Assembly: GCA_030390025.1 (NCBI GenBank)
Contig: CM059427.1
Span: 158,782,001-158,846,000, forward strand
Reading direction: 5' to 3'
Source: Squalus acanthias
Lineage: Eukaryota
Length of the DNA: 64,000 nt
Part shown: one piece after another, positions 1 to 64,000 of the stretch
Numbering within the stretch: the first letter of the stretch is position 1
Layout of the letters: every line of letters starts with the position of its first letter
Program-made: the position numbers and the translations under genes
Notes under the pieces: generated by a model
The model's database searches: none
Seen by the model: the letters and a program-made list of their open reading frames with translations, nothing else
Told to the model about the DNA's origin: nothing

Positions 1-308
1 CAAAGACTGCAAAAGCTTGCATGAAACTACTGCACATATTAAGGGTTGATCAATTGGTTACTCTTGCATAAAATCTACAGGAAATCTTTTAAACACTTCA
101 TTGATAATTTATTGCACAGACGTCAGCCAAGACTAAATTTTGGCAAATGTTTAGGTTAATAACAGTGTTAGTCTAGACTGTGTTTGCCTATCAATGTTAT
201 TCGTGCAATGATTTAAAATTTTATTACCGCTGCTGCGTTATACCAGCCACCGCGTATAGCGGGCAAATCGAGTTTGCGCAACACACCCACTATAAGCGGT
301 GGGAACTG
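1..308 (+). mobile_element. Probable 3' end of a Tigger/pogo-type DNA transposon
   Basis: Ends in CACTATAAGCGGTGGGAACTG followed by TA (309-310), a CAG-terminated TIR pattern with TA target; left end is outside the window. Confidence 0.4.
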
Positions 309-1169
309 TATAAGCAAACAGATGTAATCTTTAAATGCTGTTAGGATTACATACCTTGATTAAAATCTTGCTTTTAGCGTTCAGATTTAAAATGTATTGA
401 AGCATATGTAAAGTGCAAATAGCAAACCTTTGATACAACATAGAATTCTGTCACAGAGATAAATAATTGCTGACCAACCAATCTGGGAAAGTATTTCACA
501 AATGGAGTCCATACTTTTAAGAATTTTTCCTCGTTAAGGTAGAGAGCATTGGTGATTCAGAATCTGCCAAAGCTACTGGATTAGAGGCACCTACACCAGC
601 TGAGGAACTTGGTGCCAGAGATGAAGACTGTAGCTCTGAGCTGTGCACAACAGATAGATCAGTCTTCTCACACAATCGCATAAGGCAGCTCAAGGGTCTG
701 GTTCAATGGTGCCTGTTACAGTTTTAGTCCCTTTTGAGAATCGGGACCCAGATTACTCAGATCTAAGACATAGAAGAACTTTAACTCTACATTAACTCCA
801 ACACAATCAAGGTAAGGTTGAGTTGCATGAGCATAGATGAGCGTGTTGTAATTTGCAGAGTACAATATCTTCACTATTCTGTGAACATAATTGCTTGCAG
901 AAGCAGGGAAACAGCAAGACAGTATACTCCATCTCTTTCATTTCCTAATCACACAAAGCATCAGCCCGTATGCCTGTTCAGTCTGGCTGGAGTATAATGA
1001 TTGCATATATTTAAATATATAAAGGAAGGGAGACCCAACAATTCTTATTGTGGTGAACATGCACACCTTCAATGTTGCCGATACCCTATTTACCCTTCAT
1101 GGAATGTAGAAATAACTGACTATGTCTAAAAATTTTGCTGTATACAACTTAAATTGCAACACATCATAC

Positions 1170-2086
1170 CTGGCACAAAGGAAGCTGGTTGTGTTTGTTG
1201 GAGGCCAATCAGCTCAGCCCCAGGACAGCGCTGCATGAGTTCCTCAGGGCAGTGTCCTAGGCCCCGCTATCTTCAGCTGCTTCATCAATGACCTTCCCTC
1301 CAACATTAGGTCAGAAGTGGGGCTGTTCGCTGATGATTGCACAGTGTTCAACTCCATTCCCAATTCCTCAGATAATGCAGCAGTCCATGCCTGCCTGCTG
1401 AAAGATCTAGACAATATACAGGCTTGGGCTGATGAGTAACAAGTTACATTTGTGCCACACAAGTGCCAGCAATAACCATCTCCAACAAGAGGGAGCCTAA
1501 CCACATCCCTATGACATTACCATCACCTACTCCCCCACCATCAACATCCCGGGGGTCACCACTGACCAGAAACTTAACTGGAACAGCCATGTAAATGCTG
1601 TGGCTACTAGAGCAGGTCAGAGGCTGGGTATTCAGTGCCGGGTGGCTCACCTCCTTACTCTCCAAAGCCTCTTTTCCACATACAAGGGACAAGTCAGGAA
1701 TATGATGGAATATTCTCCACTTGCCTGGATAGGTGCAGCTGCAACCACACTCAAGAAGCTTAACACTATCCAGGACAAGCAGTCTGCTTGATCGGTACCC
1801 CATCCACTAACTTAAGCATCCACTCCCTCCACCACCTGGGTACTATGGCTGCAGTATGTACTATCCACAGGATGCAGTGCAGCAAGCCACCAAAGCTTCT
1901 TCGTCAGCTCCTCCCAAACACGTGACCTCCACTACCTAGAAAGACGAAGGCAATGGGAACACCATTACCACCAAGTTCCCCTCTAAGTCTCACACCATCC
2001 TGACTTGGACATATATTGCTGTTCCTTCATTGTTGCTGGATTAAAATCCTGGAGATCCCTACCCAACAGCATTGTGGGCGTACCTT
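1170..2086 (+). mobile_element. CR1-type LINE, 5'-truncated RT/3' fragment (decayed)
   Basis: [12 protein letters not shown] and [10 protein letters not shown]...YSPLAW motifs; same family as copies at 3.7, 14.9, 15.9 and 26.3 kb. Confidence 0.9.
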
Positions 2087-3732
2087 ATCAGTTCTGGGCC
2101 ATGATTTTTCACATTAAAACTATAACTGTTAGGGTATTAAATAGACTGAGCAAGGATAGCAGCCTAGACTATCGATCTCCACTTCCTAAGAGTTTATAAA
2201 ATACTCTTTAAATGGAACGTAGTTGGCTTTAAGTTCTTAAAAGTGTATCTTACTCTGCATAACAAAACATCTATGTATTTGATAGTTTAACATGTTCCTC
2301 AATGCCAAGCATAAGGGTGAAAAAAAATAGGAAAACAAGTTACACACAGCAAAATCTTGTGTTCATTTAGTATTGAGATTGGTTTAATTGCCCAAACAAT
2401 TGAAAACCAATAAAGACCTTTATATAGGTTGACAGATAACAACTTGCTAGGATTAGTCAAGACAGTAGGAGCAATGGTGGAGTACAAAGAAAATGTCCAC
2501 TGACTAAACCTTTCCAAACTAAATTCTTAGTGTGACCTCCCAAAGCAAAATTCATTTGACTATTGAAAGAATCAGAAATGATATGGAGTATTCTTTGTGC
2601 CACCTGAATTACATTAATAGGGGTTGAACATGGGCATATGAAGATTTTGAACTGCTTCATTCTGACACAAATTCAAGATGGTCATCTTTCCACATCATTC
2701 ATGTATTAGAGCTGGAAGGCTGACTCATATGTATGCTTCCATACAGGAAATCCAGTAATCTCACAGAAAAGAGATGAAGTTCAATCGGTACAAAGTGTTA
2801 CTGCTTGGCCTGATATTGATATTGGTCTACTTTTCTGAGGCAGCAGAGGTACATGCAAACCCATATCTGGGCAGCTGGTTAGTGTAAACAGTCCTGTGCT
2901 GGGTTGGCAGACACAGTAGACCATCAGATTATAGCATGGCTAAAGACCTTTTTTCATAACCCATCCAGGCTGGAAGCAGTCGTTAACATCTTGCCTCCAC
3001 CAGATAGGTTTCTGACTATTCAGGTGGAATATTTCATGGTTCAGATGGCATCCAGTAAATAAGTACAGCACTGCTTGGGAATCTAGGCCTTATATGACAG
3101 CAATCTTCAAAGTTATTCATAAAGCCCTTGCAGGTAAATCTTTTTACACATGTTCCATTGTTCTGAGAAGTCAGGGGATGTTTGAAATCCTAAAGTAATA
3201 TTCATCCCCAGGTCAGACATTGAACATGAGGGTGGACCCTTTGCAAGACTGACACCGTAAAGATGCACAGATAGGGCGAAAGTGTGGATGGAGAAAATCT
3301 CCAGCTATGATGACCCAACCCCAGGCTTAAGTGGCAAGTAGTAAGGATGCCACACTGGACCTGACCTGCAACAAGATAGTTGGGGGTAACTTGGTCAGTA
3401 GCGTCTTGTCCAGATAAGTTCTACCGGGTCTCCCAGGCACAGCCACCCATTGACTGCCTCATTATTTTCCTGGTGCAGAACAAATATGGGAGTCTCCTGA
3501 AAAGGAGTCGAAACGGGTACACAGCATAAGAAACTTTACTTGCATGAATACTCTAGACTCGTATAGTTTCTTAACGAGTACTTTGGGTTAACTTTGTTCA
3601 CAAGCAATGAATCCAGGCTTCAGGTTTACACCTGATCTGCAGAATTGTCTAATGAAGCTCCTTTTGGAAACCATCATGTTCGGGGAGTGTTAGCAGATTT
3701 CCCATGGTAACTGTCACAACAAAGGATTATTA

Positions 3733-4180
3733 GTCATTCATGGGATGTGGGCATCGCTGGCAAGGCCAGTGTTTATTGCCCATCCCTAATTGCCCTTGAG
3801 AAGGTGGTGGTGAACCGCTGCAGGTGAAGGTACTTCCACAGTGCTGTTAGGGAGGCAGTTCCAGGATTTTGACCCAGCGACGATGAAGGAACGGCGATAT
3901 ATTTCCAAGTCAGGATAGTGCGTGACTTGGAGGGGAACTTGCTGGTGGTGGTGTTCCCATGCGCCTGCTGCCCTTGTCCTTCTAGGTGGTAGAGGTCGCG
4001 GGTTTCGGCGGTGCTGTCGAAGAAGCCTTGGTGAGTTGCTGCAGTGCATTTTGTAGATGGTACACACTGCAGCCATGATGTGCTGGTGGTGGAGGGAGTG
4101 AATGTTTAAGGTGGTGAATGGGTTGCCAATCAAGCGGGCTACTTTGTCCTGGATGGTTTCGAGCTTCTTGAGTGTTGTTG
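3733..4180 (-). mobile_element. CR1-type LINE 3' fragment
   Basis: ORF 3786-4184 (TTLKKLETIQDKVARLIG...) and family 3' tail ending (ATGA)n. Confidence 0.9.
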
Positions 4181-5680
4181 ACATTGACTAATAATAGTAT
4201 TGCTTTTATATAACTGTCCTACAGTATTACATTAAATGGCGAGCAATTAATACAACCTGTTTATCTTTCCATGAAGTCTCGTTCAAGTTGATCAGACTTG
4301 TAATCTTTCGTGGATGGGCTTCCGACTACCCCCGAGAGCGCTCTGCCCTTTAAGAGAAATATGTCCAATTTTTATACTATTCGGCTACCTTGGGCAGCGT
4401 CTACGAACAACACATGTGTATTTGCACGTTTACTGAGGCCACATATTTAGGTGTTTACCCCGCTTTTAATCTTTCAGCCTTCATCTCTGTTCTACAGGCT
4501 TTGTTTTTGGTCCATTAAATGTGTAAGCCACGTGGCCTTGCAGACTTTTCCATATGTGGTGTCTTAGCAACTGCCCCCTTATCTCGGCATAGGTCGTCTC
4601 TTGACCTGTGTCTTTATCATTCTCTGTCTTTTGAGTTTCCAAACTATCTTTGTTCATACATTTTCCCTTTGCTCCACGTTGATACTCTGGCTAAAATGTT
4701 AAAGCACACGCATGCTGGGATACTTTGACCAATTTAAACCATTTTAAGATACTCTAACAGGGAGTGGGTCAAGGCAATCCTGGAAAGCTTTAAGAAGAAG
4801 CCCACTGGTGATTCTGTGGATGTTTGTAATGGGCCAATCTAAGCTAATAAGACCCATTTCAGTAAAAAGGCCGTGTCCTTTGGAGCTAAGGCGAATTGAG
4901 CCAAATGACTAAGGAATTGCCCTCCCCCTTTCCCATACCCAGGGACTGAGAAAATAATGTTTAGCTTCAGTTGACCTGAAGGCCCACATTTGGATCAGAG
5001 AAGTCCATAGTGATTATCTCAAATTAGCAGAGTGCACTTGCAATGCAGCATACTGTTATTTAGCCTGATCTTAATGCCTAGCACCTTTACTAAACACCTA
5101 TCTATACTGCAGCCTTTCTGTGACTCAGCAGCCTGGGCAACTGAGGTAAGAGAGGGAGCACCCTATGATTCTTCGGAGTTTCCTTCATGGGAGGTGAGCT
5201 TGGGGCAGAGGGTGCTGGGTAGTCCAGACAGCAGAATCCTAATTTCCATCCAAAAAGGCAAGATTACTCCAGTGTAGGAGAATGCCCTGCGAATCAGGCA
5301 GGATCTAATATGCAGCACAATGTGACCATCCCAGCGTGATAGTATCAGTCACATTCATGGTGCTTTATACATGTTTACGTAGCCACTGTTGTTGAACCTT
5401 TTTATGCCTTGGTCCTCTAACACAGGTTAGAATGCATTTCAACCCCTTGATATGCTAGTGCTTGTGCAGTAAACTTTATGTAACAGTTCAAAGCCATGAT
5501 ATAATTGATCTAATTTGTTTTGATTGTCCATAATTTTCAGACATTATACCACATTATTCCAAAAAAATCATTTGGGAAGTAAAAATATAAAAAGAGAAGA
5601 CAAAAGAAATTGAGAGGAAAATAAAGAAGGAAATAGATCTTTTTGTAGTGATGTTGCTTAATTCTTTCTCTGTGTTTTAG

Positions 5681-5754
5681 CATCAAGTAGAAAAGGTCCT
5701 ATGGATAACAATCAAGGGAACAACATTCAGAGGCTAAAGAAGCCACTCAGAATG
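5681..5754 (+). CDS. MATR3: Matrin-3-like exon (pre-RRM1 linker, [24 protein letters not shown])
   Basis: Pyrimidine tract + TAG acceptor, GTTAGT donor, open frame joining phase 0 to next exon. Confidence 0.65.
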
Positions 5755-8700
5755 GTTAGTGTTTCATAATCCTGCAAGATTCTTACATAAAAGTTACTCA
5801 TTACCATGAGTAAAATCTAGTTTTGGAAAGAGTTTAACTAGTCATTTGATGAGATTAGCAAAATTGCTGTATTTTTGGTATCTTTAGCCGATCTGTATGG
5901 GGGTGGGAGGGTGGTTGTGATAGTAACATACTGGGTTGTGAATGAATATCTGTAGTTTTCAACAACAACTTGCATTTATATAGTGCCTTTAACATAGTAA
6001 AACTTCCCACGGTGCTTCACAGGAGCGTTGTCAAACAAAATTTGACACCGAGCCACATAAGGGAATATTAGGGCAGATGAGAGGTAGGTTTTAAGGAGCA
6101 TCTTAAAAGGAGGAAAGAGAAGCGGAGAGGGTTAGGGAGGGAATTACAGAGCTTAGGGCCTCGGCGGCTGAAGGCACGGCTGCCAGTGGTGGAGCGATTA
6201 AAATCGGGGATGCGCAAGAGGCCAGAATTGGAGGAGCGCAAATATCTCTGGGTGGGGGGGGGGGGGAGGTTGGAGGGCTGGAGATAGGGAGGGGCGAGGC
6301 CATGGAGGGTTATGAAAACAAGGATGCGAATTTTAAAATCGAGGTGTTGCTTAACGGGGAGCCAATGTAGGTCAGCGAGCACAGAGGTGATGGGTTAACG
6401 GGACTTGGTGTGAGTTAGGATACGGGCAGCAGAGTTTTGGATGAGCTGAAGTTTATGGAGGGTGGAAGATGGGAGGCCGGCCAGGAGTGTGTTGGAATAG
6501 TCAAGTCTAGAGGTAACAGAGGCATGGATGAGGGTTTCAGCAGCACATGAGCTGAGGCAGGGACGGAGTCATGCGATGTTATGGATGTGGACATAGGCTG
6601 TTTTGGTGATGGCGCGGATATGTGGTCTGAAGCTCATCTCGGTTGTCAATTCGACACCAAGGTTGCAAACAGTCTGGTTCAGCCTCAGGTAGTTGCCAGG
6701 GAGAGGGATGGAGCTGGTGGGTAGGGAGCAGAGTTTGTGGGGGGGGACCGAAGACAATGGCTTTGGCCTTCCCAATATTTAGTCAGAGGAAATTTCTGCT
6801 CATCCAGTACTAGATGTCAGGCAAGCAGTCTGGACAATTTAGAGACAGTGGAGGGGTCAAGAGAGGTGGTGGTGAGGTAGAGCTGGGTGTCGTCAGCGTA
6901 CATGTGGAACCTGACGTGTTTTCGGATGATGTCGCCAAGGGGTAGTATGTAGATAAGAAATAGGAGTAGGCCAAGGATAGATCCTTGGGGGACACCAGAT
7001 GTATCCACGTGGTAAGCTCCTGACCTTGAAATATGTCTGCGGTGGAAGCGCTGAGCAGACGTCTGGGATGAAGAAACATCAGATGGTGAGTGAGCTCCTC
7101 TCCTGTATCTAACTGTGGATATTTATGAAACAGGATTGGCAGAGCTAACACAGCTTTCTCATGCTCTTATCTCCTCCACAGAATTGTGCATGCTGTATGA
7201 GGAAACTTAAGGAACGGTGGGGTAGCAGTTAGTGTCACTTCACAAAATAAGTTGTGCATACATCAAAGAATATTCTTTTGTTTACCGTCATCATTTTTCA
7301 GAGAGTATTCTTTGTGAAAAAAGTGTGAATTATGACGACTTGTTAATCTGTATGTGTAACTAGGTAGCTACTGTAAATGGTATTAGTATAACTGATGCTC
7401 AGCTTGTTGGTATATTTATAGGTGAGGTTTCCTGTGTATATTTTTCAAACCAATTGAGGTCATGGTTATATATGGTTAAGGATTCTATTTTTTTTAAGTA
7501 TCTTCTCTGAACAGCACCAGGAAGCCAGTAGATTATACTACTGTTCCTTTAGCCAATGAGTTGTATATGAAAATGTATTGCCAGAGGGTTTTGGAGAAGA
7601 AAGGAAATATACCAAGAATTTTTGTCATTGTTCAAGAGGGGAGGAATTTTTAAATCTTGTTTCCATAAAAGTTTGAACATTAGCAAAATGAGAGGACTTT
7701 TAAAGAAGAATCCTGTATTAAATGTCCGATCACATTAAATGGATCCAAATTTTGTTAGATCTAGGTCTGGAAACTAGGAGTGCATTCAAACTCCCGAGTT
7801 AAATTTTTAGTTCCGTATTGGATAAAATGCAGAAAATGTCGGTACAGTAATGATTTTCTGCCCTTTTTAATTTAAAATGTACTTGCTATTTGTGTTGGTG
7901 ACATCTGACAAATAAACATTTACTATAATATAACACATTGCCCAGAAAGCACTGTGTGTCTGAGCAGTACATTGTACTTGGGAAATACTGTGTGGTCTAA
8001 GCATACATTGCATTAGGAAGCACAATGTGACCTGAGCAGTGCATTGCATCTAGGGTGGAGTTTGGGTGATGGGGAGGAATAATCGTCACTGCCTGACCTG
8101 GGCAATACATTGTACCAAGGGAGTTCTGCACTGACTGAGCGTCCCATTGCAACTAGAGAGCATTGTCTGGCCTAGTCAGTGCATTGCATCTGGAACAGTA
8201 TGTAAACTTAGTGTTACATTGCACTCAAACTTAATAGATGCCTTTTGCTGCTAATCTTTTTCTCCTATCTTAGAATGTCAATGATGAGCCTGGGCGAGTA
8301 GTTCACATTAGCGAGTTGCAGCGAGGTAGATGTATGAATCGTGATCTAATCAAGCTGGCTGAACCTTTTGGAAAGGTTACTAACTACTTGTTAATAAAGT
8401 CAAAGGGTGAGGTAAGCACAAGCCATGGCTAAACTGTTATTCCTTTGCATTGTGTTAAAGCTTGTGGAAATTTAATATCATTCCAAATTCCTGCATGTAT
8501 CATAAGTTAGTGTCACAAGGACAATCACAAAGAACAGATTCCCTTCAGGAAGGTTTGATGTTAATTATGACACAAGAACATAAACAGTTAACGATGAGAA
8601 AAGGCTGTTCAACTCATCCAGCCTAGCATTTGAACTCCCTTTGACTCCACTACCTTGCCTGTAATTTCTGTCCTCTTGATCTACTAGCCTGACTAACCTT

Positions 8701-11700
8701 GAAGTATTGTTCTGCGTTCACCTTATCTAAACCATTTAATACTTTATAAACCTGAGAGAGATCTTTTGTCAACCTTCTTTCTAGGAGTTAAGCTACATTA
8801 ATCTTCCCTCATAGTTCAGCCCTGTTACATATGGGGTCATTCTTCCTGCTTTTTTCTGCACCCTCACCAATATATGTATGCTCCTTTTGAAGTATGGCAA
8901 CCAAAATTATGCAGTGCTTGAAAGTATGTTCTGACTAATGAATTATAAAGCATCAGCATAACCTCTATAGACATTTCTGTACTGTTCTGGTGGGTATACC
9001 AACATTCTGTTTGTAGAATTGTTAACATTAGAATTGATGGTCTACTATCACTTTCATACCTTTCAAAGTCTCCCTGTGCTAATTCCATTCCATTCACTGT
9101 GTATTTATGTTGCTCATTTTTTCCCCCAATATACAATACTTTGCTTGCCATTAGATTTGAATGTCTTCATTTGGATCTGAGCAGACCAGGTCATACAAAG
9201 AAAATTACAAGATGATTATGAATATCTATTTGCATTCAACATTTGTGTTTTTAATTATAGGGATTTGTGGAATTGGCCTATCCTGAAGCAGCTCAAGCTA
9301 TGGTGAAGTTTTACCAGATGAAACCTACCTTTGTTGATGGCAATGTCATCAGAGCAGAACTGTCCCAGAAATATAAAAAGTTGACTATAAAGGTATTTTA
9401 TTTACAATGAGATATAAGGGAGTTAATCAGCTTCATCCATATTTATACAGGTTTGCTTTCCTGTAGATACAGTTTTATTTGATGGATACATTCAGAATCC
9501 CAGATAATAAATATAGATACACAGGAATCTGCTCAATTGACATGTGGGAAAGAGTGGGAGTTAATGGTATATAGTCCCAGTTAATTAAAAAGATAATTTT
9601 GAACTTTTGCATAGTAGGTCTAATTTAAATAAGCAAGACTCATATTCTCTATTTTGGGATAACATTTTGGGTCTATTTTAGTTATTTTGGAAGTTTACTT
9701 CAGCATCTCTTTCTGTATGAAACTTAATTGGCCATAAGTTTTTTGGTACAAATGTTTACTTTTGTGCATATCATGTAGGGCCTCACTATCTTTCGGAATT
9801 GTGCTATTGCAATATCAGAAGGAGTAGAAGGGTATTAGACGGATTAGAGGGGAGTTGAGGACAATTTTTTTCACCCAGAGGGTGGTGGGGGTCTGGAGTT
9901 CACTGCCTGAAAGGGTGATGGAGGCAGAAACCCTTATCGCATTTAAAAAGTACTTGGATATGCCCTTGAAGTGCCGTAACCTACAAGGCTACGGACCAAG
10001 AGCTAGAAAGTCAGATTAGGTTGGATAGCTTTTTTTCGGCCAGCACGAACACAATGGGCCAAATGGCCACCATCTGTGCCGTAAACATCTGATTCTATGC
10101 TCCAAAATCCTGAAAACTGTCTTGTGATTGCATTGTAGCTTTTATCAATTAATCCTAATAGTTGAAAATGTACATTGGATTTTTATTGATGCAAAATAGT
10201 TACCTCAAGTAGCAGTATTGGGTAGACTGTATACAGCTGAGTTTGCCTAATGTTAAGTAGCCTATTGTTATAATCCGCATAATTTACCAGTGGCCGGTCC
10301 CGACTGTGTTTGGTATGTCTTGTACACATTTGAGTTTGCCTATGTAATGTAATGTAATGTTACAATTCATCTAAAGTTATGCAAATTTGCGGTTCCTGGT
10401 TAACAAATGATCAAATAATGTTATACTGTATTTCAACCCTCTGAAGTTTTCATTGTGTGCAAATTTTAACAACCACAGATTGACTTGAGCAGATTGTTTG
10501 CTTATAATTACTCCATCATCTTACAAGGGCAGGGCTTTCTACAAGGAGCGGTTATTTAGGAGAGGCTGTTACATTACTGTACTTTAGCACCCATAGCAGC
10601 TGCTATTTTGTGAAAATGGAATCAAATTAAAAAAGTGCACAGATCTGAATTTGGGCCACAAGTACAAAATTATCAATGCTCTGGACAAAAAGTCAAAGTC
10701 ACAGATTGAATTGGCAAATAAATATGGTGTCTCTCAGGACGCCATTAGCAAAATCTACAAAGAACAGGATTCTGTCTTGAAATGTCAAAAGCGGGTATTT
10801 TAGAAGTGACATGAAACGGTTGTGCACTTCTAGACTCAATGACGTTGGAGCAGAATTTCTTAAATGGTTCATGGCAGCATGCAATAAAAATCTCCCTGGA
10901 ATTTCAGAACAAATTTTACTGCAAAAGAAAAAAGTCATATTTGTAGAAGTATTTGGGTTCAACGATCTCTTTTCAGGTCAGCTTGGGATGGATTAAAAGA
11001 TGGAAAAAGTTTATGCCATAACTCAAGAAAATTGTCAGAGAAGCCAATAAACTGACCCCTGAAATGACAAACGAATGGCTTTCAACAATTCTGCCTGCAA
11101 TACTTCAAAAGTGCCGATCTTGTGACGTGTTCAACCTCCTTGAAATGGGACCTTTCTGGAAGCTTCTGCCAGGGTGACTTAGATCTTTCAAACAGGAGTG
11201 CATTGATGGGAAATGGAGCAAGGAGCGTGTGACTCTTCTGGGCGCCAATATGGACGGATTTGAGAAACTTCTGTTCTTCGGTAAAAGTGAGCGGCCAAGA
11301 TGTTTCAAAATGTTCACCACTTCCCTGGAGGCATAATTTACCGTTTAAATCAGGATGACTTGTATGATTTTTGAGGAGTACATTCGATCTCTGGACAGAT
11401 GATATAGAGTTCAAAGTAGAAGCATGTTAATTATTATGGTTTACTGCCCTGCTTATCCAGAAATTTCTGGCCCAATGAATGTGGAACTTGTCAACCTTCC
11501 AAAGAATACCACTTCTTAGTGTCAACCAATGGATTTATCAAGCTTTTCAAGGGTCGCTATCAGAAGTTTCTAGCTAGAAAAAGACTAGCTGCTTACAAAG
11601 CCAAGACTGAGTTGTCTATTAGTTTGCTGGCTGCAATGAATTTTGTTGCTAGAACTTAGGATCGTGACTTAGTGCAACATTGTGAACTGCTGTTGCCATG

Positions 11701-14700
11701 TGGGTATGATCAGAAAAGAAGAAGAAATTAGTGGAGCTCGAAGAAATCGAAGTCAACCCAGAGCTGCCAAGAGTTTGGGAGCAACTTCAGTGAGTAGGAC
11801 TGACCCCTGCTGATGTTCCTCAGTCTGACTATATCGCAGTTAATGACTCTTTGATCACCAGAACCTTCAGCGAAGCTATGAGCTGACCCAACCTGACCTG
11901 GAATGAAATAATGAAATTAGTGAGGATAGTGATAATTTTGAAGATGATGACGTTACTCCTGAGTTTCTGGGGGAAATTTTAACCCCCAAAAAAACAGGTG
12001 GGTTGGGGTTGGGTGGGAGATTAAAGAGTTAAAAAACTGACTCTCAACCCCAACCCACCCACTTCCGGTTTTAACGGAGACGGGATGGGGCAGGCCCTCT
12101 CGATCGCCTTCCGACCTCCCCGATCCTCTGGCTTCAATCCTCCTCCAGCCCCCGACCACATCCCCCCCCCCGCCGGATTCTCATCCAGTCCCAACTTTCC
12201 TATGACTTCCGACCATCCCCCATGATCCTTCCCTCCCCTCCTCTCTGCGGCCTAGTGCCGCAGGCCTACCTGTCCAACAGCCAGCCAGCCTCTCCATCCG
12301 GCTGGCTGTGGGCGGGAAACAGCTTTGAAATGCTGATCAGACCCTGCCGTTAAATTCGGCGGGGCCTGCAACTTTCTAGCCCCCACTCCCTACTCGCCTC
12401 CAGATTAAAATTCCGGCCTCTGACTCCAACAGTCTGTCTGAAGATAATCTCTATTTTTCAATATTATATGCAGTGCTCATCTAGCAACTTGTTTAGCACA
12501 ATAAGTTAATTAGTCTGGCAAAAATAGAAGAGGCAATCGCTTGTGATTCAATTTTGAAGATAAAACAGTCTAAAATAACTGATTTTGTTAAAAATAAACC
12601 CTAATATATTGAAATTAAAGTAAAAGTTTGAATTTTTAACATTTTTTCTTAAAAACAGCCTGGTAGTGTTTGCAAGTGTTTATAAGGAAAGTTCTCCTAA
12701 TGTTGTAGTACAATAATTTTATAATTTTGTCCATCTGACAGAGTATAACATTAGGCAGACTCAACTGTACTTGGGAGGTATTTTGTGTCAAGCTCACTTA
12801 TACAAACCCTGCTTGCATATAAATATTCTGAATTCCCAAATGAATATCACCTGCAATGCAGTTTTGTTCTTTTGTAAAGAGTTGTTTAGCTATACATTTA
12901 GTTTGTAAGTAAATAAATGCGTGGATGTTGAGAGCCCTGTCCACAAAAAACACTTCCTTGCTTCTTTTTGCTGAAGAGCAAAAGATGTAAGTCAACAGTG
13001 CTGTATCCTCAAATTGAGAACTGATGTGGAGTCATGGAGGTTGGGTTTGGGAATAGAGTCCAGCTCTCCCACTCCTATCCATTTTTTTTCATTGGCATGT
13101 TGGACTTAACGTGCCAATGGCTGGACTGCAATAATTTGATGTATATTTTTAACATCAAAAATAGCGAGATTAAGTTACTTGTCGCAATACACTGCAAATC
13201 CTGGAAATTTCCACATGTTCCACAAGCAGCTTTACTTCAAAAGTCCTGGAGGCAGTGAAAATTCCAGTTTTAAGGGCCATTTCAATCCCAAGAGGCTTGT
13301 GCATATGCAGTAGCCAGCCACCTCATACTCCTGCTACTGAGGTAAACTAGGTTTAAGAACACATAATGTCATACGCTGTCACCAAGGGAAAGCACTGTGG
13401 AAGCCAACAGTAGGCATTCAAAACAATGTGGTTATTAAAAAAAAAACTGGTTTCTTTGAGTGTGTTCCTAAAGAAGTTTGGGACTGTGTTTTAACAGTAT
13501 CATGAGTGGGAGATTTATGAGTGGAAGATTTAAGGCAATTTTACATAAAGACATATTTGCGGCAAGCAAGGGAATGATGCAGATAAAACTGTTAATTTAT
13601 GGATAACAAAAGGATATCCTGTAGGAGAACATGACTACTGGCGCTCCCAGACAACGATGAGTTCTCCTTTTCAGGTTCTTCAGGCTGCCCCTGCTTCTCT
13701 TAATAATCCCCATCCTATGCTTTCCTCTTCTCGTGCCTCCATGGTGATGCCTCTTTCCACTTGAGGCAGTGTAAAGTAAAAGAAATATACCAATAAATGG
13801 AAAGCACAAAATTAAACCAATCAATTGTTTATGTATCAGACAATTCTAAACCTTACTGAAACTTTTAAACGTTCAAAATAAAAAAACACTCAAGGATTTG
13901 GACAACAGTCTGCTATTTGAGCATTCCTACTGTGAAAAGTTTTACTGGTAACTTAGGCAGCACTACTGAGCAGTAGGTCACTTGTCCTTTAACTTATAAT
14001 TTTGCAGTGAATATGAGTAGTGTTGGGAAGTGATGAGTTACTTTCATAATTCTTCTACTTGAACTTCTGGGTGGGGCTCCAAATCTGATCAACCTCTCAT
14101 TTACAGTACTGGGTTGGTGGCGCAGGGAGAGACTGCGAGATGATTAAAAATTAAGTGCTTTTTGTGTGAAGACATACTTGATAAGTAATTGTCAGAAGTT
14201 AAGGTGTTGGGGATTGCAATTTAAATAATGTAATTTTCACTCCTTTATGTTTAGGGCAAAGAAAGTGAAGAACGCAGCCGGGTGGTCCATATCAGCAACT
14301 TGCCTTCTGTTGGCTACTCTGATTCAGAAATTGTGTGCCTCGGTATGCCATTTGGAAAAGTGACCAACTACCTACTAATGAGAGTTAAGAATCAGGTATG
14401 GTAGGATTTAAAATGTTAGCAATAATGTGAAATATTTCACTGAGTAATATAATTAAATTAATGGTACAGCATATTGGTGTATTTTCTATGGGGTGAGTTC
14501 AGTTTGAAATATTAACCTACAGATTAATACCAGTGAGTGTGACTAGTTGGCATTGCAGTGATTACAAAATTATACTTTATACTGTGCTGTAAGTTCCAAA
14601 AGATACAGAACACACCTCGTTCACTTTCAGACTATCTGTAAAGAGTTTTGTACTGTGTTGCAAATTTCTTGATTTTGCTTTTTCATTCTGTTAGCATTTG

Positions 14701-17700
14701 ACAATCATACTCAGTTTGGATCATTCAAACGATGATCATTCAAATTGATTGGCATTTATTTTGATTCAGCAATTGTTTGGCATTTCAGATTCTCAGCTAA
14801 AACAGAGAGTAAGTATTGGATGAATTTTAATACTTGACTGCAAATTTGGTGCAGAATGCAATTAGCTGCCATCTAAGCTGCATACAAGTGATGATTTTTT
14901 TTCATTCTTGCAATGTGGGCAACGCTGGCAAGTCGACATTTATTGCCCATCCCTAGTTGTCCTCGAGGTGGTTGTGACCGCCTTCTTGAACTGCTGCAGC
15001 CCGTGTAGTGAAGGTGCTCCCAAAATGCTGTTAGGTAGGGATTTTGACCCAGCGACGATGAAGAAACGGCAATATATGTCCCAAGTCAGGGTGGGGTGTG
15101 ACTTGGAGAGGGAGTTGGAGGTGATGGTGCTCCCATGCACCTGCACTGTATTTGGGAGGTGCTGCCGAAGAAGCCTTGTCGAGTTGAATCAAACCACTAG
15201 AAAATGATGATTGTGTTAAATGAGCTGCCTGTTTCTACACATGGTAAATTTCATTAGGAGTGCCTGGGCTTGTGTGATAGACTGGTTTTTGAAACAGCTT
15301 TTGCGATAACATCAAGTGGTTTGGTATACACGGATTTCTTTCTCCTTTTTTTCTTTTCTTTTTCCTTTTTTCTTTCTTTCTGTCTGTCTCCTTCCCTCCC
15401 CTCCGTTGATTAGCTCATCAGTATTAACTGTTGAGTAACATCACAAAAACAGCTTTACTGCTCCCAGCATTGAATTCAGAATGAATTACTGGCATTATGC
15501 AGATACTGAGATGAAATATTGAGTAGAAGATGGAGATCGGAGGGAGTAAAAGTATGTGTGAATGGTTTGGCAAACATGGATCCAATGAGCTATGAAGAGC
15601 AGCATTATTGGTGAGGGATGACATCATTGCCATTGCAGGAGTTGGAAAAACAGAACTGACATAAGCAATTTAAGTAGAAATTAGGATGGTAAAGTAACCA
15701 CTGGCATCTTCTTTAGATCTCCACCTCAAGCTGAACAGTGCAATATATGACGGTGGACCGATAAAGGAGGTGTGAAAGCATAAGTTTTAATTGAGGTGAT
15801 AAGTCACTGTTTTTCAATGCACCTTATGAAGCACGATACTAGGGCTGATGCTATATTTTTTTTTAATTAATTCACGGGATGTGGGTGTGGCTGGCAAGGG
15901 CAGCATTTATTGCCTATCCCTAATTGCCCTTGAGAAGGTGGTGGTGAGCCGCCTTCTTGAACCATGTGGTGAGGTACTCCCACAGTGCCATTAGGTAGGG
16001 AGTTCCAGGATTTTGACCCAGCGACGATGAAAGAACAGCGATATATTTCCAAGTCAGGATGGTGTGTGACTTGGAGGGGAACTTGAAGGTAGTGGTGTTT
16101 CCATGCGCTTGCTGTTCTTGTCCTTCCAGATGCTAGAAGTCGTGAGCTTGGGAGATGCTGTCGAAGAAGCCTTGATGAGTTGCTGGAGTGCATCTTGTAG
16201 ATGGTAGACTTGGTGCGCCAGTGGTGGAGGGAATAAATGTTTAAGGTGGTGGATGGGGTGCCAATCAAGCGGGCTGCTTTATCCTGGATGGTGTCAAGCT
16301 TCTTGAGTGTTATTGGAGCTGCATTCATCCAAGCAAGAGGAGAATATTTCATCATACTCCTGCCTTGTACCTTGTAAATGGTGGAAAGGCTTTGGGGAAT
16401 GAGGAGGTGAGTCACTCGCCGCAGAATACCCAGCCTCTGACCTGCTCTTGTAGCCACAGTATTTATGTGGCTGATCCAGTTAAGTTTCTGGTCAATGGTG
16501 ATCCCAGGATTTTGATGGTGGGGGATTCAACGATGGTAATGCCGTTGAATGTCATGGGGAGGTGGTTAGACTCTCTCTTTTTGCCGATGGTCATTGCCTG
16601 GCACTTGTGTGGCGCTAATGTTACTTGCCGCTTATCAGCCCAAGCCTGAATATTGTCCAGGACTTGCGACATGCGGGCACGGACTGCTTCATTATCTGAG
16701 GAATTGCGAATGGAACTGAACACTGTGCAATCAGCAGTGAACATCCCCACTTCTGATCTTATGATGGAGGGAAGATCATTGATGAAGCAGCTGAAGGTGG
16801 TTGGGCCTAGGACACTGCCCTGAGGAACTTCTGCAGTGATGTCCTGGGGCTGAGATGATTGGCCTCCACCAACCACAACCATCTTCCTTTGTGCTAGGTA
16901 TGAGTCCAGCCAGTGAAGAGCTTTCCCCCTGATTCCAATTGACTTCAATTTTACTGGGGCTCCTTCATGCCACACTTGGTCAAATGCTGCCTTGATGTTG
17001 AGGGCAGTCACTCTCAACCTCACCTTTGGAATTCAGCTCTTTTGTCCATGTTTGGACCACGGCTGTAATGAGTCTGGAGCCGAGTGGTCCTGGAAGAACC
17101 CAAATTGAGCATCGGTGAGCAGATTATTGGTGAGTAAGTGCCGCTTGATAGCACTGTCGGCGACCCCTTCCATCACTTTGCTGATAATTGAGAGTAGGCT
17201 GATGGGGCGGTAATTGGCCAGATTGGATTTGTCCTGCTTTTTGTGGACAGGACATACCTGGGCAATTTTCCACTTTGTCGGACAGATGCCAGTGTTGTAG
17301 CTGTACTGGAACAGCTTGGCTAGAGGCGTGGCTAGTTCTGGAGTACAAGTCTTCAGCACGACAGCCGGGATGTTGTCGGGGCCCATAGCCTTTGTACTCA
17401 GTGCACTCAGCCGTTTCTTGATATCATGTGGAGGGAATCGAATTGGCTGAAGGAGGAGGCCAAGATGCATCATCCACTTGGCACTTCTGGCTGAAGATGG
17501 TTGCAAACGCTTCAGTCTTGTCCTTAGCACTCACGTGCTGGGCTCCGCAATCATTGAGGATGGGGATGTTCATGGAGCCTCCTCCTCCCGTTAGTTGTTT
17601 AATTGTCCACTACCATTCACGACTGGATGTGGCAGAAATGTAGAGCTTTGATCTTATCCATTGGTTGTGGAATCGCATGCTGCTTCCGCTGTTTAGTATG

Positions 17701-20700
17701 CATGTAGTCCTGTGCTGTAACTTCACCAGGTTGGCACGTCATTTTTAAGTACGCCTGGTGCTGCTCCTGACATGCTCTTTTATGCTCCTCATTGAACCAG
17801 GGTTGGTCCCCTGGCTTAATGGTCATGGTAGAGTGAGGAATATGCCGAGCCATGAGGTTACAGATTGTGGTGGAATACAATTCTGCTGCTGCTGATGGCC
17901 CACAGCGCCCAGTTTTGAGCTGCTAGATCTGTTTTGAATGTATCCCATTTAGCGCGGTGGTAGTGCCACACAACATAATGGAGGGTGTCCTCAATGTGGA
18001 TAGGGGACTTGGTCTCCACAAGGACTGTGCGGTGATCACTCCTACCAATACTGTCATGGACAGGTGCATCTGCGACAGGTAGATTGGTGAGGACACGGTC
18101 AAGTAAGTTTTTCCCTCATGTTGGTTCTCTCACCACCTGCCGCAGGCTCAGTCTGGCAGCTATGTCCTTCAGGACTCGGCCAGCTCAGTCAGTGGTGGTA
18201 CTACCGAGCCACTCTTGGTGATGGACATTGAAGTCCCCCACCCAGAGTTCATTCTGTACCCTTACTCCCCTCAGTGCTTTTTCCAAGTGGTGTTCAACAT
18301 GGAGGAGTACTGATTCATCAGCTGAGGGAGGGCAGTAGGTGGTAATCAGCAGGAGTTTTGACCTAATGCCATGAGACTTCATGGGGTCCGGAGTCAATGT
18401 TAAGGACTCCCAGGGCCACTCCCTCCCAACTGTATATCACTGTGCTGCCACCTTTGGTGGGTCTGTCCTGCCAGTGGGATGGTGATGGAGGAGTCTGGAC
18501 CATCGGCTGAAAGGTATAATTCTGTCTGTATGACCATGTCAGGCTGTTGCTTGACTAGTCTGTCGGACTGCTCTCCCAATTTTTGCACAAGTCCCCAGCT
18601 GTTAATGAGGGGGTCTTTGCAGGGTTGACTGGGCTGGTTTGAATCTGGTATTTAGGTCGATGCTGGGTGGTCCGTCTGATTTTATTCTTCTTGTAGTTTT
18701 TCGTAGCTTTAACGTAGCACCAAAAGTGATTACTTACACCGATTGTGAGTAAATACTTGAATTTATTCTAAGGATCATTGTATCATTAGATATATAGTAA
18801 TAAAGCTAAGTCCAAAAATAGTTACAGATGTGCAAGACCTTAAAACATTTCAAATGAAGGCCTGTTTAATATGAAGACTATGAACTAATGAAAGGATATT
18901 TACTAGTCCTAGCCCCATTGGGGTTATCCCGGATCAGGCGTATTTCTCAGACGTTTACTTTCAACTAAAGTTTGAGGTAGCCAAATCCTAAAGACGCTTA
19001 ATTCGGTCTAAGGGTTCGGGCTATCTCTCCCTAAAGGAAAGGAACAACCCAAGAATGTTACCATCCTCCAGATAGCGCTTTTAATAAGTTTAGCTAGACT
19101 GTAACGTCCCGGATATTATGAGGGTCCGGAGAACTACTTCAGAAATATGTAACTCTTCACCAAAGAGTGTACAGAGATTGAGTTCGCGAGTTATTGATAC
19201 AGAAGACTTATGTGAGACAATTCTAAAAATATATAGAGATTTATTAAAAGAACCGACACGCAATTTACAGTTGGTGAATCAGTCAGTCGCAATGTTAACA
19301 GTTCTAAAAAGAGAAAAAATACGATCTTTTTAACAGAGAATCTTACTTTTAAATCTTAACTTCGCTACAGTATTACAGTTCTTAAAGTTTTCTATACAGG
19401 ATATCCATCAATATCAAAATACCTTTGATTCCCCGAGGTACAAAGAGTTGTAAACCACAGAGCCGCCTCTGCAGCCAAGAATTGCCTTGCCCGATTAAAG
19501 CAAATCTGATATCCCATTTGAAACTTCAATATTTATACCATTTTCCAGTTGTATTTCCTTTAAGGTTTTCTGCTGATGCAAGTTAATTATCCCTATTCAT
19601 CTTTCTGCTGACCTCTGCAATTCTTTACTGCTACATCAGCTTGTAATATTCCAGAATCTTGTCTTTCTCCAGGTGTTCTGGGTTAACCATATAAAACGGT
19701 GTGAAGGGCAGGTGTCCCGTATCTTTACGAGGGCAGATATTCCTTATCTTATGTGCCATCTTTACGAAGTTTAAATTAAAACACCTTATCCAGGGTGAAC
19801 CATTGTTTTTGTTCCCAAAAGTCAGCCTGTCAGAGCCATGCACCTTCTGTTTCAATAAGGTTATTTATTCAGGGTCAACAACTGTCTTATCTCAATAGCC
19901 AGAATTCTTTCATAGCTATTTCATAGTTAGGTTTCTAAATTTCCAAACCCAGTTTGTCATGTTTTAATAAGGCCAGAATTCTTTCATAAGATAGTGTATT
20001 TTTCTGAATAGGTTATATGGTTTATTCCTTCACACTTAACAGTGGGAGGGAGGAATACCTGCTGCCCAGGTGTATATTTTCTTGAAAAGATGGTGTTCAT
20101 GGTGAGTTTCCCCAGTAAGATAATGGCCATTCCTAATTATAAGTGAACTTATTTGAAAGATTAATTACATGTCTGCCTATGGTAATTAATCTATTTCTGC
20201 TATGGTGCTGAACCCACTAAGTGTTTCAAGTCTTAGTTATACTTCTTAATGATCCTTTATTTCAACTACAGGTTTTCCTGGAAATGGAAACACACCATAT
20301 AGCGATGACCATGATTGAAAAGTTCAAGAAAATACCTCTAATGTTCCATGGCAGAGAGCTGAAAGTATATCTGTCTCAAAAATACAAGAACCTAGTGTTG
20401 AGGGTAAGTCATGTGACTAATGTTATCTTGTGATCATAAGGATTGAGCCCAATGAATGGTTGGATAAGCTGAAGTTTTGGGATCTGGATCAGCAAAATCA
20501 GACTGTTTTGTTGACACCCAAAATGCTCTTTCAATTTGCATTGCCATTGTGGCATCATTTGCTTCAACCAAAACACACTGCACTGCTGCCTGAGCAGAAC
20601 CAGCACAGTTCCAGTGAGCAGCATTGTTGAACAGCTGGGCAGCACTGACTGGTAATTTAAACAGCTGAATGGTTTCAGATACATATCACAGCATGTACCA

Positions 20701-23700
20701 GAACATGTAGACTGCACATGCACATTAACCTCCCTATGTCACACACATGGAAGTTTCTGCTGCATTTGATGTATAATAGTAGAATGATAATGGTATACTT
20801 TGTCATACTCTAACAAACAAGTAACTTAAACTGTATAGCAAGAAAATACCTTCTTTTAAATATAGGAGTTGGTGTTACTACTCGTACTTTAAGAATCCCC
20901 TGCATAATTCAAGAATTAAATCAGGTTGCAAAAAGGGAGTTGATATTTTCATTTCTTCTTTCAGAAACAAGGTAGAGGGGTTGACGAATTGTTAAGAAAC
21001 AAAGAGCGGGAAAACCGGTAAGCTGTGTACTTAAAAGTGTAAGAGATAAAACCTGTTCTATTCACCTATGTAGGCTAGATTTAAACAGTAACCCATTGAG
21101 AATTATTATAACTTGTTTGAAGGAGAATTAAGTAAATGTCATCAGGCTACAATTTAATTTATTTCAGACAATTTTAGCCATTAATAATTAGTAAAAAATG
21201 TAAACGGAATCACCTTTACAAATATCCACAGCGTAAGATTTGTGCAGGTGTCTTTTTGGACTTTGCCACACTGGTATAGGCAGCTAAGCAGAGGCTACTT
21301 GTTTGTCCATCGGTAACAGAGGACAACATTGCTGTACACATCTCTGCTGCTAATTTCAGGGCATCTTTGGTGAAGGCTTGTGGTTTGGGTGACTGCCATC
21401 TCTGTCATAGATGGATTGTAGCATGTGAAAAGAAATAGAAACAGAAAGGAGAGAAGAAATTAATGTAATCTCTCCTCACTCGCTCACCTACAAAACATTC
21501 TATTCACTGTACCGTAGTTTTACAATTTGGGCTTCCTCCCAACACTTGATAACTTGTGTTCAACGCAGACTGAGTCTTCTATGAACAGAATTCTGTGTCC
21601 TTTTGCATGAAGTGAGTGGGATAGCTTCCTACAGCACCGACAATTGCCTCTTAACCATTTTTATTGCACTGAGACCACTGTGATACTTGCCATACTCTTC
21701 TGAAAGGTGATAAATAACAAAGTCAGACCATTCTGTTCAGGCTAAATTAATAATTTATTTCTAATCTTAGCTTACTGTACCCTATCCTGCAGCAATAGGG
21801 TATTCCATTTGCATGACACCAATCTTAAAAGTCTATGGCCGGAATTTTACTGGTGCTCAGAGTGCTGGTTTGGAGGTGGGTCTGCTGTCAAAATCACAAA
21901 GGTTGACAGCGGGTCGGTATCCCGCTGTAAACCCGCCTCCTTGTCAAGTTTCACAAGTGTCGGGTCTGTCATCCCTGAACAGACCCGACACCAATCGGCG
22001 GGTCAGCCAATTTAGATACTTAAAAGCTTGTTAAAAGGTAGTTAAGCATCATTTTCCCATGTACTTACGTTTTACCAGGTTTTTTAACAAGGTTCCCGGA
22101 GAGCGGGTATCACGTCAGGTAAGTAGGTCGGGTGTTGTGTCAGAATGGAATAATTTACTAACCTGACAGCTGCAAATGTTCTATGAAAGCTCCCATTTCA
22201 TTGGTCTTCACTTTCCAAGGTTAGAAGCTGTTGCTTACTGCATTTGGAAGACAGATTGAGCTTTTTGCAGCTGGCAAGTGATTGGAACAAATTCTCTATC
22301 CAGTGTCACCTCATTGGAACAACCTCTCTCACCCTTGACAGATTGCTTTTGTCATCTCAACCTCACCTGCCATCTATTCCATCAGCATCGGTGCCCTTGA
22401 AGAAATCTCACCTTGGTCCTCAGAATCCCGACACGATCAGCCCCAACACCAGCATCACCAGGCACACCAGCAGCACCAACATCCACACCAACCTTCTCCG
22501 CAATCAACTGATGCTGCACAGGACACAGGGCATCACCCCCCGTGCACATTGCTGCCCGGGACGCCAGCGATGGCCTCACCGTGTCCAGATTGACTTCACT
22601 TAACGCTGTACACCCTGGCTGCCACATGATGCACCAGGTTGGCACCACCCCACACCAGCACCATAAAGCATCCCTACAATGTCCAAGCCATTCCTTTCAC
22701 ACTCATCTCCATGGGGGGTGGGGGGGAACATTATGTCTCACCATTCACTGGAACTCACTAAGACACTTCCATAGGTGCACACAAATCTGTCCAAGAAGGT
22801 CAAGTGTTGAAAATAAAGATTTCAATGCTTGACAACACATTAACAGAAACTTTACACAAACATTGGCTAAAGCACACAAGTGCCTACCCTTGTGTGTTAT
22901 TTTGAATGATTGAACAAGGATGAGTGTGAGGGGTGGCTAGTGAGATGAGGAAGTGATAACATAGATAGAGAGGGATGGGTGGAGGTGTAAGGTAAGTTGG
23001 TGTGAGTAAGGATGTGCAGGAGTAGGGTAGGGAAGGCAGAGTGATGGGGATGTGATGAGTGACACAGGAGGATGAGGTTGAGTGTGGCTTTGCAGTAACG
23101 TTTCATGATCTACTGTGATCATTGAAAGATTTGTGCCACTGCAGCCAGGTCATCCTGACAACATCCCTGCTTGTGTCCTCCTGTGCAGTGTGCAGCCAGG
23201 CTGCGTTGGTGTCCTGGGGAGGTGTCTGCCGCCCATTGGAAGGGAAGAGAAACCTCCCTGCGTGCTGTGACTTCCCCCCCCCCCCCCCCCCATAAGCATA
23301 TGGAGGGAGTAATGGGAGAGCCTGGGTACAGCGCTTGTCATTGTTTGCAGCACCTCAATGCTGTAGAATACTGACAGCACAACTGTCAAAATGAATGTGG
23401 CCATGGTCCCTTTAAGGAAACCGGCTGATGACGCGTCATCAAATGACGTCATCAGACCCGCTTCCTATTAATTGGCCGGGAACCTCGCAGGGCAAGCTTA
23501 ACAAGCCCCATCAATGGAAAATCATGTTGGAGGCCGGGATCGAGACAGATGCGGGGTCCCCACATGCCACTGACTTCGCCCCCCACGGACCCGCCGAGGT
23601 TGGAAAAATACAGCCCTATATGTGTGATTACTAATTCATCCTTAATTATGGACAATTTAGTGATTTTGAACTTGGAATTGGCAGGTTGAAGTTGCCCTAA

Positions 23701-26700
23701 TATTTTATGCTGCACCCTTATGACTGCAGCAGAAAGAGAATACAATTAGCCTAGAGTGGATTCAAAGCCAGTTCTTGCTGGTTAAATGGGTAGTATTTTG
23801 TTTTGTATTTACATATTTAAAGGTAATTTATATTCTCCCATTCCCAATGCCATGCACAATTATAAACTGAAAGGACAAGTGAGTGACCTGCTGCTAGGCC
23901 TCCGCCAACATCACCAACTTATAGGGAATGCATGAAAGCAACACGGTGGCATAGTGGTTAGCACTGTTGCCTCACAGCGCCAGGGACCCGGGTTCGAATC
24001 CAGCCTCGGGTGACTGTCTGTGTGGAGTTTGCACATTCTCCCCGTGTCTACGTGGGTTTTCTCCGGGTGCTCCGGTTTCCTCCCACAGTCCAAAGATGTG
24101 CGGGTTAGGTTGATTTGGCTATGATAAATTGACCCTTAGTGTTAGGGGGGATTAAATACGTGGGGTTACGGGGATAGGGTGGGATATGTGTCGGTGCAGG
24201 CTCGATGGGCCGAAATGGCCTCTATCTGCACTGTCGGGATTCTGTGATTCTGTGATTCAAAGCCACCTAGGTCAATTCTCTATCAGATTTCATTGTTTTT
24301 TTCCTCTGTTGGGAAATGCTTGGCTTTCCCCTAATACCAGCTGAAATCAGGAGCTTGTAATCCAAGTAATCACTGATATAAACCAACAGCATGCCATTCT
24401 ATGGCGCAGTGTGTTGGAGTTCTGATCTTTTTCTTTAGGAAAACACTAAAGGTGGTATTTTTTTAAATATCTGAATGATACTTACATTCACATTTTTGCT
24501 GCTGTTTGATTTCAGGAAAAGGGGTCGTTCTCACAGTCCTTCTTCTAAAAGAGCACGATCCCCCAGCAATAAGAGAAAGGCTCAAGATAAATCAAAAAAT
24601 TCTAAAGAAACAGACCATGAAAATACACAGATGGGCTCTCCTTCAATGGAGAAGGACACAGATCCGAAACAGATGGAAGGAGAGAATGTTGCAAAAATGA
24701 AGTCACAGGATGGCCCCTCCTCAGACAGTGAGAACTACGAGGAACTTGGTGGAGCAGAAGACTTACTGTTGACGTATGATGAATCAGTGAAGGATAAGTC
24801 TGAACTTGGTGACAGAGAGGGCAATATGGAGGTGGAATTGGAAGCAGAAATGGAAGTTGGGCACTTCAACGAATATGAAACTAGGGAGGAGTCTGATGAT
24901 GCAGAACCAAGCTCTCAAATCGCAGCACAATTGTCTGAGAAGGTAGGCATTAAAAGTTCAAAAGTTGGAGACTTGCACATAGTTCATTCAAAGATGCCTC
25001 CGTCAACTTTTACTTAGAAAGTGTTAAACTCTATGATTTTTAATTCATTATCCTGTGAAGGAATATAGGAAAGGGTAAAACTGGTGTGGTTTGGGGATTC
25101 ATGCCTTTTCAGCAGTGTTCATACCCTTTTTACTTAGCTGTTATCACTCCTTTTGAATTCTTGCATTTCAGAGTATCCGTCTACTCTCCCATCCCTTTTA
25201 CATGTACTACTTCGTCCTTCTGCAACTGGAGAGTCTAGGATGAGTTGCTGCTCCTAAGCTTCTGCTCGGCAGCACAAAACTATGGCTGAGGGCACACCCA
25301 ACATTTTTCATGCAACCTTCATATATATATGTGTGTATGTATATATATATATATATATGTTGAATATTGCCATCATCTCCTGGGGGGAGTGAACATATAA
25401 GGTGGCTGTCCCTTTAAGAAATTCATACTCTATGTGGTCGTGATCTTGTAGCATACTTAACTTGCCAACCTTGTATACCCAGCAAATTTCTTTCTCATTT
25501 CCTCTTAGATGTGGGCCATGGATGAGACAGTGCTCTGTGACCTCCATTCATACTGTTCTGGTGCTGTTCTTTATTGCAGGGTGGCTCCCAATTCCAAAAA
25601 AGTCACCCATTCTCTGTAGTTCCTCCAAAGTTACGTCACTAAATGGGGCAGTTCGCTTTCCTGTCTGCTTGCAAGAATTTTTTCTATCAGATATAGAAAA
25701 GCTGTATGTGTGACCAGCCTTCTGAGAGCTTCTTACACTGGATAATCTGGCACCATGGTGCTCCCAACATGTGCGCTGGGAGTTCTGATGATTTATTATA
25801 GTGAGTTGACTATGCATTATAGCATATGGTCAGCAGCGAGCAAGGTACAATATCTACAGAGAAACAGTTCCACAGCTACTGAGCTGAGACTGCATTATGC
25901 ATCCCTTTGTATCTAGCCACTGTGGTCTAGCCTTTTGCAGTCAACTATACCTCAGCCATCAGGCAGTGCCAGCTCACCTGATGAAGTTTGCTTTGATTTT
26001 ATGAGTCCTTCTCAGTAACTGACTCATATCACATCCAGTTTTACATTTTCACCTAACTTTTCAAAGATATGAACCCTATTTAAAATTTAACCAGCGGCTC
26101 AGTTCTCTATCTGCCTCACCTCTTTATTTGACCTCTTCACCTTCTGGGTTCTTGTGATCAATCGTGTTGATGCTGGGGCTAATGCCTTCTGACTTACCAG
26201 TTTATCTCCAAACTAAAATAAATGAATAAAGCTAATCGATGTTACAGAAGTCACCACTGCTTTATGATTTCTTGTAACAGAAAGCAGATAGCTTTTTTTT
26301 TATTCATTCATGGGATATGGGCATCGCTGGCAAGGCCAGCATTTATTGCCCATACCTAGTTGCCCTTGAGAAGGTGGTGGTGAGCCGCATTCTTGAACCG
26401 CGTGAGGGTACTCCCACAGTGCTGTTAGGGAGGGAGTTCCAGGATTTTGACCCAGTGACGATGAAGGGACAGCGATACATTTCCAAGTCAGGAATGGTGT
26501 GTGACTTGGAGGGGAACTTGGAGGTGGTGGTGTTCCCATGCGCCTGCTGCCCTTGTCCTTCTAGGTGGTGGAGGTGCTGCCAAAGAAGCCTTGGCGAGTT
26601 GCTGCTCTGCATCTTGTAGATGCTACACACTGCAGCCACGATATGCAGGTGGTGGAGGGAGTGAATGTTTAAGGTGATCAGTGGGGTGCCAATCAAGCAG

Positions 26701-29700
26701 GCTGCTTTGTCCTGGATGGTGTCGAGCTTCTTGAGTGTTGTTGGAGCTGCACTCATCCAGGCAAGTGGAGAGTATTCCATCACACTCTTACTTGTGCCTT
26801 GTAGATGGTGAAAAGGCTTTGGGGAGTCAGGAGGTGAGACACTTGCCGCAGAATACCTAGCCTCTGACCTGTTCTTGTTGCCACAGTATTTATGTGGCCG
26901 GTCCAGTTAAGTTTCTGGTCAATGGTGACCCCCCCCCCCAGGATGTTGATGGTAGGGGATTCGGCGATGGTAATGCCGTTGAATGTCAAGGCTGTGGTTA
27001 GACTCTCGCTTGTTGGAGATAGTCATTGCCTGGCACTTGTGTGGCGCGAATGTTACAAGCCTGAATGTCATCCTTGTCTTGTTGCTTGCGGGCATAGACT
27101 GCTTCATTATCTGAGGAGTTGCAAATGGCACTAAACACTGTGCAGTCATCAGCGAACATCCCCATTTCTGACCTTATGTTGGAGGGAAGGTCATTGATGA
27201 AGCAGCTGAAGATGGTTGGTCCTAGGACACTGCCCTGAGGAACTCCTGCAGTGATATCCTGGGGTTGAGATGATTGACCTCCAACCACCACAACCATCTT
27301 CCTTTGTGGTAGGTATGACTCTAGCCAGTGGAGAGTTTTCCCCCTGATTCCCATTGACTTCAGTTTTACTAGGGCTCCTTGATGTCACACTCTGTCAAAT
27401 GCTGCCTTGATGTCAAGGGCAGTCACTCTCACCTCACCTCTGGAATTCAGCTCCTTTTTCCATGTTTGGGCCAAGGCTGTAATGAGGTTTGGAGCCGAGT
27501 GGTCATCAGTTAGCAGGTTATTGATGAGTAAGTGCCGCTTGATAGCACTGTCGACGACACCTTCCATCGACTGATGGGGCGATAATTGGCCGGATTGGTT
27601 TTGTCCTGCTTTTTGTGGACAGGACATACCTGGGCATATTTCCACATTGTCGGATAGATGCCAGTGTTGTAGCTGTACTGGAACAGCTTGGCTAGAAGCG
27701 CGGCTAGTTCTGGTGCACAAGTCTTCAGCACGACAGCCGGGATGTTGTCGGGGCCCATAGCCTTTGCTGTATCCAGTGCGCTCAGCCGTTTCTTGATATC
27801 ACGTGGAGTGAAAATTGGCTGAAGACTGGCTTCTGTGATGGTGGGGACCTCAGGAGGAGGCCAATATGGATCATCCACTCGGCACTTATGGCTGAAGATG
27901 GTTGCAAACGCTTCAGCTTTGTCTTTTGTACTCATGTGCTGGGCTCCACCATCATTGAGGATGGGGTTATTCATGGAGCCTCCTCCTTCCGTTAGTTGTT
28001 TAATGGTCCACCACCATTCACGACTGGATGTGGCAGGACTGCAGAGCTTTGATCTGACCCGTTGATTGTGGGATAGCTTAGCCCTGTCTATAGCATGCTT
28101 TTTAGCATGCATGTAGTCCTGTGTTGCAGCTTCCCCAGGTTGGTACCTCATTTTTAGGTATGGCTGGTGCTGCTCCTGGCATGCTCTTCTGCACTCCTTA
28201 TTGAACCAGGGTTGGTTCCCTGGCTTGATGGTAATGGTAGAGTGAGGGATATGCCGGGCCATGAGGTTACAGATTATGGTGGAATACAATTCTGCTGCTG
28301 CTGATATCCCACAGCACCTCATGGATGCCCAGTTTTGAGCTGCTAGATCTGTTCTGAATCTGTCCCATTTAGCAGAGTGGTAGTGCCACACAACATGATG
28401 GAGGGTGTCTTCATTGTGAAGACGGAACTTCGTCTCCACAATGACTGCGGTGGTCACTGCTACCAATGCTGTCATGGACAGATGCATCTGCGACAGGTAG
28501 ATTGGTGAGGACGAGGTCAAGTAGGTTTTTCCTTCGTGTTGGTTCTCTCACCACCTGTCGCAGGCCCAGACTGGCAGCTATGTCCTTCAGGACTCGGCCA
28601 GCTCGGTCAGTAGTGGTGCTAAAGTCCCCCACCCAGAGTACATTCTGTGCCCTTCCTACTCTCAGTGCTTCTTCCAAGTGGTGTTCAACATGGAGGAGTA
28701 CTGATTCATCAGCTGAGGGAGGACGGTAGGTGGTAATCAGCAGGAGTTTTCCTTGCCCATGCTTGACCTGAAGCCATGAGACTTCAGCTGTTTCAATTAT
28801 TACGTTTATGCTTGGGAAAGGAGGAAGGAAGAAGAGAGGGAAAGTGTGGTTGCATTTGGGGGAAGGCCAGTAAAAATGTTGTTTAAAAAAAAACGAGTCC
28901 CACATAAGTCTTGTGATGACTATGTGAGAGCATCCCTTTTGCGAGTCAGTACTTGGAACTGAGGTCCTCAACTATATTCCAGATAGATAGGAAACTTGGA
29001 GTCCAATTTAGCATAGAAGCTCCCCTCTACTCCCAGATCATAAGATAAAAGAACTTTTGTGGTGTAGAATTCTTAGGAATACTCCTGTACGATACATCAG
29101 TTGAGCCCCATTGGCTTGTATAGCCAAACAGAAAACATGGGGATCTCCGGGTTTCATAATCTACTCCAGTATTCTTGACAAAACCTTTGTGTTTGGCCAT
29201 TAGTCCAGTGCTGCTTGATGGCCTTTCCAGTTGAGTGATGAGCATAACTGTTGCTGACTTGTCCTTGGACCATTTCAATGCTTGTTGGTGCAGACTTTAG
29301 CACTATCGGAAGAAATTGCCTCAGCTCGAGCATTGATCCAGATCAACTCCAATACCAAGTTCAAATTACCTTTTATATACCCTTCACCCTCTATAGAAAC
29401 ATCCCTTCTTTCCAGCTGTTTTCTCTAAACTTTTTTGAGTTCTTGCTTCACTGTATGAATTAGATTTTTGCTCATTTACTTCCTTTCAGAATGGCTGAAA
29501 TTATATGTAGTGACGGTTTGGAGACAATTGCATCTTTACAGAGCTCCTTTGGGTCATCAAACTCAAAAAGGGCAATGCCCCAGTGTTTCCCACTGCCCAC
29601 CGGTGTTGAGGTTCATGTGGGGCATAACCAGCAGCACAGACCTATAATGTAAATTCTATGTAACACCCCCATCTGAATGACATGAATGAAGGCGATCGTG

Positions 29701-32700
29701 TCTAAATTAGCTAATCCATTATTCTGTTGTCTTAGTCAAAAACATTGGAGCAGCCCAAACATCTTACTTTACAAGTGAGCTTGTCTATACAGTGAAGCTG
29801 CTGCATCACATTGTGAACCTATGACATTTTATCAGTAGTATTGTGTTTTTTACCTCTTTAGAGATCAGAAGGCATACGGTGTCCAGAATACATGGAGGAG
29901 TTTTTTGCCCTGGATGAGGTTGATGATCCAGATGCTATCCGGTCTCAGAAAATAAGATCTGTCCAAACAGACAAAATGGATGCTGACAACAGCAGAGATG
30001 AGCAAGATGCTGAAACACAAAGTTATGATCTAAGATACAATATGGATGAAAACACTGAAGTGGATATAAAAACAGGTGATGAAGTGAAGGAAAACAGTCC
30101 CACATGTGTAGAACCATCAAGTGAGCAGATCCAGGCGCTCTCACCTCTTCCAGATAAATACAAGCTTGGGCCATATAAACCCAACAATCCTGTAGGTAAG
30201 GTGTCAATACATTTCCTATAAGAGTTCTGTGGGGTTTAATTTTGATAGTCACTTGCATCACATTTCTACTTTTAGGACTGAGATGAGGAGAAGTTTCTTC
30301 ACTCAGGGTTGTGAATCTTTGGAATTCTCTACTCCAGAGGGCTGTGGATGCTCAGTCGTTGAGTTTATTCAAGGCTGAGATCGATAGATTTTTGGATTCT
30401 AAGGGAATCAAGGGATCTAAAGATCAGGCGGGAAAGTGGAGTTGAGGTCGAAGATCAGCCAGGATCTTAATGAATGGCGCAGCAGGCTCGAAGGAACGTA
30501 TGGCCTACTCCTGCTCCTATTTCTTATGTTCTTACTCTTTGCCAAATGACATTTTTTCTAGGTTTTTTAAAATTAGATTTAGTTTACGTAATCGTCCAAC
30601 ATTGATGCAATTGTCCTGGCTTAAACATGCACTCGCAAGGCAAAGCAATTGGGATTGCATGGTGACTTAAATGTGATGCCTCTATCTTATTTCAGCACCC
30701 TTCACATATTAATCTCTTTATTTTTTCTCTCCCTACCACTATTGATTCTTTGCTGGGTACCGTTCTACAGGTGCTAGCAGGCATTTGGTACCTCCCCTAA
30801 GAGTCAACTCTTCATGAGTGAGCCTATGCAATGACTATATGGAGGCTATCTGTCCATATGAGCATACTTTCTAGCAGGGTCATTGATAACCAATCAAGTG
30901 ATGACCCCTGACTGATTTTCCCTTCCCTACCCCTACCCTCCGGGGGCACTGAAGTCGGTTGTAACATCTCCTTTCCAATTCATCACTGATGGAGAATCAA
31001 ACCTGGGACCGTCTGCTTTGTATGGCAGAGATACAAGTTATTCACAAGATAGTTTCCAAATAAGATTGATTTGCTTTCAAATTCATTATTCAGGATTCTT
31101 ACCTCAGTAGAACCCAGTGTTTGTGTTTTGGATGACACAGGCACCCAGCAGGAACCAGACTATTTCCTGAGAGCAATATTACACAGTAGAAATCCTAGAT
31201 TTAAGAGCACTGTATAAAGCACAAATCACTTTGCTGCATTGTCGATGTTGATTTATGTATCTCTGATTTAGCTGTAGACCTACATATCTGGGTGCTCGGG
31301 GTACAGTTTAACAGCAATAGATTCTTCAGTGAACAGGTTAAGTAACAGCTGATCTAAGAAGCACTAGCATAATGTTAAGGCTATTCTGCAATGGATCCAA
31401 AAGGGTCAACGTGCCCCATCCAGGAACTGAAGCAAGGCTCGTTTCATGGGCATTCCAAGCTTTTAAGCATTTTCCTTTATAGTTCAAATGTTGTCAATCA
31501 TTGGACAACTAACGGAAGTGCTTGGAAAAAGCCCCATACCAATAGTAGTACATCATCTTTTGTAGTACAAGGCACCAAAGTGGGTACTGTTTGCAACATT
31601 TTGTAGACTACTGCACCACATTACCTTTGTAACAATAGCAACTTGCATTTTTCGTAGAAAATGTATGGTTCTTGTTGATTAAGCATATTATCCCCAATGA
31701 CTTACAGATATTCATAAATGCTTCATACATATTTGAACTACTCTGGAGATTTCTGTAAACTGACGTTGATCCTGTATAATATCTGAGCTACATTAGCTAC
31801 GAACTCTCCATCTTCCAGTACATATGCTGTACCAGTGTGGGTAGTATCTGCTGTGGTACAGGTCCAGGAATGGTGCCTTACATATTTGCACCAGAAGGAT
31901 CAGAAAGACTGATACACTATGCTCTCTTTCAGGGTTAGATTATGTGGTTCCAAAAACCGGCTACTACTGCAAACTCTGCTGTCTCTTCTACACAAACGAG
32001 GAGACAGCAAAGCAGACTCACTGTGGCACCGTTGATCATTATAAGAGACTTAAGGTAAGTCTGATGTTCAGGCAAGCAGATTTCTCTTTCCTTCTGTACA
32101 TATCCCTTTCTTTTTTTAAAAAAAGGTCTCTTGTTTTGAAGAAGTTGTAACTTTCAAAATAAGAAACACACACTGAAACCTTGAATATTTACCAGTTTCT
32201 GCTCTCAGTCATACAACTTCAGCTAGGGACTAAGAATAGGCAGTTTCAGAATGTGGAGTATTGCCATTTTCGGTCGTCCTGATGTTCTTGAAAGTTGGTT
32301 CCCTTGGGTAAGGCCTATGAGTGTATTGTAGGAAGGGGTGAGTCAAATAATGCATGTAATTCACATCAAAACTAAAATATCTTGGACCGTCTCTGTGATC
32401 CTATTACGTGGAAGATGACATAGTTTGAAGAATGAGAAAACCACTGCATCACTGATTCATTGTTGTTTTTGGCAGCACTACATTATTTGGTTAGATACAT
32501 TTTTAGAAGCTGCTTTGTCACCTGAATTATTACAACTCTACTCATCAAGAGTTAAACTGAGCAGCTTAATTGAGCAATTTTTATCCTATATTGATGTGAA
32601 AATATTTGTATTTATATGATGCCTCATCATGTCATTGAAACATCCCAAACTGCTATACACAATATGCCTGACTTTGTTTGAGCGGAACATGCCCCATTAG

Positions 32701-33772
32701 ATAGACTTACAATTGCATGTTTAGGTTTTTTTAAATTTTGCCCAAAAAGTTGCTGGAAGTGTGATCTGATAAAGGCGCGGCGAGGGCAGCAGGGCATCTG
32801 GGACCTGGGTGAACAATGGGGCAAACAGTGTATCTCCTTAACCAATGAGATTAAAGGATTGAGAAATAAAGAGAGGAAGGACTGAGAAGCAGGGTGAATT
32901 AGAGTGGGTGAATTCAATGTTACATCAGGTACATAAAGCATGTGAAAGAAAGATTGGATAGAGAGAGAAAAAAGAGACAGAAAGGAAAAGTAAGAAAAAA
33001 AAAGTTAAAATATAAAATTTGACATTTTTAGAATCTCCTAAAACAATTCACAACCTGAAGGAATGAAACTCCAGACTTATAATTGTTTACTTTCTGGGCA
33101 GTCGTTAATAATTATCATGTCATTAACAGGGGGGTACTTGCGCTGATAATTACTAGACTTAATTTTCTGTGGCGAGTTTAATGGGCAATTAATGTGCAAA
33201 TATAGCTTTATGAAAGTCATGGGGAGGTTAAGCGTGAGATGCCGTTTTCGCGAAGCTAACAGCGGAGTGGCACAAATCGGCCAGAAACTTGTGGCGATTT
33301 GCAATTCACAGGGTCTCTCATCCTTGCCACAAGTTGCTAGCCAATTTGTGCATTAATAATGGCGTGTGTCATTCAGACGGCATTATTTTTCAGCAAAATC
33401 TGGCCTACTGAATTGCTTTTGGAATGCAGTGATTGTTATGTAGGCAAATATGGCGCAGGCCTCAATGCTTTGTGCTGTAGGCCAGGATTCCAAATGGCTG
33501 TATAGATGCGAATAAAAGACATTTTTGTATATTTTGTTACTGTGAAACCCATCATGAATCCATGTAATAAAAACAGAATTTGACTTATACAATCACTGGC
33601 CCTGCTTATCATCGTAGTGTTAGACAGACGGTGACAACCAGGCAGGGTGAGGGTTTTCTGTAGCAATGACCCTGTTTAATGCAATTTTTCTGCTGTACTT
33701 TTAAAGAAAATACTGGCCAAGCAAGCTGTGGAGTACTGGAAAGAAAAGCAGCAGCAAATCGTTCTGGAGTGA
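5681..33772 (+). CDS. MATR3: Matrin-3-like RNA-binding protein, 3' part (10 coding exons; 5' exons not found in window)
   Basis: Exons 5681-5754, 8274-8411, 9261-9392, 14255-14395, 20272-20403, 20965-21017, 24516-24942, 29862-30195, 31933-32054, 33707-33772, all AG/GT bounded and phase-compatible. They encode two PTB-like RRMs, an RS motif, an acidic region and [40 protein letters not shown] (matrin ZnF). Orthology versus paralogy unresolved. Confidence 0.88.
5961..6998 (-). mobile_element. L2-clade LINE 3' fragment
   Basis: [19 protein letters not shown] and [14 protein letters not shown] motifs; (GTT)n tail. Confidence 0.9.
7930..8225. repeat. Degenerate ~34-bp minisatellite
   Basis: Recurring CATTG(C/T)A...CTGAGCAGT units, about 8 copies. 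Confidence 0.55.
8274..8411 (+). CDS. MATR3: Matrin-3-like exon, RRM1 first half
   Basis: [46 protein letters not shown]; AG/GTAAG. Confidence 0.92.
8570..9150 (-). mobile_element. Old, highly diverged CR1 3' fragment
   Basis: Remnant KVLYIGGKN...[12 protein letters not shown] peptides in ORF 8864-9151. Confidence 0.65.
9261..9392 (+). CDS. MATR3: Matrin-3-like exon, RRM1 second half
   Basis: [44 protein letters not shown]; AG/GT. Confidence 0.92.
9823..10098 (+). mobile_element. CR1 3' end fragment
   Basis: FFTQRVV..W.SLPE motif plus 3' UTR hairpin and tail. Confidence 0.8.
10234..12767 (+). mobile_element. Full-length decayed Tigger/pogo DNA transposon
   Basis: 22-bp TIRs CAGCTGAGTTTGCCTAATGTTA / TAACATTAGGCAGACTCAACTG (20/22 match), TA on both sides. 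Broken transposase ~10615-12598 with CENP-B-type HTH ([21 protein letters not shown]), DDE-region [11 protein letters not shown]...[10 protein letters not shown] and C-terminal KQSKITDF. Confidence 0.9.
11969..12418. mobile_element. PIF/Harbinger-type MITE nested in the Tigger element
   Basis: Imperfect TIRs GGGGGAAATTTTAA / TTAAAATTCCGGCC, 3-bp TSD TCT; removal restores the transposase frame [14 protein letters not shown]. Confidence 0.75.
14255..14395 (+). CDS. MATR3: Matrin-3-like exon, RRM2 first half
   Basis: [47 protein letters not shown]; AG/GT. Confidence 0.93.
14901..15185 (-). mobile_element. CR1-type LINE 3' fragment
   Basis: Same 3' sequence as copies at 3.7, 15.9 and 26.3 kb. 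Confidence 0.85.
15867..18690 (-). mobile_element. CR1-type LINE, long decayed copy (endonuclease + RT remnants)
   Basis: Frameshifted ORFs with [23 protein letters not shown]-like and PQGSVLGP motifs. Confidence 0.93.
18889..20034 (-). mobile_element. Possible solo LTR
   Basis: TG...CA ends with short imperfect inverted termini, minus-strand TATAAA (~19535) and AATAAA (~19242), imperfect flanks CTAA/CTTA, internal 17-bp duplication. Confidence 0.35.
20272..20403 (+). CDS. MATR3: Matrin-3-like exon, RRM2 second half
   Basis: [44 protein letters not shown]; CAG/GTAAGT. Confidence 0.93.
20965..21017 (+). CDS. MATR3: Matrin-3-like short exon ([18 protein letters not shown])
   Basis: Resembles MATR3 IPNRGIDLLKKDKSR; CAG/GTAAG; phase 0-2. 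Confidence 0.88.
21837..23616 (-). mobile_element. Non-autonomous PIF/Harbinger element with Myb/SANT-like gene remnant
   Basis: TIRs GGCCGGAATTTT / AAAATACAGCCC, TSD TAT; minus strand ~23110-23340 reads AVPRLS...RREVLFP...AW...[18 protein letters not shown] with frameshifts. Confidence 0.75.
23940..24258 (+). mobile_element. tRNA-derived V-SINE (HE1-type)
   Basis: A box TGGCATAGTGG, B box GGTTCGAATCC, V-domain TGTGTGGAGTTTGCACATTCTCCCCGTG...CTCCGGTTTCCTCCCACAGTCCAAAGA, CR1-like (TTCTGTGA)n tail, flanking AAAGC duplication. Confidence 0.9.
24516..24942 (+). CDS. MATR3: Matrin-3-like exon, RS/basic motif and acidic region
   Basis: [21 protein letters not shown]...LSEK within ORF 24475-25017; CAG/GTAGG. 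Confidence 0.87.
26300..28786 (-). mobile_element. CR1-type LINE, long decayed copy
   Basis: ORFs 26343-28971 with endonuclease ([14 protein letters not shown]) and RT (FADD) motifs, frameshifted. Confidence 0.93.
29862..30195 (+). CDS. MATR3: Matrin-3-like exon, acidic region to GPYKPNNPV
   Basis: [20 protein letters not shown]...[13 protein letters not shown]; TAG/GTAAG. Confidence 0.9.
30272..30535 (+). mobile_element. CR1 3' end fragment
   Basis: [12 protein letters not shown] motif, 3' UTR, (TTCTTATG)n tail. Confidence 0.8.
31933..32054 (+). CDS. MATR3: Matrin-3-like exon, C-terminal matrin-type zinc finger
   Basis: [40 protein letters not shown]; CAG/GTAAGT. Confidence 0.95.
32750..33405. 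mobile_element. Probable Harbinger-type MITE fragment
   Basis: Right end GCAAAATCTGGCC resembles the TIRs at 12418 and 23616; left end not identified. Confidence 0.4.
33707..33772 (+). CDS. MATR3: Matrin-3-like terminal coding exon ([21 protein letters not shown]-stop)
   Basis: AAG acceptor after pyrimidine tract, TGA at 33770-33772; resembles MATR3 C-terminal helix. Confidence 0.75.
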   Translation, partial: KILAKQAVEYWKEKQQQIVLE

Positions 33773-36700
33773 AAGAACAACAACCTAGCAACAATGAGAA
33801 GCATAATTCCAGTATTACCGAAGACATTGAACACAAACTGACAACCCAGATGGACGTGGTCTTTTTGTAATTTATAAACTGGAAACATTTACATAAGTAT
33901 CGTGCTCTAATGTTCAAAAACTTAGGGCTATAAGAAAGTTTGAGTTTTCAAACATTGATGATATGTCACAACTTTCATGTTCATTTTTCTTTTTGGTTTT
34001 GAAGCTTCATTAAGTGTAACTCCACTTGCAGCTGTGAAATCCAGGCCCCAATGCCTCAATCTGATCTTCCTTTAGTGATGATCTTGAACACACTATCATC
34101 TCTTACTGTGAGCTCAGTTCATTATCACTACCTATATTGATTTTTATTTTTCTGCCACACTAAAACAACAATGATGCCTTCAGTGCTAACGGTATGAAGC
34201 TTCAAAACTTTTTTAAAGGGTGGATTTGTTACACCTCTATAAAAATAGCCCAGTGCATCAAAACTTCTAACATGCAGTATTGGTCTCTGTTTAAACATCT
34301 GGAATTGGTTTGTGGAGAGATGAAGCTTTTAATCATTCATCACTGGTCATGTTTTGTTGAGCTAATATAAATGTTAACAATGTAACTGGTAGTGATGAAA
34401 AAAATAAAATACTCTTTAGAAAGAAATCCATTTTTGAGAAATAAAATGAGAATAAATGAAATGTTAAATGAGAATGAATCTCATCCATCATTGTTCCTTT
34501 GCTGGTTAAAATTGGAATATTGAGTTCTGTCACTTAACCGTAAAATCATAAATAGGGATTTTGTAATCTGGGCTTTGTGATATATTGGACCAACACTGAT
34601 AGCCATCCATCTCAACCCAAACCAAGCAATTTTTTGAGGGGTTTAACACAAATATACATTGGAAAAATACAACACGTATTCTATTTTCTTGTCTTAAAAT
34701 AGTCATTCATTCATTCATTCAATCTCCATCTACAAATAGGAATTATTGTCACCCTGCAGCATAAATCATCTGGGACTCAGTCCCTTTAAGAAATGTCACT
34801 GTCTGGATGATCTATATGTACAAAGTGCAACATACTTGAGGTTGTTCCCCGCCGCCCCCATGGATTAGCATTAATTCCTATTTTTCTGTGAAAGTTGAAT
34901 TTTTTTTTCAGAGAATGAGGAAGGTTATGTACTGTAAGTAATCTACCATTTTACTTTTGTAAGCATGCCGAAGTACCATGTTCAACTCTTGGTGTGATGT
35001 TAGGCAAACATACAGTCATAATTTATAACAGAAACTCTCAAAATCTGCAGTGACTATTGTTTTACAAATATCATACTCATTCGTATCAATTTTGTTTATA
35101 CCAGAACTTATTTAGTTTGTTTTACTGGGTACTGTCATATGCAGTTTTCATTAGGACCAAGTGATCAGTTAATCTAACGCCCAGTTGTTGCGGCACATAA
35201 CCATAATCGTAGAAGGTTTAGTCAGTGATTGAATGGTGGAAGTTTTTTAAGATCTCTGATGTATAAATTTTAAACTGTATATGAGTCGCTGCAGTTTCCG
35301 TTAACTTGTCTAATTCTAAAGTGACGTGGAAGCCTCGCCAAATCTGGATGAACCAACAATCTAAATCTGGAATGCAATAATTAAAAAAAAAAGTATATTT
35401 TGAAAGTCCCCAATACTGTGTTTACATTTGTAGACTGAAGTGCACCCTTTCAGGATACTATCCAGACTCTATGGTATGGACACTCCAGTTGGCTTCCCGA
35501 GATCTTTGTACTTTAGTTCAATCATACAGATTGCAGCAAAATATGCATGGTGAAATCAGGGCCTCTATACAACATGACTGCCGAAGGGAGCTTAGATATT
35601 AGGATTATACCTGCATGAAAACCCACAGGGACAGAAGTGGGATGGAAAGGTGAGGGTTGTTTTGCTAAGTTTATTCCACTGGAGTGTATACTGCATTCAT
35701 TTGAGTATGAACTTGCCAAATGGATGATTATGAGGCATGAACTGCAATGGTTGCTTCAGATGTCACATGTTATCCAAAGTCTTGTATAATTGCAACTGTT
35801 TTAGATATTTATGTTACTGATGCATCAATGGTGTCATGCATGGACTCAGAAAGGTCACTGTGTAAATTCTTGCATATATTGTGTTGTAAGGATATTCAGA
35901 ATATTTTTGGCACTAATAAAAAAAATGAAATTCCATGGGAACCAAAACAACTCAAAATAACAGTTTGACAGCATTGGACTAATAAACAAAAAGTATCAGA
36001 TATTTTCTTTTTATCAATTGCACATTTTCTAAATACTGTACTGTAGAGTATTTAGAAAATGTAGTAGCAAGTGAAAGCACAAATATTTTTTAAACATTTT
36101 ACTGTCGATACGTGGAACATACAACAGTGGCGTGCTGAAAGTCTAACACCTCACAGAATTGTTACAAAAGCTATGAGTATTGTGTTTTGCTGTTAAGGTG
36201 TCAAAGATCAGATTTGAGAACATTAAGAGGTTTCTGTCTCACTGTCCTGAATTTATATATAAAGTGACTAGTTATTTTCAGTTTGCCTCAGAGTCAAAAC
36301 CAGATCCTTGTCTTCATCTGCACTTGAACTCAAATACTTGCTTTTGCATTTCTAAGAGCAAGCATGTGTGTCTATTAGAACTAAGAGTGTACTTAGTAAA
36401 CTTCTGAGAGATGGTGTTGGTATTTAAAGTATTCAGACATACTAAATCATTGTCGATTAGAACTGTGATGTATTCTTGCTTCTTGTTTAAATCTGTGGTC
36501 TTTAGTACAGACATTGTTTTGTATTCAAACTGTTTAAACATATTTCCTTGATTTTGATCTGTAATGAACCAAATGCTGTACAAAGAAGCCTTGGTAGATC
36601 ACTTGCCTTCCAAACTGAGGGCCAGAATTGACTAGTGAGATTACCCTGCCCATCACTAGAATCTGTCTGGCCTAGTTAGGGAAGTGTTCCCAGTTCTTGG

Positions 36701-37085
36701 GCAGCATGTGAAAGCAGGTTGTACCCTCTTGGGAGTGATGTATGGCTCATCTAGCCTGATTAACATTTCTAAATAGAGAACAGCTGAACTCGGGATACTG
36801 CAGTAAGCAGAAATCCATCTTTGGAAAGTAAATTACTGATTTGAAAAATGGGGTAGTTAATGAAGTGGACCGGCTTCCTTTTATTTCATGTTTGATTGCA
36901 GTGTTGTTTAAAATTGTTTGCTTTTAAACCATTTCTTCAACCTTGATGTGTCCAGGATCCGTTGGAAAACACGCTTTAAATGATAAAATGTGAAATTGTT
37001 GGTTTATTTTGTTTGTTTAAAATTGTGCTGTTGAGAAGGTTGGCTGGAATGGAGAGCCTGTTATGCCTGAACACTACACAATAAA
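33773..37085 (+). other. Probable long 3' UTR of the Matrin-3-like gene; candidate polyA signals AATAAA at 35915, 35981 and 37080
   Basis: AT/U-rich, nearly repeat-free 3.3 kb after the stop codon. Confidence 0.5.
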
Positions 37086-37299
37086 AACTTTTATATTGTT
37101 ATTGGTGAAAGATGGTGTTACAAGAATCAACTCCTTAAATCTTTATTTGCCCAGCAGATGTAACAGAATGACAAAGCTTGAACTGCTGAGAAAGACAGTA
37201 GCAAGAATTTGGGAGGAGAGTTTGATTGATGGATAATGTAAAAAGAAAATCTCAAGGCCAAAAAAACCCACAGACCCATAGTCCATCCATCAGGTGCCA

Positions 37300-37620
37300 G
37301 CTTGGCTCTGTTTTCTCTCTGCTGAGTAGAAGTATGTGAATTCAAGTCTCACTGCAGAATTTGAGCATGTAATCTAGGCTAACATTTCAGTGTAGTACTA
37401 AGGGAGTGCTGCATTGTTGGAGTTGCCATCTTTCAGAGGAGACATTACACCGAGGCTCGTCCACCTATTCAGGTGGATTAATGGCATTATGCAAAAGAGC
37501 ACGGCGTTCTCCTGGAGTCCTGGCCATCATTCTCCCCTTAACCAACATTACCAAAAACAGATTATTTGGTTATTTAAGGGGTACCTGTGTCGGATGTCAG
37601 CCACAACCCCAGTCTGCCCA
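37300..37620 (+). mobile_element. Diverged Deu-domain SINE (SacSINE1-like)
   Basis: Aligns by eye to the younger copy at 39352-39760. Confidence 0.65.
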
Positions 37621-39140
37621 CTTTGAGTGGATGAAATACTTGGCTGGTAAATACTAGTACTGCAAATTAGAAATTACATAATTGTAGGATGCTAATTATA
37701 GAAAATTAAGGAGCAACAGAAGGGGATATATAAATATAAACCCATCCATCCATGTAAAGATTCAGGTATCAACTAGCTACTTGAGCTTTTTAAATAGTGT
37801 GGGATAGAGATTGCGCTTTGGGCGCGATCGACAATCTGGGTGCAAATTGCCCTGGTTTTCCAAAGTGAAGTTATGGTTCAAGTTTCTGCCCAAACTCATT
37901 TGCATAATCACAAACTTAAAATCTTCCATGAACCAGTGCAATTGGGCAGTGCAATACAATGCAATTGTTTTCCTTTCCTTGCATTAAAAAATATTCCTTG
38001 ATGTATTTAAGAGTGGTAACCGATGCAGTTTTATTAACACAGCTGAAAATGGGTTTATCACAACACATAACCATTTTTACTAAGTGTCTAGTCCACCAAC
38101 TGTGAGTAACCTGATTTTAAATCACAATGACTTTAAAAAACTATACTGAATCATTTACTAATGTCATTGGTGTACACTAACTAGTCAGTTTCTTAGCAAA
38201 TTAAATATTTTTTGATATGGGCCTACTAGAGCCTTTGCACCCAAAAAAAACTAGCTTAATTTGAAGATCCCAGGATAACATATAGGATTAGAGTCATAAC
38301 GGCACAGAAGGAGGCCATTCGGCCCATCGATTCCATGCCGGCTCTCTGCAGAGCAATCCAGTCACCCCCATTCCCCCGCTCTATCCCCATAGCCCTGTAA
38401 GTTTATTTCCCTCAAGTGCCTATCCAGTCTCCCCTTGAAAACATTGAATGTCTCCGCTTCCACCACGTCCGTCGGCAGCGAATTCCATGTCGTCATCACT
38501 CGCTGTGTAAAAAAGTTTTTCCTCACGTCCCCCCTGTATCTCTTGCCCAAAACCTTACATCTGTGTCCCCTAGTCCTTGTGCCATCATCTAGTGGGAGCA
38601 GCCTTTCCCCGTCTAGCCTATCCAAACCCGTCATAATCTTGTACACCTCTATCAAATCACCCCTCAACCTCCTTTGTTCTAATGAAAACAAATCCAGCTT
38701 CTCCAAGCTGTCCTTGTAGCTAAGATCCCCCATCCCGGGAACCATTCTGGTAAATCTCCTCTGCACCCTCTCAAGGGCCTTCACATCCTTCCTAAAGTGT
38801 GGTGACCAGAACTGGACGCAATACTCCAGTTGTGGCCTAACCAGCGCTTTATAAAGATTCCGCATAACTTCTCTACTTTTGTACTCAATACCTCTATTTA
38901 TGAAGCCCAAGATCCCATATGCTTTGTTAACCACTCTCAATATGTCCTGCCACCTTCAGGGACCTATGCACATTAACTCCCAAGTCCCTATGTCCCTGCA
39001 CACTCTTTAAAACTGTGCCATTAAGTGTATATTGCCTTTCCCTGTTCCTTCTGCCAAAATGCATCACCTCACAGTTCTCTATTAAATTCCATCTGCCCAT
39101 TCTGCTAGCCTTTCTATGTCCTGTTGCAGTCGATTGATAT

Positions 39141-39351
39141 AGATCATAGAGTTACACAGCACAGAAAGAGGCCCATCGTGTCCACGCCGGCCATCAAGCC
39201 CTTTCTATTCTAATCCCATTTTCCAGCACTTGGTCCGTAGCCTTGTATGCTATGGCGTTTCAAGTGCTCATCTAAATGCTTCTTGAATGTTGTGAGGGTT
39301 CCTGCCTCTACCACCCTTTCAGGCAGTGAGTTCCAGATTCCAACCACCCTC
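39141..39351 (-). mobile_element. CR1 family B 3' end (terminus of the composite insertion)
   Basis: Near-identical to ~40065-40281 (QRVVGIWNSLPERVVEAG...GKWD + 3' UTR). Confidence 0.88.
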
Positions 39352-39760
39352 TGGGAGTGCCGCACTGTCGGAGGGGCGGTACTGAGGGAGCGCCGCACTG
39401 TCTGAGGGGCGGTACTGAGGGAGCGCCGCACTGTCGGAGGGGCCGTCTTTCGGATGTGATGTTAAACCCGACGCCCCCATCTGCCCTCTCGGGTGGATGT
39501 AAAAGATCCCACGGCCACTATTGGAAGAAGAGCAGGGGGGGAGTTCTCCCCGGTGTCCTGGGCCCAATATTTATCCCTCAACCAACATCCCTAAAAACAT
39601 GATCTGGTCATTTATCACATTGCTGTTTGTGGGAGCTTGCTGTGCGCAAACTGGCTGCCGCGTTTCCCACATTACAACAGTGACCACACGTCAAAAGTAC
39701 TTCTTTGGCTGTGAAGCGCTTTGGGACGTCCTGAGGTGGTGAAAGGCACTGGAGAAATGT
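39352..39760 (+). mobile_element. Deu-domain SINE (SacSINE1-like) with a 33-bp tandem head repeat
   Basis: GCCGTCTTTCGGATG Deu core and L2-like tail; 2.7 copies of GGAGCGCCGCACTGTCGGAGGGGCGGTACTGAG. Confidence 0.8.
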
Positions 39761-39849
39761 GACGTTCTCTCTCATTGTGTCCCTTTCAAATTGAGGGCCC
39801 ACCCTGGGCTGCTTGGACTGGGAGACGCCATTGAGCGGCTGGATTGGCG

Positions 39850-39916
39850 ATGCCCCTCCCCCTGGCACTACAAGCCCGCCTGGCCAAGCGAGGGATTCTC
39901 AAGCACGTGGAGCCAG
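39850..39916 (+). pseudogene. PQBP1: Orphan first coding exon of polyglutamine-binding protein 1
   Basis: MPLPLALQARLAKRGILKHVEP followed by G|GTAAAC donor, matching the PQBP1 N-terminus; no further PQBP1 exons recognised in the next 24 kb; lies inside a TSD-bounded insertion. Confidence 0.85.
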
Positions 39917-40061
39917 GTAAACGACATCGCCGCAACCCCCCCCCCCCTTGCCCGGCCTCCTCCCGGTTAAAACCAAGCCCCCGGGCTGCCGGCGATGATC
40001 TCAGGGGGCGCTTTGGTTCCCCATCGCTTTCCCTCGTTTATGTGAGGTGGGGGGGAACTCG

Positions 40062-42464
40062 AGTCATCGAGTTATACAACACAGAAAGAGGCCCTTCGGC
40101 CCATCGTGTCCGCGCCGGCCATCAAGCCCTGTCTATTCTAATCCCATTTTCCAGCACTTGGTCCATAGCCTTGTATGCTATGGCGTTTCAAGTGTTCATC
40201 TAAATGCTTCTTGAATGTTGTGAGGGTTCCTGCCTCTACCACCCTTTCAGGCAGTGAGTTCCAGATTCCAACCACCCTCTGGGTGAAAAAGCTTTTCCTC
40301 AAATCCCCTCTAAACCTCCTGCTCCTTACCTTGAAACTATGCCCCCTGGTTATTGACCCTTCTACTAAGGGGAAAAGTTCCTTTCTATCTATGCCCCTCA
40401 TAATTTTGTACACCTCAATCAGGTCCCCCCTCAGCCTTCTCTGCTCTAAGGAAAACAACCCCAGCCTGTCCAGTCTCTCTTCATAGCTGAAGCGCTCCAG
40501 CCCAGGTAACATCCTGGTGAATCTCCTCTGCACCCTCTCCAATGCAATCACATCCTTCCTGTAGTGTGGCGACCAGAACTGCACACAGTATTCCAGCTGT
40601 GGCCTAACTAGCGTTTTGTACAGCTCCATCATAACCTCCCTGCTCTTATATTCTATGCCTCGGCTAATGAAGGCAGGTATCCCATATGCCTTTTTAACCA
40701 CCTTATCTACCTGTCCTGCTGCCTTCAGGGATCTATGTACATGCACACCAAGGTCCCTCTGATCCTCTGTCCTTCCAAGGGTCCTACTATTCATTGTGTA
40801 TTCCCTTGCCTTGTTAGTCCTCCCAAAATGCATCACCTCACACTTTTCAGGGTTAAATTCCATTTGCCACTGTTCTGCCCATCTAACCAACCCGTCTATA
40901 TCGTCCTGTAGCCTGAGGCTTCCCTCCTCGCTATTTACCACCCCACCAATTTTTGTGTCATCTGCGAACTTACTGATCATACCTCCTACATTCATATCTA
41001 AATCATTAATGTACACTACAAACAGCAAAGGACCCAGCACCGATCCCTGCGGTACACCACTGGACACAGGCTTCCAGTCACAAAAACAACCTTCGACTAT
41101 CACCCTCTGCCTCCTGCCACTAAGCCAACTTTGGATCCAATGTGCCAAGTTGCCCTGGATCCCATGGGTTCTTACCTTCTTGACCAGTCTCCCATGCGGG
41201 ACTTTGTCAAAAGCCTTACTGAAGTCCATGTAGACCACATCAACTGCACTACCCTCATCCACACACCTAGTCACCCCCTCGAAAAATTCAATCAAATTGG
41301 TCAGACATGATCTCCCCCTGACAAAGCCATGCTGACTATCCTTGATTAATCCTTGCCTCTCCAAGTGGAGACTAATTCTGTCCCTCAGAATTTTTTCCAA
41401 TAATTTCCCTATCACTAATGTTAGGCTCACTGGCCTGTAATTCCCTGGTTTATCCCTACTACCCTTCTTGAATAATGGTACTACATTAGCTGTTCTCCAG
41501 TCCTGTGGCCAGAGAGATTCTGAAAATTTGTGTCAGAGCCCCTGCAATCTCCTCCCTTGCCTTACATAGCAGCCTGGGATACATCTCCTCTGGGCCTGGG
41601 GATTTATCCACTTTTAAGCCCACTAAAACCGCTAGTACCTCCTCCCTCTCAATACTAATTTGTTCAAGTATATCACAATCCCCCTGCCTGATTTCTATGC
41701 CTACATCTTCCTTCTCCATAGTGAACACAGATGCAAAATACTCATTTAAAACCACACCTACATCTTCTGGCTCTACACACAGATTACCACTTTGGTTCCT
41801 AATGGGCCCTACTCTTTCCCTGGTTATCCTCTTGCCCTTAATATACTTATAAAACACCTTGGGATTTTCCTTTATTTTGCCCGCCAGTGTTATTTCATGC
41901 CCCCTCTTTGCTCTCCTAATTTCTTTTTTAAGTACCCTCCCCCCCTCCACTTTCTATACTCCTCTGGAGCTTCCACTGTTTTTAGTACTTTGTATCTGCC
42001 AAAAGCCTCCCTTTTTTTCTTAATCCATTCTCGTATATCCCTTGACATCCAGGGTTCCCTGGGCTTGTTGGTCCCACCCTTGACCTTTACAGGAACATGT
42101 TGCCGTTGTACTCTCTCTATTTCCTTTCTGAAAGACTCCCACTGCTCTGATGTGGATTTTCCTATAAGTAGCTGATCCCAGTCCACTTTGGCCAGATCCT
42201 GCCTTATCATATTAAAATTATCCTTCCCCCAATTTAGAACCTTTATTTCCGGTCCATCTTTGTCCTTTTCCATGACTACCTTAAATCTCACCGAATTATG
42301 GTCACTGTCACCAAAATGCTCTCCTACTAACACTTCTACCACTTGCCCGGCTACATTCCCTAGAATTAGGTCCAGTACCGCCCCCTCTCTTGTAGGACTT
42401 TCTACATGCTGGCTCAAAAAGCTCTCCTGGATGCACTTTAAGAATTCCGCACCCTCTAAGCCTT
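40062..42464 (-). mobile_element. CR1 family B, 5'-truncated, RT largely intact
   Basis: 430-aa ORF 40138-41430 ([23 protein letters not shown]) plus upstream frameshifted ORFs. Confidence 0.95.
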
Positions 42465-42791
42465 ATATCATCATCACTGTTTGCCACACCCCCAAGTTTG
42501 GTGTCATCGGCAAATTTAGAAATTCTACTCTGTATTCCAACATCCAGGTCATTTATATATATCAAAAAAAGCAGTGGCCCCAGCACTGACCCTTGGGGAA
42601 CACCACTGTCTACCATCCTCCAGTCTGAAAACCAGCCATTTACCACAACTCACTGTTTTCTATCCTTAAGCCAATTCCTTATCCAAGCTGTCACTGACCC
42701 ACCTATTCCATGAGCCTCAATTTTGTTAACCAGCCTTCTATGTGGTATTTTGTCAAACGCCTTCCGAAAATCCATGTAGACAACATCCATT

Positions 42792-44455
42792 ACATAGGAT
42801 ATACGGCACAGAAACAGGCCATTTGGCCCAACCAGTCCATACCGGCGTTTATGCTCCACACGAGCCTCCTCCCGTCTTTCCTCATCTAAATCTATTCTCT
42901 TCTCCCTCATATGCTTGTCTAGCCTCCCCTTAAATGCATCTATACTATTCGCTTCAACCACTCCCTGTGGTAGTGAGTTCCACATTCTCACCACTTTTTG
43001 GGTTTCTTCTGAATTCCCTATTGGATTTCTTGGTGACTATCTTATATTGATGGCCTCTAGTTATGCTCTTCCACAGAAGTGGAAACATTCTCTCTATCCA
43101 CCCTATCAAAATTTTTCATAATTTTAAAGACCTCTATTAGGTCACCCCTCAGCCTTCTATTTTCAAGAGAAAAGAGACCCAGCCTGCTCATCCTTTCCTG
43201 ATATGTATACCCTCGCATTTCAGGTATCCTCCTTGTAAATCTTCTCTGCACCCTCTCCAGTGCCTCTATATCCTTTTTATAATATGGTGACCAGAACTGT
43301 ACACAGTACTCTCTAAGTGTAGTCTAACCAAGGTTTGATACAGGTTTAGCATAACTTCCCTACTTTTCAATTCTATCCCTCTAGAAATAAACCCCAGTGC
43401 TTGGTTTGCTTTTTTTTATGGCCTTGCTAACCTGTGTTGCAACTTTTAGTGATTTGTGTATTTGTACCCCAAGATCCCTTTGTTCCTCTACCCCACATAG
43501 ATTCACACCCTCCAAGGAATAAGTGACCTCCCTATCCTTCTTACCAAAATTTAATACCTCACATTTATCTGTGTTGAACTTCATTTGCCAATTATATGCC
43601 CATTCTGCAAGTTTATTAATGTCCTCCTGTAATTTGTTGCAGTCCTCCTCAGTATTGACTATGCCCCCCCAGTTTGGTGTCATCCGCAAATTTAGAAATT
43701 GTGTTTTTGATTCCAAAGTCTAAATCGTTAATGTAAATTGTGAACAGCAGTGGTCCCAGCACTGATGCATGTGGAACACCACTACCCACCTTCTGCCACT
43801 GAATAGCTACCCTTTACTCCTACTCTCTGCTTTCTGTCCTGAAGCCAGCTAGCAATCCATTCTGCTACTTGTCCCCTGACTCCGCATTCTCTGACCTTGT
43901 TCATCAGTCTATTATAGGGTACCTCATCGAAGGCCTTTTGAAAATCCAGATAAATTACATCTACTGCATTACCATTGTCTACTCTTTCTGTTAGCTCTTC
44001 AAAAAATTCAATGAGGTTGGTCAAGCAAAACTTTCCCTTTTGAAATCCATGCTGACTATTCATTATTATATTTTTGGTTTCTAGATGTTCTTCTATTTTC
44101 TCCTTTAATAGGGATTCCATTATTTTTCCTACCACCGACATTAAGCTGACTGGTCTATAATTCCCTGGACATGTTCTATCCCCCTTCTTAAATATCGGTA
44201 TTACATTAGTTATCCGCCAGTCCTCTGGCACTACACCTTTTTCTAATGAATTATTAAATATGTGTAGTAATGCCTCTGCTATCTCTTCCCTAGATTCTTT
44301 TAAAATGCGTGGATGCAATCCATCTGGACCAGGGGTTTTATCCTCTTTGAGTTTGATTATTTAATATATCCCCTTTTTTATTTTAAATGTACTTATCTCA
44401 TTACTAATCTCATCATCCAATGTCATGTCCGCCTGTTCTATCTCGCTGGTAAATA
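42792..44455 (-). mobile_element. CR1 family C, decayed RT fragment
   Basis: ORFs 43057-44318 with RT motifs. Confidence 0.9.
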
Positions 44456-44606
44456 TTGAGACATAATTTGTAGGATGAAGGGGAAATCCCCTTCCTATAA
44501 GTGGCTGATATTCCAGCCATGCCCAGAAATAGCTCAGGGACTGGACATTCCCACGAACACATCAGGCCTAGAAAGTCCATAAGAATTGACAGAAATGATG
44601 AAATCT

Positions 44607-46965
44607 ACATAAGAAATACAAGCAGGAGTAGGCCATACGGCCCCTTGAGCCTGCTCCATCATTCAATAAGATCATGGCTGAACTTCTACATCAACTCAAA
44701 AATCTTCTACTGGCACATAAACAGTAAGCGGGTAGTAAGAAGTGGGGTGGGGCCTATTAGGGACAAAGAAGGTGATATATGCTTAGAGGCGCAGGGCAAG
44801 GCTCGAATAGTCAATGAGTACTTTGTATCGATATTTACTAAGGAGGTGGATGCTGAAAATATCGATAGAAGTGGAAAAGGTAGAAGCAATGGAAGGGATG
44901 GAAATTGATAGACAGAATGTAATAGAAAGGCTGGGTATGCTTAGAGTGGATAAGTCGCCTGGTCCAGATGGCTTGCATCCCAGATTGCTAAGGGAATTGG
45001 GGGAGGAGATAGCGGAAGGGCTTGCCATAATTTTCCAATCTTCTCTAGATGCGGGCGAGGTGCCTGAGGATTGGAAAGTGGCAAATGTGACACCATTGTT
45101 CAAGAAAGGGTATAAGGACAAACCTAGTAACTACAGGCCAGTCAGTTTAACATCAGTGGTGGGTAAAGTTTTAGAAACAATAATCAAGGAAAAAATTAAC
45201 GGGTACTTGGAGAGGTTCAAGCTAATTCAGGAGAGCCAACACGGATTTGTAAAAGGCAGATCGTGTTTGACTAATTTAATTGAATTTTTTGATGAAGTAA
45301 CGGAGGATTGATGAAGGGAATACAATGGATGTTGTCTACATGGATTTTCGGAAGGCGTTTGACAAAGTACCACATAGAAGGCTGGTTAACAAAATAGAGA
45401 CTCATGGAATAGGTGGGTCAATGGCAGCTTGGATAAGGAATTGGCTTCACGACAGAAAACAGCGAGTTGTGGTAAATAGCTATTTTTCAGACTGGAGGAT
45501 GGTAGACAGTGGTGTTCCCCAAGGGTCAGTGCTGGGGCCACTGCTTTTTTTGATATATATATATAAATGACCTGGATATTGGAATACAGAGTAGAATTTC
45601 TAAATTTGCCGGTGACACGAAACTTGGGGGTGTGGCAAACAGTGAGGATGACACCAATCGACTGCAACAGGACATAGAAAGGCTAGCAGAATCGGCAGAC
45701 AAGTGGCAGATGGAATTTAATACAGAGAAGTGTGAGGAGATGCATTTTGGCAGAAGGAACAGGGAGAGGCAATATACACTTAATGGCACAGTTTTGAAGA
45801 CTGTGCAGGGACAGAGGGACCTGGGAGTTAATGTGCATAGGTCCCTGAAGGTGGTGGGACATATTGAGAGAGAGGTTAACAAAGCATATGGGATCTTGGG
45901 CTTCATAAATAGAGGTATTGAGTACAATAGTAGAGAAGTTATGCTGAACCTTTATAAAGCGCTGGTTAGGCCACAACTGGAGTATTGCGTCCAGTTCTGG
46001 TCACCACACTTTAGGAAGGATGTGAAGGCCCTTGAGAAGGTGCAGAGGAGATTTACCAGAATGGTTCCGGGGATGGGGGATCTTAGCTACAAGGACAGCT
46101 TGGAGAAGCTGGATTGTTTTCATTAGAGCAAAGAGGTTGCAGGGTGATTTGATAGAGGTGTACAAGATTATGATGGGTTTGGATAGGCTAGATGGGGAAA
46201 GGCTGTTCCCACTAGTTGATGGTACAAGGACTAGGGGACACAGATTTAAGGTTTTGGGCAAGAGATACAGGGGGGATGTGAGGAAAAACTTTTTTACGCA
46301 GCGAGTGGTGAGGACCTGGAACTCGCTGCCGACAGAAGTGGTGAAAGCGGAGACACTCAATGTTTTCAAGGGGAGACTGGATAGGCACTTGAGGGAAATA
46401 AACTTGCAGGGCTACAGGGATAGAGCAGGGGAATGGGACTGACTGGATTGCTCTACAGAGAGCCGGCACGGACTTGATGGGCCGAATGGCCTCCTTCTGT
46501 GCCAATATGACTATATGACTATAACTCCACTTTCCTGCCCTATCCCTTGATTCCTTTAGTGCCCAAGAACCTATCGACCTTCGTCTTGAATACACTCATC
46601 AACTGAGCATTCACAACCCTCTAGGGTAGAGAATTAAGATTCACAACACTCTGAGTGAAGAAATTTCTCCTCATCTCAGTCCTAAATGGCCGACCCCTTA
46701 TCCTGAGATTATAACCCCTAGTTCTGGACTCTCCAGCCAGGGGAAACAGCCTCCCAGCATTACTCTGTCGAGCTCTCTGTAAATGTTATACGTTTCAATG
46801 AGATCACTTCTCTTCTTCTAAACTTCAGAGAATATAGGCCCATTCTACTCAATCTCTCCTCATAGGACAATCTTCTCATCCCAGGAATCAACCTGGTGAA
46901 CCTTCGTTACACGTCCTCTAAGTCAAGTATATCCTTCCTTAGGTAAGGGGACCAAAACTGTACAC
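44607..46965 (-). mobile_element. CR1 3' fragment D, split (44607-44697 and 46523-46965) by element E
   Basis: 3' UTR resumes after duplicated AACTC. Confidence 0.8.
44698..46522 (+). mobile_element. CR1 element E (family A), 5'-truncated, TSD AACTC
   Basis: RT ORFs 44814-46442, (ATGACTAT)n tail, AACTC at 44693-44697 and 46523-46527. Confidence 0.92.
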
Positions 46966-47405
46966 ATTGTTGAACTCAATGCTGAACAGAAGGTTGTAAA
47001 GTGCCTAATCGAAAGAGTCAACAATTTCAGATCATAACCTCTGTCCCCATTTTTTCAGACATCAGGTGCTGATTCTGCTATTCCCATTTACACCTCTTCT
47101 AGACCCATCTTCTGTTTCTTTACTTATCCCATTACCACCTCTTTTTGCCTTGCACCATTATCACTTTTATCATTCAATCTCCTGCCTTCCATCCTATCTC
47201 AGACCTTCCCTTTTGTTCTTTCCTCCCATCCCCCTTTGTCTCTGTATTTGCTTAAAACTGTTACATCGGTAACATTTTCCAGTTCTGATGAAAGGTCATC
47301 GACCTGAAATGTTAACTCTGTTTCTCTCTCCACAGATGCTGCCTGACCTGCTCAGCATTTTCTGTTTTTATTTCAGATTTCCAGCATCCACAGTATTTTG
47401 CTTTT
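46966..47405 (+). mobile_element. Penelope-like element 3' fragment
   Basis: Pyrimidine-rich body and CTGATGA-stem-GAAA motif shared with 56407-56678. Confidence 0.7.
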
Positions 47406-47635
47406 GACTTAATAAAAGGCTCTGAGTTGCCTTGGATTTAAGTACTGACCCTCATTATTTTGGCTTTAATTATTGAACCTGTCTAACTAATATGGGTTTG
47501 ATTACTGATTTCTTTAATTTGGATTTAATCATTGATCCCCTCTCTAATTTGGGTTTAATAATCTCACCTTGTTTACCTTTCCCATTACATTTTATTGAAA
47601 CTCTCCTTAAACACAGAACAGCTACAGGTGGGTTA

Positions 47636-48100
47636 CATAGAACTACAGAGAATGTACAGCACAGAAACAGGCCATTTGCCCAACTGGTCTATGCCGGTGT
47701 TTATGCTCCACATGAGCCTCATCCCACCCCTCTCCATCTAACCCTATTCAGCATTTCCTTCTATTCCTTTCTCCCTCATGTACTTATCTAGCTGCCCCTT
47801 AAATGCATCTATGTTATTCACCTCAACTACTCCATGTGGTAGCAAGTTCCACATTCTCGCCACTCCCTGGGTAAAGAAGTTTCTCCTGAATTCCTTATTG
47901 GATTTATTCGTAACTATCTTATATTTATGGTCCATACTTTTGGTCTCCTCCACAAGTGGAAACATCTCTACGTCTACCTTATCAAACCCTTTCATAATCT
48001 TAAAGACCTCTATCAAGTCACCTCTCACCCTTCTGTTTTCTAGAGAAAATAGCCCCATCCTTTTCAATCTTTCCTGATAGTTATAACCTCTCAGTTCTGG
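47636..48100 (-). mobile_element. CR1 family C 3' fragment
   Basis: YQERLKRMGLFSLENRRVRGDLIEVFKIM. Confidence 0.88.
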
Positions 48101-48697
48101 GGTGGAATTGTTTTCTATTGGCCATGACTGCAGGTTCTGTTTCAATGTGGGGGACAGTGTTTCAGGCACTCGGAGTTTCATTAACCATTTACTGATTTTA
48201 ACCATTCATGGTGGTGGAAGAGAGTGAGGGGATTTAGTTCTATCTCTCCTACCATGCACATTAAACAATACTAAAAAAAATGAATGATGTTGCCAGGACT
48301 GGAGTATGTGACTTTGTGTCTCCCACTGAAATGTGAGAGGCGTTGTTCAGCATCATTGGGAAAAGAGCCTCGTCCTAACAAGCCCAATCACAGAAAAGTA
48401 CTTTTTTTCAAACCAGGGGCTTGGAGTCAGTAAATAGCCAATGCTCAGTGACGTAAGAAAACTACTAGGCACTTGGTCTAAGCGTTAAACAAAGCTTTAA
48501 TCAACTGTTTTCCAACATGGAGATCTAGTTATGTCCTTCACTAGTTCCTGTTGAAGAATGTCCTAAGCAAGCTGGGCCCATGCCCGAGTATTTATACTCT
48601 CCCTGGACAGCGCCACCAGCAGGCCGCCCAGTATTACTTCATACAAGATTCATGTCATTCTTCTCGTCTGAAAGATTGGAAGTCCGGCGGCTTCCTT

Positions 48698-49720
48698 CTA
48701 CCGAATTAGCCGGACTAAGAATAGACGCAGTCGTTTGGATTTCCGTTGGAGGCCGGAAGGCACGTCTCCTCGGACTGTGTTTTGGTCCCTGGGTCGCTTG
48801 GTTTGTACCAGCGGGCTGGCAGAGTCCGTGTCGCCTTGATCGACCTGAGGGGGACTGGGGAGATCGTGGCTCCGGGTGCGGGTCCCCACCGGCGCAGAGC
48901 TGGCTTCATCCTGCTCAGTAGCCGATGATTGACCGGCGTCCTGGCTTCGGGTGGCCACCCCGAAGGAAGCGCTCTGTTCCCTGGGTTGATCCAGCAGAGT
49001 AGCTGACAGATCCCTTGATATCCCGGGTAGGGCGTCACCCTCAGAGGAGCGCGGAGTATCGGCGTCGTTAATACGGATCTCTCTATCGATTGGGTCCGTG
49101 GGACCAGTTGGGCAGGGAGCCAGATCCCGAAGTGAAACTGTGGACTCCCGGCCATCAGGGTACCGCACGTACGCGTATGTAGGATTGACATCCATTAGTT
49201 CCACCTCGTCGACGAGGGGATCACTCTTGGAGGATCGGATGAATCTTCGGAGCAGCACGGAGCCAGGAGCTGCCAACCATGATGGTAGGGACGTTCCATG
49301 AGTGGAGCGACGCTGGAACCCGAAGAATCGTTCGTGAGGAGTAACATTGGTGGATGTAGAAAGAAGAGACCTGATGGAATGCAACACGTCAGGGAGCATA
49401 GTTTCCCACTGCTGGTCTGGTAGATTGCATGACTTCAGTGTAATACGAACAGCGTTCCAAATGATAGCGTTGTATCTCTCAACCTGTCCGTTTCCAATAG
49501 GATGATATGGTGTCGTTTTACTTGTGGCGATTCCCCGTTGGGAAAGATAACTTTTGAGTTCGCTTGACATGAAGGAGGGACCCCGATCAGAGTGGATGAA
49601 ATTGGCCGTACCGCAAAGGGAAAAGACCTGATCGAGGCATTTGATCACTGTGGAAGTAAGCATATTGGGACAGGGGAAAGCAAAGGGAAAGCGTGAATAT
49701 TCGTCCACCATAGTAAGCAA
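48698..49720 (-). CDS. Gypsy integrase core/C-terminus (partial frame)
   Basis: VDEYSRF, HSDRGPSF, YHPIGNGQVER (DDE). Confidence 0.9.
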   Translation of the reverse strand: MLTMVDEYSRFPFAFPCPNMLTSTVIKCLDQVFSLCGTANFIHSDRGPSFMSSELKSYLSQRGIATSKTTPYHPIGNGQVERYNAIIWNAVRITLKSCNLPDQQWETMLPDVLHSIRSLLSTSTNVTPHERFFGFQRRSTHGTSLPSWLAAPGSVLLRRFIRSSKSDPLVDEVELMDVNPTYAYVRYPDGRESTVSLRDLAPCPTGPTDPIDREIRINDADTPRSSEGDALPGISRDLSATLLDQPREQSASFGVATRSQDAGQSSATEQDEASSAPVGTRTRSHDLPSPPQVDQGDTDSASPLVQTKRPRDQNTVRGDVPSGLQRKSKRLRLFLVRLIR

Positions 49721-49872
49721 GTAGGTGTTTCACGTTGAGGAAGGCAATGGCCCTCTAAAGTCAATGCTGAGTCGCTGCATAGGTTGTGTAGCGTGTATGA
49801 GCGAGCCATCCGACGGACAGAAGAATTGCGGTTTTAATTCCGCGCAAATTCTACAAGTGGAGCATGTACTTT

Positions 49873-51027
49873 TCACGTAGAAAATGGGAGATTTTTAGAT
49901 CGCACAAAGTGCAACATACGGGTAACGCCAGGATGGCATAAGTCAGTATGAAGATCCGCAAGAGTCGAAGTTGACATGGAAGAGCAGAATGCACGCGTGA
50001 GGGTATCCGGGGACACATTATCCTTGCCGGGTCGATACTGTATGGTGTAGCCAAAGGCAGCCAATTCCATCCTCCAGAGCTGTATTTTGTTATTCTTGAT
50101 TTTAGTGCATTTCCGATTATCCAGCATAAAGGCCACTGAGCGCTGATCGGTTATGAGCGTGAAATGGCGACGAGCGAGAAAATTACTCCATTTACGTACT
50201 GCTTCGATGATAGCCGTAGCCTCCTTCTTGACAGGAGGATAATGGAGCTCGCTACCCTGCAAAGTTCTAGACAGAAATGCAACGGGTCGACCGCCTTGAT
50301 TCAAGGTAGCCGAGATCGCCACCTCCGATGCATCGCACTCGACCACGAAAGGGAGATTTTCATCGATGGAATGAAGCGCGGCTTTTTCCAGTTGTTGTTT
50401 GAGGAGGTCGAAAGCTGAAATAGCCCTCGCCTGCAATGGAAATGACTTCGCGTGAAGCAGGGGCTGGATCTTGTCAGAAAAGTGAGGTAGCCACTTCCCA
50501 TAATAGGCGAACATGCCGAGGGCCCGACGAAGAGAGCTGAGATTCGTAGGAGGAGGGAGCTCCTGCAGCGGATGAAGTCGCTCCGGATCCGGTTTGATGA
50601 CACCATTGCCCACCCAGTAGCCAAGGATGTTGACTGATGGTACTGATTTCACAGATTTGGACTCATTTAAGGTTAAGTTGTGACGACGGAGAACGTCAAG
50701 AAATTTCTGGAGGTTGGCATCATGCTCCTTCTGGTCATGACCAGCAATGGTGATATTATCCAGATATGGAAAAGTGCCTGTTAAGTTCTCCTGTTTGACT
50801 AGGCTATCCATTGCCCGTTGAAAGACGACCACCCCATTGGTGACCCCGAATGGAAGGCGACGAAACTGGTAAAGCCGACCATTGGCCTCAAAAGCCGTAT
50901 ACTTTTTGTCAGAGTCCTTTAACAGTACTTGATGGTCTGCGCTCTTTAAGTCAAAAGTTGAAAATACCTTGTAGTTAGCAAGGTTATTGACCATGTCATC
51001 GATGTGTGGTAGTGGGTAGGCATCCAA
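49873..51027 (-). CDS. Gypsy reverse transcriptase / RNase H (partial frame)
   Basis: DAYPLP, KYTAF, LPFG, YLDN, CDAS, TDQRSV motifs. Confidence 0.9.
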   Translation of the reverse strand: MDAYPLPHIDDMVNNLANYKVFSTFDLKSADHQVLLKDSDKKYTAFEANGRLYQFRRLPFGVTNGVVVFQRAMDSLVKQENLTGTFPYLDNITIAGHDQKEHDANLQKFLDVLRRHNLTLNESKSVKSVPSVNILGYWVGNGVIKPDPERLHPLQELPPPTNLSSLRRALGMFAYYGKWLPHFSDKIQPLLHAKSFPLQARAISAFDLLKQQLEKAALHSIDENLPFVVECDASEVAISATLNQGGRPVAFLSRTLQGSELHYPPVKKEATAIIEAVRKWSNFLARRHFTLITDQRSVAFMLDNRKCTKIKNNKIQLWRMELAAFGYTIQYRPGKDNVSPDTLTRAFCSSMSTSTLADLHTDLCHPGVTRMLHFVRSKNLPFST

Positions 51028-51224
51028 GTCGGTATACTGGTTAATAGTTTGCGAGTAATCGATGCAAAGACGTTTCTTGTATTGCTTCAGAGGATTTTTA
51101 ACAACAACGACTTGAGCCCGCCAGGAAGATGAACATGGCTCAATGATACCGTCAGCTAGAAGGCGAGAGATCTCTGCCTCGATAAAGGATAGGTCATCTT
51201 GGCTGAAACGTCATGATTTAGTGG

Positions 51225-52553
51225 CTATGGGCTTACATCGGGGGAAAGATTGGCAAACAAGGAGGGCTCGTCGAGTGAAGCCGCCGAAAGTGCACAAAAC
51301 GGTACTTTGGAAATAGTAAGCTCCGGCTTTGATCCTCCAAACTCGAAAGTGAGTCTTTTGTGTTGTTTTTGGAAATCCTGTCCCAGGAGCACATCACTGC
51401 ATAGGTTTTTGAGCACCCCGAGCCGGGTAGAGAAATAAGTGCGGCCATTGAGAATAAGGTCAACAAGACAAAAGCCAGAAGAGTTAGTGGTCAGTGTCGT
51501 CAGAGCCATTGCAATTTCCCTGTCCGAGGGGTAAATACGCAGTTTTAACTTACTGACAGCCTGCTCACTGATGAAGCTGTCAAAGCTGCATGAGTCGATT
51601 AATGCACTCAAAATGTGCCCATTTACTGAAACCTTTGTGGCTGCATGGGACAGGCTTTGGGGAAAAACAGCTGTGATGGGAGGAGGGGCAGTTTTATCCT
51701 TGACAGCTGTAACATTAGTAGTGGCTCTTGGGGGAGGAGCAGTTTTATAGGGAGCAGCTGTAACCCTGGAAGAGGCTCTTGACTGACATACTTTCGAGAA
51801 GTGACCTTTCTTACTGCAATGATTGCACATTGCATTATGAGCAGGACAAAATTTCCTATAATGAAATGCACCTCCACAGAAGAAACACTTCCTTTTAGAT
51901 TGCCAAGATGCCGCTAGGGTAGGGTCGTCATCAGCTAGGATAGAGTCGTCATCAGTGAGGGCTTCCGCCTGAGGCTTATCGGAGGAGTCACTAAAAGTGA
52001 TAGCAGCAGTCCGTGCACATGGTAAAAGATAGGCATCTGCATTTTTCTTTGCCAAGTCCAGAGAATATGCCTGGTCATAGGCAGCTTGTAACTTGAGGGT
52101 TTTATTCTCCAGCAGACGCTGGCGTATGAAGGGAGACGCAATTCCATTAATAAAAGAATCACGAATTAAGTCCTCCTGGTACTGCTCAGCTGAGACAGCC
52201 TTGAGATTACAATCTTTGCTGAGCCTGCGAAGCTTTTGAAGGAATTTGTCAAGTGATACCCCGGGTTGTTGTCGAGTTGTGGCCAGTAGATGCTGAGCAA
52301 AAATTTCGTTTGGGGCCTTAACATATAGTTGCTGTAGTATTCGGATAACGGAGTCATAGTCTATACAGTCTTCGATATAGTCAAACACATAAGGGGATAC
52401 ATAATTGGCAAGTATCTCTAACTTATCAGGAACATTCTCAGCACACACCCTGAGGAAGTTGCTGAAGGTAAGATACCAGTGTTTCCATACCTTAGCAGTT
52501 GTAGGTGAATTCGGGTCCAGGTCGAGACGGGTGGGTTGGAGTAGTTTCTCCAT
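51225..52553 (-). CDS. Gypsy gag-protease
   Basis: Two Zn knuckles (CFFCGGAFHYRKFC, CNHCSKKGHFSKVC) and aspartic protease motif ALIDSCS. Confidence 0.9.
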   Translation of the reverse strand: MEKLLQPTRLDLDPNSPTTAKVWKHWYLTFSNFLRVCAENVPDKLEILANYVSPYVFDYIEDCIDYDSVIRILQQLYVKAPNEIFAQHLLATTRQQPGVSLDKFLQKLRRLSKDCNLKAVSAEQYQEDLIRDSFINGIASPFIRQRLLENKTLKLQAAYDQAYSLDLAKKNADAYLLPCARTAAITFSDSSDKPQAEALTDDDSILADDDPTLAASWQSKRKCFFCGGAFHYRKFCPAHNAMCNHCSKKGHFSKVCQSRASSRVTAAPYKTAPPPRATTNVTAVKDKTAPPPITAVFPQSLSHAATKVSVNGHILSALIDSCSFDSFISEQAVSKLKLRIYPSDREIAMALTTLTTNSSGFCLVDLILNGRTYFSTRLGVLKNLCSDVLLGQDFQKQHKRLTFEFGGSKPELTISKVPFCALSAASLDEPSLFANLSPDVSP

Positions 52554-53675
52554 GATGGATTGATTACTACGTCTGGTTCCCTTCTACCATTTGAGTCATA
52601 GCCGTCTGTTCCCAAAACCACTCAGAGCGTGGAGCAGGTCCAGTTGATTAAATTGACATAAGAAAACTACTAAGCACTTGGTCTAAGTATTAAACAAAGC
52701 TTTAATCAACTGTTTTTCAACATGGAGATCTAGTTGTGTCCTTCACTAGTTCCTGTTGAGGAATGTCCTAAGCAAGCTGGGCCCATGCCAGTGTATTTAT
52801 ACGCTCCCTGGACAGCGCCACCAGCAGGCCACCCAGTATTACTTCATACAAGATTCATGTCACTCAGTGCATCATCCGTCTCCAAAACAATCATTCAAAG
52901 TGAACTGACTACTGATAGCTACTAGCCTCGGTCCCCTGTACCTAATGGCTCCTGTGCAAACACACATTGAAATGAGAAAACTAATCCTTGGTCAGTATTC
53001 ATTACTCCTCGTAAAAAAAGATGGTTTATTGTGAACAGAACAGACACCAGCAAGCAGTGGGCAATATTTCTTATCCCTCAAACACCGACTCTGCATTGTG
53101 CACTAACAGGCACTAGAATCTGATTGTTTCCAACAATCAGAGGCTGTACATCACCAGCTACTCCCAATTGCTTCCCAGGCCGAGCTCTCTGTTGGAAATA
53201 ATATCCCACAGCCCCTAATGAATCCTCCAGATTTTCACTTGTCTTATCTGAAAAATCACACTCTAGTAATTGGAGCTCTGTTTGGATTCACTATTCCCTG
53301 TAGTTTTCAGCAATTCACCAACCATCTCTTTGTTGTACAATAACTGTGCAGAAGCAGACAATGAAAACTGAAACAAACAAGGGATTCAAGGATCAAGGCA
53401 AACAGACTGTGGTTCATATTTACAATGAGCTGGCTGATTAGAGACCTGGATGGAGGGAGGGGATAAGATATCAACATAGAATTACATAGAATTTACAGCA
53501 CAGAAACAGGCCATTCGCTGATTATCTTTAACATAATGAAAGATTCAAAGAAATCCAAACTTATCCAAGTACAGCGTGTTAGCCCATCAATGCCTGTCTA
53601 TGTACTTCACAGTAATGTGAGCGGCAAAGGCGGGTATATGGAGTTAGGTCACAGATCAGCCATGATCTCATTGAA

Positions 53676-54487
53676 TAAGAACATAAGAAATAGGAGCAGG
53701 AGTAGGCCATTCAGCCCCTTGAGCCTGCTCCGCCATTCAATAAGATCATGGCTGATCTGATCTTGGCCTCAACTCCACTTTTCTGCCTGTTCCCCACAAC
53801 CCTTGACTAGTAGTTCAAAAATCTGTTTATCTCCACCTTGAATATATTCAATGACCCAGCCTCCACAGCTCTCTGGGGTAGAGAATTCCAAAGATTCACG
53901 ACCCTCTAAGAGAAGAAATTCCTCCTCGTCGCCATCTTAAATGGGCAACCCCTTATTCTGAAACTATGATCCCTAGTTCTAGATTCCCCCACGAGGGGAA
54001 ACATCCTCTCAGCATCTACCCTGTCAAGCCCCTTCAGAATCTTATATGTTTCAATAAGATCCCCTCTCATTCTTCTAAACTCCAATGAGTATCGGCCCAG
54101 CCTGCTCAACCTTTCCTCATAAGACAACCCCTTCATCCCAGGAATCAACCTAGTGAACCTTCTCTGAGCTGCCTCCAATGCAAGTATATCCCTCTTTAAA
54201 TAAGGAGACCAAAACTGTACACAGTACCATAGGTGTGGTCTCACCAAAGCCCTGTACAGTTGTAGCAAGACTTCCCTACTTTTATACTCCATCCCCCTTG
54301 CAATAAAGGCCAACATTCCATTTGCCTTCCTAATTACCTGCTGTGCCTGCATGCTAACTTTTTGTGTTTCATGTACGAGGACACCCAGATCCCTCTGTAC
54401 CGCAGCATTCTGTAGTTGCTCTCCATTTAAATAATATTTTGCTTTTCTATTCTTCCTACCAAAGTGGATAACCTCACATTTTCCCAT
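53676..54487 (-). mobile_element. CR1 3' fragment nested in an older + strand CR1 3' UTR
   Basis: ORF 53906-54487; host 3' UTR continues either side. Confidence 0.88.
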
Positions 54488-54756
54488 GGTGGAACAGACT
54501 CAAGGGGCTAAATGGCCTACTCCTGCTCCTTTGCACCTATGTTACTAAATGACCAATAACAGCAGGTGATAAGAAATCAGCAAACATTTCTATAGTTCCC
54601 ACAGAACTGTGACAGGTAAACACAGTGTATTTGCAAAATATGATTGCAGGCAAAGTCTATCCTTCGCTGTTCCCTCAAATGAGTTTCACTGAAATAAAAG
54701 AAAGATCTTTAGAAGTAAACCCAGGAAACAATAAACGGTACAGAGATTTTAAAATA

Positions 54757-54947
54757 TCTGCAAATGCTGGAAATCGGAAATAAAAACAGAAAATTCTGGA
54801 AACACACAGCAGGTCAGTCACTGTGAAGAGGAAAGATAGTTCGGTTCTGAGCTCCCGGGAAGCTGATCCACCCGAAACATGAACCTGTCTTCTCTTTTAC
54901 ATTCTCTGACTGACCTACTATGTTTTTCCAGCTTTCTGTTTTTATCC
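54757..54947. repeat. Palindromic element built from inverted Penelope-like termini
   Basis: TAAAAACAGAAA..CTGGAAA..AGGTCAGTCA mirrored by TGACTGACCT..TTTCCAG..TTTCTGTTTTTA. Confidence 0.6.
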
Positions 54948-55854
54948 AGCATCACCTATCCTTTTCACAATGGTTGAAAAATACAATGATGTCAAATTAT
55001 ATTTATTGCAGCCATTACTATAACAGGACCAAAATTATTTAAAAAACTACAGCCTAGAAAGAAGTGTACTGAAATTAGCACACCAGCAAATTTGTATGAC
55101 ATTCCTCGGCCTTCTATTTTAGTGGAGATGTTAATTAATTTTTTTTAAATGCAACACCTGTGTTAAAATAAAGGACAGAGCAATATTATCGGAGCATGTT
55201 AAGTATTGATGGGCTAGTGTGGCCAACAGTGATTTCTAATTTAAAAGAGATTGGGGGGTGCATTGGGGTGAAAGCCAATGATCCACGAAATGTACTACTG
55301 TCACACTGGCTAAATGACCCTCCCATCCTCAGGCAGGAGACAAGGTCACAGAGCAAGAAACTGCGTTCAGAACCAGGCCACACTGGAATAAACAGAACAG
55401 CAGCATTCAAAAGGTTAACGTGTTAAGAGTACCAGGCTGTCTATTTCACAGAATAGAAAACATTCAAATAACTTCAACCGCCTATTAATAATTTATAGCT
55501 GTTTTTTTGCACAAAAGTTTGAATTATCTAGTTGTTTGAGTTAATACAGCAAAGTGGGAATTTATTGTGAAAAATTGAATGATCGGAAATGAAATTAAGT
55601 GACTGTGAATTAAGCCTCAAAGTCCATGGTGCTATTGTGCGGAGTGAACCCCACTGACAAGAGTTCACTAGATCTATGCAAGACTCATGTGTGAAATGTA
55701 AATTCACCGTAACTTCAATGATCAAACCTAAACTTCGAAGTGACTTCCCTGAAAGGTGTGGTACAGACACACCTCCCGGGATGGTACTTGTGATCCAAAC
55801 ATACCGCTCTTGATGTAACTTCCTCTTTGTAGTTAAGTTTCAAAACAATGGTTT

Positions 55855-56240
55855 CACAGAATCATAGAATAGTACAGCACTGAAGGAGGCTATTCGGCCC
55901 ATCAAGTCTGCACAGCTCTTTTGAAGAGCAATCCAGTTAGTCCCACACCCTGGCTATTTCCCGAATTTTTTCTCCTTCAAGTATTTATCCAATTCCCTTT
56001 TGAAAGCCACTATTGAATCTGTTTCCATTACCTTATCAGGCAGTGCATTCCAAATCCTAACCACTCGTGTAAAAAAGGTTTTTCCTCAAGTCTCCTCTGG
56101 TTCTTTTGCCAATCACCTTAAATCCTCTGGTTATCGACCCTTCAGCCATTGGAAATAGTTTCTCTTTATTTACTCTATCCAAACTCTTCATGATTTTAAA
56201 CACCTCTATCAAATCTCCTCTGCTCTAAGGAGAACAAGAT
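55855..56240 (-). mobile_element. CR1 3' fragment
   Basis: CR1 3' UTR hairpin, tail and GDLIEVFKIM remnant. Confidence 0.8.
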
Positions 56241-56250
56241 GGTTCAATAC

Positions 56251-56406
56251 CTGTGTTAAAATAGTGGCAACATTTCAACTGTATGTGTAGAGCAGTGAAG
56301 CCAAGCTTCCCTGTCTCGATGCAGGAGGAAGAAGTGGTTTTCTTGTAGATGAGAATAACAACAGCAATAATTAAAAGCAGAACCATCATCCTCAGCAAAA
56401 GGAGAT
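56251..56406 (-). CDS. Transmembrane/proximal cytoplasmic exon (3' part) of Ig-like gene
   Basis: LLLLRMMVLLLIIAVVILIYKKTTSSSC...FNT then G|GTATTG; 5' part separated by a Penelope fragment. Confidence 0.6.
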
Positions 56407-56678
56407 TTGTCCCATTACCATCTCCTTTTGCCTTGCACCATCATCCCTTTCGTCTCTTAATCTCTCCTGCCTTCCATCCGATCACAGACCTTCCCTTTTG
56501 TTCTTTCCTCCCCTGCCCCCTTTCCCTGCCCCTACACTTGCTTAAAAACCTGTTCCATCTCCAGCTTTTTCCAGTTCTGACGAAGGGTCATCGACCTGAA
56601 ACGTTAACTCTGTTTCTCTCTCCACAGATGCTGCCTGACATGCTGAGTATTTCCAGCATTTTCTGTTTTTATTTCAGA
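56407..56678 (+). mobile_element. Penelope-like 3' fragment inserted in the TM exon
   Basis: Aligns with 47120-47380. Confidence 0.75.
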
Positions 56679-56762
56679 CATGTGCAGATAGTAAGATTCT
56701 TTCCAGGGATATTTCCATGTGGCCCAGGTTACTGATTAACTGCCGACTCTCCCGTCCCTTAA

Positions 56763-58135
56763 TACACACACACCCCCCACACACACCCACCCCACCCACA
56801 CACCCCCCTCCACCCACACACACCCACACCCCCCACCCACACACACACCCTCCACCCACACACACACCCCCCCACNNNNNNNNNNNNNNNNNNNNNNNNN
56901 NNNNNNNNNNNNNNNNNNNNNNNNNNNNNNNNNNNNNNNNNNNNNNNNNNNNNNNNNNNNNNNNNNNNNNNNNNNNNNNNNNNNNNNNNNNNNNNNNNNN
57001 NNNNNNNNNNNNNNNNNNNNACACCCCCCCACCCACACACACCCACCCCCCCACCCACACACCCCCCCACCCACACCCACCCCCCCATCCACACCCCCCC
57101 CACCCACCCACACCCACCCCCCCACACCCACCCCCACCCACACAAACACCCCCCCCACACACACCCCCCACCCACACAAACACCCCCCACACACACCCCC
57201 ACCCCCACCCACACCCCCACCCACACACACACACCCCCACCCACACAACCTCACCCCCACTCACCCACACACACACCCCTACCCACACACACCCCCACCC
57301 CCACACTCACCCCCCCACCCACACACAAACACCCCCCACACACACACCCACCCACACACCCCCACCCCCCACACACACAAACTCCCCCCACCCACACACC
57401 CCCACCCCCACCCACACACACACACACCCACCCCCCACCCACACCCCCCACCCACACCCACCCCCCCACCCACACACACACCCACCCACTACCCACACAC
57501 ACACCACACACACACACCACCCCCCCCACCCACACACACCTAGCCCCCACCCACATACCATCCCCCCACCCACACAGCCCACCTCACACGCACCCGCCCC
57601 ACACCCACACTCACCCACCCCCCACCCAGACACACCCAGCCCCACCCACACACACACAGCCCCCACCCACACACAAAGCCCCCCCACCCACACACACCTA
57701 GCCCCCACCCACACAGCACACTTCACACAGCCAATCACATACCCACACACCCACTCACACACTCACACCCACTCCACCCACCACCCCACCCACACACACA
57801 CCCCACTGACACACTCCACCCACACCCACACACACCTCACCGACACACACCCACACACACACCCCACGGACACACACACCCGACTGACACACACACCCCA
57901 CCTATACACACACCCCACTGACACACACACCCCACCCACACACACACCCCACTAACACACACACCCCACTCACACACACACCCCACCCACTCACACACCC
58001 CACTGACACACACACCCCACCCACACACACACCCCACCCACACACACACCCCACTGACACACACACCCCACCCAGGCACACACCCCCACCTACACACACA
58101 CCCCACTCACACACACACACCACATCCAAACACAC
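56763..58135. repeat. C/A-rich (G/T-rich on - strand) low-complexity tandem array containing a 145-N assembly gap (56876-57020)
   Basis: CACACCCCC/CACCCACA repeats seen directly. Confidence 0.97.
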
Positions 58136-58152
58136 ACTAATGTAGATCTTAC

Positions 58153-58470
58153 CCAGATCCTTACTGACAGCTCTCCGAGTCGGCTGATCCAGGGACACGT
58201 GTTTCACTTCACACCAGTAAGTGCGGTTACTCTCCCACACTGCTGTCGGCACAGTGAGCTGGCTCACAGTCCGGTAGGTGCCGTTACTGCCCAAAACCAT
58301 TGCACACTGTGTCACTCCCATATCCACCGGACCAGTCTCATCTCTCCAAGTCACAGAAATATCAACAGGGTAAAAGTCTGACACCAAACAAGTCATTGCA
58401 ACAGTTTGCCCTGCAGGGTCAGTGTCAAGTAAAGGAGAGAAAAGATGGACCACAGGCTGGATGTAACCGT
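58153..58470 (-). CDS. Ig C1-set domain exon 2 (intact)
   Basis: QPVVHLFSP...MTCLVSDFYPVDISVTW...NGTYRTVSQLTVP..VWESNRTYWCEVKHVSL; AG/GT, phase 1-1. Confidence 0.92.
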
Positions 58471-58639
58471 CTACAGCACAGACAGGAACATATCATTAGA
58501 TAAGAGATCAAACAAATATTTACAGCTTTATCACATGCATTAGAGCAAATGTATTTACAGCATGTTAACTGAAGGCAGAGAGCAGTGAGTATCCTGGTAA
58601 AACAGCACCAATAATTTTGTAATAAAGCAGAATGAAGGG

Positions 58640-58775
58640 AATCAAGGGAATCAAGGGATATGGGGATAGGGCAGGGAAAGTGGAGTTGAGCCATGATCTT
58701 ATTGAATGGCGGAGTCGGCTCGAGGGGCCGTATGGCCTATTCCTGTTCCTATTTCTTATGTTCTCATGTTCTTAT
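58640..58775 (+). mobile_element. CR1 3' end fragment
   Basis: GIKGYGDRAGKW motif, 3' UTR and (TTCTTATG)n tail. Confidence 0.8.
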
Positions 58776-60046
58776 GATCAATTAGACGTTAAGACCTCTC
58801 GAAACAGAACATGGTTACGGTTAACATTAGGGCTCATTCTGGTACAACCTGAATACTCCAGCAGCAAGTAAAACACTCAATGGTTCATAAACCATTATAG
58901 CAGACACAGTACAAAGGCGACACAAGCTAATACCGCACCTTATGTTGTGCCTGATAAATAGACTTTGCAGCTATTTAACTAATTAATAAATATTAATAAA
59001 TAAAAATGATAAGCTAAGAGCACAAGGTAGAATGGAGGGAGATAAGGCCTTTCAGCCCATTCTGTTCCTACCAGGTACAACTGACACTGTCACTGACTCT
59101 TCCTAATCTATATGAACTGGTGAGGAAGGTGACTTCCAGGAAGAGAAACTGTCAACTTTCCTCCTGCTCCTGCCTCCCAGAAGATAGAATCATAGAATCA
59201 TAGAGTAAATTGAGTATAAACTCCGAGACATTGATCTAATATTAAAATCTACCTCACTTGAAGTCAATGTATTCGTGGTTGAAATTGCTATGATCCTGAT
59301 AGCCCATCATCCAGTGTTTGGCACAGAATACCTTCCTCTTTTGTCAACACTTAACTGACCAATCTCTATCACAACAAATAATCCTCCAAAAGCTTCCTAA
59401 CTTTGTTAACAAGTACATCTGATAGAAATCTATTTCATAGGAATGTTACTCCATTTTGTAAAATAATAGGAGAATCCACCTTTTATAACTGCCCTGAATA
59501 AAGGCCTATGACCGACTCCACTAGTTCAAGGCAACTGAGTAACTAAATAAAAGGCTTAAGTCTTTTTTACTAACTTTGTTGTTAATAAAGATGACTTCTC
59601 AGAAAAGGGTTTAAAACAGAAAAATAGTCCATTAGCAATTTGTATCCATATTGCTCCACTGTTTATTTACTGCTACGTCTTCACCAATGTTAGTAAAGAG
59701 ATGAATTTATCCCCCATAGGGACAAGAAGGGTTGTAACTGGACAGAGAGGTAAGAGGATTGTTCATTTGCTTTTTCTCCTAGCTTGGAGTTTACAAGTTC
59801 AAGAAAGGTGCTCAGAGTCTCCTCAGATATGGGAATGATATTCCATCCTTGACTAGACTTCGGCCTTTTAGAAAGTGAAGACATGTTAAGGGGTAAATAA
59901 GTGTTTGGCAGGAAAGAGGAAACTGAACTCTTTGGACGAAGTTTTGTCACAATCTGAAAGCAAGATTTTGTGCGTAATTTTAAAACATTTAATTTTAATT
60001 AGGATATATGCAGTAAATAAAAACAAGCACACTGCAGTGTTCTTAC

Positions 60047-60358
60047 CATTTCTTTTCCTCAAACTGTGCCTCATAGGAGATGACAACGTAACATGTTGAA
60101 TTTCACAAGTGTACACAGAGCCAGAGTCCCACTCCCCGACAGCAACTTCACTCACTTCTGGAACTGTAGCTCCATTTGTCTTTAGAACCGGTAGAAGGGT
60201 TTGTGAACTAGAGGCTGACTGATTGTTATTAACCAGCCACCTAAAGGAAATGCTTTCAGGATAAAATCCAACAGCCAGACACACAACTGTTGCTGTCTTC
60301 TTCACATCAATCTCTTCAAAGGTTGTTGGCAAAACATAGATCGATGGTGGAATCGGGT
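60047..60358 (-). CDS. Ig C1-set domain exon 1
   Basis: PPSIYVLP...TATVVCLAVGFYPESISFRW...EWDSGSVYTCEIQHVTL; AG/GT, phase 1-1. Confidence 0.9.
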
Positions 60359-60629
60359 CTAAATGAATAGAGACGGTTATTGCTCAGAATGGTATTGTAC
60401 AGATAATGAGGTGTTTGAACTCAGATAATGGCCAAGAAAGAACTTGCATTTATATGTATAGTGTATTAATCAGGAATGGATCTAGAGATTGTAGTACAGT
60501 GCTTAGCTGCAGCAAAGGTAAGCAAATGGAGTACTGGGTAGCAGATGAAAAGAGGTTGTATTCAAAGACTGCATGGATGAACTACAGAATTTGTTCATCC
60601 CAGTGTGGCATAAGAATAAAACAAAATAG

Positions 60630-62685
60630 GTGACTCAACCGTGGCTAACAAGGGAAATTAGGGATAGCATAAGATCCAAGGAGAGGGCATATAAATTGGC
60701 CAGAAAAAGCAGTAGCCCTGAGGATTGGGAGCAGTTTAGGATTCAACAAAGGAGGACAAAGGGATTAATTAAGAAGGGGAAAATAGAATATGAAAGTAAG
60801 CTTGCTGGGAACATAAAAACTGACTGTAAGAGCTTTTATAGATATGTGAAGAGAAAAAGATTAGTGAAATCAAGTGTAGGTCCCTTGCAGTCAGAAGCGG
60901 GGGAAGTTATAATGGGGAACAAAGAAATGGCAGCCCAATTAAATGCATATTTTGGTTCCGTCTTCACAAAGGAGGACACAAATAACCTCCCAGAGATGTT
61001 GGAGAACATACGGTCTGATGAAAGGGAGGAACTGAAAGAAATTAGTATTTGCAGGGAAATGGTGTTAGGGAAATTGACGGTATTGAAGGCCGATAAATCC
61101 CCAGGGCCTGATAATCTACATCCTAGGGTACTTAAGGAAGTGGCCCTAGAAATAGTAGATGTATTGCTGATCATCTTCCAACATTCGATGGAATCTGGAA
61201 CTGTACCCATGGATTGGAGGGTAGCTAATGTTACCCCTCTATTCAAAAAGGGTGGTAGAGAGAAAGCGGGGAATTACAGACCGGTAAGCCTGACATCGGT
61301 AGTGGGGAAAATGCTAGAGTCCATTATAAAGGATGTAATAGCTGAGCACTTGAAAAACAGTGACAGGATCGGACAAAGTCAACATGGATTTACAAAAGGT
61401 AAATCGTGCTTGACTAATCTACTGGAATTTTTTGAGGATGTAACTGGGAAAATATGTAAGGGAGAACCAGTAGATGTGGTGTATTTGGACTTTCAAAAGG
61501 CTTTCGATAAGGTCCCGCATAAGAGATTAGCGTGTAAAGTTAAGGCACATGGGATTGGGGGCAAGGTATTGACTTGGATAGAGAACTGGTTGGCAGACAG
61601 AAAGCAGAGAGTAGGAATTAATGGGTCTTTTTCCGAGTGGCAAGCAGTGACTAGTGGGGTACCGCAGGGATCGGTCCTTGGAACCCAGCTATTCACAATA
61701 TACATTAATGATCTAGATAAGGGAATTAAATGTAATATCTCCAAGTTTGCAGATGACACAAAGCTGGGTGGGAGTGTGTGCTGCGAGGAGGATACCGAGA
61801 AACTGCAGGATAATCTGGACAGGTTGGGTGAGTGGGCAGAAGCGTGGCAGATGCAATATAACGTGGATAAGTGCGAGGTTATCCACTTTGGTGTCAAAAA
61901 CAGAAAGGCAGACTATTATCTGAATGGCAATAGATTGGGAGAAGGAGAAGTGCAACGAGACCTGGGTGTCCTTGTGCACCAGTCGCTGAAAGTAAGCATG
62001 CAGGTGCAGCAGGCGGTGAAGAAGGCAAATGGTATGTTGGCCTTCATAGCGAAAGGGTTTGAGTATAGGAACAGGGATGTCCTGCTGCAGTTGTACAGGG
62101 CCTTGGTGAGACCACACCTTGAGTACTGTGTGCAGTTTTGGTCGCCTTATCTGAGGAAGGATGTTCTTGCCATGGAAGGAGTTCAGCGAAGATTCACAAG
62201 GCTGATACCTGGGATGGCAGGAATGACATATGAGGAGAGATTGGGTCGATTGGGCTTATACTCACTGGAGTATAGAAGAATGAGAGGGGATCTCATCGAA
62301 ATATATAAAATTCTGACAGGTCTGGACAAACTAGATGCAGGAAGAATGTTCCCGATGGTTGGAGAGTCCAGAACCAGGGGTCATAATCTACGGATAACGG
62401 GTAAACCATTTAGGACAGAAATGAGGAAGAATTTCTTCACCCAGAGAGTGGTGAACCTGTGGAATTCTCTACCACAGAAGGTAGTTGAGGTGAAGTCATT
62501 AAATATATTCAAGGATGAGTTAGATATATTTCTTAAAGCTAAAGGTATCAAGGGATATGGGGAGAAGGCAGGTACAGGGTACTGAGTTTAGATGATCAGC
62601 CATGATCTCATCGAATGGCGGAGCAGGCTCGAGGGGCCGAATGGCCTACTCCTGCTCCTATCTTCTATGTTTCTATGTTTCTATG
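60630..62685 (+). mobile_element. Young 5'-truncated CR1 with an uninterrupted 651-codon RT ORF, nested in an older CR1 within the V-C intron
   Basis: ORF 60630-62585 with NYRPVSL, QHGF, DFQKAFD, PQGSVLG, FADD; no endonuclease domain; (TTCTATGT)n tail. Confidence 0.96.
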
Positions 62686-63301
62686 TATTATTGCTGTATA
62701 AGGCATTGGTTAGATCCAATCTGGAGCATGGTGCACAGTTTGGCTCTTGAAAAGGTACAGTGGTATGAACAATAAAGATGATTTCAGATATCAGGAATTT
62801 ATGATACAAGGTTAAGGAAGTTTGGCTTATTTTCTTTGAAGAAAGACTTCAGGTGACCTCTTTGAAGCTTGAGATTCCGAAGGGACTTGACAAAGCTGAT
62901 CCAGCAAACTGTTCACTGGGGTGCAGGTTCACATACCAGTAGACATAAGTTACAAATCAGGACATTAGGAGTAAAAAGGGAAGTCAGACAAAACTTTTTC
63001 ACTCAAAAGGGTAATGGACTGTAAATTCAGTAAGTTACATGGGAAGGTCATTAAAACGTTTAGCGAGGAGTGATCACATTGTAAGGTGCCGATGGTGAAG
63101 AGGAAACAGATCGACCTCTGCTGACATTTATGACATTTCTCCTCAGCAATTAGATTCCCTCTTGGCTATTTGTACAAAATCGAAACACACTGGTTATATT
63201 TACAATTTCACTACAAATAGTGCACAAGGAAAATATTTCCCTCGGTGTGTGTTAAATATTTGAGATCAGTTATTGTTTCCTTCTGATGAATCCCCACTTA
63301 C

Positions 63302-63646
63302 ATGGTTTTACTTTCAGGGTAGTTCCACATCCGCACCAGTCAGTCTCTTGCTGAAATAATATCTGGTTGTATCCTCCTGTTTCAAGTTGCCAACTTTTAA
63401 AGCAAATTTTCTCCTTTGTTCTGGAAAATTGGGTTGCGATTCCTGACATACGACTAAAGGATGCAGATCCCGGGCTCCAGGACATGAGCCATTTGATTCT
63501 AGAGGTTCCAGGCGGTACATAACCCCACCTTATTAGGCGATCATCTTCATTTCTGCTGGTTAGACATTCCAGTCTCACCGATTGTCCTACTTGACTAATC
63601 ACAGTTGACTGAGTCATTCTCAGATAGGCGTTAGTCAGCACTGGAT
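63302..63646 (-). CDS. VJ-type Ig variable domain exon, light-chain-like
   Basis: RMTQS...VRLEC...IRW...GIATQFS; shifted frame FALKVGNLKQEDTTRYY; back in frame QQETDWCGCGTTLKVKP; T|GTAAGT donor. Confidence 0.85.
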
Positions 63647-63731
63647 CTGAAAAGAAAGGGAGACATAAATGTTCAAGTGAACGCAGATAGGGACAACGAG
63701 GAGAAAAAAAAGTGGGAGATTGGCTTCTTAC

Positions 63732-63768
63732 CCATTTGGATGGCAATCAGAATAAAGGCGCAGAACAT
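63732..63768 (-). CDS. Signal peptide exon of Ig-like gene (MFCAFILIAIQM)
   Basis: ATG, hydrophobic core, G|GTAAG donor, 85-nt intron to V exon. Confidence 0.8.
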
Positions 63769-64000
63769 CCCCAGCTTTTTCAGCTCTAGAGTTGCCCGGT
63801 TAAGCGTTTTTTGATGGCCTAACATCACCAGACTCAAAAGTTCAAGTGAAGTTTTGCTGTTCAGAGGAGGGTGGGTCATGTATTTCCTGGTTGATCATCA
63901 TTTTGAGCAAAGAAGGAACAGGTTGTGAATGAGCTGCTGTTCTGCAGTCCTGGCCTACAGAACTCCAATCCACATCAAACACAACTGTCAACCGGTATCA

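What the first reader, a model, noticed from the sequence alone, without database searches (positions are those of the whole stretch)
39137..42468. Apparent CR1 3' transduction of a PQBP1 exon inside a TSD-bounded composite insertion
Seen: CR1 element A is interrupted in mid-RT and ATAT is duplicated at 39137-39140 and 42465-42468; excising 39141-42464 restores NSDDDINRLQQ. Read on the minus strand, the insert is a 5'-truncated CR1-B with its 3' end (42464-40062), then GC-rich host DNA holding the PQBP1 first coding exon with its donor and intronic flanks, a Deu-SINE, and a second near-identical CR1-B 3' end with tail (39351-39141). Established: CR1/L2-type RTs recognise their own 3' end, and 3' transduction is mainly known for polyA-dependent L1. 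Inference: a CR1 in a PQBP1 intron read through to a downstream CR1 3' end, which supplied the recognition signal, so paired CR1 ends can mobilise host exons.
Basis: partly seen in the sequence, partly recalled or inferred. Interest (0 to 1): 0.75.

Follow-up and report, generated by a model that had tools for sequence, protein, structure and literature searches.

The report
Shark CR1 insertion carrying PQBP1 exon
In a shark genome, a 3.3-kb retrotransposon insertion carries a stray, probably non-functional copy of the first coding exon of the housekeeping gene PQBP1 between two ends of a CR1 element, a retrotransposon family thought rarely to move host sequence, though the route by which it was picked up is still open.

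Summary
The structure is real. A CR1 LINE (A) is split in its reverse-transcriptase region by a 3,324-bp insert bounded by a 4-bp duplication. A sister copy 3 kb away spans the empty site without an indel. The insert is a 2.4-kb 5'-truncated CR1-B, 0.7 kb of unspliced host DNA, and a second 215-nt CR1-B 3' end. The host piece encodes PQBP1 residues 1-22 (22/22 identical to shark, ray and coelacanth proteins) with a phase-1 donor. No other PQBP1 exon lies in the 64 kb, so this is a displaced copy.

Corrections: one duplicated 4-mer must also be removed to restore A. The exon and SINE are antisense to CR1-B. The upstream flank may be promoter, not intron. The downstream CR1 end has lost its recognition hairpin through an 8-nt deletion.

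One CR1 reverse-transcription event most likely made the insert (about 0.75). Read-through between two CR1 ends at the PQBP1 locus is the best single route (0.35). One or two template jumps are together as likely, and DNA recombination or a misjoin are not excluded. The source locus and reads could not be checked. New variant of known LINE cargo capture; cargo probably dead.

The parts
38281..39140 (-). Host CR1-A, 3' part (rest of RT, C-terminal region, 3' hairpin and tail)
   Evidence: 92% to sister 45655-46523; ORF 38362-38955; hairpin motif present
39137..39140 (.). Target-site duplication, copy at the insert's 3' end (its first two bases on the CR1 strand can also be read as tail, i.e. 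priming microhomology)
39141..39355 (-). CR1-B' : 215-nt 5'-truncated CR1-B 3' end with tail; 8-nt deletion removes the inner hairpin
   Evidence: 200/206 identical to B plus an 8-nt gap; motif absent and inner hairpin not in the centroid fold
39353..39772 (+). Headless SINE (resembles shark SacSINE1/Deu type from recall; not tested), starting inside 2.8 copies of a 33-bp unit; 3-nt microhomology with B' at 39353-39355; 3' end approximate
   Evidence: tandem array 39353-39443; 66% relative at 37395-37576; junction
39773..39849 (+). Unique GC-rich host DNA upstream of the PQBP1 ATG (promoter/5' UTR or intron end)
   Evidence: no other copy in the window; three AGs, all GAG; 39801-40000 is 67% GC, CpG o/e 0.64
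39850..39916 (+). PQBP1 first coding exon, residues 1-22 plus first base of codon 23
   Evidence: 22/22 identical to Narcine, Mobula, Rhincodon and Latimeria PQBP1; tblastn E about 6e-9; residue 23 is Glu in these, matching the terminal G
39917..40061 (+). Splice donor and about 145 nt of unspliced PQBP1 intron
   Evidence: GT at 39917; homology to PQBP1 stops here
40062..42464 (-). CR1-B, 5'-truncated, 2.4 kb, intact 3' hairpin and tail (tail boundary uncertain by a few nt, about 40057-40064)
   Evidence: RVT_1 E 1.1e-34; hits; 3 private changes at 203 conserved positions, the lowest of 6 copies examined
42465..42468 (.). Target-site duplication, copy at the insert's 5' end
42465..42791 (-). 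Host CR1-A, 5' part (5'-truncated, abutting the tail of an older CR1-C)
   Evidence: 94% to sister 45324-45651; junction with C tail
44698..46527 (+). Sister copy CR1-A' (outside the finding): spans the empty site, and is itself a plain insertion with a 5-bp duplication

Best explanation
One target-primed reverse-transcription event by the CR1-B machinery wrote the whole 3.3-kb insert into CR1-A. The template was most likely one RNA from the native PQBP1 locus. A CR1-B lying antisense about 145 nt into the intron after the first coding exon was transcribed through its own 3' end, back across the exon and upstream DNA, through part of a SINE, and into a short second CR1-B 3' end. The RT primed on that second tail, copied 3.3 kb, stopped inside CR1-B and left a 4-bp duplication. 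The hairpin deletion in the second end arose during or after copying. SHOWN: interruption, duplication, order and orientation of parts, exon identity, absence of the rest of the gene in 64 kb, youth of B. INFERRED: a single event, the RNA intermediate, the arrangement at the source, the timing of the deletion. The cargo is an orphan 22-codon exon with no splice partner seen and is probably non-functional. The wider claim that CR1 reverse transcription carried the exon (this route or either template-jump rival) stands at about 0.75.
For: The 4-bp duplication encloses all parts and is confirmed against a sister empty site. This length matches a 5-bp control in the window and the 3-5 bp reported for L2 and CR1 clades (PMC4245944, passages). 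All four junctions are LINE-like: tail to target, 5' truncation with 3-nt microhomology at the SINE, tail to intron, and 5' truncation at the duplication. Both CR1-B pieces point the same way, and the cargo is unspliced and antisense, which contiguous read-through explains with no template switch. No AATAAA/ATTAAA lies on the CR1 strand from 40283 to 39141 (weak, short GC-rich stretch). None of the 6 B/B' substitutions changes an amino acid (2 synonymous, 4 in the 3' UTR; P 0.014-0.043 under neutral drift, post hoc), which leans to two separate CR1-B templates. B has fewer private changes than its host A (3/203 vs 4/139).
Against: No source locus was seen; the collections hold no shark genome DNA. 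The model needs two young same-subfamily CR1s within 0.7 kb around the first exon of a housekeeping gene, while no other copy above 90% identity to this 3' end exists in the 64 kb. The end supposed to be recognised lacks the hairpin today. The B/B' distance (6 substitutions) lies within the range expected if both were copied from one template at insertion time (3.3, 95% range 0.7-9.7), so prior independent residence at a source is not required. Stringent-type LINEs are reported to capture other RNAs by template switching (PMC4476161, passages).
Confidence: 0.35

Rival explanations
1. Host-promoter RNA plus one template jump. Only the short B' end lay beside PQBP1. An antisense RNA starting in the GC-rich intron ran through exon and SINE into B', was reverse-transcribed in trans like a SINE (a 5' transduction), and at its 5' end the RT jumped to the 3' end of a CR1-B RNA.
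For: B joins the cargo exactly at its tail, as end-to-end jumps do. The cargo is CpG-rich and lacks a YAG acceptor, so it looks promoter-like. Only one resident CR1 piece is needed. CR1-tailed SINEs and template switching by CR1 RT are proposed in birds (PMC5729268, passages).
Against: Needs an antisense start site inside the intron (not testable here) and trans-mobilisation of a scarce RNA. The hairpin is missing from B'.
Confidence: 0.2
2. Double template switch (tripartite chimera). The RT started on a real CR1-B RNA, left it after 215 nt at a 3-nt microhomology, copied 0.7 kb of an antisense PQBP1-promoter RNA or exposed DNA strand, then jumped to the 3' end of a CR1-B RNA. The native locus never held either CR1.
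For: Needs no special source. B/B' divergence fits copying at the time of insertion. TSD-flanked tripartite LINE chimeras are described in Magnaporthe and mouse (PMC2104539, passages); U6 chimeras with L2 and RTE LINEs (PMC4476161); and two-RNA and DNA-templated L1 inserts in cells (PMC11702581, section 7).
Against: Two rare switches in one event. The cargo is antisense, unspliced and presumably scarce, unlike the abundant RNAs in the reported chimeras. The silent-only B/B' differences argue against re-use of one RNA molecule.
Confidence: 0.2
3. DNA-level capture. A plain CR1-B insertion in A came first and owns the duplication. Later, ectopic gene conversion or integration of a DNA circle, using CR1-B homology, copied in the stretch lying between two CR1-B pieces at the PQBP1 locus.
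For: The end product is formally a single B with an internal 215-nt direct repeat around the cargo, which homologous insertion would also give. The first 105 or so nt of that repeat are identical.
Against: Needs the same paired source as the best model plus an extra event. Only about 200 nt of 97% homology on one side. The identical stretch lies in coding sequence, where low divergence is expected.
Confidence: 0.12
4. Assembly misjoin through CR1-B repeats: 0.7 kb of the true PQBP1 locus was threaded into a plain CR1-B insertion.
For: Both cargo boundaries abut a young repeat family. The window has one 145-N gap at 56876-57020. No reads were available.
Against: Long young repeats, an LTR pair (200/212 identical) and about 1.1 kb of CA-rich repeat are assembled through, which suggests long-range data. 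B and B' differ at 6 sites and one indel, so they are not a collapsed copy.
Confidence: 0.07
5. This is the native PQBP1 exon, splicing to exons beyond the window.
For: Protein sequence and donor are intact.
Against: It sits inside one contiguous young CR1. No further PQBP1 exon lies in 24 kb downstream or 39.8 kb upstream. The downstream region holds a UrIg2-like gene on the other strand. Intactness over 22 codons is expected at about 1% divergence.
Confidence: 0.02

Closest known systems
L1 3' transduction (PMC5470649, passages)
   Same: LINE plus downstream host DNA inside one TSD; unspliced cargo that can hold exons.
   Different: CR1 clade with a 4-bp TSD; the cargo ends in a second LINE 3' end with a microsatellite tail, not in poly(A); the source locus is not shown.
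Tripartite LINE chimeras by double template switch (Magnaporthe WEIRD/Mg-SINE/MGL; mouse B2/U6/L1; PMC2104539, passages)
   Same: Three parts in one TSD; 3' part a 5'-truncated LINE; 5' part joined by its 3' end.
   Different: The middle part is antisense, unspliced gene DNA rather than an abundant RNA; both outer parts are the same LINE subfamily.
U6 chimeras with stringent LINEs (L2, RTE; one unresolved CR1 case in turkey; PMC4476161, passages)
   Same: A stringent LINE 3' end carries foreign sequence.
   Different: Cargo is a protein-coding exon with intron and flank, and a second LINE piece follows.
CR1-tailed SINEs TguSINE1/PittSINE (PMC5729268, passages)
   Same: Foreign sequence tagged with a CR1 3' end becomes mobile.
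   Different: No tRNA head or family of copies is shown; one copy seen in 64 kb.
LTR-mediated retroposition (PMC5131818, listing and start of abstract; described in PMC5470649, passages)
   Same: Host gene fragment between two direct repeats of a retroelement.
   Different: The repeats are LINE 3' ends with tails, and the cargo is unspliced and antisense.

Membership tests
CR1-clade LINE insertion | CR1-type reverse transcriptase ORF | tested here: met
   RVT_1 E 1.1e-34; named hits are bird, turtle and elasmobranch retroelement RTs at about 42-67% identity. The clade name CR1 is from my knowledge; the hits are not labelled CR1.
CR1-clade LINE insertion | Short (3-5 bp) target-site duplication | tested here: met
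   4 bp against a sister empty site; 5-bp control; range from PMC4245944
CR1-clade LINE insertion | 3' hairpin plus microsatellite at the priming end | tested here: inconclusive
   Present in B; hairpin deleted in B', tail present. Motif intact in 8 of 15 CR1 ends examined, so decay after insertion is common.
L1-type 3' transduction | One TSD encloses element and cargo | tested here: met
L1-type 3' transduction | Cargo ends at a downstream polyadenylation signal with a poly(A) tail | tested here: not met
   Ends in a CR1 3' end and microsatellite tail; no AATAAA/ATTAAA on that strand from 40283 to 39141
L1-type 3' transduction | Cargo is contiguous with the element at a source locus | not testable with these tools
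   No shark genome DNA in the collections
Tripartite template-switch chimera | TSD-flanked; 3' part a 5'-truncated LINE; 5' part joined at its 3' end | tested here: met
Tripartite template-switch chimera | All parts are sense copies of cellular RNAs | tested here: inconclusive
   Exon and SINE are antisense to the LINE parts; an antisense RNA is possible but untested
Tripartite template-switch chimera | Parts are not adjacent at any genomic source | not testable with these tools
   needs the native PQBP1 locus
Processed retrocopy (retrogene) | Spliced, sense copy of an mRNA with poly(A) | tested here: not met
   Donor and intron retained, antisense, one exon only
Deu-SINE (SacSINE1 type) | tRNA-derived head | tested here: not met
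   This copy starts within the 33-bp units at the B' junction, so the head is truncated away
Deu-SINE (SacSINE1 type) | Deu domain and L2-derived tail | not testable with these tools
   No consensus available (supplements of PMC5499810 not readable; no Rfam match at gathering scores); resemblance is recalled
LTR-mediated retroposition | Cargo flanked by LTRs of an LTR retroelement | tested here: not met
   The flanking repeats are LINE 3' ends with tails

The most novel reading that the evidence does not exclude
Two same-subfamily CR1 ends facing the same way act as a composite retroposon: everything between them, host exons included, is read through and moved as one unit. In its boldest form, the intact upstream hairpin recruits the RT in cis while priming occurs on a downstream tail that lacks a hairpin, so recognition and priming are uncoupled. 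In CR1-dense shark genomes this would be a recurring route of exon shuffling that bypasses CR1's strict 3'-end recognition, with dispersed copies sharing the cargo.
Probability: 0.28. Interest if true: 0.72.

Novelty: new variant of a known kind. Interest (0 to 1): 0.47.

Why it matters
CR1 is held to recognise only its own 3' end, which is offered as the reason CR1-dominated genomes such as birds have few retrocopies (PMC5470649, PMC8665684, passages). A CR1-type insertion holding a coding exon with its splice donor and GC-rich flank shows a way round that rule, whichever RNA route applies. The case is cheap to decide: two junctions at the native PQBP1 locus separate read-through from template jumping. 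A genome-wide count of same-subfamily CR1 end pairs around unique DNA within one TSD would show whether sharks shuffle exons this way. The cargo itself probably has no function, and this is one case.

Tried and rejected
(1) Other PQBP1 exons: 12 named proteins by tblastn and a profile over six frames found only 39850-39915 (profile E 1.6e-7; next 4.1; next tblastn E 0.052 at 27% identity inside the LTR element). A scan with 10 short recalled motifs gave one true hit and one chance hit. (2) Read-through ORF 39850-40200 as a protein: the only hit was coelacanth PQBP1 over the exon part; rejected. (3) Hairpin loss as disproof: rejected, since 7 of 15 ends lack the intact motif and A versus A' differ by 6 small indels in about 1.17 kb. 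Folding z-scores were weak: B -0.92, B' +0.72, A -1.82, A' -2.35. (4) Dating B against the B/B' distance was not decisive; unnamed and bacterial-labelled hits were left out, and 28 of the 120 listed proteins were used. (5) A permuted-circle source with a TSD around one B end: no duplication seen between the two cargo ends by eye. (6) Twin priming of a sense PQBP1 pre-mRNA: rejected, because both outer parts are CR1 in the same orientation. (7) Synteny of native PQBP1: the cluster look-up could not be made; 'PQBP1' is absent from the main text of PMC12227049 and from the supplements of it and PMC10751288. Unchecked. (8) Seven literature searches listed no report of CR1 3' transduction or CR1-borne exons. 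The library lacks most subscription papers, including Suh 2015, and bioRxiv supplements were closed. (9) Rfam: 0 matches in 64 kb.
Full report
Setting. The window is from a cartilaginous fish, judged from the protein matches. A matrin-3-like gene lies on + with exons from 5680 to 33769 (tblastn of an unnamed 958-aa relative; RRM in that relative; U1-type zinc finger in the window exon; the name is my recall). A UrIg2-like gene lies on minus: a VJ-type exon at 63273-63656 has UrIg2 as best solved match (E 2e-15), and two C1-set exons lie at about 59.9-60.4 and 57.9-58.5 kb; no further C exon was found. The finding lies between these genes in a nest of retroposons.

The interruption is real. ATAT stands at 39137-39140 and 42465-42468. 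The flanks 38281-39140 and 42465-42791 match consecutive parts of a sister element at 45324-46523 (92% and 94%; 48/845 and 16/323 substitutions). With one ATAT kept, the joined flanks align to the sister across the site with no indel. Chance agreement of two 4-mers is 0.45% here. The sister is itself a plain insertion in another CR1 with a 5-bp duplication overlapping its tail, and 3-5 bp is the range given for L2 and CR1 clades (PMC4245944, abstract and passages).

The insert. On the minus strand it is CR1-B (42464 to about 40062; 464-aa ORF with RVT_1; vertebrate retroelement RT hits), then 706 nt of other DNA, then a second CR1-B 3' end (B', 39355-39141). B and B' agree at 200 of 206 aligned bases and differ by an 8-nt deletion. 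No other copy of this end above 90% identity occurs in the window. The middle part reads on +: a headless SINE starting in 2.8 copies of a 33-bp unit (66% relative at 37395-37576; the Deu label is recall only), GC-rich unique DNA, ATG at 39850, 67 coding nt and a GT donor at 39917. The 22 residues are identical to 5 of 12 named PQBP1 proteins tested (Narcine, Mobula, Rhincodon, two Latimeria) and 20/22 to Callorhinchus. Residue 23 is Glu in these, matching the last exon base. All 12 proteins hit this one place only, and a profile finds nothing else (E 1.6e-7 versus 4.1). An ancient exon cannot have arisen inside one contiguous young CR1, so it is a displaced copy (inference). The three AGs between the approximate SINE end and the ATG are all GAG, and the one CAG among the 9 AGs scanned lies inside the SINE. 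The upstream flank may therefore be promoter rather than intron.

The recognition signal. The CR1 3' hairpin is hypothesised to be the RT recognition site (PMC8665684 and PMC5729268, passages), and stringent recognition is reviewed in PMC3747384 (passages). B keeps a GGCC-N4-GGCC hairpin. In B', the end at which priming must have occurred, the 8-nt deletion between two 5-nt repeats removes it. The motif is intact in only 8 of 15 CR1 ends examined, and small deletions are common here (6 indels between A and A'). Folding z-scores were modest for all four ends tested.

Age. At positions conserved in 28 named references, private changes number 3/203 in B, 4/139 in A, 12/181 in A', 20/197 in C, 8/203 and 7/90 in two others. 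B is the youngest, as the nesting requires. Scaled on A/A', one would expect 3.3 (0.7-9.7) substitutions between B and B' if both were copied from one template; 6 are seen. On the other side, none of the 6 is nonsynonymous (P 0.014-0.043; a post hoc test on few sites), which leans to two different active templates. The two tests pull in different directions, and neither decides.

Mechanism. All four junctions look like LINE junctions, and one short duplication encloses everything, so a single CR1 reverse-transcription event is the most economical reading (about 0.75, my judgement). Three RNA routes give the same product. Read-through from an antisense intronic CR1-B to a second end needs no switch, explains the unspliced antisense cargo, and meets no polyadenylation hexamer, but needs two young CR1s around a housekeeping first exon (0.35). 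A host antisense RNA ending in a resident B', followed by one jump, needs only one resident piece (0.2). A double switch needs none and has precedent in TSD-flanked tripartite chimeras (PMC2104539, passages), in U6 chimeras of L2 and RTE LINEs (PMC4476161, passages) and in L1 inserts in cells (PMC11702581, passages and section 7) (0.2). Because the product is also a single B with a 215-nt internal direct repeat, ectopic conversion or circle integration into an earlier plain insertion (0.12) and a misjoin (0.07; one 145-N gap at 56876-57020) stay open. The native-gene reading is very unlikely (0.02).

Comparison and novelty. It works like L1 3' transduction (PMC5470649, passages) but fails that family's poly(A) criterion, and the source-locus criterion is untestable here. 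It is not a processed retrocopy or an LTR-borne copy. Seven searches listed no CR1 transduction of host exons; the library lacks most subscription papers, and Suh 2015 was not held (seen only as cited). PMC5499810 (passages) describes SacSINE1 in sharks, but its supplements could not be read, which leaves the SINE label untested. Synteny of the native gene could not be looked up, and PQBP1 is not mentioned in PMC12227049 (passages and supplement search) or in the supplement of PMC10751288.

Verdict. A real, well-bounded CR1-type composite with a displaced PQBP1 exon; a new variant of known LINE cargo capture; route undecided; cargo probably dead. Interest 0.47. If paired CR1 ends prove to be a recurring read-through vehicle (probability 0.28), interest would be about 0.72.

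Noticed in passing
window 57905-58492, 59889-60383, 63273-63656 (minus): UrIg2-like non-rearranging antigen-receptor gene: VJ-type exon (best PDB match UrIg2, E 2e-15) and two C1-set exons; no further C exons found in the window although shark UrIg2 is described with up to nine. The V exon looks shortened against UrIg2 and may be degenerate.
   Followed up: partly
window 5680-33769 (+): Matrin-3-like gene (RRM exons, U1-type zinc-finger exon) ending about 5.4 kb before the insert, convergent with the UrIg2-like gene.
   Followed up: partly
window about 48.4-52.9 kb (minus): Ty3/gypsy-type LTR retroelement with protease, RT/RNase H and integrase domains in separate ORFs; LTR cores 200/212 identical; CpG-rich.
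   Followed up: no
window 38281-44460: Three-level nesting: CR1-A appears inserted in the tail repeats of older CR1-C, and the composite inserted in A; private-change counts agree with this order.
   Followed up: yes
window 44698-46527 (+): Sister CR1-A' is inserted in another CR1 with a 5-bp duplication and forms an inverted pair with A, 2.5 kb apart at the closest arms.
   Followed up: yes
window 60630-62585 (+): CR1 with a 651-aa open frame without stops.
   Followed up: no
window 56764-58137: CA-rich low-complexity tract of about 1.3 kb holding the only N gap (145 nt, 56876-57020).
   Followed up: no
window 53470-53760 (minus): A very short CR1 3' end (about 50 nt, starting inside the hairpin motif) lies about 170 nt downstream of another CR1 3' end in the same orientation; different subfamilies, no TSD test done.
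   Followed up: no
window 1164-2090, 3723-4187, 15857-17922, 26293-28971: Several copies of a second LINE family (84-94% alike) inside the matrin-like gene's introns; clade not determined.
   Followed up: no

What the first reader, a model, noticed from the sequence alone, without database searches (positions are those of the whole stretch)
56251..63768. Non-rearranging antigen-receptor-like gene: L - VJ - C1 - C1 - TM
Seen: a split leader with an 85-nt intron, then one 345-nt exon in which V and a J-like G strand (WCGCGTTLKVK, cf. FGxGTxLxV) are contiguous around a very short CDR3-equivalent (QQETDW). No RSS heptamer/nonamer or separate D/J segment is visible. Two Ig-type C1 exons and a hydrophobic exon follow, all in phase 1. 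The V looks light-chain-like (MTQS, GIxxxFS, YY[C]QQ). Established: IgL has one C and no TM, TCR chains have one C, and shark IgM/IgW/IgNAR TM regions end in an IgH-type conserved motif not seen here. Non-rearranging VJ-C1 genes (shark UrIg, reported to lack a TM; PRARP) are discussed as relatives of the pre-RAG receptor, and SIRPs share the V-C1-C1-TM layout. Inference: this may belong to an undescribed membrane-bound, non-rearranging Ig/TCR-like receptor family of cartilaginous fish.
Basis: partly seen in the sequence, partly recalled or inferred. Interest (0 to 1): 0.85.

Follow-up and report, generated by a model that had tools for sequence, protein, structure and literature searches.

The report
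Decayed copy of third UrIg-type gene
This is a broken shark copy of a non-rearranging antibody-like membrane receptor gene; it belongs to the recently described UrIg family, in a third branch that no paper I could search has named.

Summary
On the minus strand there is a split leader (ATG 63768, 85-nt intron), a 345-nt exon with V and J joined, no RSS, two C1-set exons and a hydrophobic exon. The assembly gap lies inside an intronic tandem array and touches no exon.

The family is not undescribed. The best matches are UrIg2 (PDB 9DMX; Flajnik et al. 2025, PMC12227049) and UrIg. UrIg2 is already known to be membrane-bound.

By trees and by accession numbers the window groups with neither published gene. 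It groups with a third set of shark gene models: Mustelus, two Scyliorhinus species, Chiloscyllium and Rhincodon. RefSeq calls the named ones 'immunoglobulin kappa light chain-like'. Their layout is VJ-C1-(C2)-C3-TM. Whale shark and bamboo shark carry all three genes. Four literature searches found no name for this third branch.

The window's copy looks like a pseudogene:
- two compensating frameshifts in V, with loss of the canonical cysteine, confirmed in independent DNA contigs;
- a scrambled strand in the C2-type exon;
- no C1 exon, and a LINE element in that intron;
- a doubtful acceptor for the TM exon.

A 92-96% identical paralogue is spliced and expressed. Other first-reader notes place 'VJ + 7 C1 + TM' genes on other DNA of this genome; I did not check them.

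The parts
63732..63768 (-). Leader exon 1 (MFCAFILIAIQM-G), donor G|GTAAGA
   Evidence: Similar to the leaders of P0003 and P0016.
63647..63731 (-). Leader intron, 85 nt
   Evidence: DNA contigs of runs X1 and X2 carry two extra A at 63703, inside this intron.
63302..63646 (-). Single VJ exon, 345 nt, phase 1. Open reading frame throughout, but the ancestral frame is left and regained.
   Evidence: PDB 9dmx_A UrIg2 E 2e-15. phmmer gives 15 hits in 1.84e9 proteins.
63347..63416 (-). Stretch bounded by two compensating 1-nt frameshifts. The E-F strand motif (KFALKVGNLKQEDTTRYY) is readable only in another frame, and the canonical Cys is absent.
   Evidence: The Cys is conserved in 14 of 14 aligned relatives. 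Contigs X1 record 8 and X2 record 23 show no indel in the exon.
60560..62660 (+). LINE-type retroelement with an intact 651-aa RT ORF (60630-62582), inserted in the V-to-C intron where relatives have a C1 exon
   Evidence: Pfam RVT_1 E 1.5e-32. Repeat borders come from the depth jump and the loose ends at 60560 and 62660/62661.
60047..60358 (-). C2-type C1-set exon, 312 nt, phase 1-1. About 8 codons (GATVPEVSE) are scrambled by three 1-nt gaps relative to the paralogue.
   Evidence: Pfam C1-set E 4.2e-15. 64% identity to P0004 C2 and 78% to P0005. Tree support 97/92*. Insertions at 60147, 60149 and 60171 in paralogue contigs.
58153..58470 (-). C3-type C1-set exon, 318 nt, phase 1-1
   Evidence: Pfam C1-set E 4.6e-20. 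71-75% identity to the C3 of P0001 and P0004. Tree support 98/89*. The best single-domain PDB match is UrIg2 C3, 54.7 bits.
56764..58137 (.). C/A-rich tandem array in the C3-to-TM intron, containing the assembly gap 56876-57020
   Evidence: N run located.
56251..56421 (-). TM exon (...LLLLRMMVLLLIIAVVILIYKKTTSSSCIETG...). The 3' donor is CAG|GTATTG. The 5' border is uncertain.
   Evidence: Against a 6.9-kb sub-database, 5 of 5 family tails hit 56404/56380..56300, E 8.5e-8 to 4.6e-5. 7 of 11 family queries hit it in the whole window. Acceptor phases.
53249..53308 (-). Possible remnant of a cytoplasmic exon, with two in-frame stops and no AG acceptor. Low confidence.
   Evidence: 65% identity over 20 aa to P0004 residues after the TM, E 1.6e-4 in a 6.9-kb sub-database. 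Sequence read.

Best explanation
The locus is a decaying duplicate, most likely a pseudogene, of a gene in the UrIg family of elasmobranch non-rearranging antibody-like genes. It falls in a third lineage, distinct from the published MHC-linked UrIg and from UrIg2.

Intact members of this lineage encode a split leader, one germline VJ exon, two or three C1-set domains (C1, optional C2, C3), one TM helix and a short tail.

Inferred from the UrIg2 crystal structure: they would sit in the membrane as disulfide-linked homodimers, held by the conserved Cys-x-Cys in the V-domain G strand, with an Fc-like C2-C3 stalk. They would act as invariant, innate-type receptors or adhesion molecules rather than clonally diverse antigen receptors.

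The window's copy has lost the C1 exon, its V and C2-type exons are scrambled by indels, and its TM exon may no longer splice in frame. A closely related intact paralogue elsewhere in the genome is the expressed one.
For: Family:
- The V exon hits UrIg2 9dmx_A at E 2e-15; the next PDB chain is at 4e-4.
- The C exons align to UrIg2 C2 and C3.
- Only 15 of 1.84e9 representative proteins reach E 1e-3. Of these, 12 are UrIg-family proteins by name, accession or tree.

Third lineage:
- The paper's accessions map as follows. UrIg GCC18650.1 is P0034. UrIg2 XP_048449493.1 is P0007 and XP_051865846.1 is P0008.
- The window's nearest relatives are different models: XP_078087760.1, XP_038651300/1, GCB72096.1, GCB72098.1, GCC32115.1 and a Rhincodon model.
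- Rhincodon and Chiloscyllium punctatum each have all three genes.
- In Rhincodon, V identity is 37% (third branch vs UrIg2), 38% (third branch vs UrIg) and 38% (UrIg2 vs UrIg).
- In the C-domain tree the window's exons sit in the third branch's C2 set (97/92*) and C3 set (98/89*).
- In the V-C1 tree the third branch has support 86/97 and UrIg2 100/99*. Forcing P0004 into UrIg2 is rejected, AU p 0.0001.

Decay:
- V has two frameshifts and lacks the Cys. Both are present in DNA contigs from two studies.
- There are three 1-nt gaps in the C2-type exon.
- 0 of 9 family models that contain a C1 domain find a C1 exon in the window.
- The TM acceptor has a phase problem.

Paralogue:
- Run X11 record 9 (743 nt) joins a Ca-like exon to a Cb-like exon. 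Its matched stretches stop exactly at both donor sites (60047 and 58153) and begin one base above the Ca exon's first base, at 60359.
- The Cb-like piece starts at 58458; the first 12 nt of that exon are replaced by 15 unaligned letters.
- The record differs from the window at 13 letters plus 3 gaps, and at 24 letters, in the two exons.

Dimer motif: the second G-strand Cys is present in 14 of 14 relatives. The first is present in 9 of 9 third-branch and UrIg2 rows. The paper reports V-V disulfides at residues 112 and 114 (passage seen).
Against: - All four exons remain open. The indels cancel to multiples of three in both V and C2, which by my rough estimate would happen by chance only a few times in 100. 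Some constraint on the ORF, or a functional odd protein, is not excluded.
- I have no RNA evidence for or against expression of this copy. X11 is small, and calling it RNA is a guess.
- V-only trees are weak. Monophyly of the third branch is 85/93 and 63/88. The AU test does not reject placing the window's 77-aa V piece with UrIg2 (p 0.10).
- The branching order of the three lineages is unresolved (AU p 0.17-0.23). The third branch could therefore be a fast-evolving, galeomorph-specific UrIg2 duplicate rather than an ancient paralogue.
- The trees contain only 1-2 IgH outgroups and no IgL, TCR or SIRP sequences.
- I did not see the sequence of the paper's catshark UrIg2 (XP_038644097.1), the paper's supplement, or the 2023 UrIg paper (not held).
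- The dimer and function statements are inferred, not tested.
Confidence: 0.68

Rival explanations
1. The copy is a functional gene. The compensated frameshifts are tolerated or selected, giving a receptor with an unusual V domain (no canonical disulfide) on a C2-C3-TM stalk.
For: There are no stop codons in any of the four exons. Net indels are multiples of three in V and C2. The splice sites of the leader, V and both C exons are intact.
Against: The most conserved V motif and the Cys, present in 14 of 14 relatives, are destroyed. The E strand of C2 is scrambled. The C1 exon is absent. The only TM acceptor with a pyrimidine tract is out of phase and gives an immediate TGA. The one spliced contig seen carries the paralogue's letters at every variant site listed for X11.
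Confidence: 0.12
2. It is simply this species' UrIg2, or a recent lineage-specific UrIg2 duplicate. On this view the 'third lineage' is an artefact of fast evolution.
For: The Cys-x-Cys G-strand motif and the TM are shared with UrIg2 and not with UrIg. The best trees put the third branch next to UrIg2, though weakly (64/70 and 66/49). The paper calls UrIg2 divergent and plastic. The third branch was found only in galeomorph sharks.
Against: Rhincodon and Chiloscyllium hold both genes, and the paper's UrIg2 accessions fall in the other clade. AU rejects placing P0004 with UrIg2 (p 0.0001). The third branch's C1 groups with UrIg C1 (96/87*). Third-branch versus UrIg2 V identity is 31-47%, against 47-64% within UrIg2. 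Unchecked first-reader notes place a VJ + 7 C1 + TM gene on other pieces of this genome.
Confidence: 0.15
3. One reading: a member of a wholly undescribed membrane-bound non-rearranging Ig/TCR-like family.
For: RefSeq names for the relatives are generic ('immunoglobulin kappa light chain-like', 'uncharacterized'). No paper found names this lineage.
Against: There is clear collinear homology to UrIg2 over four domains (E 2.3e-77). The C domains show positional orthology with UrIg and UrIg2. The same VJ single-exon design and the same G-strand motif are present.
Confidence: 0.03
4. A germline-joined IgL (kappa-like) cluster gene, or a SIRP-type V-C1-C1-TM receptor.
For: The N-terminus is kappa-like (MTQS). 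Fab light chains are the next PDB hits for V (E 4e-4 and weaker). The exon layout in this window mimics SIRP.
Against: There are several C exons plus a TM. V is far closer to the UrIg family. No SIRP chain is among the 60 best PDB matches listed for any exon or for P0004. Intact relatives are V-C1-C2-C3-TM.
Confidence: 0.02

Closest known systems
UrIg2 (Flajnik et al. 2025, Sci Adv, PMC12227049; PDB 9DMX)
   Same: Split leader. One-exon VJ without RSS. G strand D(W/F)CxCG. C1-set domains with positional C1/C2/C3 types. A TM plus a short tail. It is the best PDB match for V and for the C3-type exon.
   Different: A separate clade. V identity is 31-47%. Intact relatives have 2-3 C domains, against 9-11 in nurse and epaulette shark UrIg2. 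The accessions and gene models differ in the same species. The window's copy is broken.
UrIg (MHC-linked; Flajnik et al. 2023 J Immunol, not seen; Kondo et al. 2023, not seen; accessions)
   Same: VJ plus three C1-type domains, as in P0004. The third branch's C1 domain is sister to UrIg C1 (96/87*).
   Different: UrIg is reported as secreted only and conserved in V (about 80% per the paper; 71-96%). Here there is a TM exon, V is 33-44% identical to UrIg V, and the G strand has Cys where UrIg has Ser.
SIRP family (V-C1-C1-TM); the comparison rests on recall plus PDB ranking
   Same: The apparent exon layout in this window, and a J-like G strand in a non-rearranging V.
   Different: There is no sequence affinity in any search. 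The layout here results from loss of a C exon.
Germline-joined shark IgL genes
   Same: V and J fused in the germline. Kappa-like framework 1. RefSeq's automatic name for the relatives.
   Different: Several C exons and a TM. The V clusters with UrIg-family V domains and not with immunoglobulin V domains.

Membership tests
UrIg family (UrIg + UrIg2, sensu PMC12227049) | Split leader and a single exon encoding V and J, with no RSS | tested here: met
UrIg family (UrIg + UrIg2, sensu PMC12227049) | V followed by C1-set domains that are positional homologues of UrIg/UrIg2 C1, C2 and C3 | tested here: met
   Pfam C1-set. The window's exons fall in the C2-type and C3-type groups of the domain tree. 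The C1-type exon is missing from this copy.
UrIg family (UrIg + UrIg2, sensu PMC12227049) | The closest sequence relatives are UrIg/UrIg2 rather than rearranging Ig/TCR | tested here: met
   The V tree separates all three groups from IgH V at 99/98* (only two outgroup rows).
UrIg2 proper | V and C domains inside the clade of the published UrIg2 accessions | tested here: not met
   The UrIg2 clade (100/99*) excludes the third branch. AU p 0.0001 for P0004. For the window's short V piece alone the test is inconclusive (p 0.10). The window's C exons are excluded with starred support.
UrIg2 proper | In sharks, many C domains with duplicated, homogenised C2/C3 units (9 in nurse shark, 11 in epaulette shark) | tested here: not met
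   There are two C exons in the window and no further Ig exon in 64 kb. Relatives have 2-3 C domains.
UrIg2 proper | Transmembrane and cytoplasmic region | tested here: met
   The TM exon is homologous to that of relatives. Similarity to the UrIg2 TM is weak.
UrIg2 proper | Linkage to the IgH / TCR-alpha-delta / PSMB5 complex | tested here: inconclusive
   No other Ig exon was found in the window by tblastn with the gene's own exons. ORFs of 90 aa or more that I recognised or tested are transposon-type or belong to a matrin-type zinc-finger gene.
UrIg (MHC-linked) | Highly conserved V (about 80% between species) and a secreted form only | tested here: not met
   V identity to UrIg is 33-44%. 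A TM exon is present. In Chiloscyllium punctatum UrIg is GCC18650.1, while the window's relative is GCC32115.1.
Immunoglobulin light chain (germline-joined) | One C exon, no TM, V within an IgL isotype clade | tested here: not met
   Two C exons plus a TM. The IgL clade test was not run, because no IgL sequences were available to the trees.
SIRP | Sequence affinity of V and C1 domains to SIRP domains | tested here: not met
   No SIRP chain is among the 60 best PDB matches listed. No tree with SIRPs was made.

The most novel reading that the evidence does not exclude
The clade to which this locus belongs is a third, old paralogue of UrIg and UrIg2, in effect a 'UrIg3'. It exists as two sub-lineages, VJ-C1-C3-TM and VJ-C1-C2-C3-TM, that predate the split between orectolobiform and carcharhiniform sharks. 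It is membrane-bound with only three C domains, which is close to the four-domain precursor that Flajnik et al. postulate. It may lie outside both the MHC and the IgH/TCR complex. If so, it adds a third data point for dating the pre-RAG receptor against the genome duplications.
Probability: 0.4. Interest if true: 0.7.

Novelty: new member of a known kind. Interest (0 to 1): 0.5.

Why it matters
UrIg and UrIg2 are the current candidates for relatives of the V gene that the RAG transposon invaded. The published argument rests on there being two paralogues, one in the MHC and one in the antigen-receptor complex.

A third lineage is present in at least five shark species and is roughly as distant from the other two as they are from each other. 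It would need a place in that scheme. Its chromosomal position could test the two-rounds-of-duplication model, and its short membrane form is a simpler protein to study.

The window's own copy matters less. It shows that the family duplicates and decays, and that automatic annotation hides the family under 'kappa light chain-like'.

Tried and rejected
- More Ig exons in the window: tblastn with the window's own exons and with 11 family proteins found none. No C1-type exon was found.
- RSS: none near V.
- A deletion inside the TM segment, my first reading: dropped, because an ungapped alignment to P0016 and P0019 covers the whole helix.
- A mutated donor after the conserved ...ETG codon: this cannot be decided from protein models alone, so I do not claim it.
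- Cytoplasmic exon at 53308-53249: only a weak match with two stops and no acceptor. Kept as low confidence.
- Matrin-3 synteny: Pfam found nothing in the three candidate exons. The Atlas gave only matrin-type zinc-finger leads with scores under 0.9, so 'Matrin-3' is not confirmed. Synteny could not be tested.
- Branching order of the three lineages: AU tests did not decide it.
- I did not build or search a joined (spliced) protein model. Every search and tree row for the window was a single exon or a single in-frame piece of the V exon.
- The supplement of PMC12227049 (figs S1-S2, table S1) was not open to me. It may show catshark loci or further UrIg2-like genes that bear on the 'third lineage' claim.

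Full report
**Anatomy.** The gene runs on the minus strand.
- The ATG is at 63768. A 37-nt leader exon ends in G|GTAAGA.
- The leader intron is exactly 85 nt.
- The next exon (63646-63302, 345 nt, donor GTAAGT) holds a V domain. With no break it also holds a J-like G strand, ...QQETDWCGCGTTLKVKP.
- Two C1-set exons follow at 60358-60047 (312 nt) and 58470-58153 (318 nt). Both have AG/GT sites and are in phase 1. Pfam C1-set scores are E 4.2e-15 and 4.6e-20.
- A hydrophobic exon ends at the donor at 56251.
- I found no RSS. The exact consensus gives 0 matches in the window. A relaxed scan gives one match, 50 kb away, and there is no heptamer within 63200-63800.

**The gap.** The N run 56876-57020 lies inside one C/A-rich tandem array. 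The array runs 56764-56875 and 57029-58137, with a period of 17-19. It begins 16 nt after the second C exon's donor. The gap is intronic, so no frame crosses it. Continuity across it cannot be shown. The exon order on the two sides, C3-type then TM, is that of intact relatives.

**Identity.**
- Against all PDB sequences, the V exon matches one entry strongly: 9dmx_A 'UrIg2 V-C1-C2-C3', E 2e-15. The alignment includes DWCGCGTTLKVK against DFCSCGTTLKVQ. The next chain, a Fab light chain, is at 4e-4.
- The first C exon aligns best to UrIg2 residues 241-327 (C2). The second aligns to 368-447 (C3, 54.7 bits), which is its best single-domain match.
- A phmmer search of 1.84 billion representative proteins with the V exon gave only 15 hits at E 1e-3 or better. 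I did not examine three of them (P0006, P0010, P0014; long multi-domain proteins). The other 12 are UrIg-family proteins.
- I read the abstract and sections 7 and 19 of PMC12227049, plus passages found by term. The paper describes UrIg as MHC-linked, VJ plus three C1-type domains, and secreted only. It describes UrIg2 as VJ plus nine C1-type domains with a TM/cytoplasmic region in nurse shark, and 11 C domains in epaulette shark. UrIg2 is linked to the IgH/TCR-alpha-delta complex and is 'highly plastic'.
- So the family is known, and a membrane-bound member is known.

**A third lineage.** I used accession look-ups against the paper's accession list.
- UrIg: P0034 is GCC18650.1, the paper's UrIg. 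It clusters with P0033 (Rhincodon), P0031 (Triakis, BDZ28909.1), P0032 and P0011.
- UrIg2: P0007 is XP_048449493.1 and P0008 is XP_051865846.1, both the paper's UrIg2. P0009, P0012, P0015 and P0022 go with them. P0022 is XP_041031359.1, the accession next to the paper's great white shark UrIg2.
- The window's nearest relatives are other models:
  - P0001, XP_078087760.1, Mustelus asterias
  - P0016 and P0017, XP_038651300/1, Scyliorhinus canicula (the paper's catshark UrIg2 is XP_038644097.1)
  - P0018-21, P0002 and P0005, S. torazame, including the neighbouring models scyTo_0006167 and scyTo_0006168 on one contig
  - P0003, Rhincodon
  - P0004, GCC32115.1, Chiloscyllium punctatum
- Rhincodon and C. 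punctatum thus have all three genes.
- Identity of the window's exons to this set is 64-78% for the first C exon and 71-75% for the second. Against UrIg2 or UrIg domains it is 25-40%.
- V identities: within UrIg 71-96%; within UrIg2 47-64%; within the third set 37-90%; between sets 31-47%. In Rhincodon the three pairwise values are 37, 38 and 38%.
- The intact P0004 aligns in one stretch with UrIg2 V-C1-C2-C3 (E 2.3e-77).

**Trees.**
- C-domain tree (53 rows; I left out the later repeat domains of P0009 and P0022, domain hits shorter than 76 residues, and all of P0024): domains group by position. The window's exons lie in the third set's C2 group (97/92*) and C3 group (98/89*). The third set's C1 is sister to UrIg C1 (96/87*).
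- V trees, using only the window's 77-81-aa in-frame N-terminal piece: there are three groups. UrIg2 has 100/99* or 99/96. UrIg has 94/91. The third set with the window has 85/93 but only 63/88.
- The AU test does not reject the window's short piece going with UrIg2 (p 0.10).
- On contiguous V-C1 segments (13 rows, 228 columns) the third set has 86/97. Forcing P0004 into UrIg2 is rejected (p 0.0001).
- The order of the three lineages is unresolved (p 0.17-0.23).
- Two sub-lineages appear. One holds Chiloscyllium plus S. torazame b (99/99*); its most complete model, P0004, is VJ-C1-C2-C3-TM. The other holds Mustelus plus the Scyliorhinus a models and is VJ-C1-C3-TM.
- Outgroups were only one or two IgH chains. 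No IgL, TCR or SIRP sequence was available to the trees.

**State of this copy.**
- V exon. The exon is open in its own frame. The E-F strand motif KFALKVGNLKQEDTTRYY is readable only in another frame, between two 1-nt shifts near 63416-63402 and 63361-63347. The canonical Cys, present in 14 of 14 aligned relatives, is gone.
- These shifts are not assembly errors. DNA contigs from two studies cover the exon. They are X1 record 8 (1083 nt) and X2 record 23 (746 nt). Each shows just two gap letters, which the AA insertion at 63703 in the leader intron accounts for. One of the two runs may be the assembly's own sample.
- C2-type exon. Paralogue contigs carry single-base insertions at 60147, 60149 and 60171. 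At 60147 and 60149 the remaining depth in X1 agrees with the window. The window therefore reads ...NGATVPEVSEVAV... where P0004 and P0005 read ...NGSYSSRSELTVAV and ...NGSYTSRSG.
- C1 exon. None of the 9 family models with a C1 domain finds a C1 exon. That intron holds a LINE with an intact RT ORF.
- TM exon. The core LLLIIAVVILIYKKTTSSSCIET is 83% identical to P0005. Five of 5 family tails hit it (E 8.5e-8 to 4.6e-5 in a 6.9-kb sub-database). However, the acceptor with a pyrimidine tract (exon start 56390) is out of phase and gives a TGA at once. The in-phase AGs (56421, 56424) have purine-rich upstream sequence.
- Cytoplasmic exon. A weak match to P0004's cytoplasmic part at 53308-53249 has two stops.

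**The paralogue.** In run X11 (same organism code; RNA by guess) a 743-nt contig lies on 60359-60047 and on 58458-58153.
- Its matched stretches end exactly on both donor sites, so the intron between the two C-type exons is removed.
- It has 15 letters where the window has 12, which fits the extra Glu codon of the relatives (DGYIQEP).
- It differs at 13 letters plus 3 gaps, and at 24 letters, in the two exons. X11 shows the same variant letters as the X1 contig over the second C exon.
- That X1 contig has depth 71, and the variant contig over the first C exon has depth 26. Contigs that match this locus have depths of 11-18.

So a closely related copy, probably several, exists and is spliced. 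I saw no transcript with this copy's own letters. X11 is small, so that is not evidence of silence.

**How the family probably works (inferred).** The G strand keeps Cys-x-Cys in 9 of 9 third-set and UrIg2 rows. UrIg has Ser-x-Cys. In the UrIg2 crystal these two cysteines form V-V disulfides, and C2-C3 pairs like an Fc (passages). I therefore expect intact members to be membrane-anchored, disulfide-linked homodimers with an invariant V. One S. torazame model (P0005) has a tail containing SVYQNV, which looks ITIM-like. I recognise that motif from memory, not from a test. Tissue expression is unknown.

**Literature.** Searches for UrIg, for UrIg2, for UrIg3 / UrIg-like / UrIg family, and for UrIg + shark + nonrearranging returned the 2025 paper and papers that merely cite it. 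None names a third paralogue.

**Other notes of this scan.** Unchecked first-reader notes on other pieces of the same genome describe 'VJ + 7 C1 + TM + tail' genes (s1-888224, s1-890135). These would fit UrIg2 proper lying elsewhere. I did not test them.

**Verdict.** The locus is a damaged duplicate within a known family. It points to an apparently unnamed third UrIg lineage, whose intact members are already in public protein sets under generic names.

Noticed in passing
window 60560-62660 (+): A LINE-type element with an uninterrupted 651-aa ORF (RVT_1, E 1.5e-32). It is extremely abundant in all four runs laid, with summed contig depth in the millions. It sits in the V-to-C intron.
   Followed up: partly
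window 48701-52583 (-): An LTR-retrotransposon-like block with long ORFs: aspartyl protease (51228-52583), RT plus RNase H (49876-51210) and integrase (48701-49729). It lies just downstream of the possible cytoplasmic exon remnant.
   Followed up: partly
Pfam found nothing. The Atlas gave AKAP95, ZNF326 and matrin-type leads, all scoring under 0.9. The gene is convergent with the UrIg-type gene.
   Followed up: partly
window 63302-63646 and 60047-60358: Five single-base indels cancel to multiples of three within two exons and create no stop codon, so the whole gene stays open despite the damage. This could be chance (my rough estimate is a few in 100), gene-conversion patches, or residual selection on the ORF.
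   Followed up: no
window 56430-56700 (+): A sequence with the look of an elasmobranch SINE (recognised from memory only) abuts the 5' side of the TM exon. It may explain the poor acceptor there.
   Followed up: no
P0005 (S. torazame GCB72098.1), C-terminal tail: The cytoplasmic tail holds SVYQNV and YYKV, which look like ITIM-type motifs. This hints that one sub-lineage may be an inhibitory receptor. The gene model is incomplete, so the tail may be mispredicted.
   Followed up: no
P0002 (S. torazame XP_072368086.1): RefSeq 'isoform X4' reads from the VJ exon straight into reverse-transcriptase-like sequence. TE insertions next to the V exon therefore occur in another species' locus too.
   Followed up: no
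window 40141-41532, 27513-28547, 15870-17530 and others: Many further RT-bearing LINE fragments lie on both strands.
   Followed up: no
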